Positions 1 through 64,000 of a DNA stretch of 64,000 nucleotides are shown piece by piece; position 1 is the stretch's first letter, and each line of letters starts with the position of its first letter. The stretch spans positions 192,185 to 256,184 of the forward strand of contig DASZZP010000038.1 of the NCBI GenBank assembly GCA_035544875.1, in the 5' to 3' direction. Made by a program: the position numbers and the translations under genes. Origin of the DNA: Thermoanaerobaculia bacterium. GTDB taxonomy: Bacteria; Acidobacteriota; Thermoanaerobaculia; Multivoradales; UBA5704. Under the pieces are notes generated by a model. That model ran no database searches. It had not been told where the DNA came from and saw only the letters and a program-made list of their open reading frames with translations.

Positions 1-509
1 GGCACCGGACGGACCGAGCGCCAGTGCAAGATGAAGCGGTCGCGCAGCAGCCGCGACACTCCGGCGTCGGGATAGAGGACGGTGCGGAAGAAGCGGCTGT
101 TGGCGCAGCTCATCTCCTCGTCGAGGCGGCCGAGCAGGCGCAGCGACAGGATCGGCTTGCCGCTCGCCAGCGCCGCCGCCTTCGCCAGCCCGAAATCCGT
201 GTACCAGTACAGTCGCGAGGCGGCGCAGTCGCGCTGCGCGCACACCGCGTCGAGCGCCCGCCGCCAGCGCGCCTCTTCGGCCGCCCGCTCTGCCGGCGCT
301 CCCGGCCGCGCGGCCAGCAGCGCCTCCATGCCCGGCGGTCCGGCCGCTCTGAGCGCGGCGACCGCGGCGCGCGAGACTTCGGGACCGCCGCGCAGCGCCT
401 GATCGGCCAGCGCCCCGAGAGCGAGTCCGCCGGTCGCACCCTCCAGCCGCGGCGCGCGCCATGCGGAGCGCAGGGAGAGCAGCAGGACGATACCCAGAAC
501 GAAGTTTCT
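1..509 (-). CDS. Secreted thioredoxin-fold-like protein (CxxS variant), 5' part only; gene runs off the window start
   Basis: Minus-strand translation from ATG at 509..507 gives MNRQRNFVLGIVLLLSLRSAWRAP (signal peptide), then ...AKAAALASGKPILSLRLLGRLDEEMSCANSRFF, which resembles the thioredoxin/DUF255 pattern with CxxS. An AAAGGGG Shine-Dalgarno sits upstream. The ORF track shows only shadow ORFs here. Confidence 0.4.
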
Positions 510-832
510 TTGCCGATTCATGTCGTGCCCCTTTCTCATCGGGCGCCAGAGCGCAGCGGCCGCGCCGGCGGCGCAAGCCTTCGAGAAACGACCACCCGCT
601 GACGGGTTCCGCGAACCACGGCGCTCCGCTCTACCACCGCCCGTCCCCCGACAACCGAGTTGCGTCGCTCGGGCCGCTCATTGCGACGGCGACCAGCAAC
701 CAGAGTAGGCCGGCCGAAGGGGGCTTGCGGTAACCGTTCTGTAACGTCGTGGGCCGGCTCGCCCGGCGGACCAGGCCCGTCCGGTTAAACTGATCGGGAA
801 CTGCGGGGAGAGCCCGCCCTGGGAGGTGAGAG

Positions 833-1525
833 GTGCAGCGCAGGGTCGTGCTGGTGATCGAGGACGACCTGCCGATCCGGCGCGGCGTCGCCGATGCGCT
901 GCGCCATGCCGGCCATGAGTGCCTCGAAGCCGGCGACGGCGCCGGCGGGCTGAGGCTCGCCATCGAGCGCGAGCTCAGCCTGGTCCTGCTCGATCTCGTG
1001 CTGCCGTTGCGCGGCGGCCTCGAGGTGCTGGCCGAGCTGCGGCGGGCCAAGCCCGGCCTGCCGGTGATTCTCCTCACCGCGCTCGGCAGCGAGGAGGAGC
1101 GGGTGCGCGGTCTGCGCCTGGGCGCCGACGACTACGTGGTCAAACCGTTCAGCGTGCGCGAGCTGCTGGCGCGTGTCGAGGCGGTGCTGCGGCGCTCCGT
1201 GGAACGCACGGAGGGCGTGGATTCGATCCGCCTGGCCGACGGCGAGGTCGATCTGCTGCGCCAGGAGGTGCGCTTCGACGACGGCTGCCGCCAGAGCTTG
1301 ACCGAGCTCGAGGCCCGTCTGCTGCGCTATCTCGCCTCGTGCCCCGACCGCCTGCTGTCGCGCGGCGAGCTACTGCTGCGCGTCTGGCAGGTCGATGCCC
1401 GGCGCGTGCGCACGCGCTCGGTCGACATGACGATCGCCCGCCTGCGCCGCAAGCTGCGCGACGATGGCAATCCCGGGCGGGTCATCGAGACGGCCCGCGG
1501 CAAGGGCTACCGGCTGAAGATATGA
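833..1525 (+). CDS. OmpR-family two-component response regulator (REC + winged-helix)
   Basis: VLVIEDDLPIRRGVADAL...LLDLVLP...DDYVVKPFSVRELLARVEAVLRR...GKGYRL. GTG start with GGGAGG RBS. Stop overlaps the kinase start (ATGA at 1522-1525). Confidence 0.9.
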   Translation: MQRRVVLVIEDDLPIRRGVADALRHAGHECLEAGDGAGGLRLAIERELSLVLLDLVLPLRGGLEVLAELRRAKPGLPVILLTALGSEEERVRGLRLGADDYVVKPFSVRELLARVEAVLRRSVERTEGVDSIRLADGEVDLLRQEVRFDDGCRQSLTELEARLLRYLASCPDRLLSRGELLLRVWQVDARRVRTRSVDMTIARLRRKLRDDGNPGRVIETARGKGYRLKI

Positions 1526-3792
1526 CGCGCCCGGGTGCGCTCGTCGGCGGCTTCGCTCTGATCTGCGCCGCGCTGCTCGGGGCGCTGGCCTGGATCTCGC
1601 ACCTGGCGCTCGAGCTCACCCGCGGCGAGGCCGACGCGCAGGTCCGTGCGGCGCGGGAGGAGAAGGTCCGCCTGGCGCTCTGGCGCATGGATTCACAGCT
1701 CGCGACCTACCTCGCGCAGCGCAACGCGTTGCCGGTGGCGAATCCCTGGCTGGCGGCGGGGAGCGCCGCCGGCTCCTCTCCTGGCGGCGCCCGCGGCTCT
1801 CCTGGCTTCTCGGGCCCTCCCGGCCTCTCTGGCCCCCCTGGCCTCGACGCCGCGGCGCGGGTCTCGCCCTTTCGCGAGATCCAGTTCGAGATCGATCCGG
1901 CCGGGCACCGCCGAACCGCCCCACCCGGACCGTTGCCGCCGCAGGCCAGCGACGACCCCCAGGTGGCGCGCGCCCTCGACCGCGACTCGCTGCTCGCCCT
2001 CCTGGCGCAGCAGCCCCTGGCCGCTCCCCCGCCCGCTCCGGCGGTGCCCATCACGACAATCACCGTGCGGCAGGCAGCCGGCGCACGCGGGGGTCGGCTG
2101 ACCGCGAAGGTCCAGGCGAGATCGGCCCCGGCGGCAGCTCCGCCGGCCACGGGGGTCCCGGCGCAGGCAGCCCCCCCGTCAACCCCACCTTCAGCGCCGT
2201 CGCCCGCACCGCCCCCGGCCCCGCGCGAGAACCCCGTGGTCCGCCAGGAAATGATCACCCAGTCGGCGCTCAACAGCGCCGAGTTCGAGCGCCGCAACGC
2301 CGCCGCGGCTAGCGCCCAGTCGCCGCTGCCGCTGCCCTCGGCGAACCCGCCCGCGCCGGCAGTTCCCCCTGCCGCAGAGGCAGCGGGCGCGGCTCGAGGT
2401 CCGTCCGCCGCCAAGGTTGAGGCGCGGGCAGCCCGTCCGGCCGCAGGGGTCGAGGCGCGGGCGACTCCGCCGGCTACTCCGCCGGCCGCACCGCACCCGG
2501 CAGCGCGCGACGACCCCATGGGCCGCCAGGAGGTGCTCACCCAGCCGGCGCTCAACCGCACCGAGCTCGAGCAGCGCAACGCGGCGGCGGCCAGTGCGCA
2601 GTCGCCGCCGCCGGCGCCGCCCCTGCCGCTGCCGCACTCGAGCCGCGCCGCCCCGCGGCCAGGACCGCCGGTGCGCCAACCCCAGCCGCCGGGCGAGACC
2701 CGGGTCGAGACGCCGCTCCTGCCAGTCTGGGTTGGCGGCGACCTGGTGCTCGCCCGGCGCGTGGTCAAGGACGGCACCGAGCATCTGCAGGGGAGCTGGG
2801 TCGAGGGGGCGGGCCTGCGCCGCTGGCTGCTCGCCATGATCGCCGACCTGCTGCCGGCGGCGAGCCTCGAGCCGCGGCACGCCGGCGAGCCGGCCGAACC
2901 CGGCCGCCAGCTCGCCCTGCTGCCGCTTCGCCTGGCGCCCGGACCCCTGCCGGCGGCACCGCGGGAAGGCTGGTCGCCGGCGCGCCTGGGCCTCGCCGTC
3001 GCCTTCCTGACCGCTCTCCTGCTGGTCGCCGCGGCGGCCGGCCTGCTGGCGGCGAGCCTGCGGCTGAGCCGGCGGCGCTCCGACTTCGCCTCCGCGGTGA
3101 CGCACGAGCTGCGCACTCCGCTCACCACCTTTCGGCTCTATACCGACATGCTCGCCGGCGGCATGCTGCCACCCCAGGCAGCGGCCGACTATCTCGCCAC
3201 CCTGCGCGACGAGGCCGGCCGCCTCGGCCACCTGGTCGAGAACGTGCTCTCCTTTGCCCGGCTCGAAGCGCACGGCCCGCGGGCCGCCGCCGGCGAGGCA
3301 ATGACTCTCGGCCTGCTGCTCGACGAGCTCGCGCCGCGCCTCGCCGAGCGCGCCCAGCGCGGCGGCCTCGCGCTCGAGCTGAGCTTCGATCCGGAGGCCG
3401 GCGCCGCCCGGGTGCTCGCCGACCGGGTCGGGGTCGAGCGCATCCTGATGAATCTCGTCGATAATGCTTGCAAGTATGGCAAGTACGCCGGCGCCGAGCC
3501 GGCGCGGCGCCACTTGCGCCTCGCGGGGCGCCTCGACGGCCGGGGCCGGCATGCCGTCGTGCGTCTGCGCGACCAGGGGCCTGGGATCCCGGCGCGCCAG
3601 CGGCGGCGGCTTTTCCGCCCGTTCCACCGCTCGGCGCGGCAGGCCGCGGCAGGCGGCGCCCCCGGCATCGGTCTCGGCCTGGCCCTCTCGCGTCGCCTGG
3701 CGCGCGCCGGCGGCGGCGACCTGTGCTATGCCGACCCCGGCCCCGGGGCCGGCGCCGCCTTCGATCTATGGCTGCCGCTCGCCCGGCAATGA
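1522..3792 (+). CDS. Sensor histidine kinase (HisKA + HATPase_c) with internally duplicated Pro/Ala-rich periplasmic region
   Basis: H-box SAVTHELRTPLTTFRLYTDML and N/G boxes RILMNLVDNACKYG...DQGPGIP...GIGLGLALSRRLARAGGGDL. Two TM segments. Same frame as track ORF 919..3792, but the plausible start is the ATG overlapping the response-regulator stop. Confidence 0.85.
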   Translation: MTRPGALVGGFALICAALLGALAWISHLALELTRGEADAQVRAAREEKVRLALWRMDSQLATYLAQRNALPVANPWLAAGSAAGSSPGGARGSPGFSGPPGLSGPPGLDAAARVSPFREIQFEIDPAGHRRTAPPGPLPPQASDDPQVARALDRDSLLALLAQQPLAAPPPAPAVPITTITVRQAAGARGGRLTAKVQARSAPAAAPPATGVPAQAAPPSTPPSAPSPAPPPAPRENPVVRQEMITQSALNSAEFERRNAAAASAQSPLPLPSANPPAPAVPPAAEAAGAARGPSAAKVEARAARPAAGVEARATPPATPPAAPHPAARDDPMGRQEVLTQPALNRTELEQRNAAAASAQSPPPAPPLPLPHSSRAAPRPGPPVRQPQPPGETRVETPLLPVWVGGDLVLARRVVKDGTEHLQGSWVEGAGLRRWLLAMIADLLPAASLEPRHAGEPAEPGRQLALLPLRLAPGPLPAAPREGWSPARLGLAVAFLTALLLVAAAAGLLAASLRLSRRRSDFASAVTHELRTPLTTFRLYTDMLAGGMLPPQAAADYLATLRDEAGRLGHLVENVLSFARLEAHGPRAAAGEAMTLGLLLDELAPRLAERAQRGGLALELSFDPEAGAARVLADRVGVERILMNLVDNACKYGKYAGAEPARRHLRLAGRLDGRGRHAVVRLRDQGPGIPARQRRRLFRPFHRSARQAAAGGAPGIGLGLALSRRLARAGGGDLCYADPGPGAGAAFDLWLPLARQ

Positions 3793-3829
3793 CCGGCGGC
3801 TAGCGCAGCGGCCCAGGAGGTCAGTGAGA

Positions 3830-4210
3830 ATGGCTGAGAAAATGGCTGAGAACGAGGAGTGGTTCCGCCACCTGGCGCATCTCTTCCGCGAAGCGGTCGG
3901 CGTTCGGGCCGTTTTCGGGGAGCCGGTGTCGGCGCATGGCAGGACGGTCATCCCGGTGGCGCGGATCGCCTTCGGCGGCGGCGGCGGCACCGGTCCGAGC
4001 GGCGCGCGGAGCGTGGCCGGCGCGGCCGACAAGAGTTCACGCCCCGGAGCCTACGGCGGCGGTGGCGGCGTCGTCGCCGCGCCGGTCGGCTTTCTCGAGA
4101 TCGACGGCGAGTGCACGCGCTTCGTCCGCTTCGACGAAGGCAAGCGGCTGCTGGCTGCCCTGGCTGCCGGCTTCGGGCTCGCCCTCTTGCTGACCCGCCG
4201 CAGAAGCTGA
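3830..4210 (+). CDS. GerW/YtfJ-family (sporulation-protein-YtfJ-like) small protein
   Basis: GEPVSAHGRTVIPVARIAFGGGGG...GGGGGVVAAPVGFLEIDG pattern typical of Spore_YtfJ/GerW. GGAGG RBS 10 nt upstream of ATG 3830. Confidence 0.55.
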   Translation: MAEKMAENEEWFRHLAHLFREAVGVRAVFGEPVSAHGRTVIPVARIAFGGGGGTGPSGARSVAGAADKSSRPGAYGGGGGVVAAPVGFLEIDGECTRFVRFDEGKRLLAALAAGFGLALLLTRRRS

Positions 4211-4293
4211 GCGGCAGGCCGCCCCATCTGCCGCCCTCGCCCCGCGCGCCTGCGGCCTCGGCTTGCCACCGGGCACCGCGGGCCGCCGGGCCA

Positions 4294-5691
4294 TCACGGA
4301 CTGGAGTGGCCGGCAGCGCAGCCGCTGTCGAGGCGGAAGGCGTCAAGCGCGACGGCGAAGTGACCGTGCGACGACTGCACGGCGACCACCCACGCTTGCG
4401 CCGCCAGCGGATCGATCGGCGGGTTCGGGGGGCTTCCCGGAACTGTCGGCGCGTTGAGATCGAGGTACAGCCAGCCGAAATTGAACGGCACCGGGAATTG
4501 CGCACTGTTCACGTGAACGCGCTGCGTCGCCGCCGGGAACGGCAGCAGATCCGAACCCGCTGGCGGCTCGGGAATCCTTATTACCTCCGAAGTGAACGGG
4601 TGTTCCTGCTCGTCGAAGAGCACGATGTTTTCCTGCGGCCGCGGATACCAGGCCGGATTGGCGATGCCCGCGGGACAGGGAAAGGCACCCTGCGCCACCT
4701 TCGGATCGCGCCAGACGATCAGGTCCGTGCCCCCCTCGAAGGCACCGCCGTTAGAGAACTGCGCCGCGAAGAGGGTCGCCAGCGGCTCGCGGTGGTCGGC
4801 GGCGCTCCAGCCGTCGTAGCGGCCATAGAAGCTGTAGCGCCCGGCGATCGAGGTGGCTGGATCGGCGCCGTCGGCCTCGATCGCCGCCAGGTCCGAGCCC
4901 TGCGCAAAGTTGTGCGCGGCGTCGACGATGGTCCATGCTCCCCAGAGCACGTTCTGATCGGTGAGGTCGCCGCCCGGCCCAAGGTAGCCCGGCTCTCCCG
5001 GAAAGCGCGGCGTGCACTTGCCCACCGTGTCCACGGTGATGTAGCCGCGGGCGACGTTGTCGCCGAGCGCCTGGCCCGCGCATCGGTTGCCCAGCAACGG
5101 CGATGGCTTGCCGGTGAGAGCGCTCTGCAGGTGCGCGAGAGCCGCCGGCGCGAGCGGAGGAGGGGGAAGCTGTCCCTGACAGCCGGGAAAGGCGACATCC
5201 TGCGAGAGTCTGCCCCGCGGGCTGATGGTGTCGTTGGGGTCCTCCGCGGCGTCGGCGGTCTGCGGCAGACGGCCGTAGAAGAGGATGTCGCGCAGGTTGA
5301 TCGTCTGCACGTCGTAGCCGGTCAGATAGACGTCGAAGTTGAATAGCGGCACCGCGAGATCGGACCAGATCACCGCATGGGCGAGGACCGCCGCCGCGGC
5401 AGAGTTGTTGATCGAGAAGAGCGTCGTCAGGCCGTTGGGGTCGTCGAGATTGACCTCGAAATAGGGCAACAGGAGCGTCGCCGCGGGGACCGTGTCCATC
5501 GTACAGATCTTGGCCTCGGCACGGCCACCGGCTGCCAGCGCACAGCCGCAGAGGAGAACGGTGGCCGCGGCTCCTGCCGCCGCGCGCCGCCCTGCTCTCG
5601 AGCCCGCCTCCTCCACCCTCGCCTCCCCCATCCTCGGTTCCGCCGCTGGCCCGCGGCCGGCGGGGAGAATGCTCCCGGCAGCTCGATGCAT
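4294..5691 (-). CDS. Secreted hypothetical protein (signal peptide), function unknown
   Basis: Long minus-strand ORF. First ATG (5691) has an AGGAGGA RBS; the track's 5715 start is a TTG. N-terminus RRAAAGAAATVLLCGCALAAG looks like a signal peptide. No recognisable catalytic motif. Confidence 0.5.
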   Translation of the reverse strand: MHRAAGSILPAGRGPAAEPRMGEARVEEAGSRAGRRAAAGAAATVLLCGCALAAGGRAEAKICTMDTVPAATLLLPYFEVNLDDPNGLTTLFSINNSAAAAVLAHAVIWSDLAVPLFNFDVYLTGYDVQTINLRDILFYGRLPQTADAAEDPNDTISPRGRLSQDVAFPGCQGQLPPPPLAPAALAHLQSALTGKPSPLLGNRCAGQALGDNVARGYITVDTVGKCTPRFPGEPGYLGPGGDLTDQNVLWGAWTIVDAAHNFAQGSDLAAIEADGADPATSIAGRYSFYGRYDGWSAADHREPLATLFAAQFSNGGAFEGGTDLIVWRDPKVAQGAFPCPAGIANPAWYPRPQENIVLFDEQEHPFTSEVIRIPEPPAGSDLLPFPAATQRVHVNSAQFPVPFNFGWLYLDLNAPTVPGSPPNPPIDPLAAQAWVVAVQSSHGHFAVALDAFRLDSGCAAGHSSP

Positions 5692-5869
5692 CGCTTCCTC
5701 CTGCGATCGGGACAAGTAGTGACGGCGGATATGCTATAAAGCCATCCAATCTATGTCAATACGCCGTCGCGGCGCCGCGCTGCCCCCGCCGCCGACGCCA
5801 CCGGCGCTACTTGTGAAGCCGTGCTTTCCGGCATAAGTTGAAGCTGTTCTCGCTCGAGGAAGCCCGGCA

Positions 5870-7039
5870 ATGGTGGATTTTTCGACCGTCAGCCTGCTGA
5901 TCCAGTGGGTCGGCATCCTGGTCATCCTGGGTTTGCTGCTCTTCCTGACCCAGTCGATCCGGCGCCCTTCGCTCGACTACTGGGCCGCGGCCTGGTGTTG
6001 CCTGGCGCTCGCGCTCGCCGCGCTGTACGTCGATGTGGAGTTCCAGCCGCAGTCCCATCTCCTGCGCGTCCCCTATTTCCTCGGCGAGTACGGCTTTGGC
6101 TTCCTGCTGGTCGCCGGCTGCCGCAACTTCGCCTCCGGGCCGGTTTTGACCTGGCGGTCCTTGCGATGGGTGCCGGCCGGCCTGGCCGCGGCGCTCCTGC
6201 TCATCTGGCTGACGCCCGATCTCAACGTCGAGTTCGCCATCCACGCGCCGATCGTGGCCGCCCTCTGCGTTGCCGCCTTCGCCGCCCTGCGCCCGGCGCG
6301 CCGCCTGCAGCGCGGCCCCGGCTTCACCGTCATGTCGGCGGGGCTCCTCCTGCTGGCGATCGACCTCGCCCACAACACGCCGGTGTTCCTGCTCGCGACC
6401 TATCTTGGCAGGACGCGGCGTTTCGCCTATCTGAATTACACCTCGGTCGTCGACCTGATCTTCGAGACCGTCCTCGGTTTCGGCATGGTCATGCTCACCA
6501 TGGAAAGCTTGCGCCAGCAGTCCGAGCAGGCCAACCGCGAGCTGCAGGACGCGCTTGGGCGCCTGGAGGTCCTCGCCAGGACCGATCCCCTGACCAGCGC
6601 CCTCAACCGCCACGCCTACCACAGCTTGCTGGGCAGCCACGATCCGGCGGATCTCGCCGGCAGCGTCGCCGTGGTCGACGTCAATGAGCTCAAGCAGATC
6701 AACGACCGCGACGGGCACCTGGCCGGCGACGTCGCGATCCGTCAGGTCGCGACCGCGATCCGCTCGGTGATCCGCGCCGACGACCTGCTCTTCCGCTGGG
6801 GTGGGGACGAGTTCCTGGTGGTCTTGCGGAGCCTCGACCCCGAGGAGACTCGCCGCCGCTTCGAGTCCGTCAACGCCATCCTCGCCGACTCCCGCCAGCG
6901 GCCCGCCGCGGCTGAGCAGCTCCCGCTCTCGGTCTCCTTCGGCATCGCCCCCTTCGGCGCCGGCGCGACGATCGAGCAGGCCGCCGAAAAGGCCGACAGC
7001 CTGATGTACCTGCGCAAGCGCGGCTCCGGGGAGCGCTGA
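5870..7039 (+). CDS. Membrane-anchored diguanylate cyclase (GGDEF domain)
   Basis: About 6 N-terminal TM helices, then ...VDVNELKQINDRDGHLAGD...RWGGDEFLVVL (GGDEF motif). GAGGA RBS before ATG 5870. Confidence 0.85.
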   Translation: MVDFSTVSLLIQWVGILVILGLLLFLTQSIRRPSLDYWAAAWCCLALALAALYVDVEFQPQSHLLRVPYFLGEYGFGFLLVAGCRNFASGPVLTWRSLRWVPAGLAAALLLIWLTPDLNVEFAIHAPIVAALCVAAFAALRPARRLQRGPGFTVMSAGLLLLAIDLAHNTPVFLLATYLGRTRRFAYLNYTSVVDLIFETVLGFGMVMLTMESLRQQSEQANRELQDALGRLEVLARTDPLTSALNRHAYHSLLGSHDPADLAGSVAVVDVNELKQINDRDGHLAGDVAIRQVATAIRSVIRADDLLFRWGGDEFLVVLRSLDPEETRRRFESVNAILADSRQRPAAAEQLPLSVSFGIAPFGAGATIEQAAEKADSLMYLRKRGSGER

Positions 7040-7044
7040 GGACC

Positions 7045-7130
7045 GACCTCCGGGAAGTGCCGCACGGCCACCACCGGCCGTGCGGCCGACCTCCGGGAAG
7101 TGCCGCACGTCCATAGCCGGACGTGCGGCC
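7045..7130. repeat. Tandem pair of 43-nt REP-like palindromic elements (first locus)
   Basis: Two units gacctccgggaagtgccgcacgNccaNNNccggNcgtgcggcc, each with an 11-bp perfect hairpin stem (gccgcacgNcc / ggNcgtgcggc). They lie between the convergent ends of the GGDEF and HAD genes. A near-identical pair recurs at 48630..48715. Confidence 0.7.
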
Positions 7131-7230
7131 GCGGCGGCGTCAGCCCGCGGGCGCACAGCTAGCCCAGCCAGTTCCCCTTCGGTCAAATTGCGGAGCGGTC
7201 AGTCCGCAGCGTGGTCAGATCGCGAGGCAG

Positions 7231-7875
7231 TCAGCCCGCGGCGCGGTCGACAAGATCGGCGAGCGCCAGCAGATCGCGGACCCGGTGGTCGGCGGGACCC
7301 GGGCGCGCGTGCGGGCGCTCGACGAAGACGGTCGTGAGGCCGAGACGGCGCGCCGCCTCGAGGTCGTAGTCGGTATAGGCCGAGACGTGCCACCAGGCGG
7401 CGGACAGCTGCTCGCCGATCCGCTCCGCGGTGCGGCGCCAGAAACGCTCGTCGGGCTTGTAGAGCCGCAGCTCCTCGGCGCATACCCAGGCGCTCAGCCG
7501 GACCCCGAGCTGAGCCTCCACTTCCTCCCGGTTCACCCGATCGCTGTTGGTCGTGGCCACGCAGGCGGCCTTGCCCAGCAGCCGGCGCAGCGCCGCCGCA
7601 GAGTCGGGAAAGAGCGGCCAGTGGCCGAGGCCGGCGGCGATCTCCTCCGCCGCCGCGCGCGGCAGTCCCACCACCGCCTCCAGGCTGCGCGCCGTGATCT
7701 CGCGATAGCTCAGGTACGCCCGCCCCTCCTCGGCGCCCTGGGCATCGACGATGCGGTCGAAGGTCGACTCGTCCACGTCGGCCCCTTGGCGCGCCAGCGC
7801 CGACAGCAGCCCGCGCCGCCAGTCGACCACCGTGCCGAAGATGTCGAACGAGAGCACTCTCGGCTGCGCGGTCAT
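7231..7875 (-). CDS. HAD-superfamily hydrolase (haloacid dehalogenase-like, subfamily IA)
   Basis: MTAQPRVLSFDIFGTVVDW (DxDxT-type motif I variant) ...VATTNSD...LYKPDERFW. The first ATG is at 7875; the track start 7893 is a TTG. Confidence 0.7.
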   Translation of the reverse strand: MTAQPRVLSFDIFGTVVDWRRGLLSALARQGADVDESTFDRIVDAQGAEEGRAYLSYREITARSLEAVVGLPRAAAEEIAAGLGHWPLFPDSAAALRRLLGKAACVATTNSDRVNREEVEAQLGVRLSAWVCAEELRLYKPDERFWRRTAERIGEQLSAAWWHVSAYTDYDLEAARRLGLTTVFVERPHARPGPADHRVRDLLALADLVDRAAG

Positions 7876-7900
7876 TTCCGGCCCCACCGGCAATACGCTT

Positions 7901-10549
7901 CTATTCGGAGCGCAGGGCGACCAGCGGGTCGACCCGGGTCGCCCGCCGGGCCGGGATGTAAGACGCGAGCAGCGCCACCGCGGCCAGCAGCAGCGCCACC
8001 GCGGCGAAGGTTACCGGGTCGGTCGCGCTCACCCCGAAGAGCAGCGACTGCATGGTACGGGTGAGCACGACCGCGCCGCCGACTCCGAGCGCCACCCCGA
8101 CGGCGGCCGCCAAGACACCCTGACCGAGAATGAGGCGCAAGACGTCGCCGGCGCGAGCTCCAAGCGCCATGCGCACTCCGACCTCGCGGGTGCGCCGCTC
8201 GACCGCATAACCCATCACGCCGTAGATGCCGATCAGCGCGAGCAGCAGCGCGGTGCCGGCGAAGCTGCCCAGCAGGATCAGATGGAAGCGCCGGGTCTGC
8301 AGCGAGCGGGCGAAAACCTGCCTGAAGGTGTTCAAGCTCGGCGGCACGGTGGGGTCGAGGTTGCGGACGATCGACCGCGCCGCCGCCAGCACCGCCGCGG
8401 GGTCTGCCTTGGCGCGCATCACCACGTCGAAGCTCCAGGTCTTGCGCGGCCGCTGGCGATAGTTCACATAGACGGTGGGGCGTGGCAGCGCTTCGAGGCT
8501 CTTGGCGCGGATGTCGCCGACGACCCCCACGACGGTGAGCACGCGCAGGTCGCCGTCCATGTTGCCGAACTCGATCGCACGACCGAGCGGATCCTGATTG
8601 GGCCACTTCTCGCGTGCCAGCGCCTGGCTGATGACAGCGGCGTGCGGCGCTTCCATGGTGTCGCGATCGTCGAACAGCCGGCCGCGCAGCAGGGGGATGC
8701 CGAGAGTCGGGAAGTAGCCGGCGCTGGCGACGCAAAAGTCCGCATCGCCGGTGCGGGTCGAGTCATGGAAGAGGCGCTCCAGGTCCTTCATCCGCGGCAA
8801 CACCTCCCCTGGGTTCAGCAGCAGAAACGTGCCGTTGGGCGGGGCTTCGACCAGCGGCAGGGCGGCGCTACCCCCCACCTCCCCGACCCCGGGAATGCCG
8901 CGCAGGCGGGCGAACAGCTCGTCGAGGAACCGCACCCGGCGGTGTCCATCCGCCTCCGAATCGACGCCCGGCAGCGCCAGATTCATAGTCGCGACCTGCT
9001 CGGTGCGGAAGCCGGGGTCGACGGCCAGCACTGACAGCAGGCTCCGGCCAAGAAGTCCTGCGCCGACCAGCAATACCAGGGTCATGGCGAGCTGCGCGGC
9101 AACGATCACCCGGCCGAGCCGCTGGCCGCGCACCGTGCCCGCCTGCGCGCGACCGCCCTCGACCAGGGCGCCCTGCAGCTCCCCCGAGGTGGCACGCCGC
9201 GCGGTCAGGATCCCCAGTCCGGCCGCCACCGCCACCGTCAGGCCCAAGGCGAAGAAGAGCACCGGCAAGCTCACCGCCACTTCGCCAAGGCGCGGCAGGT
9301 CGCGCGGCGCCTTGGCCACCAGCGCCTCGACCCCCCAGACCGCCGCCAGCACGCCCAGCGCTCCGCCGCTCAAAGAGAGCAGGAGCGATTCGGTGAGGAA
9401 CTGGCGGATGAGTCGGCGGCGCCCGGCGCCGAGCGCCGCCCGGATCGCCAGCTCCCCCTCGCGCACCGTGAGCTGGGCGAGCAGCAGGTTCACCACGTTC
9501 GCACAGGCGATCAGCAGCAGGAAGCCGACGCCGCCGAGCAGGATGAGCAGCGCCCCTCGGACGTCGCCGGTCAGCGCCTCACGCAGCGGCACAACCGCGG
9601 CATCGGCCATTTCGATGTCCTTGCCATACTGCCGCTTGAGCTGCTGAGCGATGCCCGCGATCTCGGCGCGGGCCTGGGAGAGCGCGATGCCATCGCGCAG
9701 CCGGCCGACGACCCGCCAGTTGTGCGCGGTGCGGCTAGGATACGGCGCCTCGAGCTCGCGCGGCGTCCAGATCTCGGCGTCCTCCGGGAAGCTGAAGCCA
9801 CGTGGCAACACCCCGACCACGGCGGTGGCGTGATTCTCGATCGTCAACCTGGTCCGGGTCAGATCGGTCGAGCTTCCCAGGTACCGTCTCCAGAAGGCGT
9901 CACTCACCAGGGCCACGGGGGCTGCGCCGAAGCGCTGGTCCTCGACCGCAAAGCCGCGGCCCAGCACGGGCTCGATTCCCATGACCAGGAAGAAGTCGCG
10001 GGAGACCGTGGCTACCGGCGTACGGGTCGGCTCGGAGCCACCCGAGACCGATTGCACCCAGGACGCATACTCCGCCAGACCCCGCAACGAATGGCTCTGG
10101 GCATGAATGTCCGCGAAGTTGGGGTCGGCGAAGGACATTTGGTGGCCCTGGGCGCTGACCTCCCAAAGCCGGACGATCCGCTCGGGTCTGGCGTAAGGCA
10201 AGGGGCGCAGGAGAACTCCGTAGACGACGCTGAAGATGGCGGTGGCGGCGCCGATGCCCAGGGCGAGCGTCAAGATGGCGACCAGGGAGAAGGCGCGGTT
10301 CTTGCGCAGCAGGCGTGCGCCGTAGCCCAGGTCCTGGACCAGGCGCTCCCACCACGTCCATCCCCACGCCTCGCGCGTCGCCTCCTTGATCAGGCCGACG
10401 TTGCCCAGCTCGCGGTGCGCCGCGTGGCGCGCCTCCTCGGCGCTCTCGCCGCGCTCGATGCGCTCGCGCACCGCCATCTGCAGATGGCTCTGAATCTCCT
10501 GCTCTAGGTCCTGTTCCCGTCGCTTCCGGCGCCAGAATCCAAGGCTCAT
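7901..10549 (-). CDS. ADOP-family ABC transporter permease (duplicated MacB-like FtsX domains)
   Basis: MSLGFWRRKRREQDLEQEIQSHLQMAVRE...RKNRAFSLVAILTLALGIGAATAIF... with two FtsX 4-TM modules. The true start is the internal ATG at 10549; the track's 128-aa N-terminal extension overlaps padR in another frame. Confidence 0.85.
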   Translation of the reverse strand: MSLGFWRRKRREQDLEQEIQSHLQMAVRERIERGESAEEARHAAHRELGNVGLIKEATREAWGWTWWERLVQDLGYGARLLRKNRAFSLVAILTLALGIGAATAIFSVVYGVLLRPLPYARPERIVRLWEVSAQGHQMSFADPNFADIHAQSHSLRGLAEYASWVQSVSGGSEPTRTPVATVSRDFFLVMGIEPVLGRGFAVEDQRFGAAPVALVSDAFWRRYLGSSTDLTRTRLTIENHATAVVGVLPRGFSFPEDAEIWTPRELEAPYPSRTAHNWRVVGRLRDGIALSQARAEIAGIAQQLKRQYGKDIEMADAAVVPLREALTGDVRGALLILLGGVGFLLLIACANVVNLLLAQLTVREGELAIRAALGAGRRRLIRQFLTESLLLSLSGGALGVLAAVWGVEALVAKAPRDLPRLGEVAVSLPVLFFALGLTVAVAAGLGILTARRATSGELQGALVEGGRAQAGTVRGQRLGRVIVAAQLAMTLVLLVGAGLLGRSLLSVLAVDPGFRTEQVATMNLALPGVDSEADGHRRVRFLDELFARLRGIPGVGEVGGSAALPLVEAPPNGTFLLLNPGEVLPRMKDLERLFHDSTRTGDADFCVASAGYFPTLGIPLLRGRLFDDRDTMEAPHAAVISQALAREKWPNQDPLGRAIEFGNMDGDLRVLTVVGVVGDIRAKSLEALPRPTVYVNYRQRPRKTWSFDVVMRAKADPAAVLAAARSIVRNLDPTVPPSLNTFRQVFARSLQTRRFHLILLGSFAGTALLLALIGIYGVMGYAVERRTREVGVRMALGARAGDVLRLILGQGVLAAAVGVALGVGGAVVLTRTMQSLLFGVSATDPVTFAAVALLLAAVALLASYIPARRATRVDPLVALRSE

Positions 10550-10551
10550 GT

Positions 10552-10911
10552 CTAGCTCTCCTGCGGCCGCCGGTCCAGGACCCCGGCCATCGCCGCCAGC
10601 AGTTGCCGCCAGCGCGAACGCTCGGCCGCCAGCTGCTTGCGGCCCGCCAGCGTCAGACGATAGATCTTGACCCGCTGCTTGTTCTCGGAGACCTTCCACG
10701 CGGCGCTGATCCAGCGCTGCTTCTCCAGCCGGTGCAGCGCCGGATACAGCGACCCGGTGTCGACCTGCAGCAGCTCGCCGGAGCTGGCCCGGATCGCCTG
10801 GCTGATGCCGTAGCCATGCCGGGGACCCCAGCGCAGCGTCTGCAGGATGAGCAGATCGAGCGTCCCCTGCAGCAGCTCGATCCGGTTCTGATAGCGCTCC
10901 TTCTTGGCCAT
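10552..10911 (-). CDS. PadR-family transcriptional regulator
   Basis: LDLLILQTLRWGPRHGYGISQAI...LYPALHRLEKQRWISAAW (winged-HTH PadR signature). Sits directly upstream of the ADOP permease, a pairing typical of Acidobacteria. Confidence 0.8.
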   Translation of the reverse strand: MAKKERYQNRIELLQGTLDLLILQTLRWGPRHGYGISQAIRASSGELLQVDTGSLYPALHRLEKQRWISAAWKVSENKQRVKIYRLTLAGRKQLAAERSRWRQLLAAMAGVLDRRPQES

Positions 10912-11152
10912 GTAGACATCCTACACCCATGGCAGTAGCGTGTCTACATGCTCCTACGGGCGAGGCACTGCCTTTGTTTCACTACGCAGGACGGTAGCTC
11001 CCGAGAAGGCCGCCCGCCGGTCGGCCCCACGGAGAGCAGCCAGCGCTTATGAACCACACGGCCGCAGAAGGACCGCATTTCAACCCCTTTCCAGCTCGAG
11101 GGCCGCGAAGGTACACTACGGACGTGTCCACCCCTCGGAGTGCTTACGCAAT

Positions 11153-11554
11153 ATGGAGTTGACGTCGTCCATTGACATGGATGAGACCACCCCCGACATC
11201 GTCATCGTCGAACGCAGGATAGAGCCAGCCGAGCTCGCCCGGCTCGTCCTTCTCCACTTCGAGGACATGGTGAAGTACGTGGTCGACGTCGAGCGTCGGC
11301 TCGCCGCCGTCGGTGGCGAGCTGCACGCGGATGCCGAGCAGCTCCTCCTTCAGTCCGGGAGCCGGCAGGCGGACCTCTGGGGAGCGAACTACTATCCCGG
11401 CAGAGGACCGGAGGAGTGCATCGAATACACCTCGCTCATCAACATCCGGCCCGCCCAGGGGAATCGCAGCATGCTCATTGCGGACCCCGGCCTCCGTCTG
11501 CGCGTCCGCGAGATCACGCTTGCCCTGATCGGCGTTGGTGAGCCGCTCCCATGA
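11153..11554 (+). CDS. Hypothetical protein (133 aa), first gene of a coupled two-gene module
   Basis: ATG at 11153. Stop overlaps the start of the next ORF (ATGA at 11551-11554). No recognisable motif. Confidence 0.4.
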   Translation: MELTSSIDMDETTPDIVIVERRIEPAELARLVLLHFEDMVKYVVDVERRLAAVGGELHADAEQLLLQSGSRQADLWGANYYPGRGPEECIEYTSLINIRPAQGNRSMLIADPGLRLRVREITLALIGVGEPLP

Positions 11555-11913
11555 CCCAGCACGCCTCCCTGTCCGCCGAGCGCTGGGCGTCCTTCCCTCG
11601 CGACCAACAGATCCTGATGATCGGCAATGAAATGAACCGCGCCACTCGCCTGCTTCGGCTCGCCGATCGGCCGGGCCTCCTCCTAGCCTACGAGAGGGTC
11701 CTGCGGCTGGTGGACCTCACGGTCGAGGTCCAGACTGGCTACGGTCTGCGCCGTGAGCTTCTCCGCTGGCGGGACCTCATCGCAGAGATGTACGTCAGCC
11801 CCGATCTGCATCCGGACCAGCACTTCGCCACTTTCCGAGCTCTCCTCCAACTCACCCCGACTTCAGCCCGCCAGATCCCCTTCGTGTTCGCCGCGCCGGG
11901 TAAGCACTCCTGA
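11551..11913 (+). CDS. Hypothetical protein (120 aa), second gene of the coupled module
   Basis: Start overlaps the upstream stop. No recognisable family. Confidence 0.4.
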   Translation: MTQHASLSAERWASFPRDQQILMIGNEMNRATRLLRLADRPGLLLAYERVLRLVDLTVEVQTGYGLRRELLRWRDLIAEMYVSPDLHPDQHFATFRALLQLTPTSARQIPFVFAAPGKHS

Positions 11914-12020
11914 TGCTCTTTCCTCAGCTGCTGTAACTCTGGCGGCGGTGGGTTCCCCTCCCACTCGTTATTCGAGAGGATGGAGACGATCCACCAGTGA
12001 TCGCCGTCGTGGAAGCGAGA

Positions 12021-13466
12021 TCACTTGCCGCGCCGGTGAGGCAGCAGCTCGGGCGGCGCCAGCCCGGCGCGGGCTTCGACCAAGAACGGCGCGTCGCCGG
12101 GCGACCACACGCTTGGGGCGATCGTGAGGCGATCCAGCGCCGGCGGGTAGTAGAGCTCGTCGCTCTTGCCTCTCGGATAGCAGAAAGCGCCGACCGCCTG
12201 GATCGCGATCCCGGCTGCCACCGTCAGGACGAAGCCCCGCAGCCCCCACCCGCGCAGCCGAGCGACGACCGGCACCAGCAGCCAGACCACGAAAGGCACG
12301 GCGTCCGTGAGGAAGCGCGGCCCGTAGCACGCGCCGGCCCGGAAGTCGGTCTGGGCATAGAAGAGGAGCTGCGCCAGGCAAGCCGCCGCAGCGCACAGCT
12401 CGAGCAGCCGGTCGGCCTGTCCGCGCGCGGCTCGCGGCGTCTCGAGCACCGGCCCCGCCGTTCGGCCCGCCGGCACCATCCTGCGCGCCAGGAAAAGGAG
12501 GAAGGGGGAGAAGACCAGCAGCCCCTTGGCTGGGCTGACCAGCAGTCCGGCGACCCCCGGCAGCAGGGGGTGGGCATAGTAAGGGTGCGGGCCGGCGAGA
12601 CCCAACGCACCATAGCCGCCGGCCAGATGCCGGAAGACCGCGAGGTTGTAGACGACGACCGGCGCGAGGGCCGCGGCGGCCGCCCCGAGCGCCCAGAGCG
12701 CCCGCCGGCCGTGGCGCACCGCGAGGTAGACCAGCACCGCCACTCCCAACGCCGCGTCGGGCGGTCGGTTGCCGGCCAGCAGGCCGGCTGCCATGCCGGC
12801 GGCGGCGAGACTCCAAGCCGTCGGCTCGGCGGTCGCCGCCAGCAGCGCGCAGACCGCCAGCAGCTCGCCCGTCCCGTGCAGCCAAAGCGCCTGACTCGAG
12901 ATCACCCAGGTGCTGGTCGCGAAGCCGTAGGCCACCGCCGCGAGCACGGCGCGGGGGCGCTCCGCCTGCCGTCTCGCCAGGAGGAAGAACAGGCCCACCG
13001 ACAGGGCGGCCAGCAGCGAGGCCGCGAGCTTCTCCATGCGCAGCGAGGTGTTCTCGAGCCGCCACGGCTCCCACCCTCGCCAGGCGAGGTACGCCACGGC
13101 GGGGGCGTAGAGCGGGGAGATCAGGACCGGCGTCACGATCGGGTATCTCGTGAAGAGATGGCCGTCGGGGGAGCGAAACAGCCAGTACGCCTCGTGGTAG
13201 GGCTTGCCGGGCGGCACCTGGGTGGCCGGCCCCGCCACCGCGTCGAGGCTCACGCTCCCGGTCTGCCACAGCGCAAACGGCAGAAGGCGGGCCGGCACTG
13301 TGTCGCCGTCCTGGATGACGCGAAAATTCAGGTTGTAGACGGCGAGCGCGAGCACCGCCAGCGCGAGCGCCGCGCGCCGATCAGCGCGCCGGGTAAGCGG
13401 AGATGCGCCGCCCTCCGGGGGGTTGCCGCCGGCAGGGCAGGCGCCGACTCGACCCCGCACGATCAC
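12021..13466 (-). CDS. Polytopic membrane protein, probable GT-C-type glycosyltransferase (ArnT/PMT/DUF2029-like)
   Basis: At least 10 predicted TM helices with loops typical of GT-C enzymes. GTG start at 13466 overlaps the GT4 stop (GTGA). The track start at 13559 would overlap the upstream gene by 97 nt. Confidence 0.5.
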   Translation of the reverse strand: MIVRGRVGACPAGGNPPEGGASPLTRRADRRAALALAVLALAVYNLNFRVIQDGDTVPARLLPFALWQTGSVSLDAVAGPATQVPPGKPYHEAYWLFRSPDGHLFTRYPIVTPVLISPLYAPAVAYLAWRGWEPWRLENTSLRMEKLAASLLAALSVGLFFLLARRQAERPRAVLAAVAYGFATSTWVISSQALWLHGTGELLAVCALLAATAEPTAWSLAAAGMAAGLLAGNRPPDAALGVAVLVYLAVRHGRRALWALGAAAAALAPVVVYNLAVFRHLAGGYGALGLAGPHPYYAHPLLPGVAGLLVSPAKGLLVFSPFLLFLARRMVPAGRTAGPVLETPRAARGQADRLLELCAAAACLAQLLFYAQTDFRAGACYGPRFLTDAVPFVVWLLVPVVARLRGWGLRGFVLTVAAGIAIQAVGAFCYPRGKSDELYYPPALDRLTIAPSVWSPGDAPFLVEARAGLAPPELLPHRRGK

Positions 13467-14776
13467 CGGCTCACGCCATCGCTCCGCTGCGGCTCCTGCG
13501 CCTCGGCCACGACCCCCAGCTCCGCGTACACCCGGCCCAGTGCCGCGGCGAAGGCGCACGCCGAGAAGCGCTCCTCGAAGACCATGCGGGCGCCGGTCGC
13601 GAGGCGGCGACGGAGGCTCGCGTCGCCGAGCAGCCGCGCCAGGGCGCCGGCGAGCGCCTCGGGATCTCCGGGCTCGACCAGCAGGGCGCTGGCGCCGTCG
13701 ACCACGTCCTCGGGGATGCCGTCGACCCGAGACGCGACCACGGCACAGCCGGCCTGTAGCGCCTCGAGCAGCGACAGCGAGCCGCTCTGCTCACTACGCG
13801 AGGGCAGCACGAACACGTCCGCGCGCTGCAAATAGGGATAGGGATCAGGCACCTCCCCCACGAGCGCCACCGAGCTGCCGCCGAGCCCGAGCCGGTGGGC
13901 GAGAGCCCGGTCCGCCGCGAGGTGCGGCCCGCCGCCTGCCAGGAAGGTGCGGAACGGCACCCCCTGCCGGCGCAGGCGGTCGAGGGCGGCGAGCAGCACG
14001 TCCCAACCCTTGCGCGGGTCGTGGCGGGAGACCGCGACGATCAGCGGCGCGCCTGGCGGCCCGAGCTGCTCCGCCAGCTCGGCGATCCCCTGCCACGTCC
14101 ACTCCGCGGCCCGTGGGTGGGGCGCCGGCTGACCCTCGTGCAAGAAGGCAGCCTCTGAGGCGTAGGTGAGCTTGACGCAGCGCGCCGCGGCGCCATACCT
14201 GGCGGCGACCAGGCGCCGCACCGATTCGTAGTTGAGCAGCACCCGCTCCGACTCGCAGTAGGCGCGCCGTTCCCAGCCTGCCACCGCCAGACGGATCCAG
14301 AGGTGAGCAGCGCCATAGCGCAGGCGCGCGCGCCAGCCGTAGCCCGCGGGGGAGCACAGCAGGGAGCGCGACTCGCTCTCGTAGGTGGTGTAGGAGCTCA
14401 CGATCGGAATCGCCTCGCACCCCGCCGCGCGCAGCCGCGCGCAGGCCAGCACCCCGGCATACCCCCAGACCCCGAAGCCATGCACCAGGAGCGGCCCGCG
14501 GCGCCCGGCGGCGAAGCGCGCGATGGCTGCCGCGATACGCGGCGCGTGCAGCCCGGCGAGAAGCTGGCGCACTGGACGCACCTGGGCGGCGCTGCGGTGA
14601 ATGACCCCGAAGTCGGTGACCACCTCCGCATCGTCGCGGCCGGCGCAGAACAGGTGCGGCGTAAAGCCGAGCCGGAGGACCGCCCGGGCATGGGAACGGA
14701 CATAGCTCGAATGGCCTCCTCCCGGCTCGTCGAGCGGGTCGCGGCCCGCCACCAGGACGACGTCAGGCGCCGGCAC
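13463..14776 (-). CDS. Glycosyltransferase family 4
   Basis: GT4 C-terminal motifs ...DVFVLPSRSEQSGSLSLLEALQAGCAVVASRVDGIPEDV... (E-x7-E region). GTG start at 14776, 3 nt after the DegT stop. Confidence 0.8.
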   Translation of the reverse strand: MPAPDVVLVAGRDPLDEPGGGHSSYVRSHARAVLRLGFTPHLFCAGRDDAEVVTDFGVIHRSAAQVRPVRQLLAGLHAPRIAAAIARFAAGRRGPLLVHGFGVWGYAGVLACARLRAAGCEAIPIVSSYTTYESESRSLLCSPAGYGWRARLRYGAAHLWIRLAVAGWERRAYCESERVLLNYESVRRLVAARYGAAARCVKLTYASEAAFLHEGQPAPHPRAAEWTWQGIAELAEQLGPPGAPLIVAVSRHDPRKGWDVLLAALDRLRRQGVPFRTFLAGGGPHLAADRALAHRLGLGGSSVALVGEVPDPYPYLQRADVFVLPSRSEQSGSLSLLEALQAGCAVVASRVDGIPEDVVDGASALLVEPGDPEALAGALARLLGDASLRRRLATGARMVFEERFSACAFAAALGRVYAELGVVAEAQEPQRSDGVSR

Positions 14777-14779
14777 TTC

Positions 14780-16033
14780 CTAGGGGTCGCCCGCCGCGCG
14801 CGCCACCTCGCACGCCACGAAATCGATCTCCGACTCGCTCAGCGTCGGGCCGGAGGGGAGATACAGCCCCTTGCGGCAAAGCTCTTCGGCCACCGGATAG
14901 CGCTCGCCGCGGTGGCGCCGGAAATAGATCGGTTGCAGGTGCACCGGAATGAAGAAGGTCCGCGTCTCGATGCCCTGTCGCGCCAGACGGCGGCGCAGCT
15001 CGTCCCGCGAGCAGCCGAAGTCGTCCTCGACCAGCAAGCCGTACATCCAGAAGACGCTTTCGACTTCCGGGCGCTCGCCGGGAAGGGTGAGGCCGTGCAC
15101 CGCGGCCAGGCGCTCGCCATAGCGCCGGGCGTTGCGCCGCCGCGTCTCGACCAGCTGCGGCAGGCGCTCGGTCTGGGCGAGCCCCACCGCCGCCTGGAGG
15201 TTGCTCATGCGGTAGTTGAAGCCGAGATACGAGTGCCAGAAGTGGCGGTCTGGCGAAAAGGCGTGATCGCGCAGCCGGCGGGCGGTGGCCGCGACGCGCG
15301 CATCGTTGGTGGTCACCATCCCGCCCTCGCCGGTGGTGACGATCTTGTTGCCGTAAAACGAGAAGACGGCCGCGTCACCCAGGCTGCCCACGGGCGCGCC
15401 GCGATAGACGGCGCCGTGCGCCTCGGCCGCATCTTCCAGCAGGGCGAGCCGGTGGCGGCGGGCGATCTCGTCGAGCGGCCGCATCTCCGCCGGATGGCCA
15501 TAGGTGTGCACCGCGACGATGGCGCGAGTGCGCGGCGTGACCTTGGCCTCGACCTGCGCCACGTCCAGATTCCAGCTCTCCGCCTCGGCATCTACCAGCA
15601 CCACCCGCGCCCCGGTGTAGGTCACCGCGTTGGCGGTGGCGATCATGGTGAAGGTGGGTACGATGACCTCGTCGCCAGGGCCGATGCCGAGCGTCGCCAG
15701 GGCGAGGTGGAGGGCGGTGGTGCCGCTGGCGCAGGCGACGCCGTGGGCGCAGCCCATCGCTGCGGCAAAGCGTTCTTCGAAGGCGGGGACGAAGCGCCCC
15801 GCCGAGGAGATCCAGTTCGACTCGATGCACTCGGTCACGTAGCGCAGCTCGTTGCCGTCGAGCAGCGTGTCGCAGACCGGCAGGATGCGCCGCGCCGCGC
15901 CGCCGCGCCCGCCATCGCCTTCGCCGCTGCCCGGCGGCAGCGTCGGCTCGGGCTCCGGGCCGGGAATCAGCTGCCGCCAGGGACCCATCTCCTCGTCGCT
16001 CAACTCGAGCTCGAGCACCGTCCCCCGGATCAT
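14780..16033 (-). CDS. DegT/DnrJ/EryC1/StrS-family PLP-dependent sugar aminotransferase
   Basis: ...ILPVCDTLLDGNELRYVTECIESNWISSAGRFV...SFYGNKIVTTGEGGMVTTND... ATG at 16033 overlaps the upstream stop (ATGA). Confidence 0.85.
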   Translation of the reverse strand: MIRGTVLELELSDEEMGPWRQLIPGPEPEPTLPPGSGEGDGGRGGAARRILPVCDTLLDGNELRYVTECIESNWISSAGRFVPAFEERFAAAMGCAHGVACASGTTALHLALATLGIGPGDEVIVPTFTMIATANAVTYTGARVVLVDAEAESWNLDVAQVEAKVTPRTRAIVAVHTYGHPAEMRPLDEIARRHRLALLEDAAEAHGAVYRGAPVGSLGDAAVFSFYGNKIVTTGEGGMVTTNDARVAATARRLRDHAFSPDRHFWHSYLGFNYRMSNLQAAVGLAQTERLPQLVETRRRNARRYGERLAAVHGLTLPGERPEVESVFWMYGLLVEDDFGCSRDELRRRLARQGIETRTFFIPVHLQPIYFRRHRGERYPVAEELCRKGLYLPSGPTLSESEIDFVACEVARAAGDP

Positions 16034-17559
16034 GGCGCGGAGTTCCTCTGTTGCTTCCGGCAGGCGAGCGGCGCGGCGACGAAGCTCGCCAGCCGCTCGC
16101 CGCGCTCCAGCACGGCGGCATCGGCGCCGCTCGCGGCGAGCTCGAAGTGCTCGGCGAAGACCGCCCCGACCGGCTCCGCGATCGACGGGTCGAGCCCGCG
16201 CAGGAAATCCGCACGGTAGCCCGGAGCCGGCGGCGCCGTCGCGACCGCGGCGACGCGCCGCCGCAGGCGCACGTAGGCGGCGAACGCGCGCCAGCCGCTG
16301 GGCTGCAGCAGCCGCGCCGGACCTCCCGCGGCCAGGGCCGCCAGCACCCGGCTGGGGGCCGTGGCGGCGAGCGCGCGCACCACCTGGGCATGCAGCCGGG
16401 CGGCCACGATCGCGGCCGGCAGGGCGCCGTTCGCGATCTCCCGCGGCCGCCAGTCGGCCAAGGCGGGGAACAGCGTCACCAGATCGATCCCCATGCGCTC
16501 CGGTCGCTCGCCCAGGGCCAGCAGCGAAAGCGCCACGCGCAGGCACTGAGAGCAGCGACTGCACGCCGCCTCGTTCGCCCCCACCCGCCAGCAGGAGTAC
16601 TGGAGGTCGCAGAGATCGGTATAGCGGGTCCACAGCAGCAGCTGCACCTGCTCGCTGTGCAAGGCGCTGATCAGCGAGCCGTAGCGCAGGCCAAGCGGCG
16701 CGAGCAGCGACTCGATCGACTGCTGCGTGGCGCGCGAGTACATGAAGTGCGGGTGCTGGACGATGCGCCCGTCGAGCTCGACGTTCTCCTGCACCTCCGC
16801 CTCCGCGGCCAGGAACAGGCGGGTGGCGCCGAGCGCAACCGCACACACCAGCAGCGCCGCGAAATAGAGGAACGTGTCGGTGATCTCGTTGACCGCCACC
16901 GGATAGCCGACGAGCGGCGGGAAATCGTTCTTCCAGCTCGTGCGCAGATCGGACTCGACCTCGACCAGCGTGACGTCGCGGCGCGCCGCCATCGCCGCCA
17001 GCACCTGGCGGCGGCGGGCGGTCTGATGGTCGTGCAGCGGCGGCATCGGCGAGGTGGTGGTGACCAGCAGCGGCGCCGCCGTGAAGTCGCACAGGAGCGC
17101 CGCCTGCAGCAGGCTGTCCTTGCCACCGCTGAAGGCGGCGGCGCAGCGCCGGCCGGCGGCCAGGCGCTGGGGCGACGGCAGGCGGGGACCGCGCGCATGG
17201 AGCTCGAACGCCGCCAGTGGGGGCCAGGGCGACGCCGCGGATCTCCCGCTGCGATAGGCCTCGAGCGTCGCCGCCTCGGTCTCGAGCAGGCGGCACCAGA
17301 ACTCCGCCTCACCCGGCGGCAGCTCGACAGGCAGCTCGACGCGGCAAGGGCGCAGCAGGTTCCAGTGCGAGTGCAGGCAGAGCAGCGCCACCGTCCACCA
17401 GAGCGGCTGTGGCAAGCGCGCCAGCTCGACCTCCGCAGGGAACCTGAGCGTGAAGCTGGTGCGGTGATAGAGGTCCGTCTCCGGCTCGACGCGCCAGCGG
17501 AAGGTTGCCGTCCGCCGCTCCGCGTCGAGCGCCGGCGGGGCGAGCGTGATGACGTTCAT
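16030..17559 (-). CDS. PP-loop ATP-pyrophosphatase-family protein with unique ~160-aa N-terminal domain and CxxCxxC tail (possible sugar amidotransferase)
   Basis: AAAFSGGKDSLLQAALL (SGGxDS PP-loop) in the middle of the protein and ...CSRCSQC near the C-terminus. Translationally coupled on both sides (ATGA overlaps at 17559 and 16033). Confidence 0.6.
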   Translation of the reverse strand: MNVITLAPPALDAERRTATFRWRVEPETDLYHRTSFTLRFPAEVELARLPQPLWWTVALLCLHSHWNLLRPCRVELPVELPPGEAEFWCRLLETEAATLEAYRSGRSAASPWPPLAAFELHARGPRLPSPQRLAAGRRCAAAFSGGKDSLLQAALLCDFTAAPLLVTTTSPMPPLHDHQTARRRQVLAAMAARRDVTLVEVESDLRTSWKNDFPPLVGYPVAVNEITDTFLYFAALLVCAVALGATRLFLAAEAEVQENVELDGRIVQHPHFMYSRATQQSIESLLAPLGLRYGSLISALHSEQVQLLLWTRYTDLCDLQYSCWRVGANEAACSRCSQCLRVALSLLALGERPERMGIDLVTLFPALADWRPREIANGALPAAIVAARLHAQVVRALAATAPSRVLAALAAGGPARLLQPSGWRAFAAYVRLRRRVAAVATAPPAPGYRADFLRGLDPSIAEPVGAVFAEHFELAASGADAAVLERGERLASFVAAPLACRKQQRNSAP

Positions 17560-19661
17560 CGGCTCCTACCCGGCAGGCGAGAGAGGGCGGCGCCCAGGGC
17601 GCGGCGCGCGGACCAGTAAGCATGGGCGCCCCGCCACCAGCGGGAGTCGTGGATGGCGGCGAGCTCCCGGCGGGCCTGCCGCAGCCGCTCTTCGGCGGCG
17701 GCCAGCTCGGCACCGGTCGCCGCGAGCTCCCGGCCGGCCTGCCGCAACCGCTCTTCGGCGGCGGCCAGCTCGGCCTCAGGTCCGACGCCGGCCCGCAACA
17801 GCGGCGCGAGGCCGCCGTTGAGCCAGTTGAGCAGCGCCCAGTCGGTGCCTTTGGCCGCGATCAGCTCGAGCAGCAGCCGCGCTGCGGCAACGTCCTGCCG
17901 TCCGCCGCTGGCCAGCTCCGGCGCGAAGGCGAAGACGGTGTCGAGGACGCGGCCATGCAGCTGATGGAAGCGGGCGGCCGCGGCGAGGAAAGGGAGCGCG
18001 TCGCCGACGCCCACCAGTCCGCAACCGAGGCGCCCCTTCTCCTGCTGCTGATGCAGCGCCAGCGCCTCGACCGAGCGGCGCAGCGAACCCGGCCGCCAGG
18101 CATCGAGCCGGTAGCACCACTCGTTGTCTTCGAAGTAGGCCATCTCCACTTCCAGCGGCAAGGTGGCGAACGCCGACCAGCGCGCCAGGAGCAGCGCCCC
18201 GCTCACCCACCGGCACGGGCCGGAGCTCCCCAGCCCGGGGTCGTCGAAGCGCAGGCCGCGGCCGAGCGGCGCGAGGGTGAGGACAGCGCCGTCCTCGCGG
18301 TAGTCGCCCCCGCAAAGCTGTACCCGCCCGTCGGGGAGGACGATGGTGCCGCCGCAGGCGATGGCGGCGGAGTCGCTGTCGAGGACCTGCGCGAGGTGCT
18401 CGAGCGTGCCGGGAAGGACCTCGATGTCGTTGTCGATGAACAATACGTACTCGGTCGTGGCCCGTTCGACGCCGAGCTGCCGGCCGCCGGCACAACCCAG
18501 GTTGCGGTCGAGCTCGACGAGCTCGGCGCCGTGAGCCCGGCAGGACCGGCGCACGGCATCCCTGGCCGCCGCGGGCGAGTTGTTGTCGATCACCAGCAGA
18601 TGACAGGGAAGGCGCGCGAAGCGGCGCAGCGCGGCCAGCGCGGCCTCCGTGTGCGAGGCTCGGTTCCACGACAACATCACCACCGTGACCCGGGGCTCGC
18701 CGCCGCCCGCGAGCAGGCTGGCCGGCAGCGGGGCGAGGTTCGCCTCGGCATGGGCGACCAGCTCGCGGCGCAGGGCGTCCAGCGATCCTTCTTCGAGTGC
18801 GGCGCCGGCCGCGGGCGCCGCCTCCCGCACCCCGGGTCGTCGCACCTCGCGTTCGGGCGGCGCGGCGGACACCTCGAAGTCGGCGAGCGCGAACTCGGCG
18901 ATGGCCGGCAGTTTGTGGTAGGCGGAGGCGCGATACTGCACGGCCTTCCCCAGCAGTGCCGCGGCGATCATCACGTGAGCGCGGTCGGTGCGCACCAGCG
19001 CGGCGCCCGCGATGCGCGCCAGCCACTCCGGCAGAGCCTCGCAGACGTCCGAGATATCCACGTTGTCAGGCGGCAGGGCGAAGCTCGAGCTCGACTCGCG
19101 GTCGGTGCGATAGGCGTGCAGCACTCCGTCGCCGGCCCGTGCGAAGGGGGTGAAATCGAAGAAGAACGCGCAGTCGTGTGCGAGGCGCGCGTCGCAGAGG
19201 CCGCGGATCTGGCGCCAGGACTCCCGCTCGCGTGCGAAGACCAGGGCGCGGCTGCGCGACAGCGCGTCGCGCACGGCCTCTTCGGCGGGCTCGAAGGAGG
19301 AAGGCAAGATCACGACGCGGGCGAAACGCATCTCGGCCAGCGCCAGCACGCGCGGCATGATTTCGTGGTAGACGCGGCACCAGGCGCCTCCGCCCGAGAT
19401 CACCGCCAGCTCGCCGCTTGCCCCGGCGACCTCCTCGAAGCCGATCTCCCGGTAGTCGAGGCCGGCGAGCAGCCGTCTGGTGCCGGCCTGGATCAGCTCG
19501 TCGCCGCGATTGCCGACGCCGCGGACATAGGTGAAGCCGGCGGCGCCGCCGATCGCCGCCAGCAGCTGGCGCCGGCTCCGCTCGAGGCGCCGCCGATGGC
19601 TGGACGGCGGCGCGAAGGGCTGCGGCTCGGCGGCGGCGGGTGACGCCTCGCCCCGGCTCAC
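17556..19661 (-). CDS. Fusion protein: polysaccharide pyruvyl transferase-like domain + GT2 glycosyltransferase + C-terminal coiled-coil repeats
   Basis: N-terminus ...YVRGVGNRGDELIQAG (PS_pyruv_trans-like). Middle: VTVVMLSWNRASHTEAAL...LLVIDNNS...DNDIEV (GT2 DxD). C-terminus: ELAAAEERLRQAGRELAA repeated, from a 63-nt tandem DNA repeat. Start assigned to the GTG at 19661 (RBS GGTGAGG), which is conserved with the decayed paralog's start. Confidence 0.65.
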   Translation of the reverse strand: MSRGEASPAAAEPQPFAPPSSHRRRLERSRRQLLAAIGGAAGFTYVRGVGNRGDELIQAGTRRLLAGLDYREIGFEEVAGASGELAVISGGGAWCRVYHEIMPRVLALAEMRFARVVILPSSFEPAEEAVRDALSRSRALVFARERESWRQIRGLCDARLAHDCAFFFDFTPFARAGDGVLHAYRTDRESSSSFALPPDNVDISDVCEALPEWLARIAGAALVRTDRAHVMIAAALLGKAVQYRASAYHKLPAIAEFALADFEVSAAPPEREVRRPGVREAAPAAGAALEEGSLDALRRELVAHAEANLAPLPASLLAGGGEPRVTVVMLSWNRASHTEAALAALRRFARLPCHLLVIDNNSPAAARDAVRRSCRAHGAELVELDRNLGCAGGRQLGVERATTEYVLFIDNDIEVLPGTLEHLAQVLDSDSAAIACGGTIVLPDGRVQLCGGDYREDGAVLTLAPLGRGLRFDDPGLGSSGPCRWVSGALLLARWSAFATLPLEVEMAYFEDNEWCYRLDAWRPGSLRRSVEALALHQQQEKGRLGCGLVGVGDALPFLAAAARFHQLHGRVLDTVFAFAPELASGGRQDVAAARLLLELIAAKGTDWALLNWLNGGLAPLLRAGVGPEAELAAAEERLRQAGRELAATGAELAAAEERLRQARRELAAIHDSRWWRGAHAYWSARRALGAALSRLPGRSR

Positions 19662-19916
19662 CCTCACCGCCTCAACCTCGCCCGGTCGGGAGACGCTGGC
19701 CGGGAGGACTGGGCAGATGCACGGATGGCGACGCGGACCGGGAGCACTTGACGAACTGGGTTTTCCAGGCTTGGCGGCGCAGTATAGCACGCGCTCGCGC
19801 GTACCATGGCTCGTTCATGGCTTGTCGCCTTCCGCATCTCGACACCAAGCCGAGGGGTAGCCGGAAGAGTCTTGCACCTTGGGCGAGGACGTGACGGCGG
19901 TGGCTCGACAGGGTTC

Positions 19917-20219
19917 CTAGCGGGCTTGTCGTGATCGGCGGCCGTAGCGACCGATGTCGTCATGCTTGATCACGTCTACGAAGAAGATTGCGCCCTGCTC
20001 CACACGAAACACAATGCGGTCGCCGCTGCTAATCCGCGCCTCGAGATAGTACTTGTCCGGCAGGATCGGCTTCACGTTGAGGCCGGGAGTATCAGTCCCT
20101 TTGATGAGCGCCATTGCAACCCGATCACAGGAAGCTTGCCGTTCCGCAGGGAGCCGCGCGTAACTGTTCCACCACTGTTCCGTCCAGGTGGCGGATGCAA
20201 CAGCCGGACGGAGAGCCAA
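19917..20219 (-). CDS. RelE/ParE-family type II toxin
   Basis: ...PDKYYLEARISSGDRIVFRVEQGAIFFVDVIKHDDI matches the RelE/ParE core (RxxxGDyRiiyri...i.il.i.hR). Lies directly downstream of the antitoxin. Confidence 0.6.
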   Translation of the reverse strand: MALRPAVASATWTEQWWNSYARLPAERQASCDRVAMALIKGTDTPGLNVKPILPDKYYLEARISSGDRIVFRVEQGAIFFVDVIKHDDIGRYGRRSRQAR

Positions 20220-20225
20220 ACCTGC

Positions 20226-20543
20226 CTACCGATGCCCGCGCCGGCCCTTGCCCTTGAAGCTATCGAGGATTGCCCGAGCTTCTTCGGCCGAATGCGTAAC
20301 CTTGGCCCGGCCCTCGGCAAGGTCTGCCTCGGCCTTGCGGATTCGGCGCTGCATCTCGGGATGGTGAAACCAGAGCTGGTCGCGCGGCACAAGCGCCGCC
20401 GGCACCAGTTCGTAGGTCCCCCGCTCCGTTCGCTCGAGAAGCACGAAGTCTCCAGGTTTGAGGCCAAGCGAAGCGCGCACCTCCTCGGGCAGGGTCGCGC
20501 GCCCCTTCCGGTCGACGCTCAAGTACGAAACTGCGCTCGCCAT
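20226..20543 (-). CDS. AbrB/MazE/SpoVT-family antitoxin
   Basis: MASAVSYLSVDRKGRATLPEEVRASLGLKPGDFVLLE (swapped-hairpin AbrB/MazE fold signature). Internal ATG at 20543. 7 nt upstream of the toxin. Confidence 0.65.
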   Translation of the reverse strand: MASAVSYLSVDRKGRATLPEEVRASLGLKPGDFVLLERTERGTYELVPAALVPRDQLWFHHPEMQRRIRKAEADLAEGRAKVTHSAEEARAILDSFKGKGRRGHR

Positions 20544-20749
20544 CGTCCCTTCATCCCACAGTGGGAAAGTACCACTCGGCTTCTCACTTCGCAAGAGGTC
20601 GCTGTCTCTTGTCCGATCGTCTCCTCGTTCGGCAAAATGGCAACACAGCCCAGGGGTGTGGGGATCTCTTGCCATGTCACCTTGAGAGGACGGAAATCCC
20701 GCCCCGGCTACCCGGGGGAACCGCAAGTCTTGGGCGAAAGGGCGCTGCT

Positions 20750-21517
20750 CTACCATGAGCTGAGGACGACCACCTCGAGGTCGCGGCGGGGAGCGATCTC
20801 CGCCAGCACCTGCCGGCGGCGCGGCGTCACGTGGTCGCTGAGCGGGTGCATCGGCGAGGTGGTGGTCACCAGCACCGCCGGCAGTCCCAGCTCGGCGAGC
20901 AGCGCGGCCTGGAGCAGGCTGTCCTTGCCACCGCTGAAGGCCGCCGCACAGCGCCCCGCCTCGGCCAGCGGCGCCGGCCCGAGCAGCGGCGGCCCGTCGT
21001 CCAGCAGCTCGATCGAGCTCGCGCCGCCGGGGCCGCGCCCGGAGGCGCCGGCCGGCGCCTCCGCTAGGCCGCCACCGGGCTCACTCGCGGCGCCGCCCGC
21101 GGGCCGCTCCGCGCCGCCGCCTCGACGGTAGGCCCCGAGCGTCGTCAGCTCGCGCGCCAGCAGCCGGAGCCAAAACTCGCGGTGCCCGGGCTCGAGACCG
21201 ACCGGCAGCCGCACGGAGCAGGGGCGCAGGAGCGTCCAGTGCGAGTGCAGGCAGAGCAGCGCCACGGTCCACCAGAAGCCTTCAGGCAACCGGCGGCCGT
21301 CGAGGCCGGCAGGCAAACGCAAGCCGAAGGAGTGCGCGCTGTAGAGCGGTGTCGCAGGCTCGATCTGCCAGCGAAACCAGGCGCCCGCGCAGCTCACCTC
21401 CGGCGGATGGAGAACGATCCGGTGCATGGTCGGCGTCACCCGGGCGGCCGTCGCGCGCGGCCGCCCAGCCGCGCGGCGGCACGGCGCGAGCGCCAGTAGA
21501 GGTCGGCGACCCGCCAC
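20750..21517 (-). pseudogene. Truncated paralog of the PP-loop gene (N-terminal 250 aa only, ends in a premature stop)
   Basis: Protein aligns along its length to residues 1-260 of the 16030..17559 product (FRWRVEPxT..., WWTVALLCLHSHW, AAAFSGGKDSLLQAALL, LVTTTSPM) and then stops at LSSW*. Confidence 0.6.
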
Positions 21518-22511
21518 TACAGCGAGCCGTGGTCGGCGGCCAGCTCCCGCCGCAGGGCCGCCAACTCGGCCTGCGCCGCCGCCCGCTCTTGCTGCGTCGC
21601 GGCGAGCTCGCCCTGCGCCGTCGCCAGCTCACCTCGAGCCGGGCCGAGCGCCCCGCGCGCCTCGTGGAGCTCGGCCAGCAGCCCGCTCCGAAACAGCGGC
21701 GCCAGGCCGCCGCGCGTCCACTCCGTCGCCAGCCACGCTGGGCCGCGGGCGGCGAGCAGCTTGAGCAGTAGCCGCGCCCCGGCCGCGTCGCGGCCGCCAC
21801 CCGCCGAGAGCTCGGGAGCGAACACGAAGACCCCTTCGAGCACGCGCCCGTGCACGCGGTAGAAGTGGGGCAATCGCCTACAGGTAGGGAGCGATCGGCT
21901 GACCTCGGCCGCAACCTCAGGGGGCCCTTTGACGTCCAGCCCCCGTCCCAGGGGCTCGAAATGCAGCACCCCGTCGGGCTGCTCCCAGAAATCGCCGCCG
22001 CAGACAGTGCTGCGGCCGATCGCGCGTCAGCACGACTAAGGTCAAACGCGGTTCGCCGCCGCCCGACAGCAGTTCTGGCCTCAACAGCTCCAGGTTGCGC
22101 CGCGCGCGGGCGAGCAGCCGTTCGCGCGGCGGCGTCGGTGCCGGGGGAAGCGGCGGAGACGGCGCCGGCGGCACCGCCATCCCCGCCGGCAGCGGCCGGG
22201 CGAGCCGCCGGACGTCAAAACCGCCCAAGACGTACTCGGCGATCGCCGGCAGCTTGTGATAGGACGAGATGCGGTATGCCACCGTAGCCCACAGCCACTC
22301 GTCGAGAGAGCAGCAGCGGACGGAGAGGTCGATGCCGCCGGCGGGCGCCGGCGTAGATCAGCTCGTCGCCCAGATTGCCGGCGCCGCGCACGAATGTCAG
22401 GTCCGAAGGGTCGCCGATCGCTGCCAGTAGCCGCCGCCGGTTGTCCTCGATGCTGCCGGCGGGGGCCCTCGACCCCGGCTCCGGCGCCGCGGCCGGGTGC
22501 TCCGCGCTCAC
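21517..22511 (-). pseudogene. Decayed paralog of the pyruvyl-transferase::GT2 fusion gene (three out-of-frame fragments with internal deletions)
   Basis: ORF fragments 22215..22511, 21917..22282 and 21517..21969 align respectively to the N-terminus (RRRLLAAIG...FVRGAGNLGDELI), the middle (YHKLPAIAEYxLxxFxV...LSGGGEPRxTxVxL) and the C-terminus (HGRVLxxVFxFAPEL...coiled-coil) of the 17556..19661 product. Most of the catalytic domains are missing. Confidence 0.6.
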
Positions 22512-23011
22512 CGCCCGAGCTCCGGTGGCGGACGTCGCGCCGAGGTCGCGGAAGGGTGCGCGGACGGGCAGTCGGCCCGCCCCGCCGGGGGCGGCGCGAA
22601 CCCTTTGCCGCCGCTCCGCGATCAGCCGGGAGGCGCGACGGGCACACGGCAGTGAGCTGCATGATAGGGAAGTTACTATAGCACGCTCCCCCGTGCCTCC
22701 TCCGGGTAGCGAAATGCACGCCCAGAGGTAGATTTCGCTTGAAAGATGTCGCGGGCGGGGCTCTCAAGCGAGGCTCTCGCCCCGGCCAGCCTCCCGGCCC
22801 GCCCCCCGGACAGCAGCCGGAGCCCCCACGGGACGCGCACAAGGAGCAAGGGCGTGCTATAATCAGTAGCAAGGTAATCGCGAAGAGGTCGAAGTAGGGC
22901 ATTGGGGTCTGATCGGCCTGCTCGGAGGAATCGTTGAACTACGTCGGTTTCTCTTGCCCCGCAGAATGACCAAGAAATGGGCTATCAGACACACTCGAAG
23001 GAGAACTTATC

Positions 23012-23485
23012 GTGGGAATCTTGATACTCATCCTCATGGTGCTTCTGCCTCTGATCCCGGCCTTCCTTCTGTTCAAGTACCTGCCGCAGCCTAGGGCAAG
23101 CGTTGATGGAAAGGTTCCCGGCTTCACTATTAAGCTTGGCGGGGCAATCGCCGGGTATGCTGCTCTTCTCTTAATTGTGCTCTTTAACAATTCCAGGTTT
23201 ACAATACCACCAAACCCAAGCGCCTTCCAGAAATGGACGGTTGAAGGTACTGTCTCGTTCGATGACCAGCGGGGCACACTACTGTACGACAGTATTTATT
23301 TCTTACCGCCAACCCTAGTCATCAAGGAGAATCACTTTCTCTTCACGCTGTACGCACCCGCTCAGACGCATCTGCCGAAGCTATATATTGGTGTGGACGG
23401 CTACAAATCTAATGAACGGTCCTTGACTCTGGATGCTCGCGAGCGAGTCAGCAAGCTTATGGCGGTAGAGAGCAAAGGTCCATGA
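23012..23485 (+). CDS. Hypothetical membrane-anchored protein in a low-GC islet
   Basis: GTG start with AAGGAG RBS 8 nt upstream. N-terminal TM (ILILILMVLLPLIPAFLLF). Local GC is clearly below that of the flanks. Confidence 0.45.
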   Translation: MGILILILMVLLPLIPAFLLFKYLPQPRASVDGKVPGFTIKLGGAIAGYAALLLIVLFNNSRFTIPPNPSAFQKWTVEGTVSFDDQRGTLLYDSIYFLPPTLVIKENHFLFTLYAPAQTHLPKLYIGVDGYKSNERSLTLDARERVSKLMAVESKGP

Positions 23486-23908
23486 TTTGTGCGGAAATGT
23501 TGACTTGTGCGGAACTACGTAAGAAAGATAGGTGAGCGCGTTCGTGGTGTCCGTGTTGCTGCCATTGCGGACGCCCGACACGGTGTCGGCACCGAGGGTT
23601 GAGGTAAATGTACTGGGAGCATGGCCGCTGTCGGTAAACTGCGTCCGGTAAGTGAAGTGCTTGCCTTCCGTGGACACTTCCTGATGGTCAAAGGTCGTAG
23701 CCGCGAGACCCGCAGGGTTGGTAAAGGCAGTTGTGGCGTCGTCAGCAAGTCCGAGAAAGGCGCCGCCCATCGCTAGGCTCCTTGCACCGGGCGTTGAGAA
23801 GTTGAACTGGATACCGGTGCTGATCTCGTCATTGCTCTGAGCCAAGGAGTCGGCGGGTAGCAGGAGAAGAAGGGGCAAGAGCCGGAGAATCATGATCGAA
23901 CGGTACAT
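23381..23908 (-). CDS. FadL/OmpP1-like outer-membrane protein N-terminal fragment (probable remnant)
   Basis: Signal peptide MYRSIMILRLLPLLLLLPADSLAQ, then ...ARSLAMGGAFLGLADDATTAFTNPAGLA (FadL-family N-terminal signature). Only 176 aa against about 430 expected. The 3' end overlaps the opposite-strand ORF by about 105 nt. Confidence 0.35.
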   Translation of the reverse strand: MYRSIMILRLLPLLLLLPADSLAQSNDEISTGIQFNFSTPGARSLAMGGAFLGLADDATTAFTNPAGLAATTFDHQEVSTEGKHFTYRTQFTDSGHAPSTFTSTLGADTVSGVRNGSNTDTTNALTYLSYVVPHKSTFPHKSWTFALYRHKLADSLASIQSQGPFIRFVAVHTNI

Positions 23909-24274
23909 ATGCGGGTTCCTCTCTCTTGGATATAGCACAATCTCGATCGAAGTGAAGAAATCATAGCATAGCTGGGAGCAAGAAGGCAAGGTTAGCCGTT
24001 TCTGGTTGTCGAGTGGCCGGCCGCCGCCGGGGTTGCTCGTTGCGCGTCCGACGGCCAGGAAAACCGCCGCCCCTATGCTCGCCTCACCGGTGGCGCTGGC
24101 GTGCCTCGGCACGTCCGAGGGGATGAAGCCCACCGAGGCGCTTGCCATGGTCGCCGGCTACGGCGAGGGTTATCCGCACAAGTGGCCGCCGCCGCGAGGG
24201 CTCGCGGTGTCAGGGCGAGGCGCTATTCGATCGAAAGGCGGCTCCGGCCCGCCCGAACCGGCGGTCGGTCAGGG

Positions 24275-24850
24275 CTACGGCCGGGCGGCCGCCGACGGCG
24301 ACGACGTTGCGGATGCTGCGGGGCGCGCGGCCCGGGAGGCCGGCGGCGCCGGATTGGGCTTGTAGAGGGTGACCAGGCAGCCGCCGAGCGCGGCCAGCAC
24401 GATGCCGGCGAAGAAGGGCCAGCGGATGCCGCGCCAGCCGCCGGCCGGCGGCTGCAGGAGCAGCGCGACCACCGCGTTGACGATCGGCGCGCCGGCGAAG
24501 ACGATCGACATCACCACCGGCGGCGTGCCGCGGGCGCCGAAGGCGAGGAGGACGCCGAATGCTCCCACCGCCCCGGCCACGCCGGCGGCGAGCGACCAGA
24601 GCATGCCGGTGCCCGGAAAGCTCCAGGAGGTCCCGCCGCGCGCCGCCAGCCAGCCGAGCGGGGCCAGCACGGCGGTGAAGAAGTAAGCCACGCCGACGAA
24701 CAGGAAGGCCTTGTAGCGGCCGTTCACCGGGTCGGCCATGCCGACCTGCCCGCTGTGCAAGAGGATGCCGTAGAGCCCCCACGCGACCACCGACGACAGC
24801 GCGAACAGCAACCACGCGAGACCCGCCCCTGCACCTTCTCCGCTGGTCAT
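24275..24850 (-). CDS. Small 4-TM membrane protein, last gene of the large cluster
   Basis: AAGAGGA RBS, ATG 24850. Four hydrophobic helices. Lies 60 nt after the permease stop. Confidence 0.55.
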   Translation of the reverse strand: MTSGEGAGAGLAWLLFALSSVVAWGLYGILLHSGQVGMADPVNGRYKAFLFVGVAYFFTAVLAPLGWLAARGGTSWSFPGTGMLWSLAAGVAGAVGAFGVLLAFGARGTPPVVMSIVFAGAPIVNAVVALLLQPPAGGWRGIRWPFFAGIVLAALGGCLVTLYKPNPAPPASRAARPAASATSSPSAAARP

Positions 24851-24910
24851 GGCCTTTGTCCTCTTAGATCTGATTATCTGATTGATTCCCCGGCCTGGCC
24901 CCTGCCCGCC

Positions 24911-27900
24911 TCAACGCTCTGCCTTGAGCGCCGGCACCAGCGGCACCCGGAGCGCGCTGGCCGCGGCGACGGCGCTCGCCAGCATGCCGGCCAGCAGCAC
25001 GGCGGCCAGGGTCGCGGTCAGGGAGCGCCATGGCAATCCCCCGGCCAGTCCCGCGCCGAGCGCCTCCGGCAGCAGTCCGGCGGCGGTTCCCAGCGCCACC
25101 CCGAGTGCGAGCAGGGCCGCGTTCTCGAGCAGCAGCAGGCCGGCCAGCTGGTGCCTGCGGAAACCGAAGGCGCGAAGCGCCGCGAGCTCCCAGCGCCGCT
25201 CGACCACGTTGCGCAGCAGCACCACCGCGAGACCGCAGGTGCCGAGCAGCAGGCCGAGGCTGCCCAGGGCCTGGAAGCTCGCGAGGTAGGTCTCCTCCAC
25301 CTTGGCGTAGAGGCGCAGCCGCTCGGCAACCGGCACCACCTCGAATCCGAAGTCGCGCAGCTGGTCGCCGAGCAGGCCGGCGACGGCGTTTTCCCGCCCG
25401 CGAGCCGTGCGCACCAGGAAAAAGCTGCGCCCGCCATGGCGCGGGAAGTGGCGCGCCAGCTCTTTCTCCGGGATCAGCAGCGCGTCCTGCAAGGGGCTGC
25501 CGGCGAGCAGGCCGACGATGCGCAGCCGCACCGGCTCGCCGCGCTCGCCGGCCAGGCTCAGCTCGTCGCCGACCCCGAGATGGAGGATCCAGCGCACCGA
25601 CTGCTCGTCGCCGAGCGCCGGTACCACCTCGGACCCCGCTCCGCCAGCGCGCGCCGCGGAGCGCGCCTTGGCGAAGAGGTCCGCCAGGCTCCCCTCCCCC
25701 GCGGCCATCGCGAAGGTTCGGCGCGCCAGGAGAGGCGGCACGCCCAGCAGCCGCGGCCGCCGCGGCTGGTAGAGGTTGAGACAGCTCGCGTCGTCGCCCG
25801 GCACCGCCGGCAGGCCGACGATCTCGCCGCCGGCGAGCAGCCGCTCGGCCGGCTCGGGAAAGCCGAGCGCGCGGCGCCCGTCGCTCCGGCCGAGGTCGTG
25901 GTAGAGAGGGGTCGCGGACTCGGCGAGCAGTGTGAATCCTCCCCACTCCCGCCCCTCCCCCGCCGCGCCAGCGCGGCGGTTGGCCGCCACCAGCACCAGC
26001 ACGAAGCAGGCGCAGGCCACCAGGGCGACCGCGAGCACGCTGCGGCCCGGGTTGGCGGCGGTGTTGCGGACCCCCAGGATCATCAGGCCGCCGCCGGGCG
26101 ACTCCCGCTCGCCGACCGCCAGGCACCAGAGCGCGAAGGCGCTGACGCCGGCCGCGAGCAGACTGGCGCCGCTGCCGAAGGCGAGGGCCGGCGCGCCGCC
26201 CCCAGCGGCACGGAGAGCCACGGCCAGCACGACGCCGGCGGCGCCCGCGGCGAGGCCAACCGCCCGCCACCAGGGCCGGCGGCGCTCGCCGCGCCCCGCC
26301 GTCACGGCGCCGGCCAGCAGTTGCGCCACCGGCAGCCGGCCCATCCGGCGCACGCCGGCGGCGAGGAAGACGAGCACCGTGACGACGCTCCCCAGCCAGC
26401 CCCAGACGAAGGTCGAGGGGCTGGCCGCAAACGCGAGCCGCGGCGCGCCCGCCCCCGCTTGCAAACCGCCGAGCAGCGGCAAGGCGAAGGCGCCCGCGCC
26501 TGGGAGACCGAGCAGCGCGCCGGCGCCGGCTAGCACCAGCCCTTCGCCCAGGAAGCGGCGCCGCACCGCGCCGGCCGGGTAGCCCAGGGCCAGCAGCAGG
26601 CCGACCTCGCGCGCCCGGCGCTCGAGCCCGAGAGTGAAGAGCAGACCGGTCACCAGCGCCGCGGAGACGATCAGGAACGAGCTGAAGCTGACGAACAGCG
26701 AGCTGAAGTCGGTGCCCTCGGCGGCCGACCGCAGCCCCTCGGCGCGCACCGGGCGCAGGGCGAGGCCGAACGCCGCGGGCCGCAGGCGCGCCAGGAGGAG
26801 CGGCTCGAAACGCGCGGCGAAGGCGGCGGCGCTTTCACCCGCCGGGCAGCTGAGGCGCAGCGAGGTGAGGTCGCCGAAGCGGGTGTGCCAAAGCCGGCGG
26901 CCGGCGGCGAGGCTCACGAAGGCCTTGGGAGTGGGCCCGAAGCGCTGCCAGTATGCCTCGTCGCGCGGCCGCACCCGGTGGAGATCGACCGGAAAGGGCG
27001 GCGACCACGAGGCCATGTCGCGCGCCTGGTCGATGCCGGGGAAGGCAGGGGTCAGGCCGCGGTCCGCCGCCAGTCCGGCGAGAGCCACCACGCCGCGCAC
27101 CCTGAAGCTGGCGCTGGCGGTGGCGAGCGGCGCTCCGGCGCTGCCGCTGTCGGGCAGGAAGTAGCTCATCGCGACCCTGTCGCCGGGCCGCGCCGCGAGA
27201 TCCTCCGCCGCCCAGCTGTCGAGCAGGATGTCGTCGCCCTCGGGCAGCGCCGCCGGCTCACCGCTCGCCAGGAGCAGCTCGCCGGCGCCCAGGTCGGCTT
27301 TCGACCGAGGTACGTCAGGGGTGGTTTTCACAGCCTTCAAGCCGGTGGGAGGAGTCCCGGCCCCCCCGGCGAGCCAGCGCCTGGCAGGCCGCCTTCCGAC
27401 CGAGGTCCCAGAACGGCGGCGATCCTCTTCGCTCCATTCAAGCCGGTGGGAGGAGTCCCGGCCTCCCTGGCGAGTCAGCGCCTGGCGGGTCGCCTTCCGA
27501 CCGAGGTCCGCGAGCCGCCACTCCAAACCCCCATAGCGTCTTGCCTCACCCGCCCCACCAGCGAGCGGACCTCGGTCGGAAGGCGACCCGCGAGGCGCCC
27601 CCCGGCCATTCGCGAGCCCGGGACGGAGGGGTCCCACTGCGCTCACCATCGAGTAGGGAACGGCGCGCCCGTGGGCGGCGAGCTCGATCGCCAGGTAGGT
27701 CAGGACCGGCTGCGCCGCCGAGCCCAGCTCGACGGCGGCCGCCGCGGCGCCCTCCGCCACCGCCGGCGGCAGGAAGAACTCGCCGCTCTCGAGCGCGAGG
27801 CAGGCGGCGCCGCCGGCCGCGCCGAGCGGGCGCAGGGCAAGGCCGATGTCGTCGAGCCGCAGGCCAGCGGCAAGCGCCTTCTCCGCCCCCTGCGCCCTCA

Positions 27901-28738
27901 TCGCCCCCTGCGCCCTCATCGCCGACGGCGCACGGCCGTCCTCAGGCAGCTGGCCGATCAGCAGAGCGTTGGCGCGCCCTGCCTGCCCCAGCTCGCGCTG
28001 GAGCTCGGCGAGCGGCACGAAGGCGTTGGGCGGGGTCGCCTGCCCGGCCGCCAGGTCGAAGCTCCCCGAACCGCGGTCGGGGACCACGCCGGCGACGGTG
28101 AAGCGATGCGTCGCGAGCTGCCCCTCGGGGTCCTTGGCGGCCAGCAGCATCTCGCGTGGGATGGCGCTCGGCTGCTCCCAGGACAGCAGGACGTCGTCGC
28201 CGGGCCGCGCTCCGAGCTGCCGCGCCAGCGTCTCGTTGACCGTCAGAGGGGGCAGCAGCCCGGTGCCCGCCGGGCCTGCCGAGCCCGCCGGCAGCGGCGC
28301 CGGCGCGCCGGGGTAGAGCGCGGCGAAGCGCCGATCGACGCCGAGGACGGCGACCCGGGCGGCACGGCGGTTGAGGGCGGCGTGCACGGCGGTGCCGCGC
28401 AGCACGATCAGCGGGGCGACAATTGGCGTGGGCGGCGTGGGCAGCGTGGGCGGCATGGGTGCCGCGGGTGCCCCGCCCGCCGTCGCCTGCGCCACGGCCG
28501 TGGCCGCCGCCGGCCGGGCCAGCCGGCGCGCCATCTCCTCCGCCAGCTCCTCGCGGAAGAAGTGCGGCGCCACCGCCGCCAGCTCGATGTCGCCGAGCCG
28601 TTCGAGCCACAGCCGCCGCAGGCTGTCGCGCACCGAGTCGCCCACCGCCAGCGCGCCGGTCAGCACGCTGGTGGTGACCGCCGCGCCGAGCAGCACCGCG
28701 AGGTGGAGGCGCCAGAAGTGGGTCAGGCTGCGAAGCAC
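24911..28738 (-). CDS. Giant ABC-transporter permease with two MacB/FtsX-type modules (YbbP-like, ~1275 aa)
   Basis: N-terminal TM1 MLRSLTHFWRLHLAVLLGAAVTTSVL followed by a large extracytoplasmic domain and an FtsX 3-TM bundle. The second half repeats the arrangement (GVRNTAANPGRSVLAVALVACACFVLV...FtsX). GTG start overlaps the ATPase gene by 16 nt. Confidence 0.8.
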   Translation of the reverse strand: MLRSLTHFWRLHLAVLLGAAVTTSVLTGALAVGDSVRDSLRRLWLERLGDIELAAVAPHFFREELAEEMARRLARPAAATAVAQATAGGAPAAPMPPTLPTPPTPIVAPLIVLRGTAVHAALNRRAARVAVLGVDRRFAALYPGAPAPLPAGSAGPAGTGLLPPLTVNETLARQLGARPGDDVLLSWEQPSAIPREMLLAAKDPEGQLATHRFTVAGVVPDRGSGSFDLAAGQATPPNAFVPLAELQRELGQAGRANALLIGQLPEDGRAPSAMRAQGAMRAQGAEKALAAGLRLDDIGLALRPLGAAGGAACLALESGEFFLPPAVAEGAAAAAVELGSAAQPVLTYLAIELAAHGRAVPYSMVSAVGPLRPGLANGRGAPRGSPSDRGPLAGGAGEARRYGGLEWRLADLGRKATRQALTRQGGRDSSHRLEWSEEDRRRSGTSVGRRPARRWLAGGAGTPPTGLKAVKTTPDVPRSKADLGAGELLLASGEPAALPEGDDILLDSWAAEDLAARPGDRVAMSYFLPDSGSAGAPLATASASFRVRGVVALAGLAADRGLTPAFPGIDQARDMASWSPPFPVDLHRVRPRDEAYWQRFGPTPKAFVSLAAGRRLWHTRFGDLTSLRLSCPAGESAAAFAARFEPLLLARLRPAAFGLALRPVRAEGLRSAAEGTDFSSLFVSFSSFLIVSAALVTGLLFTLGLERRAREVGLLLALGYPAGAVRRRFLGEGLVLAGAGALLGLPGAGAFALPLLGGLQAGAGAPRLAFAASPSTFVWGWLGSVVTVLVFLAAGVRRMGRLPVAQLLAGAVTAGRGERRRPWWRAVGLAAGAAGVVLAVALRAAGGGAPALAFGSGASLLAAGVSAFALWCLAVGERESPGGGLMILGVRNTAANPGRSVLAVALVACACFVLVLVAANRRAGAAGEGREWGGFTLLAESATPLYHDLGRSDGRRALGFPEPAERLLAGGEIVGLPAVPGDDASCLNLYQPRRPRLLGVPPLLARRTFAMAAGEGSLADLFAKARSAARAGGAGSEVVPALGDEQSVRWILHLGVGDELSLAGERGEPVRLRIVGLLAGSPLQDALLIPEKELARHFPRHGGRSFFLVRTARGRENAVAGLLGDQLRDFGFEVVPVAERLRLYAKVEETYLASFQALGSLGLLLGTCGLAVVLLRNVVERRWELAALRAFGFRRHQLAGLLLLENAALLALGVALGTAAGLLPEALGAGLAGGLPWRSLTATLAAVLLAGMLASAVAAASALRVPLVPALKAER

Positions 28739-29559
28739 AGCCCGTCTCGCAGCTCGAGCCGGCGCGCGCAGCGGGCGGCGAGCGGACGACTATGGGTGGC
28801 GATGACCAGCATCGTCCCTTCCTGCCGCTGCAGCTCGAAGAGCAGCTCGGTGGCCGCCTCGGCCGTGGCGTGGTCGAGGCTGCCGGTCGGCTCGTCGCAC
28901 AGCAGCAGCGCCGGCCGGTGCAGCAGGGCGCGGGCGATGGCGGCGCGCTGGCGCTCGCCGCCCGACAGCTCGGCCGGCCGGTGGCGCAGGCGATCGGCGA
29001 GCCCGACCCGCGCCAGCAGCTCCTCGGCCCGCGGCCGCGCGCTCCCCCAGCGGCGCTGAAAGGCCAGCGCGGGCAACAAGACGTTCTCGAGCACCGAGTA
29101 CTGGGGCAGCAGATAGTGGTCCTGGAAGACGAAGCCGATGCGCTCGTTGCGCAGCCGCGCCAGGACCCGCTCGGGCAGCGTGTAGAGGTCGCGGCCGGCG
29201 AGCGTCACCGTGCCGCCGGTCGGCCGCTCGAGGGTCCCCAGGATGTGCAGCAGCGTGCTCTTTCCCGACCCCGACGGCCCGATGATGGCGAGCGTCTCCC
29301 CCGCCGCCAGGCGGAAGCCGACGCCGCGCAGCACCGGCAGCTCCCGTCCTCCCAGGGTGAAGCTCTTGCGCAGCTCGTGGACGGTCAGCAGGCGGGCCGG
29401 CTCCGGCTGGCGATTGCCGGAGCCAGTGGACTCGGCCGACTCGCCCGGATCGCCTGGATCTCCGGAGCCCGCGTGCTCGCCGGGACCGCCGGCAACGGCG
29501 GCCGCGGCAGGCTCGGCGGCGGCGCCGGTTGTGGAGTCGCCAGGTGCGCCGGGCGCCAT
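28723..29559 (-). CDS. ABC transporter ATP-binding protein (MacB/LolD-like)
   Basis: Walker A GPSGSGKST, Q-loop, signature LSGGERQRAAIARAL, Walker B LLLCDEPT. ATG at 29559 lies 2 nt after the GT4 stop. Confidence 0.85.
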   Translation of the reverse strand: MAPGAPGDSTTGAAAEPAAAAVAGGPGEHAGSGDPGDPGESAESTGSGNRQPEPARLLTVHELRKSFTLGGRELPVLRGVGFRLAAGETLAIIGPSGSGKSTLLHILGTLERPTGGTVTLAGRDLYTLPERVLARLRNERIGFVFQDHYLLPQYSVLENVLLPALAFQRRWGSARPRAEELLARVGLADRLRHRPAELSGGERQRAAIARALLHRPALLLCDEPTGSLDHATAEAATELLFELQRQEGTMLVIATHSRPLAARCARRLELRDGLCFAA

Positions 29560-29561
29560 GC

Positions 29562-30983
29562 TCAGCCCCGGCCGCCGCCCACTGCTGCGGTTGCTGCGCC
29601 CGCTGCGCGCGCCGTCCGCTCCCCGCCAGCGCCGTCTAGACAGCGCTCGTAGAGCGCCAGGGTGGCGGCGGCCATCGCCTCGGCGCTGAAGCGGCCGTGC
29701 ACCGCGGCGCGCCCGGCGCGGCCCAGGCGCTCGCGCCGCTCGGGGTCCGCGAGCAGCTCGCCGAGCGCCGCGGCCAGCTCGGCGGGAGCATCGGGCGCCA
29801 CCAGGACGCCGCCGCCGGTCTCCTCGAGCAGCTCGGGAAAAGCGCCGCGGCGCGGCGCCACCACCGGCACGCCGCTGGCGAGCGCCTCGAGCACGTACAG
29901 CCCTTTCGGCTCGGCGAAGAGGGCCGGCGCCGCCAGCACGTCGAGGCCGGCGAGGAAGCGCAGCTTCTCCTCGCGCGTCACCTCGCCGAAGTAGCGGTAG
30001 GCGCCGGCGAGGCCCCAGCCGGCGAGCTGGCGCTCGATGCCGCGCAGGTAGCCCCGGTGCTGCGCCGGCAGGTAGCCGGCGACGTGCAGCCGCACGCGCC
30101 CGGCGCCCAGCGACAACGCCACCTGGCGGAAGGCGTCGGCGAGCAGCTGCAGCCCCTTCTCCGGCGCGATGCGGGCCAGGTAGCCGATCACCCACGGCCG
30201 GCCGGCCTCCGGGGCTGCGGCCGGCGGCGGGCGGTAGCCGGCGAGGTCAGCGCCAGAGGAGTCAGAGGACCCCGTGGAGCCAGCGGAGCCATGGCCGGAG
30301 AGCTGGATGCCCAGCGGCACCACCGCCAGGCGGGTGCGCTCCACTCCCAGATAGGACGCCATGAAGTCGGCGTAGAAGCGGTTCGGGGCGACGAACAGGT
30401 CGATGTCGCGGGCGCGCTCGGCGAGCGCCGCGCGCACCTCGCCGCGGCTCGGCTCGGGCAGCGAGTCCAGGAACAGCTCCTCGCCCTGCACCGAGCACAG
30501 CACCGGCACGCCGAGCTCGGCCTTCAGGCGGCGCGCGAAGCCGGCGAACATCGAGTTCGTCAGGTGGACGACCTCGGGCTGAAAGGTGTCGCGCAGCCAG
30601 CCGAGGAGCTTGTCGAGCTCGCCCGCCTGGTGGCCCTCCTCGCCGCGCAGAATCGACAGCGTCAGCTCGCCCAGGCGCCGCGGATCGGTCGACGAGCCGA
30701 GCCGCGACACCAGCGCAAGCAGCCGCGGGCGGTCGAGCAGCCGCTCGAGGCGCGCCGGAGCGCGGCGCAGCAGCGGCGCGATCTGCTTGAGGTAGACGTT
30801 GAGGGCGCCGAAGAACACCCGGTCGATGCTCACGTCCGGCTCGTCGGTGCGCAGGCGGGTGTAGGTCGGCACCAGCACCGCGTCATGGCCCAGCCGCTGC
30901 AGCGCCGCCACCAGCGTGTTGTCGTGCAGGCAGCTGCCGCAGTACATGTGGGCCGCGCCGGCCGAGATATAGGCGATTCTCAC
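29562..30983 (-). CDS. Glycosyltransferase family 4 (cluster-associated)
   Basis: ...GYLARIAPEKGLQLL...FAEPKGLYVLEALASGVPVVAPRRGAFPEL... (GT4 donor-binding region). ATG at 30983. Confidence 0.8.
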   Translation of the reverse strand: MRIAYISAGAAHMYCGSCLHDNTLVAALQRLGHDAVLVPTYTRLRTDEPDVSIDRVFFGALNVYLKQIAPLLRRAPARLERLLDRPRLLALVSRLGSSTDPRRLGELTLSILRGEEGHQAGELDKLLGWLRDTFQPEVVHLTNSMFAGFARRLKAELGVPVLCSVQGEELFLDSLPEPSRGEVRAALAERARDIDLFVAPNRFYADFMASYLGVERTRLAVVPLGIQLSGHGSAGSTGSSDSSGADLAGYRPPPAAAPEAGRPWVIGYLARIAPEKGLQLLADAFRQVALSLGAGRVRLHVAGYLPAQHRGYLRGIERQLAGWGLAGAYRYFGEVTREEKLRFLAGLDVLAAPALFAEPKGLYVLEALASGVPVVAPRRGAFPELLEETGGGVLVAPDAPAELAAALGELLADPERRERLGRAGRAAVHGRFSAEAMAAATLALYERCLDGAGGERTARAAGAATAAVGGGRG

Positions 30984-30990
30984 CGCTGCC

Positions 30991-32568
30991 TCAGGCTGGC
31001 CCGGGACGGTCCCGCCGCGGGTGGCCGCCGGCCAGCGGCGGCGCGGCAGCCGGCGCCCCCACCACCCCCGGCGCGACAGGCGGCGTTCCCTCCTCCCCCG
31101 GCCCGGGCGCCGCGGGGAAGAACAGCGCCAGCGTCGCGGCGTCGGGCGGGCGGGTGAGCAGCGACACCACGACCAGCGCCGCCGCCGACACCGCTAGCAG
31201 CAGGGCCACCGGCAGGATGCCGGTGCCGCCCAGGGTGTAGTCGGGCGAGCGCCACCCGGCGACCACCAGGTAGCTCCACAGGGCGACCACGCTCAGCACG
31301 GCGGCGGCGATCCCCTGCTTCGTGCTGCGCCGCCAGAAGAGCGCCGCCAGCAAGACCGGGAAGAGCGCCGCGAAGGCGGTGAAGCACCAGACGCCGAGCT
31401 TGAACAGGCTGGGATCGAAGACCAGCGACAGCAGGTAGGTGACGAACAGGACGCCGATCACGAACAGGCGTCCGACCCACACCCGCTGGCGCTCGCTCAG
31501 GCGGTCGCGGTAGCCGTAGTGGTGCACGATGTCCTGGGTGAACATCGTGCTCACCGCCAGCACCTGGTGATCGAAGGAGTTCATGATCGCCGACAGCAGG
31601 GTGGCGGCGAGCAGGCCGACCAGCACCCCGGGGGCATGGTGCTCGACGATCCTGACCAGCAGCGAGTTGGCGGCCGCCGGCGGCAGGCGGGGAAAATCGA
31701 TCCGCGACAGCACTCCGAGGACCACGGTCGGCACCCAGACGACGGCGATGCACAGCGGATAGACGGCGACCGGCAGGCGGAAGGCGCGGGCGCTGCGCGC
31801 CGTCAGCCACTGGATGAAGATGTGCGGGAACATCCCGACCGAGAGCGGGATGAAGGTATAGGTGAGCAGCTGCAGGGGACGGATGTGGCCGGCGCGCGCC
31901 AGCAGGTCGGGGTGCGTCGCGCCGACCCGGGTCATGGCGCTCTCGAGGCCGCCCAGCTGGTGGACGATGACCCAGCAGGAGATCCCGCCCAGGACCAGCA
32001 GCAGCAGCGCCTGGAAGGCGTTGACCAGGATCGCGCCGCGCATGCCGCCGTAGGCAACATAGCTCAGCACGACCGCGACGATGATCAGGCTCCCCAGCCA
32101 CTTCGGAATCAGCCCGTGGGTGATCTGGGCGAGGGCGATGCCGCCTCCCCCCAGACCGATCAGCAGGTACGGGATCAGCAGGCCGGTGACCACGACGAAG
32201 AGCAGCAGTCCCAGGCCGTCCGATTGGTAGCGCTCGCGGAAAAACTCGATCGGCGACACGTAGCCGCGCCGCTTGCCGATCTCCCACACCCGGGTGCCGA
32301 CGAAGTAAAAGACCAGCGGGATGACCAGCGCCGACGACGAGGCCATCAAGGCGAAGACGCCGATCCCCGTGGTATAGGCCTCGCCGCTCGCGCCGAGCAC
32401 GGCAAAAGCCGTCATGTTGGCGCCGAACAGGTTGAGCAGCAGCAGCGCCGGGCCCAGGCTGCGGGTGGCGACGAAGAAGTCCTCGCTGGTGCCGTGGAAC
32501 AGGCGGTGGCTGAAGCCGCCGATCACCAGGACGGCGGTCAGGTAGAGCGCAATGACGAAGATGATCAC
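30991..32568 (-). CDS. Sodium:solute symporter (SSS family)
   Basis: 13 TM helices, ...FFVATRSLGP...GASGEAYTTGIG... GTG start overlaps the DUF3311 stop (GTGA). Confidence 0.8.
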   Translation of the reverse strand: MIIFVIALYLTAVLVIGGFSHRLFHGTSEDFFVATRSLGPALLLLNLFGANMTAFAVLGASGEAYTTGIGVFALMASSSALVIPLVFYFVGTRVWEIGKRRGYVSPIEFFRERYQSDGLGLLLFVVVTGLLIPYLLIGLGGGGIALAQITHGLIPKWLGSLIIVAVVLSYVAYGGMRGAILVNAFQALLLLVLGGISCWVIVHQLGGLESAMTRVGATHPDLLARAGHIRPLQLLTYTFIPLSVGMFPHIFIQWLTARSARAFRLPVAVYPLCIAVVWVPTVVLGVLSRIDFPRLPPAAANSLLVRIVEHHAPGVLVGLLAATLLSAIMNSFDHQVLAVSTMFTQDIVHHYGYRDRLSERQRVWVGRLFVIGVLFVTYLLSLVFDPSLFKLGVWCFTAFAALFPVLLAALFWRRSTKQGIAAAVLSVVALWSYLVVAGWRSPDYTLGGTGILPVALLLAVSAAALVVVSLLTRPPDAATLALFFPAAPGPGEEGTPPVAPGVVGAPAAAPPLAGGHPRRDRPGPA

Positions 32569-32816
32569 CGGCGCTCTCCCTGCTCTCGTTCATCGCGCGC
32601 CGCCGGCAGCGCGCCCTCGCCCCAGGGTGGCCAGGCGAAAACGACCAGCAGCCCGAGCAGCGCCGAGGCCGCGACGCAGAAGCCGATGTGATAGAGCAGG
32701 CCGGCCGGCAGGCCGAGCCACAGCCGGCGGTCGTTCCACAACCAGAGATCGTTGTGCAGCAGGTAGAGCACCGCGAGCGCGCTGTAGAGCAGCGCGGCCC
32801 ATCCACGGCGTCTCAT
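32565..32816 (-). CDS. DUF3311-like small membrane protein partnered with the SSS transporter
   Basis: 83 aa, two TM helices, LYLLHNDLWLWND motif. Canonical partner gene immediately upstream of SSS permeases. Confidence 0.6.
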   Translation of the reverse strand: MRRRGWAALLYSALAVLYLLHNDLWLWNDRRLWLGLPAGLLYHIGFCVAASALLGLLVVFAWPPWGEGALPAARDEREQGERR

Positions 32817-34171
32817 GTCCGGTCTCCCGTGACGGCGTTGCTGGCGAGGGCGAGGCCCCCTTCGGCCGGCGCCGCATCCGTAGCCGCCGGCGCGTCGGGC
32901 ACGGCGGTCGCGGCCAGCGCCGCGAACAGGCGCGAGAAATCGTGATCGAAGACGTCGCCGCGCAACACCCGAATGAGGTCCAGGCGGCAGTCGGGGAAGC
33001 GGCGGATGAATTTCGAAAAGCGGAAGTTCGGATCGTAGAAGGTGTAGACCAGGCGGCGCATGGCGTCCATACCGGCACTGAAGCGCGGCCCGAAAGCGCC
33101 GAGGCGGGCGGCCGAGAAGTCGCCCGTGGCGAGCGCGCCCAGGATCGCGTCGGCGGCGAACTCGCCCGAGCTGAAGGCGAGCAGCACTCCAGAGGAGTAG
33201 ATCGGGTCGAGGAAGCCGAAGGCGTCGCCGACCAGCACCCAGCCGTCGCCGGCGATCTGGCGCGAGCGGTAGGAGAAGTCGCGGGTGGCGAGGAAATCCA
33301 TCACCCGCCGCGCCCCGGCCAGGCGCGGCTGCAGCGGCGGGCAGCGTGCCACCTCCTCGTCGAACACCCGCTGCAGGTCGCCGCCGCGGCCGGTGACCAG
33401 GTACTCGACCGAGCCGACGACGCCGACGCTCACCCGGTCGTGCGGCAGCGGGATGTACCAGAACCACGACTCCTGCTGCTCGGTGTGCAGCACCAGCGTG
33501 GCCCCCTCGTCGATCCCGGGGTCGCGCAGGGCGCCCTCGAAGTGGGAGAAGATGGCGGCCTTCTTGAGCCGCGGATCGATCTCGCGCAGACCCAGGCGGC
33601 GCCCCAGCACCGCGCTCTGGCCTGTCGCGTCCACCACCACCTTGGCGGCGAGCTCGCGGCGGCCCTCGCCCGGCAGGTCGGCGAGGACGCCGGCCGCCCG
33701 CTCGCCGGCAAAGAGCACCTCGCGCACAGTGGCTCCCTGGCGCACTTCGACGCCGTGGTCGCGCGCGTTTTCGAGCAGCAGGCGATCGAAGTCGCGGCGC
33801 GGCACCTGCCAAGTGATCGAGCCCTCGCCCGGGTCGGTCTCCTGGAAATAGAAGGGGGCCGAGGCGCGGCCGCTCTTGGAGTAGAACTGAACGCTGTACT
33901 TGCGCGGGAACGGGCTGGCGTAGAGCCGCTCGAGCAGGCCGAGCCGGGCGAAGGTGCGGTAGGTCTCCGGCATCAGCGACTCGCCGATCTTGAACCCGGT
34001 TTCGGGCAGGCGCTCGAGCAGCGCCACCCGATGGCCGGCATCCGCGACCAGGGTGGCGACGGTCGACCCGGCAGGTCCGCCGCCCATCACGATGACGTCA
34101 TAGTCCGGGGAGTCCGCGCTCGGCGCTCTCGCCACTCTCGGCGCTCTCGCCACTCTCAGCGCTCTCAGCAT
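32813..34171 (-). CDS. FAD-dependent oxidoreductase of the flavin-dependent halogenase / geranylgeranyl-reductase fold
   Basis: DVIVMGGGPAGSTVATLVADAGHRVALLER (GxGxxG Rossmann motif) ...FKIGESLMPETY...GDAFGFLDPIYSSG. A 21-nt tandem repeat at the 5' end encodes ARAPRVARAP. Confidence 0.65.
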   Translation of the reverse strand: MLRALRVARAPRVARAPSADSPDYDVIVMGGGPAGSTVATLVADAGHRVALLERLPETGFKIGESLMPETYRTFARLGLLERLYASPFPRKYSVQFYSKSGRASAPFYFQETDPGEGSITWQVPRRDFDRLLLENARDHGVEVRQGATVREVLFAGERAAGVLADLPGEGRRELAAKVVVDATGQSAVLGRRLGLREIDPRLKKAAIFSHFEGALRDPGIDEGATLVLHTEQQESWFWYIPLPHDRVSVGVVGSVEYLVTGRGGDLQRVFDEEVARCPPLQPRLAGARRVMDFLATRDFSYRSRQIAGDGWVLVGDAFGFLDPIYSSGVLLAFSSGEFAADAILGALATGDFSAARLGAFGPRFSAGMDAMRRLVYTFYDPNFRFSKFIRRFPDCRLDLIRVLRGDVFDHDFSRLFAALAATAVPDAPAATDAAPAEGGLALASNAVTGDRT

Positions 34172-34187
34172 GGCGTCGCGGTCCTCG

Positions 34188-36365
34188 TCAAGGCTGCCTC
34201 GGGGCCGGCGCCTGGGGGGCGAGGCTGGGCGCGGTCCAGCGCGCCTCGAACCCGGCGTAGACCGCCCGCCCGCTGGCCGGAATGACCGAGGTGGTGCCGA
34301 GCCCGCGCGTGTAAGTGCGCTCGCCGGTCAAGTTCTTGACCTCGATCCTGCCCCGCAGCGGTCCGAGCGGCAGCGACAGGGCGGCGTCGGCGGTGAAGGC
34401 GCCGGGAATGGCGAAGGCGTCGTCGGCCGCGATGAACTGCCGCGACACGTAGCGTCCGCCGGCGGCGAGCTCGAGGCCGCCCGGCAGGCGGCGGGTGAGC
34501 CACAGGTTGGCGATGTGGGCCGGCGCCAGCGGCGGCGTCTTGCCGCTGCGGTCGATGGTGGCGAAGGTGGGCGGCGCGAAGCTGACCAGCACGCTCTCGG
34601 CAAAGCGGGTGAAGACGGCGCGGTCGTAGGCGTAGCTGAACACCACGTCGAGGCCCGCCAGCCGGTGCGCCACCAGCTCGAGCTCGACGCCGCGCGAGCG
34701 CTCGCTGCCGCTCTGCTCGGTGAAGCCGTTGGCATCCGGGATCGCCTGGTTCCGGCGCCGCAGATCGTAGACCGCGAGCGTGCCGCGCAGCCGGCCGCCC
34801 AGCAGCTCGCTCTTGAGCCCCGCCTCGGCCTGGGTGCCGGTCTCCGGCCGGCGCGGCCCGGCGACGCGGGTCGAGGGCGGCGCGAAGCCGCGCCCGGCGT
34901 TGGCGTAGATCGACCAGCCGGCGGCCGGCGAGAAGACGGCGCCGGCCATCGGCGAGAGCTGCGAGTCGCGCCGCGCGGTCGCCGTCGCCCGGTCGCGGTA
35001 GTCGAGATGGTCGAAGCGCCCGCCGAGCAGCAGCTGGAAGCGCTCCGACACCAGCACGCGGTCGAGCACGTAGGGAGCGGCGATCAGCATCCGCGTGTTG
35101 GCGGCCGCCGACTGCCCGGGCAGGGGAACCACCGGGCGCCGCGCCGTCTCCACCGGCGCCAGCAGGTCGATCGGCGGCAGCCCTCCGACGTCGAGCGTGA
35201 AGTTGTCGCCGCGGCGCGCCAGCTCGACTCCGGCCATGAGTTGGTGGGTGAGGCGGCCGGTCCTGGCCTCGACGCTCCCCTCGAGCTGGTTGCCCCAGAA
35301 GCGCTGCCGGTCGTCGAGCAGCACCAGCGCGCGCGCCAGCTCGAGGCGGCCAGTGAAATCGGGAAAAACGCCGGCGAGCAGGGTGCCGTCCGACCGCCAG
35401 GAGAGCTCCCTGTAGTACGCCTTGTCGTGCAGGGTGAAGCCGCCGGCCTTGCCCTGCCAGTCGAGCTGCAACCGGCTGAGCCGCTGGTCCGAGCGATCGA
35501 ACGGCGACTGGTAGGAGCGGCGGACGGGGACGCCGGCGACCCGGTTGCCCACCAGCGGCAGCCCGGCGTCGGGGTGGAAGGAATCCTCGACCCGCTCGAC
35601 GCTCAGGATCAGCGAGCTGTCGGCGTCGCGGCGCCAGGCGAAGGTGGGATTGGCGCCCCAGGCGCGGCCGGAGCGGCCGTCGCGCCAGCCGTCGGTCGCC
35701 TGCCAGAGGCCGTTGAGGCGCAATCCGAGCCGTCCGTCCTGGCCGCTCCAGTTGCCGTCGACGGCGCCCTGGCGGGTGCCGAAGGAGCCGCCCAGCCCCG
35801 ACAGCTGCACGAAGGGATCGGACAGCGGCTGCTTGCGCACGATGTTGACCGCGCCGGCAAGCGGGTTGCCGCCGTAGAGAAAGCTCGCCGGCCCCTTGAG
35901 CAGCTCGACCCGCTCGGCGTTGTAGAGCTGGTAGAAGGTGGTCACCGGCTCGGGCGCGCCGTCGGTCATCACCAGGGCGCTGGTCTCCGAGTCGAGGCCG
36001 CGCACCACGAACAGGTCGGCCACCCCGGATTCGGTGTGAACGCCCACGCCGCTGGCGTTCTTGAGCGCGTCCCCGAGCACCCGCGCGTCCTGCTGCTCGA
36101 GCAGCGGCGCGCCGATCACGTCGACGCTCGCCGGCAGCAGCCGGGTGGGGAGCGGCAGCCGGGCGATCGCGGTGACCGCCGGCACCAGCTCCGCGGTCTC
36201 CTTGACCACCAGCTCCTCGTGATGTTGCAGCAGCGGCGGCCCGGCGGCGGGCTCTTGCGGCGCCGCGGCGGCGGCGGGCGCCTGCGCCGGTCCGCCAGAC
36301 GCCTGGGCCAGCACGGCCGGAGGGCAGGCGGCGAGCACGGCGGTCGCCACGATGGCCAGGGCCAT
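34188..36365 (-). CDS. TonB-dependent outer-membrane receptor
   Basis: Signal peptide MALAIVATAVLAACPPAVLAQA, plug domain (...ERVELLKGPASFLYGGNPLAGAVNIV), 22-strand barrel ending in the aromatic-rich terminal strand ...GFEARW. Confidence 0.85.
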   Translation of the reverse strand: MALAIVATAVLAACPPAVLAQASGGPAQAPAAAAAPQEPAAGPPLLQHHEELVVKETAELVPAVTAIARLPLPTRLLPASVDVIGAPLLEQQDARVLGDALKNASGVGVHTESGVADLFVVRGLDSETSALVMTDGAPEPVTTFYQLYNAERVELLKGPASFLYGGNPLAGAVNIVRKQPLSDPFVQLSGLGGSFGTRQGAVDGNWSGQDGRLGLRLNGLWQATDGWRDGRSGRAWGANPTFAWRRDADSSLILSVERVEDSFHPDAGLPLVGNRVAGVPVRRSYQSPFDRSDQRLSRLQLDWQGKAGGFTLHDKAYYRELSWRSDGTLLAGVFPDFTGRLELARALVLLDDRQRFWGNQLEGSVEARTGRLTHQLMAGVELARRGDNFTLDVGGLPPIDLLAPVETARRPVVPLPGQSAAANTRMLIAAPYVLDRVLVSERFQLLLGGRFDHLDYRDRATATARRDSQLSPMAGAVFSPAAGWSIYANAGRGFAPPSTRVAGPRRPETGTQAEAGLKSELLGGRLRGTLAVYDLRRRNQAIPDANGFTEQSGSERSRGVELELVAHRLAGLDVVFSYAYDRAVFTRFAESVLVSFAPPTFATIDRSGKTPPLAPAHIANLWLTRRLPGGLELAAGGRYVSRQFIAADDAFAIPGAFTADAALSLPLGPLRGRIEVKNLTGERTYTRGLGTTSVIPASGRAVYAGFEARWTAPSLAPQAPAPRQP

Positions 36366-36394
36366 GCCTGCCCGCGCTTGGAACCGCCGCGTTT

Positions 36395-37759
36395 TCAAGG
36401 CCGGGCCGCGGCGACGTCGTAGGCCGCCATCGCCTCGCGGTTGCGCAGGAAGAGCTTGCCGCCAGCCAGGCTCGGCCCGGTCCAGCAGCGGCCGGAGAGC
36501 GGCTGGAAGCTCCCCCGCTCGTGGTAGGCCTCCGGGGCGGCGTCGGCCAGCACCAGCTTGCCGCTCTCCGAAAGCACCAGCAGAAGGCCGTCGGCGAGGA
36601 TCACCGAGCCGTGGCCGAGCCCGCGCTCCTTCCAGCGCTCCTCCCCGTTCTGCGCCTTGATGCACTTGAAGGTGCCGTTGTCGAAGCCGTAGAGATAGTC
36701 GCCGGCGAGCACCGACGAGCTGAACTGATTCTTGAGCCCGCGGCTCTTCCACAGTGGCTCGGCAGTCATCTGGCGGGCGTCGCCGCGGATCTGGAAGAGC
36801 GCCGAGCCGGTGTCGTAGCCGGATGAGACAAAGAGTTTGTCGGGGGCCACGAAGAGCGGCGTCGCCGCGTTGACGTCGTAGCTGGTCTCCCAGGGAACCC
36901 GCCAGAGCAGACGCCCGTCCGCCACCGCGAGGCCGGAGACGTACCCGCCGGTGAAGAAGATCGCCTGGCGCACCCCGGCGGCGGTGAGAGCAATAGGGGA
37001 GGCGTAGCCCGGCCGGTCGTCGAGCGCCTTCCACACCACCCGCCCGCTGTGCTTGTCGAACGCCATCGCCGCGCGGCCGCCGCTGCCGCCGGCCGCCACC
37101 AGCAGCAGGTCGCCTTCGACCAGCGGCGAGCTGGAGCTGCCCCAGGTCGGCATCTGGGCTCCGAACTCCTGCGCCAGGTCGTGGCTCCACTCGACCTTGC
37201 CGCTCGCTGCCGCCACGGCGAGCAACTTGCCCTGGGCGCTCTGGACGTAAAGATTGCCATCGTCGAAAGTGGGCGTCGAGCGCGGGCCGTTGCCCTGATC
37301 GTTCATCAGCTCCGAGTCGGTGCGCCGCACCCATAGCTGGTGCCCGTTGGCGGCGTCGTAGGCCGCCAGGTTCTCGGCGTTGTTCGCGCCATACAGCGTG
37401 AAGATGCGCCCGCCGGCGACCGTCAGATGCGAGTAGCCCTCGCCGATCGGCACCTGCCAGAGCTGCCGCGGGCCGCCGGCCGGCCAGCTGTGCAGCAGGT
37501 GCGCCTGGGGCGCGATACCGTCGCGGTGCGGGCCGCGAAACTGCGGCCATTCGCTGCCCGCGGCAGTCGCCGCAGTCGCGGCGCTCGCGCTGCTTGCGTT
37601 GTTCGCAGCAGGGGCGGCGCCGGAGGTTGCCGCGGCGGCGAGGAGCACCGCCGCCATCGCTCCGAGCAGGACCGGAGCGGGCCGCAGCTTCCGCCGGTCG
37701 GTGAGCGCAGTGAGCAGGGTACGGCGGGGAACGGCTGCACGGTGTCTGTTGATGGTCAT
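36395..37759 (-). CDS. Secreted PQQ-like beta-propeller repeat protein 1 (BamB-like)
   Basis: Tat-like signal NRHRAAVPRRTLLTAL. Repeated ...G.lyal...tG..lW motifs (AYDAANGHQLWV, AVAAASGKVEW, AFDKHSGRVVWK, ...). Start assigned to the ATG at 37759 (RBS GGGAGG); the track start 37798 has no RBS. Confidence 0.7.
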   Translation of the reverse strand: MTINRHRAAVPRRTLLTALTDRRKLRPAPVLLGAMAAVLLAAAATSGAAPAANNASSASAATAATAAGSEWPQFRGPHRDGIAPQAHLLHSWPAGGPRQLWQVPIGEGYSHLTVAGGRIFTLYGANNAENLAAYDAANGHQLWVRRTDSELMNDQGNGPRSTPTFDDGNLYVQSAQGKLLAVAAASGKVEWSHDLAQEFGAQMPTWGSSSSPLVEGDLLLVAAGGSGGRAAMAFDKHSGRVVWKALDDRPGYASPIALTAAGVRQAIFFTGGYVSGLAVADGRLLWRVPWETSYDVNAATPLFVAPDKLFVSSGYDTGSALFQIRGDARQMTAEPLWKSRGLKNQFSSSVLAGDYLYGFDNGTFKCIKAQNGEERWKERGLGHGSVILADGLLLVLSESGKLVLADAAPEAYHERGSFQPLSGRCWTGPSLAGGKLFLRNREAMAAYDVAAARP

Positions 37760-37781
37760 GGTGGTCGGCCCTCCCTGGCGG

Positions 37782-39149
37782 TTAGGTGTAGCGCGCATTG
37801 CGGTAACGCTCGTCGTAGAGCTCGGGCAACAGCTGATCGACGCGCAGCAGCCCGGCGTGGGTGAGCTCGATGCGGTCGGCGAACGGCTGCAGCATGCCGC
37901 GCTGCCGCAGCCGCTCCCAGGCCGGCGCGAACTCGGCGCGCACGTCGACCCCGAACTTGTCCTGGAAATAGGCGCCGTCGAGCCGCCCGAGCTTGAGCTG
38001 CAACGCCGCCTCGCGGGTCAGCAGCTCGTGCGGGCTCGGCACCAGGCCACGCTCGAGCGGCAGCCGGCCGCCCTCCACCGCCCCCAGGTAGTCGCTCCAG
38101 GTGGCGGTGTTCTGGAAGTGGCAGCCGTTGACGTGCGAGAACGACGAGATGCCGGTGCCGAGCATGTCACAGCCGTGCCAGACGGCGTCGCGATAGACGA
38201 AGCGGCAGCTCTTGTCGCGGCGCACCAGGGTGTAGGCGCTCGACTGCTCGTAGCCGGCGGCGGTGAGCTGCTCGAAGGCGTATTCCTGCCAGGCGCGCCG
38301 GGTCTGCCAGCCGGCGAAGGTCATCGCCGGGGAGTCGAGCGAGCCGCCCAGCACGCTCTTCGAGAAATCCGTGTTGTAGGGCAGCTCGAGCTGATAGATG
38401 GTGACGCTGTCCGGCGCCAGGTCGAGCGTCTTCTTGACCGTCTCGCGCCACGCCGGCCACGACTCGCCGAGCATGCCGGCGATCAGGTCGATGTTGAGCT
38501 GATCGAACGCCAGCTCCTTGATCCACGGCATCACCCGGTAGATCTCCGCCGAGAGATGGGCCCGTCCGTTGGCGCTCAGGATCTCGTCGTCGAAGTTCTC
38601 GACGCCCAGCGACAGGCGGGTGACGCCGAAGGCGCGGACCGCCTCGAGCTTGGAGCGGGTCAGGGTGCCGGGCTCGCACTCGAAGGTCACTTCCTCGACG
38701 CCGTCCCACGGCATGACGCGGCGCATCCGCTCGACCAGGCCGGTCAGCTGGCGCACGCTGAGCAGCGACGGCGTGCCGCCGCCGAAATAGACGAAGCGCA
38801 GCGGGCGGCCGGCGGTCGCGGGCAGCTCGCCATAGTGCTCGATCTCCCTGCCGAGCGCCTCCAGGTAGCGGTTGATGGCTGCGCTGTCCATCTCGGTGAA
38901 GACCCGGAAATAGCAGAACTTGCAGCGCTTACGGCAGAAAGGCAGGTGCAGGTAGAGGCCGAAATCGGTGCCCGGGCGCGGCGGGGAGGCGAGCGCCGCC
39001 TCGACGCGCGGCAACTCCTCGCCGCTCCAGAACGAGAACGGCGGATAGTTGGCCACGAACAGGTTGCCCACCGGGGGCGGATCGGCCAGCAGCGAGGAGG
39101 CGAGCTCAGCGCCCTCCTGCCTCCGTGCTGGACTCGCGGGCTCGATCAT
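37782..39149 (-). CDS. HemN/HemW-like radical SAM enzyme (class C radical SAM family)
   Basis: LYLHLPFCRKRCKFCYF (CxxxCxxC) ...YFGGGTPSLL... plus the HemN C-terminal domain. ATG at 39149 overlaps the upstream stop (ATGA). Confidence 0.8.
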   Translation of the reverse strand: MIEPASPARRQEGAELASSLLADPPPVGNLFVANYPPFSFWSGEELPRVEAALASPPRPGTDFGLYLHLPFCRKRCKFCYFRVFTEMDSAAINRYLEALGREIEHYGELPATAGRPLRFVYFGGGTPSLLSVRQLTGLVERMRRVMPWDGVEEVTFECEPGTLTRSKLEAVRAFGVTRLSLGVENFDDEILSANGRAHLSAEIYRVMPWIKELAFDQLNIDLIAGMLGESWPAWRETVKKTLDLAPDSVTIYQLELPYNTDFSKSVLGGSLDSPAMTFAGWQTRRAWQEYAFEQLTAAGYEQSSAYTLVRRDKSCRFVYRDAVWHGCDMLGTGISSFSHVNGCHFQNTATWSDYLGAVEGGRLPLERGLVPSPHELLTREAALQLKLGRLDGAYFQDKFGVDVRAEFAPAWERLRQRGMLQPFADRIELTHAGLLRVDQLLPELYDERYRNARYT

Positions 39150-40378
39150 GATGCGCCGTCTCCCTTTCCCGGTCTCGCCGCAAAGCAGTAGAGCGTGCCG
39201 TCGAGCGTGCCGACCACCAGCCGGCCGCCGGCGATCGCCGGCGAGGCCTCGATCGCCGCGCCGGCGGCGAACTGCCAGACCGGCTTGCCGGTGCGGTCGT
39301 CGAGGGCGAAGATGTCGCCGCTGCGCGCCGCCGCGACCGCGAGGCCACCGACCAGCACGGGCGAGGAGTCGACCGCGGCGCGGGCGGCGAAGGTCCAGAG
39401 CTCCTCGCCGGTGCGCGGCGACAGCGCGTGCACCAGCTTATCGCGGCCGCCCACCACCAGCAGGTCGTCGCGCACCGCCGCTGAGGAGTAGTACGGAAAC
39501 TTGAGCCGCGAGTTCTCGTAGCGCCACGCCACCCTGCCGGAACGCAGGTCGACCGCCACCAGCTGGTTCTCGAAAGTGCCGACGAACGCCCGCCCCAGGG
39601 CGACCGCCGGGCTGGCGCCGAGATAGCCGCCGAGGGCGACCTTCCAGACCTCGGCGCCGTTGCGCGCCCGCAGCCGCCGCAGGTTGCCGTCGCAGCCGGC
39701 GATCAGCACCGCGTCGCCTGAGACCGCGGGCGTGGCATTGACGTAGCCCCCGGTCTCCCGGCTCCAGCGCCGCGCGCCGTCGGCCGCGGACAGGCAGTAG
39801 ACGCTGCGGTCGTAGGAGCCGAAGAGCACGCAGCCGGCGGCAAAATTGGCCGCCGAGACGATCTCGGCGCCGGTGCGGAAGCTCCAGCGGCGCCGCCCGG
39901 TGGCGGCGTCGATGGCGTGGAAGACTCCATGCCCGTCGCCGAAGTAGACGACGCCGTCGCGCACCGCCGGCGAGGAGCGAATAGGACCCTCGGCGCGATA
40001 CTTGAAACGCAGCGCGCCGCTGTCCAGGCTGAGGGCGTATAGATTGCCGTCGAGCGAACCGACGTAGGCGCTGCCGTGCCAGATCGCCGCCGTCGAGGCG
40101 ATGCCGGCGCCCGCCTTGAACGTCCACACGGGGGCGAGCTCCCGGCCGAGAGCGCCAGCGGCGCGCCCGGTGAGCTCGGGATCGCCGCGGAACAGGGCCC
40201 AGGCGGCGCCGGCCGCCTCGCCCGCTGCTTTGCCTGCCGCTGTGCAAGCCGCCTTGCCTGCCGTTTTGGAAGACGCTTTGCCTCCAACACCCGCCGCGGC
40301 ATCGACCCCTGTCGCCGCCAGCCGCAGGCAGGCCAGCGCGAGCAGCGCGGCGGTTGCGGGACGTGGGCGAGGTCGCAT
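39146..40378 (-). CDS. Secreted PQQ-like beta-propeller repeat protein 2
   Basis: Signal peptide MRPRPRPATAALLALACLRLAATG. Repeats ...GNLYALSLDSGALRFKY, VFHAIDAATGRRRWSF, VYCLSAADGARRWS, LVAVDLRSGRVAWRY, IFALDDRTGKPVWQF. Confidence 0.75.
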   Translation of the reverse strand: MRPRPRPATAALLALACLRLAATGVDAAAGVGGKASSKTAGKAACTAAGKAAGEAAGAAWALFRGDPELTGRAAGALGRELAPVWTFKAGAGIASTAAIWHGSAYVGSLDGNLYALSLDSGALRFKYRAEGPIRSSPAVRDGVVYFGDGHGVFHAIDAATGRRRWSFRTGAEIVSAANFAAGCVLFGSYDRSVYCLSAADGARRWSRETGGYVNATPAVSGDAVLIAGCDGNLRRLRARNGAEVWKVALGGYLGASPAVALGRAFVGTFENQLVAVDLRSGRVAWRYENSRLKFPYYSSAAVRDDLLVVGGRDKLVHALSPRTGEELWTFAARAAVDSSPVLVGGLAVAAARSGDIFALDDRTGKPVWQFAAGAAIEASPAIAGGRLVVGTLDGTLYCFAARPGKGDGAS

Positions 40379-40422
40379 GGCGCAATGGGTCTGGCGTGCG
40401 GGTCTTGCCGTCGTCACGGGAT

Positions 40423-41727
40423 TCAGTAGGCCTGCTGGTAGAGCCACAGCAAATCGGCTTCGCCGACCAGCCGCGGGTTGAAGCGGGCGGTCCACTGCCG
40501 CGCCGCCTCGCACGCCAGCTCCTCCAGGGCCGCCGCCTCGACGCCGACCTCGCGCAGGCGCGCCGGTAGACCGGCGGCGGCGCGCAGCGCCTCGATCCTC
40601 GCCGCCAGCTCCTCTCCCCCGGCGTATGGGCCGAGCCCGGGGTAGCCGCCGGTGTCTAGAGTCGGCGGAGTCGGCGGAGTCGGGGGAGTCGGCGGTGTCA
40701 GAGTCGTGGCCGGCGGCCGGGCGCTGTTGAAGCGCACCACGTGCGGCAGCAGCAGGGCGACCGCGGCGCCGTGCACGATGCCGTAGCGGGCGGTGAGCGG
40801 GTTGGCGCAGGCGTGCGCCGCCCCCAGCATCGAGACCTCGATTGCCGCGCCGGCGAGATGGGCGCCGAGCAGCATGGCGCCGCTGGCGCCGGCATCCTCC
40901 GGCGCCGCGAACGCGCGCTCGAGGCTCGGCTCGAGCAGCCGCCAGGCCTCGCGCGACAGCATCCGCGACACCGGGTTGGCGCGCCGGCATACCAGACTCT
41001 CGACGGCATGCGAGAGGGCGTCGAGCCCGGCTGCCGCCGCCACCCGGCGCGGTGCGCTCCCGACCAAGGCCGGATCCAGGACCACGATGCGGAAACGCGC
41101 CTTGCGGTCGCCGCAGGCCATCTTCTGGTGGCTCTCCTCCTGCGAGATCAGGGCGTAGGACTGCGCCTCGCTGCCGGTGCCGGCAGTGGTGGGAACGCCG
41201 ATCGCCGGCAGCATCGGCCGCCGGGCGCGGCCAAAGCCCTGGTAGTCCTCCATGCGGCCGCCGTTGGTGAGCAGGAAGTTGATCCCCTTGGCGCAGTCCA
41301 TGGCGCTGCCGCCGCCGAGGCCCACCAGCAGGTCGGCGCCCCACTCTGCTGCGGCGTCGCGGCCGGCCTCCACCTGCCGCGTCGTGGGGTTCTCGCCCAC
41401 CCCGTCGAAGACCCGCGCCGCCACCTCCGCCGCGCCCAGGACGACCGCGGCGCGCTCGACGTGGCCCGCGGCGCGCACCCCGGGGTCGCTGACCAGCAGC
41501 GCACGGCGGCCGCCGAGCTCGCGCGCCAGCTCGCCCAGGGCCGCCACCGCGCCGTGGCCGAAGAGCACGTCGATGCCGCCCACCTCGGCCCGCCACTCGG
41601 CTGCCCGCCACTCCGCCGCCGCGGGCGGCGTCCGGGAGCCGGGATCGGTGCTGGGTTCGCTGGCTGCGCCGGCGTCGCTGGCGCCGCCGGCTCCACTGGC
41701 TACGCTGCCTCTGAACACCGCGCTCAT
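40423..41727 (-). CDS. Iron-containing (group III) alcohol dehydrogenase
   Basis: ...LVGLGGGSAMDCAKGINFLL...GVPTTAGTGSE...LDALSHAVES... Contains an inserted PPTPPTPPTPPT stretch from a 9-nt tandem DNA repeat. ATG at 41727 overlaps the LuxC-like stop (ATGA). Confidence 0.8.
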   Translation of the reverse strand: MSAVFRGSVASGAGGASDAGAASEPSTDPGSRTPPAAAEWRAAEWRAEVGGIDVLFGHGAVAALGELARELGGRRALLVSDPGVRAAGHVERAAVVLGAAEVAARVFDGVGENPTTRQVEAGRDAAAEWGADLLVGLGGGSAMDCAKGINFLLTNGGRMEDYQGFGRARRPMLPAIGVPTTAGTGSEAQSYALISQEESHQKMACGDRKARFRIVVLDPALVGSAPRRVAAAAGLDALSHAVESLVCRRANPVSRMLSREAWRLLEPSLERAFAAPEDAGASGAMLLGAHLAGAAIEVSMLGAAHACANPLTARYGIVHGAAVALLLPHVVRFNSARPPATTLTPPTPPTPPTPPTLDTGGYPGLGPYAGGEELAARIEALRAAAGLPARLREVGVEAAALEELACEAARQWTARFNPRLVGEADLLWLYQQAY

Positions 41728-43361
41728 CGGCCCTCGCCCTCCGGCGCCGACACGAGCGCCGGCGGCTGAGGCAGCGGCGCCGGGGGCGCCGCCAGGCCGG
41801 GGCCCAGGCCGGCCACGCGCAGCGCGCGGCGGCGGTAGAGCAGGTCGAAGAGGTTGCCTTCGTGCGGCTGGGCAAAGGAGACCTGCCAGGTCGGCACGGC
41901 GCCCAGGTGCAGGTGATCGACGTCGCGGCAGGCGAGCAGCTCGCCGCGCAGCTCCTCGTCCGCGGTCAGGACGGTCGCCACTAGCGTCGGACCGAGGCGC
42001 GCCGGCAGCTCGGCGCGCGGTACTTCGACCACCGCGCCGAACGGGAAGAGCAGCTCGGCGCGGGCCAGCGGGTGGTCGGCATCGCGCACCCAGATCAGGG
42101 TCGGCAGCAAGAAGGTGCAGCCGTCGACCTCAACCACGCGCCCGCCACTCCGATCGCCGCGCGCCGCGGCGGTCAGGTCTTCGGCCTCCCCCGGGGCCAG
42201 CCGGCGATCGATCCACTCCGAGATGCGGCGCGCCGCCGCGGGGTCGGGCCACGCCGCCAGCTCTGCGCGCGGGTCGTCGAGCGGACGCGCCTCGACCGCG
42301 GCCAGGCGCCGCGCCAGCGCCTCGGCGAATTCGCGCGCCGGCGTGGAGCGGCCACCGCGCGCCGGGCCGGCGCCGCTGGCGGCCTGGGCGCCGTCAACGG
42401 CTTCCAGCCAGACCCCCGAGGCGTTGATGCACGAGCGGCCGCCATTGGCGAGCAGCGAGCTCGCCACCAGCTCGAGGTGGGAAGGCCACTCGGCGAGCTG
42501 GTCGGCACCCATGATCACCTTGCTGAAACCCGGCCCATGGACCTCGATCCGCCGGTCGCCGCGCCACGGGCTGACCGTCGCCGCGTCGCCAAATAGCAGC
42601 GAGCGGCCGCAGCGCAGCAGGATCTCGGCGGCGCCGGCGTGGTCGGTGGGATAGAACGAGAGCGCCGCCGGCGGGCAGCCCGCCGCCGCCAGGGCGCGCA
42701 GCAGGCGCAGTGGGGTCCAGGGCTCGTCGCGCCCCGGCTTGAGCGCCAACCCGACACCCAGCGCCGGCGCGGCCAGCCACAGCCCATGCACCCCCGGCGA
42801 GTTGCTCGGCAGCACGGCGCCCAGGGTGTCGGCGAGGCGCTGGAAGTGCGCGCCGCCGGCGTCGCGCTCCGGAGCCGAGGAATCGAGGGCGGCGGCCGGC
42901 AGGCCGCGCGTCAGCCCGGCAACCACCTCTTCCATCCCGGCGAGCGTGGCGCGCAGCTTCTCGAGGTTGGCGCGCGCCAGGGTCAGCGGCAGGCCGGTGG
43001 TGGCCGAGACGTCGCGCAGGTAGTCGGCGGGCGCCTGCGTCTCGCCGTCAAAGCCGACCGCCAGCTCGCCTTCGGCGAACAGCGCCGCCGCCCGGCGGCA
43101 GATCGCCAGCCGCTCGCCGAGCGGCAGCGCACCCAGGGGCGCCGCCAGCCGGCTCTCGCGGCTCTCGGGTACGCGCGCCGCCGCGGCGGCCGGAGCAAGG
43201 CTCGCGCCCAGATCGCGGGCGATCAGGGCGGCATTGGCCTGGCTCACCTCGGCCACCAGCTCGCCGCTGCGCAGATCGCGCAGCCGCGCCACCTCGGCGC
43301 TGCGATAGGCGGCGCCGCCGCGCAGCACCGGCAGGTGCAAGGCCACCGGCCGCCGCGCCAT
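41724..43361 (-). CDS. LuxC-like acyl-CoA reductase / aldehyde-dehydrogenase-superfamily protein
   Basis: ...LPSNSPGVHGLWLAAPALGVGLALKPGRDEP... and the catalytic region ...LANGGRSCINASGVW (conserved Cys). 545 aa. ATG at 43361 overlaps the stop of the adenylating-enzyme gene (ATGA). Confidence 0.55.
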   Translation of the reverse strand: MARRPVALHLPVLRGGAAYRSAEVARLRDLRSGELVAEVSQANAALIARDLGASLAPAAAAARVPESRESRLAAPLGALPLGERLAICRRAAALFAEGELAVGFDGETQAPADYLRDVSATTGLPLTLARANLEKLRATLAGMEEVVAGLTRGLPAAALDSSAPERDAGGAHFQRLADTLGAVLPSNSPGVHGLWLAAPALGVGLALKPGRDEPWTPLRLLRALAAAGCPPAALSFYPTDHAGAAEILLRCGRSLLFGDAATVSPWRGDRRIEVHGPGFSKVIMGADQLAEWPSHLELVASSLLANGGRSCINASGVWLEAVDGAQAASGAGPARGGRSTPAREFAEALARRLAAVEARPLDDPRAELAAWPDPAAARRISEWIDRRLAPGEAEDLTAAARGDRSGGRVVEVDGCTFLLPTLIWVRDADHPLARAELLFPFGAVVEVPRAELPARLGPTLVATVLTADEELRGELLACRDVDHLHLGAVPTWQVSFAQPHEGNLFDLLYRRRALRVAGLGPGLAAPPAPLPQPPALVSAPEGEGR

Positions 43362-44502
43362 CAGTACACCCCGACCACCACCGAGCTGGCGAGCGCCTCG
43401 AGCAGGCGCACGTTGCGCACCCCGTCCCACGGGAACCCGGCGACCGGGGCGGCGCGCTCGGCCTGGTCGCGCTCGAGGAAGCGCGGCATGAAAAACTCGC
43501 GCGTCAGGGTGGTGAGCATCACCTGTCCGGTTTCGCCGTACTCCACCCGCCGCTCGGGATCGTCGGGATCCACCAGCTCGAGCACGGCGCGCGGTTGCGG
43601 CGCGTAGTAGGTGATGGCCCAGCGCGACTCGGGCGGCTCGGGCGACTCGGAGACGCCGCCGCCGGCGCCGTCCGCCGCGCCCGCCCCCCCGGGGGCGGGA
43701 CAGGCGAGCCCCATCAACGTGTTGCCGTAGACCGGGTAGAAGACGACGCCCGGGATCAGCTCCTCGCGCGCGAAGCGGTGGAACTGCGGGCTCATCTCGG
43801 TGCCGCCGCAGAAGACGCCGCGGATGCCCAGCCGCGGCAGCGCGACCCGCTCGGCAAGCGCGGCGAGCAGCTTCGGCGTGGTGAACAGGCAGCGGATGCT
43901 CTCGTGCGCCCGCAGCAGCTTGAGCCCCTGCTCGACGACGTGGCGCTTGTAGGCCTCGAGCTCCCGCGGCCGGCCGTCCCTGATCAGCTCGTTGACCCAG
44001 CGCGGATCGAGGTCGACCAGGAAGCAGATGCCGCCGCGGTGCTGGGCCAGGTGCTCGATCGCCAGGCGCAAGCGGCGCGGCCCGGTCGGCCCCAGCATCA
44101 GCCAGTCGGCGCCGCGCGGGAAGCCGTCCTCCGGGAGGCGCTCGCTCAGCTGCTCGTAGTCGATGCGGAAGTCCTCGATGTTGATGCGCGACTTCGGCAG
44201 GCCGGTCGAGCCGCCGGTCTCGAACACCGCGATCGGGCGGTCGGCCAGGGCGCGCGGCACCCAGCGCCGGATCGGACCGCCGCGCAGCCACTCGTCCTCG
44301 AAGTGGCCCAGCCGCCGCAGGTCGTCGTAGCCGCCGATCTCGCGCCGCGGATCGAAGTCGAGGCGTCGGGCGTAGTCGAGCCAGAACGGCGAGCCGGTCG
44401 CGGGGTCGAAGTGCCAGCGCACGACCTCGCGCACGTGCTCGTCGAGCCGCTCGCGGGCAGCCCTCACCGCCGCGGCCAACGAGCTCTCGAGGATGGCGGT
44501 CA
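43361..44502 (-). CDS. LuxE/PaaK-like adenylate-forming enzyme (acyl-protein synthetase / phenylacetate-CoA-ligase fold)
   Basis: AMP-binding P-loop FETGGSTGLPKSR, ...VFCGGTEMSP..., about 380 aa. No in-frame ATG is available, so a TTG start at 44502 (RBS GGAGAG) is proposed. Start is uncertain. Confidence 0.5.
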
Positions 44503-44577
44503 AGATCTTCTCTCCGGCGTCGTAGCCCGCTCGTCCTGCCCGCTCGTCCTGCCCGGTCGTCCTGCCAAGAGCCTCCG

Positions 44578-46233
44578 CTACCGCGGAGGCCTGACGGGAG
44601 CGGCTGATGCCGGGTCCGCTGAGGCCGCCGCCTTGTGCTCCGGAATGCCTTCGGCGATCGCGAACAGCTTCGAGCGGGAGGTGACGTAGAGCACGCCGTC
44701 GCGCGCCACCGGGGTGCTGAACACGGCGCTCCCCAGATTGATCTTGCTCAGCACTTCGAGCTGGCGGGCCGCCCGCAGCACCGCGACGTCGCCGTCCTCG
44801 TTGCCGATATAGACCTTGCCGTCGGCGAGGAGCGGCGAGCCCCAGATCGCGCCGTAGGAGTTGTAGACCCAGTACGGCTTGCCGGTCTGGGCGTCGAGGC
44901 AGTAGACGTAGCCCGAGAAATCGGCCGTGAACAGCAGTCCGTCGCGCACCGCAACCGTCGACAGGCTGCGATGGAAGTCCTCGCCGCCGCGTTGCCAGAC
45001 CACCGCCTTGCCGGTCAGGTCGCCCTCGCCGCGCGGCCGCAGCGCCCACAGGTGGCCGATGCCTTCGCCGTGTTCGGGGTCCTCGCCGACCGCGACGTAG
45101 ACCATGTCGCCGGCGATCACCGGCATCGCTAGGATGCCGTTGCGCGTCGAGCCGGGACCGATGGTGTAGACCGAGTCCTTGGGGTTGCAGTCGAAGCGCC
45201 AGATGACCTTGCCGGTCTTCGGCTCGAGGGCGTAGAGCCAGCCGTCGCCGCCGGCGAAGAGCACCTGCGGCTTGCCGTCGAGGACGCCATAGGAGGGGCT
45301 CGACCACTGCCCGTGCAGGATCTTCTCGCCCGGCAGCGAGCTCTGCCAGACGACCTTGCCGGTGTGCTTGTCGACGGCGAGGAAGCTGGGCGCCCGCGGC
45401 GCCGGGATGTTGATATGCCCTTCGTCGACGCCGTTGCCGGTGACCACGTAGACCAGGTCGTCGATGACCAGCGGGCTGCTCGCCGCTTGGTTGTGCGGGT
45501 AGACGCCGAGCTCGCCGATCATGTCGAGCTTCCAGACGAAATCGGCGTCGATCTCGCTGGTCTCGGTCTCGGCGGTGAAGGGGCCGTCGTTCTTGCCGTC
45601 GCGGAACCCCTCGGTGTCGGCGCACACCAGCTCGGCGCGGTTCGAGACGTAATAGAGCCGGTTGCCCTCGACCGCCGGCGTCGAGCAGATGCCTTGCAGC
45701 GGCCAGTCGTTGACCTTGCCCTGGCTCAGCTTGTCGTGTGCGGCCTGCCAGAGGAACTGGCCGTCGGCGGCGCGGAAAGCCATGATCACACCGCGGTCGC
45801 CGGTGATCTTCGGATTGCGCTTGCCCTGGTTGTTGGTGCCGACGAAGACCTTGCCGCCGGCCACCAGCGGCCCGCCATAGCTCTGCGACCCCAGGTCGGC
45901 GGCCCACTTGACATTGAGGCCGGTCGCGGGGTCCCAGCGGCTGGGCAGGTGGGTCGCGTCCGAGACCATGTTGCGCGCCGGAGTGCCGCCGTACATCGCC
46001 CGGTCGGCCGCGCCGCCCGGCGCCGATGCCGCCGGCAGTGCCTGCGCCGCCGCGGTTGCCGGCGCCGGCCGGGCCGCCGATCCGCCAGGCGGTGCCGGAG
46101 AAGCTGGCGCCGCTGCCGGCGCGGACGGCGCGGTCGGCGCTGTCGGAGACATGGGCGCCGGCTCGAGGCGGCCGGCGGCGAACAGCGCCGCGAGCGCCAG
46201 CAGCTGACCTTTACCGATCATCCTTGCCATCAC
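44578..46233 (-). CDS. Secreted PQQ-like beta-propeller repeat protein 3 (551 aa)
   Basis: Signal peptide MMARMIGKGQLLALAALFAAG, Pro/Ala-rich linker, then 8 propeller-blade repeats (...GQFLWQ, ...GKVVWQS, ...GKVIWRF, ...GKPYWVY). Confidence 0.75.
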   Translation of the reverse strand: MMARMIGKGQLLALAALFAAGRLEPAPMSPTAPTAPSAPAAAPASPAPPGGSAARPAPATAAAQALPAASAPGGAADRAMYGGTPARNMVSDATHLPSRWDPATGLNVKWAADLGSQSYGGPLVAGGKVFVGTNNQGKRNPKITGDRGVIMAFRAADGQFLWQAAHDKLSQGKVNDWPLQGICSTPAVEGNRLYYVSNRAELVCADTEGFRDGKNDGPFTAETETSEIDADFVWKLDMIGELGVYPHNQAASSPLVIDDLVYVVTGNGVDEGHINIPAPRAPSFLAVDKHTGKVVWQSSLPGEKILHGQWSSPSYGVLDGKPQVLFAGGDGWLYALEPKTGKVIWRFDCNPKDSVYTIGPGSTRNGILAMPVIAGDMVYVAVGEDPEHGEGIGHLWALRPRGEGDLTGKAVVWQRGGEDFHRSLSTVAVRDGLLFTADFSGYVYCLDAQTGKPYWVYNSYGAIWGSPLLADGKVYIGNEDGDVAVLRAARQLEVLSKINLGSAVFSTPVARDGVLYVTSRSKLFAIAEGIPEHKAAASADPASAAPVRPPR

Positions 46234-46237
46234 CGCG

Positions 46238-48484
46238 TCACCGGTTCCTTGTCACGCTCAGGTTGGTGAACAGGATCTCCGCCGGCGAGTAGCCGTAGAG
46301 TCCCGGGCTGCCGTTGCGCACCGGGCGCGGGTCGCGCGCGGTGACCGTCCAGCCGGCGGGCTCCGGCTCGCCGCGCGGCCACACCTTGCCGCGGATCAGC
46401 CCCTGGTCGCCTTGCACTTCGGCCCGCAGCTTCATCGTGTACCAGACGTCCGGCGTCCACTTGAAATCGACCTGCTCCATCAGCCGCAGCTCGGTGTCCC
46501 AGGCGCGCAGCTGCAGGCGCTGGCTCGCCCCCATCAGGTCGAGGACGTAGCCGCTGGCGATCAGCCCCATGTCCGGCAGCACCTGGCCGGCCTGGGTGCC
46601 GAGCAGGTCGGCCTGCACCGTGTAGTCGCGCAGCGTCGGCGGGCCGATATAGGTGTTCGCGCGGTGGAGGCCGCGCGGCGCCGGGGGCTTGGCCAGGACC
46701 CTGCCGTAACGGGTCTCCTTGACCACGAACTTGCCGGGAGCGCCCACCCAGCCGGGCGGCGAGCTGGGCGCCAGCGCCGCGAAGTCCTCTTTCCAGGGGA
46801 GATCGGGCACCACGCGCACCCGCGCCTTGGCGGCGAGCTCGCCCCAGCGTGCGTTGATCTCTCCGGTCTGGAATCCGCGGCCGGGGTCGGCGACAAACGT
46901 GCCGTCCGCGTCGAGGCGGCCGGCCAGCCCCGCCAGCGACCAGCTCACTGCTGAGGACGCTCCGGGCGGCGGCGCCACCGCCAGGCCCTGCTCGTCGAAG
47001 GCCACGCCGCGGAAGCGCGCCGGCTCGCCCGGCCGGATCAGCACCTCGGCAGGCACCACCTGCAGCAGGCGCGCGCCCCCGGCGGCCGGCGTGCCCGCCC
47101 CGGCCGCCCTGCCTGCCGGCTCGGCCGCGCTCTCGGCCCGCAGCGGCTGCGACTTTTCGCCCAGGCAGTAGAGCCCGCTCTCGGCGGCGAAGTAGATCCG
47201 CCCGTAGGCCACCGCCGGCGAGCCGTAGATCTCGGCGAAGCGGCTGCCGTCGGCGGTGCGCAGGCGCTGCTCGTCGAGCACCTCCACGCTGCCGCGGCTG
47301 GGCTTCAGGATGTCGAACCGGCCGTTGACCTCGGCGACGTAGAGCTTGCCGTCGGCCCACACCGGCGACGCCTTGCCGATGGTGCCGAGCTTGTGCCTCC
47401 AGAGGATCTTGCCGGTCGTTGCGTCGAGGGCGGCGAGGGCGGCCGCGTTGTCCACGACGTAGAGCAGCCCGTCGTGGTAGAGCGGCGACGGGAAGCCCGA
47501 CACCACCTCGTCATTGCGCCAGAGCTCGTGCGTGCGCGTCACGTCGCCGGTGCCGGTGGCGTCGATCGCTACCACCCTGCCCTGCAGCCCGGTGTCGAGG
47601 TTCTCCTCGCCGTGGGCGGCGAAGACCACCTTGTCGTGCACGACCACCGTGTTGTTGAACGCGCCCTTGCTCAGGTGAAAGCTCCAGACCTTCTCGCCGG
47701 TGCGCGCCTTGAGCGCGTAGATCCAGCCGTCGCCCTGACCTTCGATGAGCAGCCGCTGGCCGCCGATCTCGGCCACCACCGGCGTCGTCTGGATGTTGAA
47801 ATCCTGCGGCAGCTCGCCGGGGGTCGACACCCAGCGCAGCTCGCCGGTGCGCTTGTCAAAGGCGAAGACGCGGTGGCGGGGGGGACCCTGGTCGCCCCAG
47901 CCGGCGTTGACGAAGCTGACGATCAGCCGGTCCTCGTCCACCAGCGGCGAGTGCGTGCGGCCGCCGACCCCGGAGATGAGTCCGAACTCCTCGGTCAGCG
48001 ACCGCCACCACGCGATCTTGCCGTCGCGGTCGAAGCAATACAGCAGCCCGCCGACGCCGAGCGCGTAGACGTTGCCGGTCTCGCGGTCGGCAGCCAGGCT
48101 GCCCCAGCCGACGCGGCTGAACGGCACCGCCGTGAGATAAACGTCGAGAAAACGCTCCCAGAGCTTGCGGCCGCTGGCCGCGTCGAAGCAGGCCACGCTC
48201 TCCTGGCGAGTTGGACCGTTGCCGACGCGGCCGTTGGCACAGACCCGGCCGCCGACCACCACCGGCGTCGAGCGGCCGCTCAGATCGGCCCGCCAGACCA
48301 GGTTCTCGCCCGCGGGGCTCCACTTCGAGATCAGCTGGACGTCGCTCGCGACGCCGTTCTGCTGCGGCCCGCGCCAGGAAGGCCAGTCAGCCCGGACGCG
48401 CCGTGCCCCGAGCCCGCCCGCCAGCAGGATGCATCCCAACCCGATCAGCAAGCGCCGCCACGGCATCGCTCTCGCTCCATTCAT
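46238..48484 (-). CDS. Secreted PQQ-like beta-propeller repeat protein 4 with an extra ~300-aa C-terminal domain
   Basis: Signal peptide MNGARAMPWRRLLIGLGCILLAGG, propeller repeats (...GRKLWER, ...GELRWVS, ...GEKVWSF, ...GKILWRH), then a non-propeller domain of unknown family. Start assigned to the ATG at 48484 (RBS GGTGAGGA). Confidence 0.7.
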   Translation of the reverse strand: MNGARAMPWRRLLIGLGCILLAGGLGARRVRADWPSWRGPQQNGVASDVQLISKWSPAGENLVWRADLSGRSTPVVVGGRVCANGRVGNGPTRQESVACFDAASGRKLWERFLDVYLTAVPFSRVGWGSLAADRETGNVYALGVGGLLYCFDRDGKIAWWRSLTEEFGLISGVGGRTHSPLVDEDRLIVSFVNAGWGDQGPPRHRVFAFDKRTGELRWVSTPGELPQDFNIQTTPVVAEIGGQRLLIEGQGDGWIYALKARTGEKVWSFHLSKGAFNNTVVVHDKVVFAAHGEENLDTGLQGRVVAIDATGTGDVTRTHELWRNDEVVSGFPSPLYHDGLLYVVDNAAALAALDATTGKILWRHKLGTIGKASPVWADGKLYVAEVNGRFDILKPSRGSVEVLDEQRLRTADGSRFAEIYGSPAVAYGRIYFAAESGLYCLGEKSQPLRAESAAEPAGRAAGAGTPAAGGARLLQVVPAEVLIRPGEPARFRGVAFDEQGLAVAPPPGASSAVSWSLAGLAGRLDADGTFVADPGRGFQTGEINARWGELAAKARVRVVPDLPWKEDFAALAPSSPPGWVGAPGKFVVKETRYGRVLAKPPAPRGLHRANTYIGPPTLRDYTVQADLLGTQAGQVLPDMGLIASGYVLDLMGASQRLQLRAWDTELRLMEQVDFKWTPDVWYTMKLRAEVQGDQGLIRGKVWPRGEPEPAGWTVTARDPRPVRNGSPGLYGYSPAEILFTNLSVTRNR

Positions 48485-48513
48485 CGTTCGAGTCCTCACC
48501 GCCAGTGCTGATC

Positions 48514-48778
48514 CCGAGGGATGAACGGCACTGCGATGCGGCAGTGGAGGCCTACTCGAAGCATCCATCGGATCGCCACCCGCATCCCCCGCGAGTCCCC
48601 TTCCCGGTTGTCGGAAGCCGCCGGGTCCCGACCTCCGGGAAGTGCCGCACGTCCATCACCGGACGTGCGGCCGACTTCCGAGGAGTGCCGCCCGGCCATA
48701 GCCGGACGGGCGGCCTGCCCGGGGGCGCCGGGGGGGAAGGGGACGCCCCCTCCCCCTCACAGCGGGGAGTTTCGTCTT
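48514..48778. repeat. Copy A of a ~150-nt repeated intergenic element carrying a nested REP pair
   Basis: Shares the ccgagggatgaaNggcNctgcgatNNggcNgtggaggcctactcgaagcatcNatcgg...ccccttccc core, a G-rich palindrome (gggggaaggggacgccccctcccc) and a tcgtctt tail with 63045..63192. A REP pair (48630..48715) is inserted between the core and the palindrome. Confidence 0.65.
48630..48715. repeat. Tandem pair of 43-nt REP-like palindromic elements (second locus, nested inside the larger repeat)
   Basis: gacctccgggaagtgccgcacgtccatcaccggacgtgcggcc followed by a diverged unit whose changes largely preserve the stem, though the right arm has one mismatch (ggacgggcggc where ggccgggcggc is needed). Confidence 0.7.
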
Positions 48779-49042
48779 ACCGCACGCCGCGCCATCCTGC
48801 CTCCCCCGGCGCACGCCAGCCTGCGGCTGAGCATACATCGACCTGCCGGAATCGGCTATCACCCTCCCCCTTCAGCAATGGTGTTGAAGGAAGCGCTGCC
48901 AAGAATGTCCTCCCCTGGCACTGGGTCATTCTAAAGTGACCCCGTACCCCTCCCCCTGCAGCGCGACCACGAGCGCGTAGACTGCTGGTTTCGGACTCAC
49001 CGGCGATTCAGCCGGCCGGAAGCTGGGTGAGGAGGATTCCCG

Positions 49043-49837
49043 ATGCGCATGCGTCTCGGAAGCTGGCTCATGATCGCGGCGGTGGCGGCCGGCGGGGTGG
49101 TGATCGGTCGGGTGTCCAGAGGCGCCCAACCGGGCGCCGGCGAGATGGCCGTCCGTTTGGCGCAAGAGATGGCTGTCTCGGCCTCGCGCCGGGACGCCGC
49201 CAGCAACGGCAAGCTCATCCCGCAAACCGATCGGGTGGTCTATGTGAGCAACGGCAATCCAGTCACCGGACGGCAGTATGTCGAGACCCTGGGCAAGTAC
49301 TACGCGTCGCTCAAGACGCTCGACTTCCGCTGGGACCGATGGGAGGCTTCGCCGCTGGGCGACAGCGCGGCGGTCTTCACCGGCTGGGCCACCGCCAAGA
49401 CCGTGGACCAGATGGGTAAGACCGAAGCGGGCCGAGCGCTCTTCACCATGGTCTTCGCGCGCGACGCCACCGGTTGGAAGCGGGTGATCGCTCAGAAGTG
49501 GCAGGCCCAGGTGCCGAAGGTGAGCGCTGCCTGGGCCGTCGCGCCGTCGCGCAGCGTGCCGCCTGACAGCCCGATCGCGGTCCACTTCAGCCCGGCGGTG
49601 AATGCTTCCGGCTCAGCCTTCAAGCTGGAGTGTCCGGCTGGCTCTCCGATCCCCGCGACCGCGACGCCCGAGACGCCAGGCGATGGCACGTCATTCTTGG
49701 TACGCGCGGACCACGGCCTTCCGGCGGGCGCCAATTGCCTGCTCACGGTGGCGGCGCCGCAGATCTCCGACGACCACTTCGGCCAGCCGATGGCCGAGGA
49801 CTATCGGTTCACCTTCACCGTAGCGGCCGCATCGTGA
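49043..49837 (+). CDS. Secreted SnoaL/NTF2-like (DUF4440-type) domain protein with C-terminal beta-rich domain
   Basis: GTGAGGAGG RBS, signal/anchor MRMRLGSWLMIAAVAAGGVVIG. ...YVSNGNPVTGRQYVETLGKYYASLKTLDFRWDRWEA...FTMVFARDATGWKRVIAQKW (NTF2-like fold signature). Confidence 0.55.
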   Translation: MRMRLGSWLMIAAVAAGGVVIGRVSRGAQPGAGEMAVRLAQEMAVSASRRDAASNGKLIPQTDRVVYVSNGNPVTGRQYVETLGKYYASLKTLDFRWDRWEASPLGDSAAVFTGWATAKTVDQMGKTEAGRALFTMVFARDATGWKRVIAQKWQAQVPKVSAAWAVAPSRSVPPDSPIAVHFSPAVNASGSAFKLECPAGSPIPATATPETPGDGTSFLVRADHGLPAGANCLLTVAAPQISDDHFGQPMAEDYRFTFTVAAAS

Positions 49838-49926
49838 AGCTCGCCCTTTTCGTCTATGCTGCTGCAATAGCTCCGGCACCTTGCCCCGATCACGCATCGT
49901 TGCCAGCCCAGCGGAGGGAGCCGACC

Positions 49927-50979
49927 ATGAGAAAAGAAATCGGAATCGGAACCATTGCGCTTCTGGTCGCCACGGCGGCCGCCACCCTGGCCGCCGGCAA
50001 CGTCAAGACCGCGGACGAGGCACCCAGGGTGCGGGTGTTCGAGCTGTCTTACAAGGCGGTCGTGCGAGAGCTTCCGGCAGAGGCCGGCAAGATCGACATC
50101 TGGCTGCCGTATCCGCAGAGCGACGACACGCAGCAGGTGGAGGTGACGGCAGTCTCCTCGCCCTACCCCAAGGAGATCCGCAAGGAGTCGAAGCTCGGCA
50201 ACGGGGTCCTGCACATTGCAGCCGAACACCCAGGGCGGACCGAGATCGAGATCAGCATGATCGCGCGGGTCACGAGGAGCGAGCGTATCCGCCGGGCCTT
50301 CGGCACGGCGCGGGATCACTGGCAGGGACACCTCGACCCGGCGGTGGCGCCCTGGCTCGAGCCCGACCGGCTGGTGCCGCTCGACGAGCGTATCCGCGGC
50401 CTCGCCCGCGAGGTGACCGCGGGCAAGAAGACCGACCTCGAGAAGGCGCGAGCGATCTACGACTACGTCGTCGCGACGATGAGCTATGACAAGTCAGGCA
50501 CCGGCTGGGGCAAGGGCGACATCTACTGGGCGTGCGACGCCAAGCGGGGCAACTGCACCGATTTTCACGCCCTATTCACCGGGCTAGCCCGGGCGTCGGG
50601 GATCCCGGCCAAGTTCGAGATCGGCTTTCCGATTCCGCCCGAGCGCGGAGAAGGCAAGATCGGCGGCTATCACTGCTGGTCGCAGTTCTATCTCGACGGC
50701 TACGGCTGGGTGCCGGTCGACGCTTCCGAAGCCTGGAAGCACAAGGAGAAGAAGGAGTACTTCTTCGGCGCCCTCGACGAGGACCGCGTCAAGTTCTCCG
50801 AGGGCAGGGACCTGGTCCTCGAGCCGCCGCAGAAAGGCCAGCCGCTGAACTACTTCGTCTATCCCTATGTCGAAGTGGACGGCAAGCCCCACACGCCGGT
50901 GGAGCTGACATTCACCTATCGCGACCGTCCACCCCAGCCAGCGGTCAGTGCGCCCGCGGCGAGCTCCGGCAGGCGGTAA
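49927..50979 (+). CDS. Transglutaminase-like cysteine protease-fold protein
   Basis: Cys-His-Asp triad context: KRGNCTDFHALFTGLARASGIPAKF ... GYHCWSQFYLDGYGWVPVDASE. GGAGGGA RBS before ATG 49927. Confidence 0.8.
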   Translation: MRKEIGIGTIALLVATAAATLAAGNVKTADEAPRVRVFELSYKAVVRELPAEAGKIDIWLPYPQSDDTQQVEVTAVSSPYPKEIRKESKLGNGVLHIAAEHPGRTEIEISMIARVTRSERIRRAFGTARDHWQGHLDPAVAPWLEPDRLVPLDERIRGLAREVTAGKKTDLEKARAIYDYVVATMSYDKSGTGWGKGDIYWACDAKRGNCTDFHALFTGLARASGIPAKFEIGFPIPPERGEGKIGGYHCWSQFYLDGYGWVPVDASEAWKHKEKKEYFFGALDEDRVKFSEGRDLVLEPPQKGQPLNYFVYPYVEVDGKPHTPVELTFTYRDRPPQPAVSAPAASSGRR

Positions 50980-50986
50980 GTAGCGT

Positions 50987-51143
50987 CTAAGACTGAGTTG
51001 GTGGTGCGGGGGAAGAGAGCCAGTCTCCAATCTCAAACTCTTCCTCGAGCAGAGTGACATTCGTACCCTGCTTGTAGCTCTGGTAGTACTTTCCTCGAAC
51101 CGCATTCGAAAAGTCATACTCAGGCTGCAGATCGTCGTCGTCT

Positions 51144-51160
<17 letters not shown>
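50987..51160 (-). CDS. Small BrnA/DUF4415-like putative antitoxin (57 aa)
   Basis: MSQEPEDDDDLQPEYDFSNAVRGKYY... (the DFS.A.RGK motif seen in BrnA-type antitoxins). Lies directly downstream of, and overlapping, the brnT-like reading frame. Low-GC patch. Confidence 0.4.
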
Positions 51161-51460
<300 letters not shown>

Positions 51461-52501
51461 TCAGCCAGCCACGCGCCCGAGCTCGAGCAGCACGGCACCG
51501 GTGACATCTTCGGTGCGAGCGCTGCCGCCCAGATCGGGGGTGCGATGGTTGGCGAGGGCGGCGGTCACCGCGCGCTCGACCCGCTCGCCGAGGTCGGCCC
51601 TGCCCAGAGCGTGGGTCAGGAGGAGGGCGGCGGTCAGGATGGCCCCGGTGGGATTGGCGGTGCCGCGGCCGGCGAGGTCGGGCGCGGAGCCGTGCACCGG
51701 CTCGAAAAGGCCGGGCCCCGGCCCCAGCGAGGCGGAAGGGAGGACGCCGATCGAGCCCGCGAGAGCGGCGGCTTCGTCGCTCAGGATGTCGCCGAACAGG
51801 TTCTCGGTCAGCAGCACGTCGAAGCGCCGCGGGTTGCGCAACAGCTCGAAGCTCGCGGCGTCGACGTACAGGTGCTCCAAGGTCACCTCGGGGAAGTCGC
51901 GGCCGACCTCGGTCACCACCCGCCGCCAGAGCCGCGACGCCTCGAGCACGTTGGCCTTGTCGACCGAGGCGACGCGGCGCCGCCGGCCGCGGGCGAGGCT
52001 GAACGCCACCTTCGCCACTGCCCGCACCTCGGCCGCCGTCTGCCGCCAGCTGTTCCATGCCTCCTCGGCGTTGGCGCCGCGCGGCTCGCCGAAGTAGACG
52101 CCGCCCTGGAGCTCGCGCACCACCAGCAGGTCGGCGCCGCGCGCCAGCTCGGGGCGCAGCGGCGTCGGCAGCCCCAGATCGCGCGCCGGCCGCAGGTTGG
52201 CGTAGACCCCGAGCGCGCGGCGCAGGCCGAGCAGCCCCTCCTCCGGCCGCCGCGGCGCCCCGTCCCAGCGCGGCCCGCCCACCGCCCCCAGGAAGACGGC
52301 GTCGCAGCCGGCGCACAGCTCGAGCGTCGCCCGCGGCAGGGGCTCGCCGGCCGCGTCGATCGCCGCGCCGCCGATCAGGCCGCGCCGCAGCCGCCGCACC
52401 GCCGACGGCATCACGGCGCCCAGCACCGACAGCGCCGCTTCCGTCACCTCCGGTCCGATGCCGTCGCCCGGCAGGATCGCCAGGATCGGCCCGCCGCTCA
52501 C
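51461..52501 (-). CDS. leuB: 3-isopropylmalate dehydrogenase
   Basis: ILAILPGDGIGPEV...ANLRP...DLLVVRELQGGVYFG...NLFGDILSDEAAALAGSIGVLPSASL (LeuB/IDH family). GTG start overlaps the leuD stop (GTGA). Confidence 0.9.
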   Translation of the reverse strand: MSGGPILAILPGDGIGPEVTEAALSVLGAVMPSAVRRLRRGLIGGAAIDAAGEPLPRATLELCAGCDAVFLGAVGGPRWDGAPRRPEEGLLGLRRALGVYANLRPARDLGLPTPLRPELARGADLLVVRELQGGVYFGEPRGANAEEAWNSWRQTAAEVRAVAKVAFSLARGRRRRVASVDKANVLEASRLWRRVVTEVGRDFPEVTLEHLYVDAASFELLRNPRRFDVLLTENLFGDILSDEAAALAGSIGVLPSASLGPGPGLFEPVHGSAPDLAGRGTANPTGAILTAALLLTHALGRADLGERVERAVTAALANHRTPDLGGSARTEDVTGAVLLELGRVAG

Positions 52502-53130
52502 CGCTCCGCCGCCGGCCCCGCGGCCGGATCTCCGGCCCCCCTTCGCTCCGCCTCGAAGGCAGCGATCGCCGCCTCTTGGCCGAGCAGGAACTCGAGCTCG
52601 TCGAGCCCCGACAGCAGGCAGTGGCGGGCGAAGCTATCGATCGCGAAGGCGGCCGGCGCGCCGCCGCCGAGGGTGAGGGTCTGCGCCGCCAGATCGAGCG
52701 TCACCTCGCCGCCGGGCTCGGCGAGCAGGCGGGCATGGGCCGCGGCATCCACCTCGACCGCCAGCAGACCGTTCTGGAGGGCGTTGCGGCGGAAGATGTC
52801 GGCCAGCGATCGGGCGAGCACCGCGGCGAAGCCGAAGTCCTGCAGCGCCCAGACCGCGTGCTCCCGCGACGAGCCGCAGCCGAAGTTGCGCCCGGCGATC
52901 AGGATGCGCGCCCCGGCCGCCCCCGGCTGGTCGAGCGGCGAGTCGGGGCGCGGCCCGCCCTGGGCGTCGTAGCGCCAGTCGGCAAAGAGCTTCGTCCCCA
53001 GCCCGTCGCGGGTGGTGACCGTCAGGAAGCGGGCCGGGATGATCTGATCGGTATCCACGTTGTCGGCCGCCAGCACCAGGGTGCGCGAGCGCAGGGTGTG
53101 GAGCGGCTCGCGCCGCACGATTGATTGCAT
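52498..53130 (-). CDS. leuD: 3-isopropylmalate dehydratase small subunit
   Basis: ...VLAADNVDTDQIIPARFL...ILIAGRNFGCGSSREHAVWALQDFGF... (aconitase swivel domain). Confidence 0.9.
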   Translation of the reverse strand: MQSIVRREPLHTLRSRTLVLAADNVDTDQIIPARFLTVTTRDGLGTKLFADWRYDAQGGPRPDSPLDQPGAAGARILIAGRNFGCGSSREHAVWALQDFGFAAVLARSLADIFRRNALQNGLLAVEVDAAAHARLLAEPGGEVTLDLAAQTLTLGGGAPAAFAIDSFARHCLLSGLDELEFLLGQEAAIAAFEAERRGAGDPAAGPAAER

Positions 53131-53207
53131 GCCGCGGGTCCCAACCCGCGGCGAGGGTTGGATGCCGCGGGTCCCATCCCGCGGCGAGGGTTGGATGCGG
53201 TCCGCGC
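53131..53207. repeat. Tandem 33-nt palindromic repeat filling the leuC-leuD intergenic spacer
   Basis: gccgcgggtcccaacccgcggcgagggttggat appears twice plus a partial copy. Each unit contains the hairpin ccgcggg-N6-cccgcgg. Confidence 0.7.
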
Positions 53208-54626
53208 TCACCGCAGCACCTGCCGCGGGTCGGCGATCTTGCCCGCCACCGCCGCCGCCGCCGCGGTCAGCGGGCTGGCCAGGAAGGTGCGGCCGCCCGA
53301 CCCCTGCCGCCCCTCGAAGTTGCGGTTGCTGGTCGACACCGCATACTCGCCCGCCGCCAGCCGGTCGTCGTTCATCGCCAGACACATCGAGCAGCCCGCC
53401 TCCCGCCACTCGGCGCCCGCCTCGCGAAAGATCCGGTCGAGCCCCTCGGCCTCCGCCTGGCGCTTGATCTGCTGCGAGCCGGGGACGACCAGCGCCCGCA
53501 CGCCGGCTGCGACGCGGCGGCCGGCGAAGATGCTTGCGGCCAGGCGCAGGTCCGACAGCCGCGAGTTGGTGCAGCTGCCGATAAACACGACGTCGATCGG
53601 CCACCCCAGCAGCGGCTGACCGGGCGCCAGCCCCATGTAGCGCAGCGCCTTCTCCTGCCCGGCGTCGCCGGCCGGGTCGGGGATGACCCCGCCGATCGGG
53701 ATCCCCATGCCGGGGTTGGTGCCATAGGTGATCATCGGCTCGAGCGCCGCGGCGTCGATCCGCACCGTGCGGTCGAAGCGCGCACCCTCGTCGGAGGGGA
53801 GCGCCCGCCAGCGGCCGAGCGCTGCCTCCCACTCCCGCCCCTGCGGCGCGCCCGGGCGGCCGCTCAGGTACTGATAGGTATGGTCGTCGGGAGCGATCAT
53901 GCCGGCCCGCGCCCCGGCCTCGATCGACATGTTGCACACCGTCATCCGCTCCTCCATCGACAGGGCGCCGGCGCACTCGCCGCGGTACTCGACAGCGAGG
54001 CCGGTGGCGCCGCCGACGCCGATCTGGGCGATCACCCCCAGGATCAGGTCCTTGGCGGTCACTCCCGGCTGCAGGCGGCCGTCGATCTCGACCGCCATGG
54101 TGCGCGGACGGCCGAGCAGCAGGCATTGCGTGGCCAGCACCTGGGCGACTTCGCTGGTGCCGATGCCGAAGGCCAGCGCGCCGAAAGCGCCATGAGTGCT
54201 GGTGTGGCTGTCGCCGCAGACGATGGTCATTCCCGGCTGGGTGAGCCCGAGCTCGGGGCCGATGACGTGCACGATCCCCTGCCTCCCGCTCTCCACGCCA
54301 TACAGGCGGATCCCGAGCTCGGCGCAGTTGCTCTCCAGCGCCGCCACCTGCGCCGCCGCCTGCGGGTCGTGCACCACCAGCCGGCCGCCGGCCGGGCGCG
54401 GCGTGGTGGGGATCGCATGGTCGACTGTCGCCACGGTGCGCTCCGGCCGGCGCACCGGCAGGCCGCGCTCGCGCAGCTGGGCAAAGGCCTGCGGCGAGGT
54501 CACCTCGTGCACCAGGTGGAGATCGACGTAGACCACCGCCGGCGTCTCGGCAGAGGCCGCGCGGACCAGGTGAGCGTCCCAGATCTTGGCAAACAGCGTG
54601 CGCGGCGCTCCGCTGCCGTCCATCAT
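53208..54626 (-). CDS. leuC: 3-isopropylmalate dehydratase large subunit
   Basis: ...[25 protein letters not shown]...[14 protein letters not shown]...[10 protein letters not shown]... (aconitase-family 4Fe-4S ligands). Tandem ATG start at 54626 with a GGAAGG...GGTGGA RBS. Confidence 0.9.
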
Positions 54627-54658
54627 TCCACCGCCTTCCGCCCGGCTCTGTCCGCCCG

Positions 54659-56203
<1,545 letters not shown>

Positions 56204-56227
56204 CGGATCCTCCTCGCAAGCTGTCCA

Positions 56228-56258
56228 TAAAAGCGAAAACCCCCGATCGGTCTCGGGG
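56228..56258 (-). terminator. Intrinsic terminator / putative attenuator hairpin immediately upstream of leuA
   Basis: On the minus strand: cccccga-gaccga-tcggggg (7-bp GC stem, 6-nt loop) followed by ttttcgctttt, 25 nt before the leuA RBS GAGGAGGA. The upstream neighbour is divergent, so this is not a terminator for an upstream gene. Confidence 0.6.
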
Positions 56259-56288
56259 GTTCTCGGCGGAGCGGCTTGAGCGTCGTTG

Positions 56289-56423
56289 CTTAGCGGGCCG
56301 CCGGCCCCCCCGAGATGGAGAGGGTAAGAGCCAGCAGCGCCAGCGACTGGGCAGAGAGGCCCAGCGGCGCCGGCGTCGCGGCGGCGAATCCCGAGCTGCG
56401 GAAGCTTGGCCGGCTAGTGCTCA
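56289..56423 (-). promoter_or_regulatory. Putative Leu-rich leader peptide ORF of a leucine attenuator (44 aa)
   Basis: Minus-strand ORF MSTSRPSFRSSGFAAATPAPLGLSAQSLALLALTLSISGGPAAR* has 7 Leu in a 16-residue stretch. Its TAA stop lies about 30 nt before the terminator hairpin. Confidence 0.35.
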
Positions 56424-56564
56424 TTGGCAGCGCACCCTAAGGCATGCTCCGACACCCTGTCAAGTGTCAGGGGTCGCTTGGTCGCTTGCGCCAGGGGCGC
56501 GCTGAGGCCGAGCCGCGAGCGTCAAGGCGCGCAAGGTGTGTTATGATTGTTATGGAGATGTTCT

Positions 56565-58758
56565 ATGCATAGAGAAGCTTGGATTCGCGCGGCGCGCCTG
56601 GCCCTCCGCCGACTGGCGCTTGCCGCATTCGCCTTCCTCCTGGCGGTGCTCGCAGAGCTCCCGCTGGCGGCGGGGGATGGTGTCTGGACACCGGTCGGTC
56701 CCACCGGCGGTTCGGTGACCGCCCTGGCGATGTCGCCGTCCACGGGGACGATCTACGCGGCGACCGCCAATGGCGGCGTCTTCAAACGAGCAACCAGCCG
56801 CGGCGGCCCCTGGGTCCCGGCGCGCGCCGGGCTGCCCACGAATTTCTACAACGCGGTGCTTGCCCTGGCCCTGGCGCCGGTCACTCCCGACGTGCTCTAT
56901 GCGAGCACCGCGACCGCGCTCTCGCGCTCCGCCGACGGCGGCGCCAGCTGGTCGCGCATTCTCGGCGGAGAGTTCTTCCCCGTGGCGGTCGCCCCACGAG
57001 ACCCGGCGACGGTTTACGTAATTGCCGAAAGCGTCGGCATCGGAAAGAGTACCGACGGCGGAGCCAGCTGGCAGTTCTCGACCCAGGGCCTGACGTTCCC
57101 GTACTTGTTCAATGCGATCGCGGTCGATCCACGCAGCGCGGACACGGCCTACGTGGCCGGCTTCGGCATCGTCTTCAAGACCACGGACGGCGGCGGACAC
57201 TGGACTCCAGCCGGTCCCATGCCGAGATCGCTCGACGTGGCGAGCTTGACGATCGATGCCGCGGACCCCGACACGGTGTACGTGGCGGGCCGGCAGCAGA
57301 TCCTGAGGAGCGCCGATGGCGGCGCGAGCTGGACCGACATCACCCCCGACCCGAATTTCGGCTACGGACCGCTCGCCCTCGCACACTCCCCGGCGGCACC
57401 CTCTTCACCTGGGGCGATCCTCTACGCGGCGGCGGGCCGGTTCCTCTTCGGCAGCCTGAACGGAGGAACCACCTGGACCCGGCAGCACCTGCCCGCGATG
57501 ATCCTGTCCGTCGCGGCCGATCCCGCCGACCCCGGCCACGTCGAGATTGGGCTCGACGGCCTGGGCGTCTGGCGAAGCCTGGATGGCGGACACAGCTGGC
57601 GGCCCGCCAACCGCGGGCTGCGGGCCACGACGGTCACCCTGGTGGCGGCAGACCCGCATGTCTCGGGAAGCCTCTACGTCGCCGACGAGAGCGGCCAGAA
57701 CCACGAGAGCCTGGGCGTGCGGACGAGCCGCGATGGCGGGGTGAGCTGGAGCGCCGCAAGCGGCGGGCCCGCCCTCGCCGGCGGTGACCCTCTGCAAGTC
57801 AGCCGGATCGTCGTCGATCCCCGCCGGGCCGGCGCTCTCTATGCGCTCACCATCTCCGGGCTGTTCGCGAGCGGCGACGGCGGCGCGAGCTGGCAGCGTC
57901 GAGCGGAGAGCCTCGCCGGTCACCTCGACTGGATGCTCGACATGGCTTTCGATCCGCGCAACCCGAACTGGATCTACCTGGTCCGGCCTCACTTTCTACT
58001 GTCCATCCACCGAGCCAGATATCTGCCTTCATCATACGATCACGGTCTACCACGCGGCGCGCAGCCGCGACGGCGGCGCCCACTGGACCATCGTCTCAGG
58101 CGGTCCCTTCGGGCCGCCCGGCGTCGGCGCCGGCAACGGCGCCACCTGGACCTCCATCGCCGTCACCCCGGAAGGCTTCGTCTATGTCGCCGGCTCACAG
58201 CTCGTGTCGAGCCTCGACGGCGGCATCACCTGGCAGCCCATCCACCCGCCGCCGGCAACGACGAGCGCGACGCCCATCGCACGCCTCTTCCTCGCGCCCC
58301 CGCCGCCCGCGGCGAGCAAGACGGCAGGGCTCGGAACCGCGGATGAAGCGGCTCCCTCCGCCGCCGCCGGCGCCAGAACGGCGGCGCGCGAGCTCTACGC
58401 TGTGGTCCCAACCGCGCCGGGCTTTGGCCAGTTCGAGGCGCTCTTCGGCAGCCGCGACGGCGGCCGCAGCTGGAGCGCTGCAGGAGCGGGCCTGCCCGTG
58501 CCCATCCACATCGGAGACCTGGTCACCGCGCCTCCTGCCGCCGCCACGGGCACTCAAGCCCGTCCCTCGTTGGCGCTCTATCTGTCCACCGATCAGGGCG
58601 TCTTCACCGCCGAGCCCGGCCAGAGCTGGCAGCCGCTCGCCGAGGGGCTCGAGGATCTGACCGTCCACTCCCTGGCCGTCGATCCGGCGACCGGCACCCT
58701 CTATGCGGGCACCGAGCGCGCGGGCGGCCTCTTCTCCTTCACGCCGCCGCCGCCGTAG
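56565..58758 (+). CDS. Secreted BNR/Asp-box repeat protein (Ycf48/sortilin-like multi-propeller), reading frame interrupted near 58000
   Basis: Signal peptide MHREAWIRAARLALRRLALAAFAFLLA. At least 10 repeats of the form xxYxxT....S.DGGxSW. Frame 1 (to about 57985) and frame 2 (from about 58020) both carry the repeats. The switch coincides with a 55-nt AT-rich patch. GGAGA RBS before ATG 56565. Confidence 0.6.
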
Positions 58759-59009
58759 CCGGCGCCTCCACTCCACTTGACAGCCGCCCGGGAGCTTCGG
58801 GTAGAGTGTCGTTCTTCTGCAGCTGAGCGCAGAAACCGACTTCAATGCACGGCCGCCGATTTACCTACGCCACCTACATCTGGCGCTTCTCCTTTGCGGG
58901 AGGAGCGGTAGGAGCGGGACCGTGCGCGGGCCCTGGCTCTGCTGGCCCTGAAGGGTGAGAGTGATCCAAGACCAGACAAGCTAAACCGGCGCAGCAGATT
59001 GCAACCCGA

Positions 59010-59050
59010 ACCAGCCGCGACTCCCGCAAGGGATCGCGGCTGGTTTTTTT
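59010..59050 (+). terminator. Strong rho-independent terminator (GNRA-loop hairpin + T8)
   Basis: ccagccgcgac-tccc-gcaa-ggga-tcgcggctgg followed by tttttttt. Lies 33 nt upstream of the DAHP synthase start codon. Confidence 0.7.
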
Positions 59051-59082
59051 TCCTCCGGCCGGCTACCAGGAAAGAGGAAAAG

Positions 59083-59991
59083 ATGCGAACTGAGACCCGC
59101 CCCGACCCGCCGCCCGCCTGCCTGCCGGCGCCCGCCTGCCTGCTCTCCAGCCGGCAAGCCAGGCAGCAACCGACCGTGGTGCGGATGCGAGGAGTCGCGA
59201 TCGGCGGCGGCGCCGTCGCGGTGATCGCCGGTCCGTGCTCCGTCGAGTCGCGCCCCCAGCTCCTGGCCACGGCGCGCGCGGTACGCGCCGCCGGCGCCTC
59301 GATGCTGCGCGGCGGCGCCTACAAGCCCCGCACCTCGCCCTATGACTTCCAGGGGCTGGGGCTCGAGGCGCTGGGGCTGCTGCGCGAAGCGAGCGCCGAG
59401 ACCGGGCTCCCCGTGGTCACCGAGGTGATGGGCACCGAGGACGTCGACATCGTGGCGGATCATGCCGACATGCTGCAGGTCGGTGCCCGCAACATGCAGA
59501 ACTTCCCTCTGCTGCGCTGCCTGGCGCGCATCGACCGCCCCGTCCTGCTCAAGCGCGCTCCCTCGGCCACCATCAAGGAGTGGCTGCTCGCCGCCGAGTA
59601 CCTCCTGGCCGGCGGCAACTCCCAGGTGGTGCTCTGCGAGCGCGGCATCCGCTCCTTCGACACCGAGATGCGCAACACCTTGGACATCGCCGCCGTGGCC
59701 CGGGTGCGTGAGCTCTCCCACCTGCCGGTCATCGTCGACCCCTCGCATGCCACCGGCCGCCGATCGCTGGTCCCCGCCGCCGCCCGCGCCGCCCTGGCCG
59801 TCGGCGCCGACGGCCTGATGATCGAAGTCCATCCCGATCCCGACCGCGCCCTCTCCGACGGTGCCCAGTCGCTCCCCCTGGACGCCTTCGCCCGCCTCAT
59901 GGAGAGCCTCGCCGCTCCGGCAGCGATCTTTCATCCCTCGGGATCGGCACCGCCGGTGGGACCTAAGATCAGAAAGAAGGTGTTGAACTGA
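59083..59991 (+). CDS. aroF: 3-deoxy-7-phosphoheptulonate (DAHP) synthase, type I-beta (KDO8PS-like fold)
   Basis: ...[46 protein letters not shown]...VVTEVMG...[12 protein letters not shown]... AAGAGGA RBS before ATG 59083. Confidence 0.85.
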
Positions 59992-60218
59992 TATTACTAG
60001 CGGAATGTGAAAGAGGCAGGTTATCCGTCTGGAGCCGGCATCGCGGTGAAGAGGTTTGCGTTACAGCTGCGCGATCGCGGCTGAAGACACGGCGGACATC
60101 ACCTTGCGAATTGGGACGGCGGCACGCGGCTACGGCGATCAGCGGACCACGCGCCGCTCAGCGACCTGGGCCCTCGAGCGCTCGCCGACGGCGCGGCAAG
60201 GCCAGAGGGAGGCTCTCT

Positions 60219-60428
60219 TCAAGCTTTGCGCGCGCGCTTGGTGGCTGTCTTCTGCTCTTTCTTGCCGCGCTTGTTCCACTCTTCCACCGCTTCGTCGAGA
60301 CTGTTCCGGTCGCTCGACCGGCCCAGGCAGGATGCGCACTGGATCCAGAACCAGCGCCCCCTAATGTATGAAACACTCTTCGCTTCGGCTTTGCCCCCGC
60401 ATTCACATGGTGCAAGCTGCTGTCTCAT
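60219..60428 (-). CDS. Lar-family (restriction-alleviation protein-like) small zinc-ribbon protein
   Basis: MRQQLAPCECGGKAEAKSVSYIRGRWFWIQCASCLGRSSDRNSLDEAVEEWNKRGKK matches the Lar family pattern (C-x-C...C-x2-C...eA...WN.R). Strong GGGAGGA RBS. Low-GC island. Confidence 0.55.
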   Translation of the reverse strand: MRQQLAPCECGGKAEAKSVSYIRGRWFWIQCASCLGRSSDRNSLDEAVEEWNKRGKKEQKTATKRARKA

Positions 60429-60701
60429 CAGATCCTCCCTCGTCGTTAGCGCGTAGGATAGCACTTCTCCGCGATCTTTGATCATAACGCGGCGATTTTC
60501 GTACCGCAGCCAGCCAGTGTTTGCGCATAGCACGCGGCAGTGTTTGCGCACATCCCAGCATGATCGGCGGGCGGTCAAGACGATTGAAGATCGTGATGCG
60601 GGAAATCTTCAGTCAACTCGTTGCGGCTCGAGCCCGGTTGCCGCCCGTATACTGCTGCCGAGCGTGAAGCCTTTCTCTGAACGCGCGGGCCTTGCGCGGC
60701 C

Positions 60702-61218
60702 TTGCCCGCGCCTCATTCGAGCGGAGGTCGGCAAACCTTGCCGAGAGACAGTCCCGCCACCGGCCGGCCGCTGCGCGAGCTGGCGTGGCTCTATCTGAAG
60801 CTGGGCACCATCGCCTTTGGCGGCCCGGCGGCGCACATCGCCATGATGGAGGACGAGGTGGTCCGCCGCCGCGGCTGGCTCAACCGCGAGCGCTTCGCCG
60901 GCGGCGCGCGGCGCGCTCTACGGGATCAAGCCGGTGGTCATCGCGATCGTGTTGCAGGCCCTCTGGCGGCTGGGCACGAAGGCGGTCAAGGGCCGGCTCC
61001 TTGCCGGCATCGGCATCGCCGCCCTGGTTGCCGCGGCGCTCGGCGCCAACCTGGTGATCGTGCTCCTCCTCGCGGCGCTCTGCGCCGCGGGCGGCGCTGA
61101 TCGACCTCCCCGCGCTCCTGATCGCCGCCGCCGCCGCGGCGCTCCTGCTCTGGCGCAACGTCAACTCCGCCTGGCTGGTGCTGGCCGGCGCCCTAGCCGG
61201 CATGGCCCTCGCCCGCTG
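60702..61218 (+). pseudogene. chrA: Chromate transporter (ChrA) gene remnant with ~60-aa internal deletion and two frameshifts
   Basis: Frame 1: LRELAWLYLKLGTIAFGGPAAHIAMMEDEVVRRRGWLNRERF (ChrA N-terminal motif). Frame 2: ALYGIKPVVIAIVLQALWRLGTKAVKGRLLAGIGIAALVAAALGANLVIVLLLAAL. Frame 3: LIDLPALLIAAAAAALLLWRNVNSAWLVLAGALAGMALAR*. Confidence 0.55.
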
Positions 61219-61399
61219 ATCGGCGGCGAGCCCGCCTACCAACCGGTTTGAGAAAGCCTCTCTTTCGAGGCTCGGCGAAATCCCTACGCAAAGCGGTTGA
61301 AGAAGCGGATCACGATCTGGCTGGAGGTCGGACCCTTGACTACTTCGGGGCACTCTCCGATGAGCCAACTAAACTCATCGCACTTCTCGAGCAATGCAC

Positions 61400-61600
61400 G
61401 TCATGGTCGTGCTTCGGCATGAATGCCCAAGTCGGCTAGGCCGCATGCCCGCGCAGACAATCGATGCTGCCGGGCAGATCCCGAATGAGTCGAAGCAGCA
61501 TGTCCATTGCGGCAGCTTGCACGTTCCGCCCCGCTTCCCAGCGAGACACCGTGTTCGCTCCGAGCCGCAGCAAGCGCGCGAGGACGGGCGCTCAACTTTT
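61400..61600 (-). pseudogene. Degenerate XRE-family HTH regulator remnant (frameshifted, N-terminally truncated)
   Basis: Minus-strand frames give ...REKLSARPRALAAARSEHGVS then, with a +1 shift, TVSRWEAGRNVQAAAMDMLLRLIRDL, which is the LA...gvS..TVSRWE.G helix-turn-helix signature. No intact start. Confidence 0.3.
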
Positions 61601-61759
61601 CCCGCTCTCCTCCGTACCTAGCAGCTGGAAGTCCCGTGCCGGTCTCCCCGCGGTGCCGCTCGCAGGCGCCCCGGGCTCGGGCGCCAGCGGTCCTCCGCCG
61701 AGGGCCGCGGCGCCAGCGCAGCGGCGCGGTCCCAACTCACCTCATTGGAGGAAAAGCTC

Positions 61760-63022
61760 ATGGCAAGGAAATCTCGTCATCCCGAGGCGTTCAGAGCACG
61801 CGCCCTGCTGCGGTCGCTGCGGTCGCTGCCGTCGGTGCGGTCGCTGCCCGCTCTGCCTGCTCTGATCATCGGCCTCGTCAGCCCCGCTCCGATCGCCCTG
61901 CTGGCGGTCATGGCCCTGGCGGCCCCCGCCGCCGCCCAGTTCACCGGCCCCACCACACCGCCCTCCGGCGGCGCCCAGCGGCAAGCCATCACCCAGCAAA
62001 TCGGCCTGGTCAAGGTCACCATCGACTACAGCAGCCCCCACGTGCACAGCCCCGCCGGCGTCGACCGCCGCGGCAAGATCTGGGGCAAGGGGAATCTGGT
62101 GCCCTACGGCATGGCCAACCTGGGCTTCGGCACCTGCGGCGACGAGTGCCCCTGGCGGGGCGGCGCCAACGAGAACACCGTCTTCACCACGACGAACGAC
62201 GTCAAGGTGCAGGGGCAGACACTGCCCGCCGGATCCTACGGCCTCCACTTCATCCCCGGCCCGGACGAGTGGACGATCATCTTCTCCAAGAACCACACCG
62301 CTTGGGGAAGCTTCTTCTATGACGCGAAGGAAGATGCCCTGCGCGTCAAGGCCAAGCCGGCCAAGAGCGAGTACTACGAGGACGTGACCTACGAGTTCCG
62401 CGACCGCAAGCTCGACCATGCGACCGCAGTGCTGCGCTGGGAAGAGCTCGAGTTGCCCTGGGCGATCACGGTCGACAACGCCAACGACCTCTATGTCGAC
62501 AACATGCGCCGCGAGCTGCAGTCGGCCGCCGGCTTTAGCTGGGAGGGCTGGAACATCGCCGCCGGCTTCTGCCTCCTGAACAAGACCCACGTCGACCAGG
62601 GTCTGGAGTGGGCCAAGAAGGCGGCCGACCCGGCCGGCCCCGGGCAGGAGAACTTCACCACCCTCATCACTCTGGCCGAGCTCGAGCAGGCCAACGGCCA
62701 TGCCGCGGAGTCCAAGAAGGCGCGCGACAAGGCGTTGCGCCACCCGACGGCCAACCCTGCCGATCTCCACCAGTACGGCCGCCAGCTCATCGGCCAGAAG
62801 CGCGCGGCCGACGCGATGGAGGTCTTCCAGCTCAACGCCAAGCTCCACCCCAACGCCTGGCCTGTCCACGTCGGGCTCGCCCGCGGTCACTCGGCCCTCG
62901 GCCACTACAAGGAAGCGCTGGCGGAGGCCCAGCTCGCCCTGCCGCAGGCGCCGAACTCGCCCAGCCGCAAGCAGCTCGAGCAGCTGATCGAGACGCTCAA
63001 GGGGGGCAAAGACATCAACTGA
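61760..63022 (+). CDS. Secreted DUF2911-domain protein with C-terminal TPR-like region
   Basis: GGAGGA RBS, ATG 61760, signal peptide with an LRSLRSLPSVRSLPALPAL tandem repeat. ...VKVTIDYSSPHVHSPAGVDRRGKIWGKGNLVPYGMANLGFG...WRGGANENTVFTTTNDVKVQGQTLPAGSYGLHFIPG..EWTIIFSKN (DUF2911 signature). Confidence 0.65.
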   Translation: MARKSRHPEAFRARALLRSLRSLPSVRSLPALPALIIGLVSPAPIALLAVMALAAPAAAQFTGPTTPPSGGAQRQAITQQIGLVKVTIDYSSPHVHSPAGVDRRGKIWGKGNLVPYGMANLGFGTCGDECPWRGGANENTVFTTTNDVKVQGQTLPAGSYGLHFIPGPDEWTIIFSKNHTAWGSFFYDAKEDALRVKAKPAKSEYYEDVTYEFRDRKLDHATAVLRWEELELPWAITVDNANDLYVDNMRRELQSAAGFSWEGWNIAAGFCLLNKTHVDQGLEWAKKAADPAGPGQENFTTLITLAELEQANGHAAESKKARDKALRHPTANPADLHQYGRQLIGQKRAADAMEVFQLNAKLHPNAWPVHVGLARGHSALGHYKEALAEAQLALPQAPNSPSRKQLEQLIETLKGGKDIN

Positions 63023-63044
63023 GGTCCCACCGACGGTGCCGTTA

Positions 63045-63192
63045 CCGAGGGATGAAAGGCGCTGCGATATGGCGGTGGAGGCCTACTCGAAGCATCGATC
63101 GGGTCTCCCCCCGCAACCCCTCGATCCCCTTCCCACCCCTCCGGGGGGGAAGGGGACGCCCCCTCCCCTGCGCACGGACCAATCTCGTCTTT
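63045..63192. repeat. Copy B of the ~150-nt repeated intergenic element (no REP insertion)
   Basis: About 85% identical to the core of 48514..48778, including the G-rich palindrome ggggggaaggggacgccccctcccc at 63149..63172. Lies 53 nt upstream of the lipoprotein gene start. Confidence 0.65.
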
Positions 63193-63244
63193 GCCTGGTC
63201 CGCGGCATTGTGCCCGGCGATGAGAAGCGGATGGCGGGTATACT

Positions 63245-64000
63245 TATGCGCGTGCATCCAGTGCGGACCGGGGTGCGCCGTCTCGGCGCTTCGCTCGCGG
63301 GAGCGCTCGCCTTGGGCGCTTGCGCTCAGGCGCCGCCCCCGGCTCTGGTCTACAACAAAACGGACCCCCCTGCCGCTCCAGGCAAGAGCGCGCCCGCCGG
63401 CCAGAGCGAGGCCGACGAATACACCCGCTACGAGCTGCTCGAGCCGGCGAGCTCGAAGTTCCACATCCTCTACGAGGTGACCGCCACCACGCCGGGCGCC
63501 GCGGCCTTCTATAACCCGATCCGCAAGGGGAGCGAGGCGAGCGGCGAGGCGGTCTTTGACCAGGCCACCTCGGCGCCGCTCCCTTTCACCGTGGTGAGCG
63601 GCGCCGAGGCCAAGGCCGCCGGCCTCGACGACGCCGATCCGGCGACCAGCTACATCCGCGCCGCGCTGCCCCACCCGGTGCCGGCAACGGGAGGCGTGCG
63701 GCTGCTGATCGAAAAGACTTACCTCGACCCGAAGAGCTACTACCGCGAAGGGGACGACCGCATCGTCTTCTCCCGCTCGCTGGGCATTCGCCGCAACGCG
63801 GTCGTGCTGCCCGCCGGCTATGAGGTGGTCGCCGCCAACGTCCCGGCCCAGGTCCTGACCGAGCCGGACGGCCGCATCAAGGTGAGCTTCGTCACGACCG
63901 GCCCCGGCGCGCCGCCGGTGCTGATCCGGGCTAGGGCCGCCACCCGTCCGGCGCCACCTGCCGCCGCCGCGCCGATCGCCCCGAACGCTCCAGGCTCCGC
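63245..64000 (+). CDS. Putative lipoprotein, 3'-truncated by the window end
   Basis: MRVHPVRTGVRRLGASLAGALALGACAQ (lipobox LALGAC). Open reading frame continues to the last base. No recognised domain. Confidence 0.55.

What the first reader, a model, noticed from the sequence alone, without database searches (positions are those of the whole stretch)
48514..48778. About 150-nt conserved intergenic element (two copies) upstream of secreted-protein genes; one copy has a REP pair inserted into it
Seen in sequence:
- 48514..48778 and 63045..63192 share an approximately 85% identical core (ccgagggatgaaNggc...ggaggcctactcgaagcatc...ccccttccc).
- They also share a G-rich palindrome gggggaaggggacgccccctcccc and a tcgtctt tail.
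- In copy A the two REP units sit precisely between the core and the palindrome.
- Both copies are in the same orientation, upstream of plus-strand genes for exported proteins (49043 and 63245).

Inference: a cis-regulatory RNA/DNA motif or small non-autonomous element. The nested REP shows that REP insertion post-dates it.
Basis: seen in the sequence. Interest (0 to 1): 0.55.

Follow-up and report, generated by a model that had tools for sequence, protein, structure and literature searches.

The report
Small insertional repeat, not a leader
The two look-alike intergenic stretches are copies of a roughly 170-base selfish repeat that has inserted between, and even inside, unrelated genes of soil Thermoanaerobaculia (Acidobacteriota), not a control element for the secreted-protein genes next to them.

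Summary
Copy A (48490..48779) and copy B (63021..63192) are homologous, same strand, far beyond chance, and A carries a nested REP doublet. The regulatory reading does not hold. The same element occurs at unrelated loci in related Thermoanaerobaculia metagenome contigs, including nusG-rplK, fabD-fabG, upstream of a TonB-like gene and upstream of modB. It lies in both orientations relative to genes. Close relatives have empty sites: a 15-36 nt nusG-rplK spacer against 192 nt when filled. In one contig it is an exact 177-nt in-frame insertion in a gene's 3' end, a site that is empty in this window. A peptide search found it inside annotated BirA, NuoD and NRPS proteins that appear to belong to the window's own MAG. 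Anatomy: a variable ~60-nt module, a ~90-nt core that is 79-95% identical between copies and holds a GC-rich hairpin, and a short tail. There is no Rfam match, essentially no covariation, and no consistent promoter, terminator, terminal inverted repeat or target duplication. Best reading: a new family of non-autonomous insertional repeats, like Rickettsia RPEs or MITEs, mobilising enzyme unknown. It is a new member of a known kind, of modest interest.

The parts
48490..48779 (+). Copy A of the element, whole, including the nested insertion. The ends are uncertain by about 6-10 nt.
   Evidence: D11, D19; nhmmer E=1e-24 and 5e-10 for the two halves.
48490..48546 (+). Copy A variable module. It is 77% identical to B, 56% to L038 and 24-36% to the other copies.
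48547..48605 (+). Copy A, first part of the conserved core (GGCCTACTCGAAGCATC ... CCCCTTCCC).
48606..48729 (+). A secondary 124-nt insertion in the loop of the core hairpin. It holds two tandem 43-nt REP units (48629..48671 and 48672..48714) plus about 23 and 15 nt of unrelated sequence.
   Evidence: D12, 87% to 7034..7130; REP palindromes at 48642..48671 and 48685..48714; the other copies have ACCCCTCC here.
48730..48755 (+). Copy A, second part of the core: G-rich arm and palindrome GGGGGGGAAGGGGACGCCCCCTCCCC.
48756..48779 (+). Copy A tail, ending TTTCGTCTTA. It contains a small hairpin, CTCCCC/GGGGAG.
63021..63192 (+). Copy B, uninterrupted. Module 63021..63077, core 63078..63168 (hairpin CCCCTTCCC 63126..63134 with GGGAAGGGG), tail 63169..63192.
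   Evidence: nhmmer E=3e-46.
7044..7129 (+). The only other REP doublet in the window, the same family as the one nested in copy A.
   Evidence: (D12).
39150..39175 (-). Empty site. It is the window's orthologue of the position where contig L038 carries a 177-nt in-frame copy of the element (...GGGAAAG|GGAGACGG..., just before the ATGA overlap with the radical-SAM gene).
46238..48466 (-). PQQ/BamB-like beta-propeller gene. Its start codon lies about 24 nt from the module end of copy A.
49043..49837 (+). SnoaL_3/Big_5 protein gene, 264 nt beyond the tail of copy A.
61757..63024 (+). DUF2911-TPR gene. Its native stop codon abuts the module end of copy B, and its C-terminus (..GKDIN) matches those of orthologues.
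63246..64000 (+). Lipoprotein gene (lipobox LALGAC), 54 nt beyond the tail of copy B. It runs off the end of the window.

Best explanation
A and B are two copies of a previously undescribed family of small (about 165-180 nt) non-coding, non-autonomous insertional repeats in a lineage of soil Thermoanaerobaculia (Acidobacteriota).

Anatomy. Each copy has three parts: a variable module of about 60 nt, a strongly conserved core of about 90 nt, and a semi-conserved tail of about 25 nt that usually contains CGTC. The core is built around a 13-bp GC-rich hairpin (CCCCTTCCC-ACCCC-TCC-GGGG-GGGAAGGGG) with an overlapping alternative palindrome.

Shown. The element is gained and lost as a unit at gene boundaries and inside genes.

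Inferred. Copies are made by an enzyme supplied in trans, of unknown identity. The lack of clear terminal inverted repeats and target duplications, and the hairpin-rich ends, fit a single-strand or REP/RPE-like mechanism better than a classical DDE-type MITE.

After insertion the element is simply carried along in the host transcript. It persists where it does no harm, either in spacers or inside genes in the single reading frame that has no stop codon. Any effect on neighbouring genes, such as a stable hairpin or a G-quadruplex in the mRNA, would be a by-product and not a dedicated regulatory function. In copy A a REP doublet later inserted into the apical loop of the core hairpin.
For: Copies elsewhere:
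- A metagenome scan with a 21-base pattern found true copies in L026, L027, L029 and L030. A genome scan found L024, a Thermoanaerobaculia MAG.
- An nhmmer profile found one more in L038 (E=5e-38), and exactly two in the 64-kb window.

Unrelated contexts and both orientations:
- nusG-rplK in L026 and fabD-fabG in L030.
- A TonB-like gene in L027 and modB in L029.

Filled versus empty sites:
- The nusG-rplK spacer is 192 nt in L026. It is 15 nt in L044 (NusG 99% identical), 36 nt in L041-43 (98%), and 19-22 nt in L034 and L035.
- In L038 exactly 177 nt (59 codons) are inserted in frame in the 3' end of a gene. L037, L040 and the window itself have 19 nt at that position.

Inside annotated proteins:
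- The open-frame peptide of copy B hits a BirA-type biotin ligase at residues 198-254, between the catalytic and C-terminal domains. It also hits NuoD at residues 23-77 and an NRPS fragment at 1371-1425.
- These are NCBI Thermoanaerobaculia MAG proteins HVT57631, HVT57873 and HVT61656. The window's own proteins are HVT58458 and HVT58471. From this accession range I infer at least five copies in one genome.

Conservation:
- The core is 79-95% identical between non-orthologous copies. Orthologous PQQ genes of the window and L038 are only 68% identical at four-fold degenerate sites.

Absence of other signals:
- No Rfam family matches and no sigma-70-type promoter is found.
Against: - No autonomous partner or transposase was found.
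- Terminal inverted repeats and target-site duplications are not consistent between copies, so the transposition mechanism is unproven.
- Copy number per genome is known only as a lower bound.
- The very high conservation of the core across genomes, and the placement of five of seven copies within 0-10 nt of a Shine-Dalgarno sequence, could instead reflect a selected function.
- The assignment of the three HVT proteins to the window's genome rests on accession ranges only.
Confidence: 0.75

Rival explanations
1. Domesticated or mobile post-transcriptional module. In the reverse-complement orientation the element sits in the mRNA immediately upstream of a ribosome-binding site. Its competing GC hairpins, or its G-quadruplex, would tune translation or stability of the downstream cistron. 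The variable module would adapt it to each gene.
For: - In A, L026, L027, L030 and L038 the module end lies 0-10 nt upstream of a Shine-Dalgarno sequence, with a GTAGGC-to-ATG distance of 69-85 nt.
- Every copy has the motif GGGGTGGGAAGGGGATCGAGGGG on that strand.
- The segment GGGGAAGGGG can pair with either of two C-rich partners.
- The core is more conserved than synonymous sites.
- There is one compensatory U-A to C-G change in the hairpin.
Against: - Copies B and L029 have the opposite orientation relative to the downstream gene.
- Close relatives do without the element at the same sites.
- In short operon spacers any insertion is necessarily near a ribosome-binding site.
- The downstream gene functions are unrelated.
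- Apart from the one hairpin pair there is no covariation.
Confidence: 0.12
2. Dispersed small-RNA gene family. Each copy would be an independently transcribed small RNA on the + strand, with a conserved scaffold and a variable 5' targeting region. It would end at the palindrome and the T-rich tail.
For: - The architecture of conserved scaffold plus variable region.
- In copy A a hairpin followed by TTTCGTCTTA scores as terminator-like.
- The + strand of copy B folds better than its shuffles (z = -2.65).
Against: - No promoter-like site is found in either copy.
- The terminator-like hairpin is not conserved in B, L026, L029, L030 or L038.
- Copies sit antisense inside the essential operons nusG-rplK and fabD-fabG, and in frame inside coding sequences.
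- No Rfam match.
Confidence: 0.06
3. One reading: a cis-regulatory leader (riboswitch-like RNA or operator DNA) controlling the + strand exported-protein genes at 49043 and 63246.
For: - Both window copies are on the + strand and upstream of genes with signal sequences.
- The alternative pairings of GGGGAAGGGG resemble an expression platform.
Against: - Copy A ends 264 nt before its supposed target and abuts the divergent gene instead.
- Orthologous DUF2911 and PQQ loci in relatives lack the element.
- Other copies precede or interrupt unrelated genes in either orientation.
- There is no covariation and no Rfam hit.
Confidence: 0.03

Closest known systems
Rickettsia palindromic elements (RPE), as summarised in Di Nocera et al. 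2013, PMC3733652
   Same: Both are palindromic repeats of about 100-180 bp, dispersed in intergenic DNA and also inserted in frame in genes that apparently stay functional. Here the cases are a gene 3' end in L038 and a BirA interdomain linker. Neither has a defined transposase. The tail carries CGTC, the tag the paper reports at one end of RPE and CGTC-type REPs.
   Different: The phylum differs and there is no recognisable sequence relationship. This element has a long non-palindromic conserved core and a variable module. The geometry of CGTC REPs (an 8-9 bp stem with a 4-5 nt loop next to the tag) is not present.
MITEs of bacteria (for example Correia/NEMIS, RUP, Nezha)
   Same: Both are short, non-coding and multi-copy, show presence/absence polymorphism between relatives, are inserted close to genes, and are co-transcribed with them.
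   Different: Terminal inverted repeats conserved across copies and a fixed-length target duplication define MITEs and are not seen here. Only copy-specific 7-8 nt complementarity between the two ends was found.
ERIC/IRU and REP/BIME intergenic repeats
   Same: They also sit in transcribed spacers of operons in either orientation, with stable hairpins that may affect mRNA. REP units of the classical kind are present in this very window and nested in copy A.
   Different: REPs are 20-40 bp units (PMC3733652). ERIC is a single long imperfect palindrome confined to enterobacteria and vibrios (from my own knowledge). This element is modular and unrelated in sequence.
Non-autonomous derivatives of IS200/IS605 (PATE-type elements)
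   Same: They also have hairpin-rich ends and no target duplication, and sequence-specific, strand-specific insertion would explain an orientation bias. All six complete copies have R-R-A-C just outside or at the tail end (AAGAC, GGAC, AAAAC).
   Different: No conserved left-flank tetranucleotide could be fixed, because the boundaries are uncertain by about 6 nt. No Y1 or TnpB gene with matching ends is known.

Membership tests
Classical MITE | Short, non-coding, several dispersed copies. | tested here: met
   Seven distinct DNA copies in the window and five further contigs, plus three inferred from proteins. Indels between copies break every frame but one.
Classical MITE | Presence/absence polymorphism at orthologous sites. 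| tested here: met
   Seen at the nusG-rplK spacer and at a gene 3' end in the PQQ gene cluster.
Classical MITE | Terminal inverted repeats conserved among copies. | tested here: not met
   The ends differ between copies. There is only copy-specific 7-8 nt complementarity in 4 of 6 copies, and none in A or B.
Classical MITE | Target-site duplication of fixed length. | tested here: inconclusive
   The L038 junctions share at most AAC, and the L026 junctions share at most T. Flanking direct repeats are not significant.
Classical MITE | A cognate autonomous IS with the same ends. | not testable with these tools
REP (GTAG- or CGTC-tagged; PMC3733652) | A 20-40 bp palindromic unit with a terminal GTAG or CGTC tag adjacent to the stem. 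| tested here: not met
   The element is about 170 nt. CGTC is in the tail of 4 of 6 copies and GTAG is at the core boundary on the reverse strand. No conserved stem of the described geometry adjoins either.
RPE-like in-frame selfish repeat (functional analogy, not sequence membership) | Insertion in frame in protein-coding genes that stay open. | tested here: met
   The L038 insertion of 177 nt = 59 codons keeps the native last residues and the ATGA overlap. A BirA protein carries the peptide between its domains.
Riboswitch or cis-regulatory leader | Fixed orientation and position upstream of functionally related genes. | tested here: not met
   Both orientations occur and the neighbouring genes are unrelated.
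Riboswitch or cis-regulatory leader | A structure supported by covariation. | tested here: not met
   RNAalifold predicts 26 pairs and reports 2 in which both sides change. Only one of these is a clean compensatory change in the hairpin (L029, U-A to C-G). The covariation term is +0.75.
Any Rfam family | A match at or near the gathering score. | tested here: not met
   No hits at gathering score over the whole window. The best E-value hits are 20 bits against thresholds of 45-83.
Intrinsic terminator | A GC hairpin immediately followed by a T run, conserved across copies. | tested here: not met
   Only copy A scores. The tails of the other copies do not fold into such a hairpin.
IS200/IS605-derived element | A conserved target tetra- or pentanucleotide 5' of the left end, no duplication, and subterminal hairpins. 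| tested here: inconclusive
   An R-R-A-C motif lies at the tail-side junction in all six complete copies. Whether it is flank or element cannot be decided.

The most novel reading that the evidence does not exclude
The element is a mobile RNA-level module and not inert selfish DNA. Its conserved core would be a hairpin/G-quadruplex switch and its variable module a gene-specific adaptor. It would insert or be retained immediately 5' of ribosome-binding sites, where it would set the translation or decay of the downstream cistron. It would tolerate being translated in its one open frame. That would be a transposable post-transcriptional regulator in Acidobacteriota.
Probability: 0.1. Interest if true: 0.65.

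Novelty: new member of a known kind. Interest (0 to 1): 0.33.

Why it matters
- Annotation. The two stretches should be labelled as repeat elements, not as a candidate riboswitch.
- Assembly. Two Logan contigs (L001 and L039) end inside or at a copy, so the family can break short-read assemblies of this lineage.
- Protein annotation. Some annotated proteins, such as BirA, NuoD and an NRPS, carry insertions or extensions of about 60 residues derived from the repeat.
- Biology. It adds an uncultured soil acidobacterial lineage to the few groups in which palindromic repeats are known to invade coding sequence in frame. It also provides natural filled/empty pairs for studying how such elements move.

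Tried and rejected
- Genome-collection scan with the 18-mer GAGGCCTACTCGAAGCAT.
- Viral-contig scans. There was no true copy. L031 is an unrelated phage hairpin.
- Plasmid BLAST of copy B. No match.
- Promoter hypothesis. No sigma-70-like sites.
- Terminator hypothesis. Only copy A scores, and the feature is not conserved.
- Coding hypothesis for the + strand ATG at 48521. All A/B differences are non-synonymous, there is a 2-nt indel, and L027 is in another frame, so it was rejected by inspection.
- Hairpin CACTGC/GCAGTG in the module. It is kept through G-U pairs in B but broken in L038, so it is not conserved.
- Orthologous DUF2911 loci (L032, L033) and PQQ loci (L037, L040). They hold no element, and downstream synteny is not conserved.
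- Exact termini. Several readings of direct repeats at the ends (for example L029, CAGTTTTGTTCTAGT against CAGTTTCGTCTTAGT) were considered. Exact-substring tests against shuffles were not significant.

Full report
**Observation.** The two stretches are real homologues.
- 48490..48589 and 63021..63120 are 82% identical over 100 nt. 48728..48801 and 63141..63214 are 73% identical (D11 and D19).
- The 20-mer GGAGGCCTACTCGAAGCATC and the 24-mer GGGGGAAGGGGACGCCCCCTCCCC each occur exactly twice in the window and never in 100 shuffles.
- In copy A, 124 nt (48606..48729) separate CCCCTTCCC from the G run. Copy B has the 8-nt loop ACCCCTCC there.
- That stretch contains two tandem 43-nt REP units, 87% identical to the only other REP doublet in the window at about 7044..7129 (D12).

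**Setting in the window.**
- Copy A lies in a divergent spacer. One end is about 24 nt from the ATG (48466, minus strand) of a PQQ/BamB-like propeller gene. The other end is 264 nt from a SnoaL_3/Big_5 gene at 49043.
- Copy B fills the spacer between the stop codon of a DUF2911-TPR gene (63024) and a lipoprotein gene (ATG 63246).
- The DUF2911 C-terminus matches its orthologues, so the gene end is native.
- The source is a Thermoanaerobaculia MAG. Two window proteins are 100% identical to NCBI HVT58471.1 and HVT58458.1, on a 350,704-nt contig.

**Known RNA families and signals.**
- No Rfam family reaches its gathering score anywhere in the window. E-value scans of both regions give only chance-level hits.
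- No sigma-70-type promoter is found in either region. A terminator-like site is found only in the tail of copy A, and the tails of the other copies do not form it.

**Copies elsewhere.**
- The genome scan was mostly wasted on coding matches but found one true copy in a Thermoanaerobaculia MAG, L024.
- A more specific metagenome scan found L026 (the same sequence as L024), L027, L029 and L030.
- An nhmmer profile found only the two copies in the window and no second copy in any of those loci. It later found one in L038, a forest-soil scaffold whose PQQ protein is 80% identical to the window's.
- L001 and L039, short-read Logan contigs, end at or inside a copy.

**Anatomy (alignment A2).**
- Variable module: about 60 nt, 23-77% identical between copies. 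A, B, L038 and L027 form one subfamily.
- Core: about 90 nt, 79-95% identical, beginning sharply at GGCCTACTCGAAGCATC.
- Tail: about 25 nt, usually ..TTTCGTCTTA.
- The consensus fold contains essentially one feature, the hairpin CCCCTTCCC-ACCCC-TCC-GGGG-GGGAAGGGG. It shows a single compensatory change (U-A to C-G in L029), and the covariation term does not favour the structure.
- GGGGAAGGGG can alternatively pair with the downstream CCCCCTCCCC.
- The reverse strand of every copy holds a canonical G-quadruplex motif.

**Context of the other copies.**
- L026: the element fills the nusG-rplK spacer, antisense to both genes.
- L030: it fills the fabD-fabG spacer, antisense.
- L027: it lies upstream of a TonB-like gene, antisense to my reference orientation.
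- L029: it lies 25 nt upstream of modB, in the sense orientation.
- The element therefore occurs in both orientations next to unrelated genes. This excludes a dedicated leader for exported-protein genes.

**Filled and empty sites.**
- The nusG-rplK spacer is 192 nt in L026. It is 15 nt in L044 (NusG 99% identical), 36 nt in L041-43 (98%), and 19 and 22 nt in L034 and L035. In L036 it is 98 nt of unrelated sequence. L036 carries NusG HVT57213.1, apparently from the window's own genome.
- In L026 the old TAG stop codon of nusG is still recognisable to the right of the insertion, and the element supplies a new TGA.
- In L038 exactly 177 nt lie between GCCAAAAC and TGGAGATC in the last codons of a 485-residue gene. 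L037, L040 and the window (about 39163, minus strand) have an uninterrupted 19-nt stretch there.
- The L038 insertion adds 59 codons in frame. It keeps the native last residues and the ATGA overlap with the next gene.

**Copies inside genes.**
- Only one of the three reverse-strand frames is free of stop codons through the core, and it is the frame used in L038.
- Searching that peptide from copy B against 1.84 billion representative proteins gave three informative hits:
  - a BirA-type biotin ligase with the peptide at residues 198-254, between the catalytic domain (52-165) and the C-terminal domain. This leaves about 90 residues more between the matched segments than in E. coli BirA;
  - NuoD, with the peptide in an N-terminal extension;
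  - an NRPS fragment, with the peptide in its C-terminal tail.
- The fourth hit (P0364, E = 5e-7) clusters with a sponge protein and had no aligned stretch, so I set it aside.
- All three informative hits are NCBI Thermoanaerobaculia MAG proteins (HVT57873, HVT57631, HVT61656) in the same accession range as the window's proteins. I infer that they come from the same genome, which would then hold at least five copies on four contigs.

**Conservation.** Four-fold degenerate sites of the orthologous PQQ genes of the window and L038 are 68% identical. The cores of non-orthologous copies in these genomes are 83-94% identical. This means either constraint on the core, for example recognition by the mobilising enzyme, or recent spread.

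**Ends.**
- I could not fix the termini better than about 6 nt.
- There is no inverted repeat shared by all copies.
- Four of six copies have copy-specific 7-8 nt complementarity between module and tail (p = 0.02-0.04 each against shuffles; my own Fisher combination over all six copies gives about 0.006). A and B have none.
- Flanking direct repeats are not significant, and the two filled/empty pairs do not agree on a duplication.
- All six complete copies have R-R-A-C at the tail-side junction.

**Unexplained pattern.** In five of seven copies the module end lies 0-10 nt upstream of a Shine-Dalgarno sequence.

**Conclusion.**
- The element is best described as a new family of small insertional repeats.
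- It works like Rickettsia RPEs in being palindromic, lacking clear terminal inverted repeats or target duplications, and tolerating in-frame insertion (background from PMC3733652). It works like MITEs or ERIC in being dispersed, polymorphic and co-transcribed.
- It fails the defining tests of a classical MITE, of tagged REPs, of a riboswitch and of a terminator.
- How it moves is inferred, not shown.
- The nested REP doublet in copy A is a later event, since copy B and the five copies from other contigs all have the short intact loop.

Noticed in passing
L036 1356..1453: The nusG-rplK spacer of what appears to be the window's own genome is 98 nt. It contains four tandem 8-nt units (CTGGCGCC/CTGGCTTC/CTGGCTCC) and a GC hairpin, unrelated to the element. 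Close relatives have 15-36 nt here.
   Followed up: no
window 48467..49042 compared with L037, L038 and L040 around 8100..10000: In three related contigs a 577-600 residue PQQ_2 gene precedes the orthologue of window gene 46238..48466. The window instead has copy A and a divergent SnoaL/Big_5 gene, so copy A sits at a synteny breakpoint.
   Followed up: partly
window 27312..27513: A 101-nt unit repeated twice in tandem, 82% identical.
   Followed up: no
window 16962..17402 vs 20767..21276, and 19469..19588 vs 22334..22453: Paralogous blocks 73-79% identical, about 3.8 and 2.9 kb apart, suggesting a duplicated gene pair.
   Followed up: no
window 17654..17774 and 34119..34168: A 63-nt tandem repeat (89-97% identical) and an 18-nt tandem repeat (CTCGGCGCTCTCGCCACT).
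   Followed up: no
window 63122..63160 and 48590..48606, minus strand; all other copies: A canonical G-quadruplex motif, GGGGTGGGAAGGGGATCGAGGGG, lies on the reverse strand of the core in every copy.
   Followed up: partly
window 63005..63013 and 63185..63193: The native end of the DUF2911 gene (GGCAAAGAC) is the exact inverted complement of the sequence at and just past the tail of copy B (GTCTTTGCC). This 9-nt inverted flank is unexplained.
   Followed up: partly
window 7130..7240: Just after the first REP doublet there is a run of similar short motifs (GTCAGCCCGCG, GGTCAGTCCGCAGCG, GGTCAGATCGCGAGGC, AGTCAGCCCGCG).
   Followed up: no
P0362 (NuoD, HVT57631.1), residues about 375-440: Besides the element-derived N-terminal extension, this NuoD has a second proline-rich low-complexity insertion splitting the Complex1_49kDa domain match into two stretches.
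   Followed up: no

What the first reader, a model, noticed from the sequence alone, without database searches (positions are those of the whole stretch)
56204..56430. Leucine-operon attenuator: terminator hairpin abutting the leuA RBS, preceded by a Leu-rich 44-aa leader ORF
Seen in sequence: the hairpin cccccga/tcggggg plus a U-run lies 25 nt before GAGGAGGA-ATG of leuA. There is no co-directional upstream gene that it could terminate. The ORF 56289..56423 encodes ...LGLSAQSLALLALTLS....

Established knowledge: leu operons in many bacteria are controlled by ribosome-mediated attenuation using Leu-codon-rich leaders.

Inference: the same mechanism operates here, although the leader is unusually long and its Leu codons are interspersed rather than consecutive.
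Basis: partly seen in the sequence, partly recalled or inferred. Interest (0 to 1): 0.5.

Follow-up and report, generated by a model that had tools for sequence, protein, structure and literature searches.

The report
Leucine leader-peptide attenuator before leuA
A short leucine-rich reading frame followed by a terminator hairpin sits in front of the leucine-biosynthesis operon of an uncultured Acidobacteriota bacterium and most likely turns the operon up when leucine is scarce; this is a classic bacterial control device, seen here in a phylum and a sequence family where no Rfam model covers it.

Summary
The elements, in order:
- a promoter-like TTGACA-18-TAGGGT (56463..56434)
- a 44-codon ORF (56424..56290) that starts 9 nt after the -10 box, with 7 Leu codons within 15 codons
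- a G-run in the last codons of the ORF
- 25 nt after the stop, a 12-bp GC hairpin with a U-tract (56264..56227)
- then GAGGAGGA-ATG of leuA, the first gene of leuA-leuC-leuD-leuB

The G-run (56315..56307) pairs with the 5' arm of the terminator (56259..56251). This gives an antiterminator that excludes the terminator and is almost equal to it in energy.

The same layout recurs upstream of leuA, or of ilvB in ilvB-ilvN-(ilvC)-leuA operons, in nine other complete loci: relatives with 66-75% LeuA identity and three more distant bacteria. The peptide sequences differ, but the Leu cluster, the G-run, the 20-30 nt from stop to terminator and the promoter-to-start spacing (8 loci checked) are kept. 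Rfam has no match (no T-box, no Leu_leader).

This is a ribosome-mediated Leu attenuator, a new member of a known kind. The long leader is explained by an ORF that appears to start at or within a few nucleotides of the transcript's 5' end; this is inferred, not shown. A second, aromatic-rich leader lies upstream of the DAHP synthase gene nearby.

The parts
56458..56463 (-). Promoter-like -35 hexamer TTGACA.
   Evidence: The pattern TTGACW-N16-18-TANNNT occurs twice in the 64-kb window against 0.07 expected, and this is one of the two. The same geometry is seen in L162, L164, L092, L014, L157, L159 and L168; L074 has a weaker -35, TTGCTG. Function is inferred.
56434..56439 (-). Promoter-like -10 hexamer TAGGGT, 18 nt after the -35 and 9 nt before the leader ATG.
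   Evidence: It fits TANNNT only (3 of 6 to TATAAT), so the stricter scan did not list it. Inferred; no transcription start data.
56290..56424 (-). Leader ORF of 44 codons plus TAA: MSTSRPSFRSSGFAAATPAPLGLSAQSLALLALTLSISGGPAAR. No Shine-Dalgarno sequence precedes it.
   Evidence: No Pfam match.
56320..56364 (-). Regulatory Leu codon cluster: codons 21, 23, 28, 30, 31, 33 and 35 (CTG x4, CTC x2, CTT x1).
   Evidence: CTT makes up 1.2% of Leu codons in nine genes of the window.
56338..56375 (-). Stable stem-loop (8 + 7 bp) that covers the first Leu codons. It may act as a transcription pause or protector hairpin.
   Evidence: Present in the MFE and centroid folds. Its role is inferred only.
56251..56315 (-). 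Antiterminator. The outer helix pairs 56315..56307 (UCUCGGGGG, codons 37-40 of the ORF) with 56259..56251 (CCCCCGAGA). An inner helix pairs 56303..56298 with 56269..56264. The stop codon (56292..56290) lies inside the loop.
   Evidence: (-39.8 kcal/mol for the local region).
56227..56264 (-). Intrinsic terminator: 5' arm 56264..56253, loop 56252..56247, 3' arm 56246..56235, with the U-rich tract running down to 56227.
   Evidence: -21.2 kcal/mol.
56208..56215 (-). Shine-Dalgarno sequence GAGGAGGA of leuA.
   Evidence: Read directly from the sequence.
54659..56203 (-). leuA, 2-isopropylmalate synthase (514 aa).
   Evidence: Pfam HMGL-like, HCS_D2 and LeuA_dimer. The identical protein is annotated in a Thermoanaerobaculia MAG.
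53208..54662 (-). leuC (Aconitase family); its start overlaps the leuA stop.
52498..53130 (-). leuD (Aconitase_C).
   Evidence: The start is approximate.
51461..52501 (-). leuB (Iso_dh). Its GTG start overlaps the leuD stop.
   Evidence: The start is approximate.

Best explanation
This is a ribosome-mediated (leader-peptide) transcription attenuator of a leuA-leuC-leuD-leuB operon in an Acidobacteriota MAG annotated as Thermoanaerobaculia.

Proposed sequence of events:
1. Transcription starts a few nucleotides upstream of, or at, the ATG at 56424.
2. A ribosome translates the 44-codon leader while RNA polymerase moves on.
3. If charged tRNA-Leu is plentiful, the ribosome runs through the seven Leu codons to the stop at 56292..56290. 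It then occupies the interior of the antiterminator, and its trailing edge abuts the G-run 56315..56307.
4. The segment 56264..56253 is therefore free to pair with 56246..56235. The terminator hairpin and U-tract form, and transcription stops 25-30 nt before the leuA ribosome-binding site.
5. If tRNA-Leu is scarce, the ribosome stalls at codons 21-33, at least 11 nt upstream of the G-run.
6. The G-run pairs with 56259..56251 as soon as that segment is transcribed and before the terminator's 3' arm exists. The polymerase then reads through into leuACDB.

Shown here: the ORF and its Leu enrichment, the terminator, the mutually exclusive antiterminator, their geometry, and their recurrence in other bacteria.

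Inferred: the promoter and transcription start, translation of the ORF (leaderless or with a 5' UTR of 0-4 nt), the pause hairpin, and the response to leucine.
For: - Leu enrichment is unique among 360 small ORFs of the window, and 11 of 5000 shuffles reach it.
- The terminator is canonical: 12 bp, -21.2 kcal/mol, with a U-tract.
- The antiterminator is part of the MFE fold. The enforced terminator and antiterminator folds score -99.2 and -98.3 kcal/mol.
- The complement to the terminator's 5' arm is stronger than in dinucleotide shuffles in all eight leaders tested: 0-34 of 1000 each (34 for the window; 44 with different flanks).
- That complement always lies in the last codons of the Leu-rich ORF.
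- Two further relatives added give 55 of 1000 (L162) and 826 of 1000 (L164). In L164 folding still gives an antiterminator-type structure.
- The stop-to-terminator distance is 20-30 nt in all ten complete loci.
- The closest relatives keep the design. L161 (82% LeuA identity, leuACDB) has the terminator, but its contig is cut. L162 (75%) and L164 (74%) have a promoter-like motif, an ATG 9-10 nt after the -10 hexamer, Leu-rich ORFs of 41 and 33 aa, and a terminator.
- In relatives where leuA sits inside an ilv operon, the same device lies before ilvB, and the leader mixes Leu, Val and Ile codons (L014; L168).
- The peptide sequences are not conserved outside the Leu cluster and the Gly codons of the G-run, as expected for a regulatory ORF.
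- The TTGACW-N16-18-TANNNT motif has 2 hits in the window against 0.07 expected, and one abuts the ORF.
- Leaderless genes were predicted in all three Acidobacteria genomes analysed in PMC3160421.
- Leaderless Leu leader peptides upstream of leuA are documented by RNA-seq in Streptomyces (PMC8079986).
Against: - There are no experimental data: no transcription start, no ribosome profiling, no Leu-dependent expression.
- The ORF has no Shine-Dalgarno sequence, so its translation depends on the inferred leaderless or very short-leader start.
- The -10 hexamer TAGGGT is weak by E. coli standards, and the stricter promoter scan did not list it.
- Equilibrium folding with a ribosome mask predicts the terminator form in every case. 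The switch therefore rests on a kinetic, co-transcriptional argument that was not simulated.
- A ribosome at the stop codon covers only the last nucleotide of the antiterminator's 5' arm. Prevention of the antiterminator relies on the ribosome sitting inside its loop and inner helix rather than masking the arm.
- Leu codons are mostly the common CTG and CTC, unlike the rare codons of E. coli leuL.
- In L164 the simple arm-to-arm complementarity is not better than chance (826 of 1000).
- The Leu-rich stretch also looks like a transmembrane segment.
Confidence: 0.8

Rival explanations
1. The switch between terminator and antiterminator is real, but a factor other than the translating ribosome sets it: a protein, a tRNA (T-box-like) or a small-molecule riboswitch. 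On this view the Leu-rich ORF is incidental.
For: The ORF has no Shine-Dalgarno sequence. Mutational work cited in PMC1262725 found that the Streptomyces leuA and ilvB leaders do not behave as classical attenuators. The upstream half of the leader contains stable helices.
Against: A permissive Rfam scan (E up to 10) finds no T-box, Leu_leader or other family. Gathering-level scans of the window and of ten related loci find nothing either. Across relatives the RNA upstream of the G-run is not alignable, whereas an open frame with a Leu cluster ending 20-30 nt before the terminator is always kept. The amino-acid content tends to follow the operon, with Leu, Val and Ile mixed before ilvB. An aptamer or protein site would be expected to be conserved in sequence.
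Confidence: 0.08
2. The 44-codon ORF encodes a functional small hydrophobic (membrane) peptide, or the leader is an independent small RNA gene with its own terminator. Its position before leuA would then have no regulatory meaning.
For: LGLSAQSLALLALTLSISGG and its counterparts resemble a transmembrane helix. Attenuator RNAs and leader peptides with functions in trans are known in Sinorhizobium (PMC6614838 and PMC7298713, abstracts).
Against: The ORF has no Pfam match. Peptide length (22-50 aa) and sequence are not conserved apart from Leu and the Gly codons of the G-run. The element is always directly upstream of leuA or ilvB and always ends in a terminator whose 5' arm is complementary to the end of the ORF, though only weakly so in L087 and L164. 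A trans function could exist in addition to attenuation but would not replace it.
Confidence: 0.05
3. Coincidence: a GC-rich hairpin that merely insulates leuA from stray transcription, next to a chance ORF in a 70% G+C genome where Leu and Ala codons are common.
For: High-GC DNA yields many spurious ORFs. Leu makes up about 11% of LeuA residues.
Against: Only 1 of 360 small ORFs in the window reaches this Leu density, and 0.2% of shuffles do. The promoter-like motif is 2 hits against 0.07 expected. The whole arrangement recurs in independent lineages with different sequences.
Confidence: 0.03

Closest known systems
Enterobacterial leu operon attenuator (leuL leader peptide; Rfam RF00512 Leu_leader)
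   Same: Both have a short ORF with Leu codons, alternative antiterminator and terminator hairpins, a U-tract, and then leuA as the first gene of a leuABCD-type operon. Both use the same logic of ribosome stalling when tRNA-Leu is poorly charged.
   Different: There is no match to RF00512 even at E up to 10. From my own knowledge, E. coli leuL has 28 codons with four consecutive Leu codons, three of them rare CUA, and has a Shine-Dalgarno sequence. Here there are 44 codons and seven interspersed, mostly common Leu codons. There is no Shine-Dalgarno sequence, the start codon lies 9 nt after the -10 box, and the gene order is leuA-C-D-B.
Actinobacterial leaderless Leu leader peptides upstream of leuA (Streptomyces lividans LeuL1 MRFGLLLLSCRGEGL; the 'LEU element' of Seliverstov et al. 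2005)
   Same: Both are Leu-rich leader ORFs directly upstream of leuA in a high-GC soil bacterium. In Streptomyces the ORF is transcribed without a 5' UTR (RNA-seq, PMC8079986). The same is inferred here from the promoter spacing.
   Different: The actinobacterial leuA leaders are 15 aa or so and lack a typical intrinsic terminator. Their proposed structure is a pseudoknot in which the Leu codons pair with the leuA Shine-Dalgarno sequence (PMC1262725). The element here has a canonical terminator and antiterminator pair and a much longer ORF.
ilvB and ilvBNC leader-peptide attenuators (Corynebacterium, Streptomyces, proteobacteria)
   Same: Relatives of this organism carry the same device before ilvB-ilvN-(ilvC)-leuA, with mixed Leu, Val and Ile codons (L014 and L168). 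This corresponds to multivalent branched-chain amino acid attenuation.
   Different: In the window the element controls only leuACDB and is enriched in Leu alone (7 Leu, 1 Ile, 0 Val).
T-box leaders of leuA or leuS (Firmicutes and some other phyla)
   Same: Both place a terminator and antiterminator switch upstream of leucine genes, and both sense tRNA-Leu charging.
   Different: No T-box match was found. No specifier loop or T-box sequence is present. An ORF is present instead.

Membership tests
Ribosome-mediated (leader-peptide) transcription attenuator | A short ORF upstream of a biosynthetic operon, enriched in codons of the cognate amino acid. | tested here: met
   The ORF has 7 Leu in 15 codons and is unique among 360 small ORFs of the window; 11 of 5000 shuffles reach this density. 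The operon is leuACDB.
Ribosome-mediated (leader-peptide) transcription attenuator | An intrinsic terminator between the leader ORF and the first structural gene. | tested here: met
   A 12-13 bp stem of -21.2 kcal/mol followed by UUUUCGCUUUU, ending 19 nt before the Shine-Dalgarno sequence.
Ribosome-mediated (leader-peptide) transcription attenuator | An alternative antiterminator helix that excludes the terminator. | tested here: met
   56315..56307 pairs with 56259..56251 and shares 7 nt with the terminator's 5' arm. It is in the MFE fold. The two folds are within 0.9 kcal/mol. The pairing is better than shuffles.
Ribosome-mediated (leader-peptide) transcription attenuator | Geometry: a ribosome stalled at the regulatory codons leaves the antiterminator free, and a ribosome at the stop codon prevents it. 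| tested here: inconclusive
   Codons 21-33 lie at least 11 nt upstream of the antiterminator arm, and the stop codon lies inside the antiterminator loop. A terminating ribosome touches the 5' arm rather than covering it. Equilibrium folds with a ribosome mask always give the terminator. No kinetic simulation was done.
Ribosome-mediated (leader-peptide) transcription attenuator | The ORF, regulatory codons and alternative helices are conserved in relatives while the peptide sequence drifts. | tested here: met
   Seen in L162, L164, L092, L013, L087, L014, L168, L157, L159 and L074, and partly in L161.
Ribosome-mediated (leader-peptide) transcription attenuator | The leader ORF is translated. 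| not testable with these tools
   There is no Shine-Dalgarno sequence. Translation is inferred from a start codon 7-13 nt after a conserved promoter-like -10 hexamer in nine loci.
Ribosome-mediated (leader-peptide) transcription attenuator | Read-through responds to the charging level of the cognate tRNA. | not testable with these tools
   This requires an experiment.
Rfam RF00512 Leu_leader (enterobacterial) | A match to the covariance model. | tested here: not met
   No hit at E up to 10 in 55900..56900, and none at gathering level in the window or in ten related loci.
T-box leader (RF00230) | A match to the covariance model (stem I, specifier loop, T-box sequence). | tested here: not met
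   No hit.
Leaderless leader peptides (as in Actinobacteria) | The transcription start coincides with the start codon of the leader ORF. | tested here: inconclusive
   The distance from the -10 hexamer to the start codon is 9 nt in the window and 7-10 nt in L162, L164, L092, L157, L159 and L074, but 13 nt in L014 and L168. That implies a 5' UTR of about 0-6 nt. No transcription start data are available.

The most novel reading that the evidence does not exclude
The window's element may belong to an uncatalogued class of long (33-50 codon) Leu or branched-chain amino acid leader-peptide attenuators that spans phyla: Acidobacteriota, at least one Lysobacterales gammaproteobacterium, and other uncultured lineages.

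In this class the leader ORF would be translated from a leaderless or nearly leaderless mRNA. The promoter-to-start geometry is fixed (TTGAC[AT]-17/18-TA(G)nnT, then 7-10 nt, then the start codon).

On this reading the first ribosome loads on the 5'-terminal AUG as soon as it leaves the polymerase. The 20 or so non-regulatory N-terminal codons would then serve as a timing spacer, replacing the Shine-Dalgarno-dependent loading and pause-release scheme of the enterobacterial paradigm.
Probability: 0.45. Interest if true: 0.45.

Novelty: new member of a known kind. Interest (0 to 1): 0.3.

Why it matters
[quoted passage not shown] Rfam has no model for this element.

A clear leader-peptide attenuator, conserved across relatives, gives a usable annotation rule for leu and ilv operons in Acidobacteriota MAGs. 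It also shows that coupled transcription and translation is used for regulation in this poorly studied soil phylum.

The conserved spacing between promoter and start codon offers a concrete, testable case of leaderless initiation outside Actinobacteria and Deinococcus.

The mechanism itself is textbook, so the gain is in annotation and taxonomic breadth, not in concept.

Tried and rejected
- **Rfam.** A permissive scan of the region, and gathering-level scans of the whole window and of ten related loci, found nothing above noise. T-box, Leu_leader and other known leaders are therefore rejected.
- **Stricter sigma-70 scan.** It found no promoter in 55900..56900. The TANNNT-type pattern did.
- **Most close relatives.** Most of L001-L016 and L081-L095, plus L163 and L166, have ilvC (ilvN in L014) abutting leuA and so carry no leader at leuA. 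In L167 the operon starts upstream of ilvD, beyond the fetched flank.
- **MAFFT alignment of eight leaders (A1).** It was not in structural register. I did not run pair counting on it and used per-sequence folding and shuffle tests instead.
- **Equilibrium folding with ribosome masks.** It did not reproduce the switch: the terminator won in all states, and some folds paired across the ribosome. This approach cannot decide a kinetic mechanism.
- **N-terminally longer LeuA.** The leuA frame is open up to 56413 but has no start codon upstream of 56203, so this was rejected.
- **Translational reinitiation or coupling role for the leader** (PMC4833913). The stop lies 86 nt from the leuA ATG, far from the 10-11 bp spacing reported there, so this was rejected.
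- **tblastn of the DAHP synthase against the loci already fetched.** No hits.

Full report
**1. What is there**

The finding lies on the minus strand. leuA is 54659..56203 (514 aa; Pfam HMGL-like, HCS_D2 and LeuA_dimer). It is followed on the same strand by leuC (53208..54662), leuD (about 52498..53130) and leuB (about 51461..52501). The gene upstream of leuA is divergent: a BNR/Sortilin-like protein at 56565..58346 on the plus strand. The 361-nt spacer (56204..56564) therefore has no co-directional gene to terminate.

Reading the minus strand 5' to 3', the elements are:
- TTGACA (56463..56458), 18 nt, then TAGGGT (56439..56434)
- 9 nt, then an ATG (56424) that opens a 44-codon ORF ending in TAA (56292..56290)
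- 25 nt, then a hairpin GAGAACCCCCGA/GACCGA/UCGGGGGUUUUC (56264..56235; -21.2 kcal/mol) with the tail GCUUUUAU
- GAGGAGGA (56215..56208), then the leuA ATG (56203)

**2. Is it more than chance?**

- The ORF (MSTSRPSFRSSGFAAATPAPLGLSAQSLALLALTLSISGGPAAR) has 7 Leu in a 15-residue stretch.
- It is the only one of the 360 ORFs of 20-80 aa in the six frames of the 64-kb window to reach that density.
- Only 11 of 5000 shuffles of the leader give any open frame as Leu-dense.
- The pattern TTGACW-N16-18-TANNNT occurs twice in the window against 0.07 expected, and one occurrence is the site abutting the ORF.
- The terminator scan lists the hairpin as one of two sites in the surrounding 1 kb (0.5 expected in shuffles).

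**3. Alternative structures**

- In the MFE fold of the whole leader, UCUCGGGGG (56315..56307; codons 37-40, I-S-G-G) pairs with CCCCCGAGA (56259..56251). An inner helix pairs 56303..56298 with 56269..56264.
- The 3' strand of this helix shares 7 nt with the terminator's 5' arm, so the two structures exclude each other.
- With either structure enforced, the transcript 56427..56227 folds to -99.2 kcal/mol (terminator) or -98.3 kcal/mol (antiterminator). Two nearly equal alternatives are what a switch needs.
- The local antiterminator region alone folds to -39.8 kcal/mol.
- The arm-to-arm complementarity beats 96-97% of dinucleotide shuffles of the upstream sequence.

**4. Relatives**

The identical LeuA is annotated in a public MAG named Thermoanaerobaculia bacterium, on a 350-kb contig. 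The nearest genome and metagenome hits are Vicinamibacteria and other Acidobacteriota at 66-82% identity.

In most of them leuA directly follows ilvC (ilvN in L014), so no leader is expected at leuA. Wherever leuA heads its own transcription unit, the same device is present:
- L161 (82%, leuACDB): the contig is cut 70 nt upstream, but AAACCCCCGAG-agac-CUCGGGGGUUUUUGUUUUU is there.
- L162 (75%): TTGACA-17-TAGGCT, 9 nt, ATG, then MNRFRRSALSAFCSADARAVALMRGFTLLLSLTSPGGRVNL*, then a terminator.
- L164 (74%, leuACD): TTGACT-17-TAGAGT, 10 nt, ATG, then MSRNLAIVPVLPRRSALALGSLLLLTGARGPAI*.
- L092: TTGACA-17-TACCAT, 10 nt, ATG, then ...WLSLGLLLGLFTLLVLGTSGLGGLVA*.
- L013 and L087...LLLSVLLLGA(L/R)G..I*, using the rarer CTT and CTA codons.

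Where leuA is embedded in an ilv operon, the device sits before ilvB, and the leader mixes Leu, Val and Ile:
- L014: MSFPIAARLAGSMRVAVRLSIRLSLLVLGLPCGGAVI*
- L168...RLVLPILVLRGLSIGPGGP*

More distant bacteria show it too: L157, L159 and a Lysobacterales MAG, L074. Shorter, classical Leu leaders occur in Zetaproteobacteria-like loci.

Across the ten complete loci:
- The stop-to-terminator distance is 20-30 nt.
- The terminators fold to -20 to -27 kcal/mol.
- Eight have a G-run complementary to the terminator's 5' arm in the last codons of the ORF; L087 has the same G-run with weaker pairing (6 of 9 columns). The G-run explains the recurring Gly-Gly.
- In one search this complementarity beats shuffles in all eight leaders tested (0-34 of 1000). 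One search adds L162 (55 of 1000) and L164 (826 of 1000). In L164 a weaker, interrupted antiterminator still folds.

The peptide sequences are otherwise unrelated, and MAFFT cannot align the RNA upstream of the G-run. What is conserved is an open frame, the regulatory codons and three mutually complementary segments. That is the signature of a leader-peptide attenuator, not of a protein or an aptamer.

**5. Mechanism**

The shown parts are listed above. The inferred parts are as follows.

(a) Transcription starts 6-10 nt after TAGGGT, at 56424-56428. The leader ORF would then have a 5' UTR of 0-4 nt. It has no Shine-Dalgarno sequence, whereas leuA has a strong one.
- The same spacing of 7-10 nt from the -10 hexamer to the start codon is seen in six other loci; it is 13 nt in the two ilvB-type loci.
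- Leaderless genes were predicted in all three Acidobacteria genomes examined in PMC3160421.
- Leaderless Leu leader peptides are documented in Streptomyces (PMC8079986).
- This would explain the 'unusually long' leader: the ORF has to begin at the 5' end of the transcript, and about 20 non-regulatory codons precede the Leu cluster.

(b) With Leu-tRNA abundant, the ribosome reaches the stop codon, which lies inside the antiterminator loop. The inner helix and loop are occupied, so 56264..56253 pairs with 56246..56235 and transcription terminates.

(c) With Leu-tRNA scarce, the ribosome stalls at codons 21-33, at least 11 nt upstream of the G-run. The G-run captures 56259..56251 before the terminator's 3' arm is made, and the polymerase reads through.

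(d) The stable stem-loop 56375..56338, which covers the first Leu codons, may serve as a pause or protector hairpin.

Caveats:
- Equilibrium folding with ribosome masks always favoured the terminator, so the argument is kinetic and untested.
- A terminating ribosome abuts the 5' arm rather than covering it.
- Most Leu codons are the common CTG and CTC: in nine genes of the window Leu usage is CTG 63%, CTC 33% and CTT 1.2%, and the leader has one CTT.

**6. Comparison with known systems**

- Functionally this is the enterobacterial leu attenuator design. It is not a member of Rfam Leu_leader, nor of any other Rfam family, T-box included.
- It shares the presumed leaderless start with actinobacterial leuA leaders. 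Those lack a canonical terminator and are proposed to act through a pseudoknot that sequesters the Shine-Dalgarno sequence (PMC1262725; PMC8079986).
- I found no paper in the searched library that describes leader-peptide attenuators of leu or ilv operons in Acidobacteria. That is absence in that library only.

**7. Verdict**

This is a new member (a new sequence family, in a new phylum) of a well-known kind of regulator. My confidence that it is a ribosome-mediated Leu attenuator is about 0.8, and about 0.45-0.5 that the ORF is translated from a leaderless or near-leaderless mRNA. Interest is modest (0.3): the finding is useful for annotation and for the question of leaderless initiation, but the mechanism is textbook.

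**8. By-product**

About 2.4 kb away on the plus strand, upstream of a DAHP synthase gene (59083..59991), lies a 37-codon ORF at 58845..58958: MHGRRFTYATYIWRFSFAGG....
- It has 6 aromatic residues in 12, the top of the same 360 small ORFs (the next best has 4).
- It is followed by a -31.7 kcal/mol hairpin and U8 (59008..59051) and then a Shine-Dalgarno sequence.
- A relative, L170, has a homologous leader fragment (...YWPFLPGEAAG...*) and terminator in front of a prephenate-dehydratase/DAHP-synthase pair.
- This DAHP synthase lacks the N-terminal FXD domain (PF18152) that most homologues carry.
- This looks like a second, aromatic amino acid attenuator in the same genome. It adds weight to the view that this organism uses leader-peptide attenuation.

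Noticed in passing
window 58777..59085 (+): A second candidate leader-peptide attenuator lies upstream of the DAHP synthase gene (59083..59991). The ORF 58845..58958, [37 protein letters not shown], has 6 Phe/Tyr/Trp in 12 residues, the highest of 360 small ORFs in the window. A strong terminator follows (59008..59046, -31.7 kcal/mol, then T8), and then GGAAAGAGGAAAAG-ATG. TTGACA-19-TAGAGT lies at 58777..58807, but the ATG is 37 nt downstream of it and has no Shine-Dalgarno sequence. An antiterminator was not convincingly shown (139 of 1000 shuffles as good). The leader and terminator are homologous to L170:1-155, which precedes a PDT/ACT gene plus DAHP synthase.
   Followed up: partly
window 59083..59991 (+): This DAHP synthase (302 aa) and its two closest homologues (P0122, P0123) lack the N-terminal FXD domain (PF18152, as precomputed) found in most of the other top-120 homologues. 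From my own knowledge that domain is regulatory, so control might have shifted to the transcriptional level. That is speculation.
   Followed up: no
window 56565..58758 (+): The BNR/Sortilin-like gene appears split between two overlapping frames (ORFs 56547..58346 and 57784..58758). The tail of the first is Arg-rich nonsense, while the second carries further DGG.SW Asp-box motifs. This suggests a frameshift near 57.9-58.0 kb, either an assembly error or a pseudogene.
   Followed up: no
L168 1440..1690; L014 480..715: In relatives whose leuA lies inside ilv(D)-ilvB-ilvN-(ilvC)-leuA(-leuB) operons, the same promoter, leader and terminator device sits before ilvB. In L168 it lies between ilvD and ilvB. 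The leader there mixes Leu, Val and Ile codons, which suggests one attenuator family reused for different operon contents.
   Followed up: partly
L074 2660..2910; L157 2180..2420; L159 1150..1315; L121, L123, L128, L132, L134, L137, L158, L048, L068, L070, L076: Leu-rich leader ORFs with terminators upstream of leuA are common among the distant LeuA relatives fetched: Lysobacterales, Zetaproteobacteria-like and unassigned metagenome contigs. In L074, L157 and L159 the start codon again lies 7-9 nt after a TAGnnn -10-like hexamer.
   Followed up: partly
window 5731..5759 (-): This is the only other TTGACW-N16-18-TANNNT match in the window: TTGACATAGATTGGATGGCTTTATAGCAT, an AT-rich patch in a 70% G+C genome. 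It was not examined.
   Followed up: no
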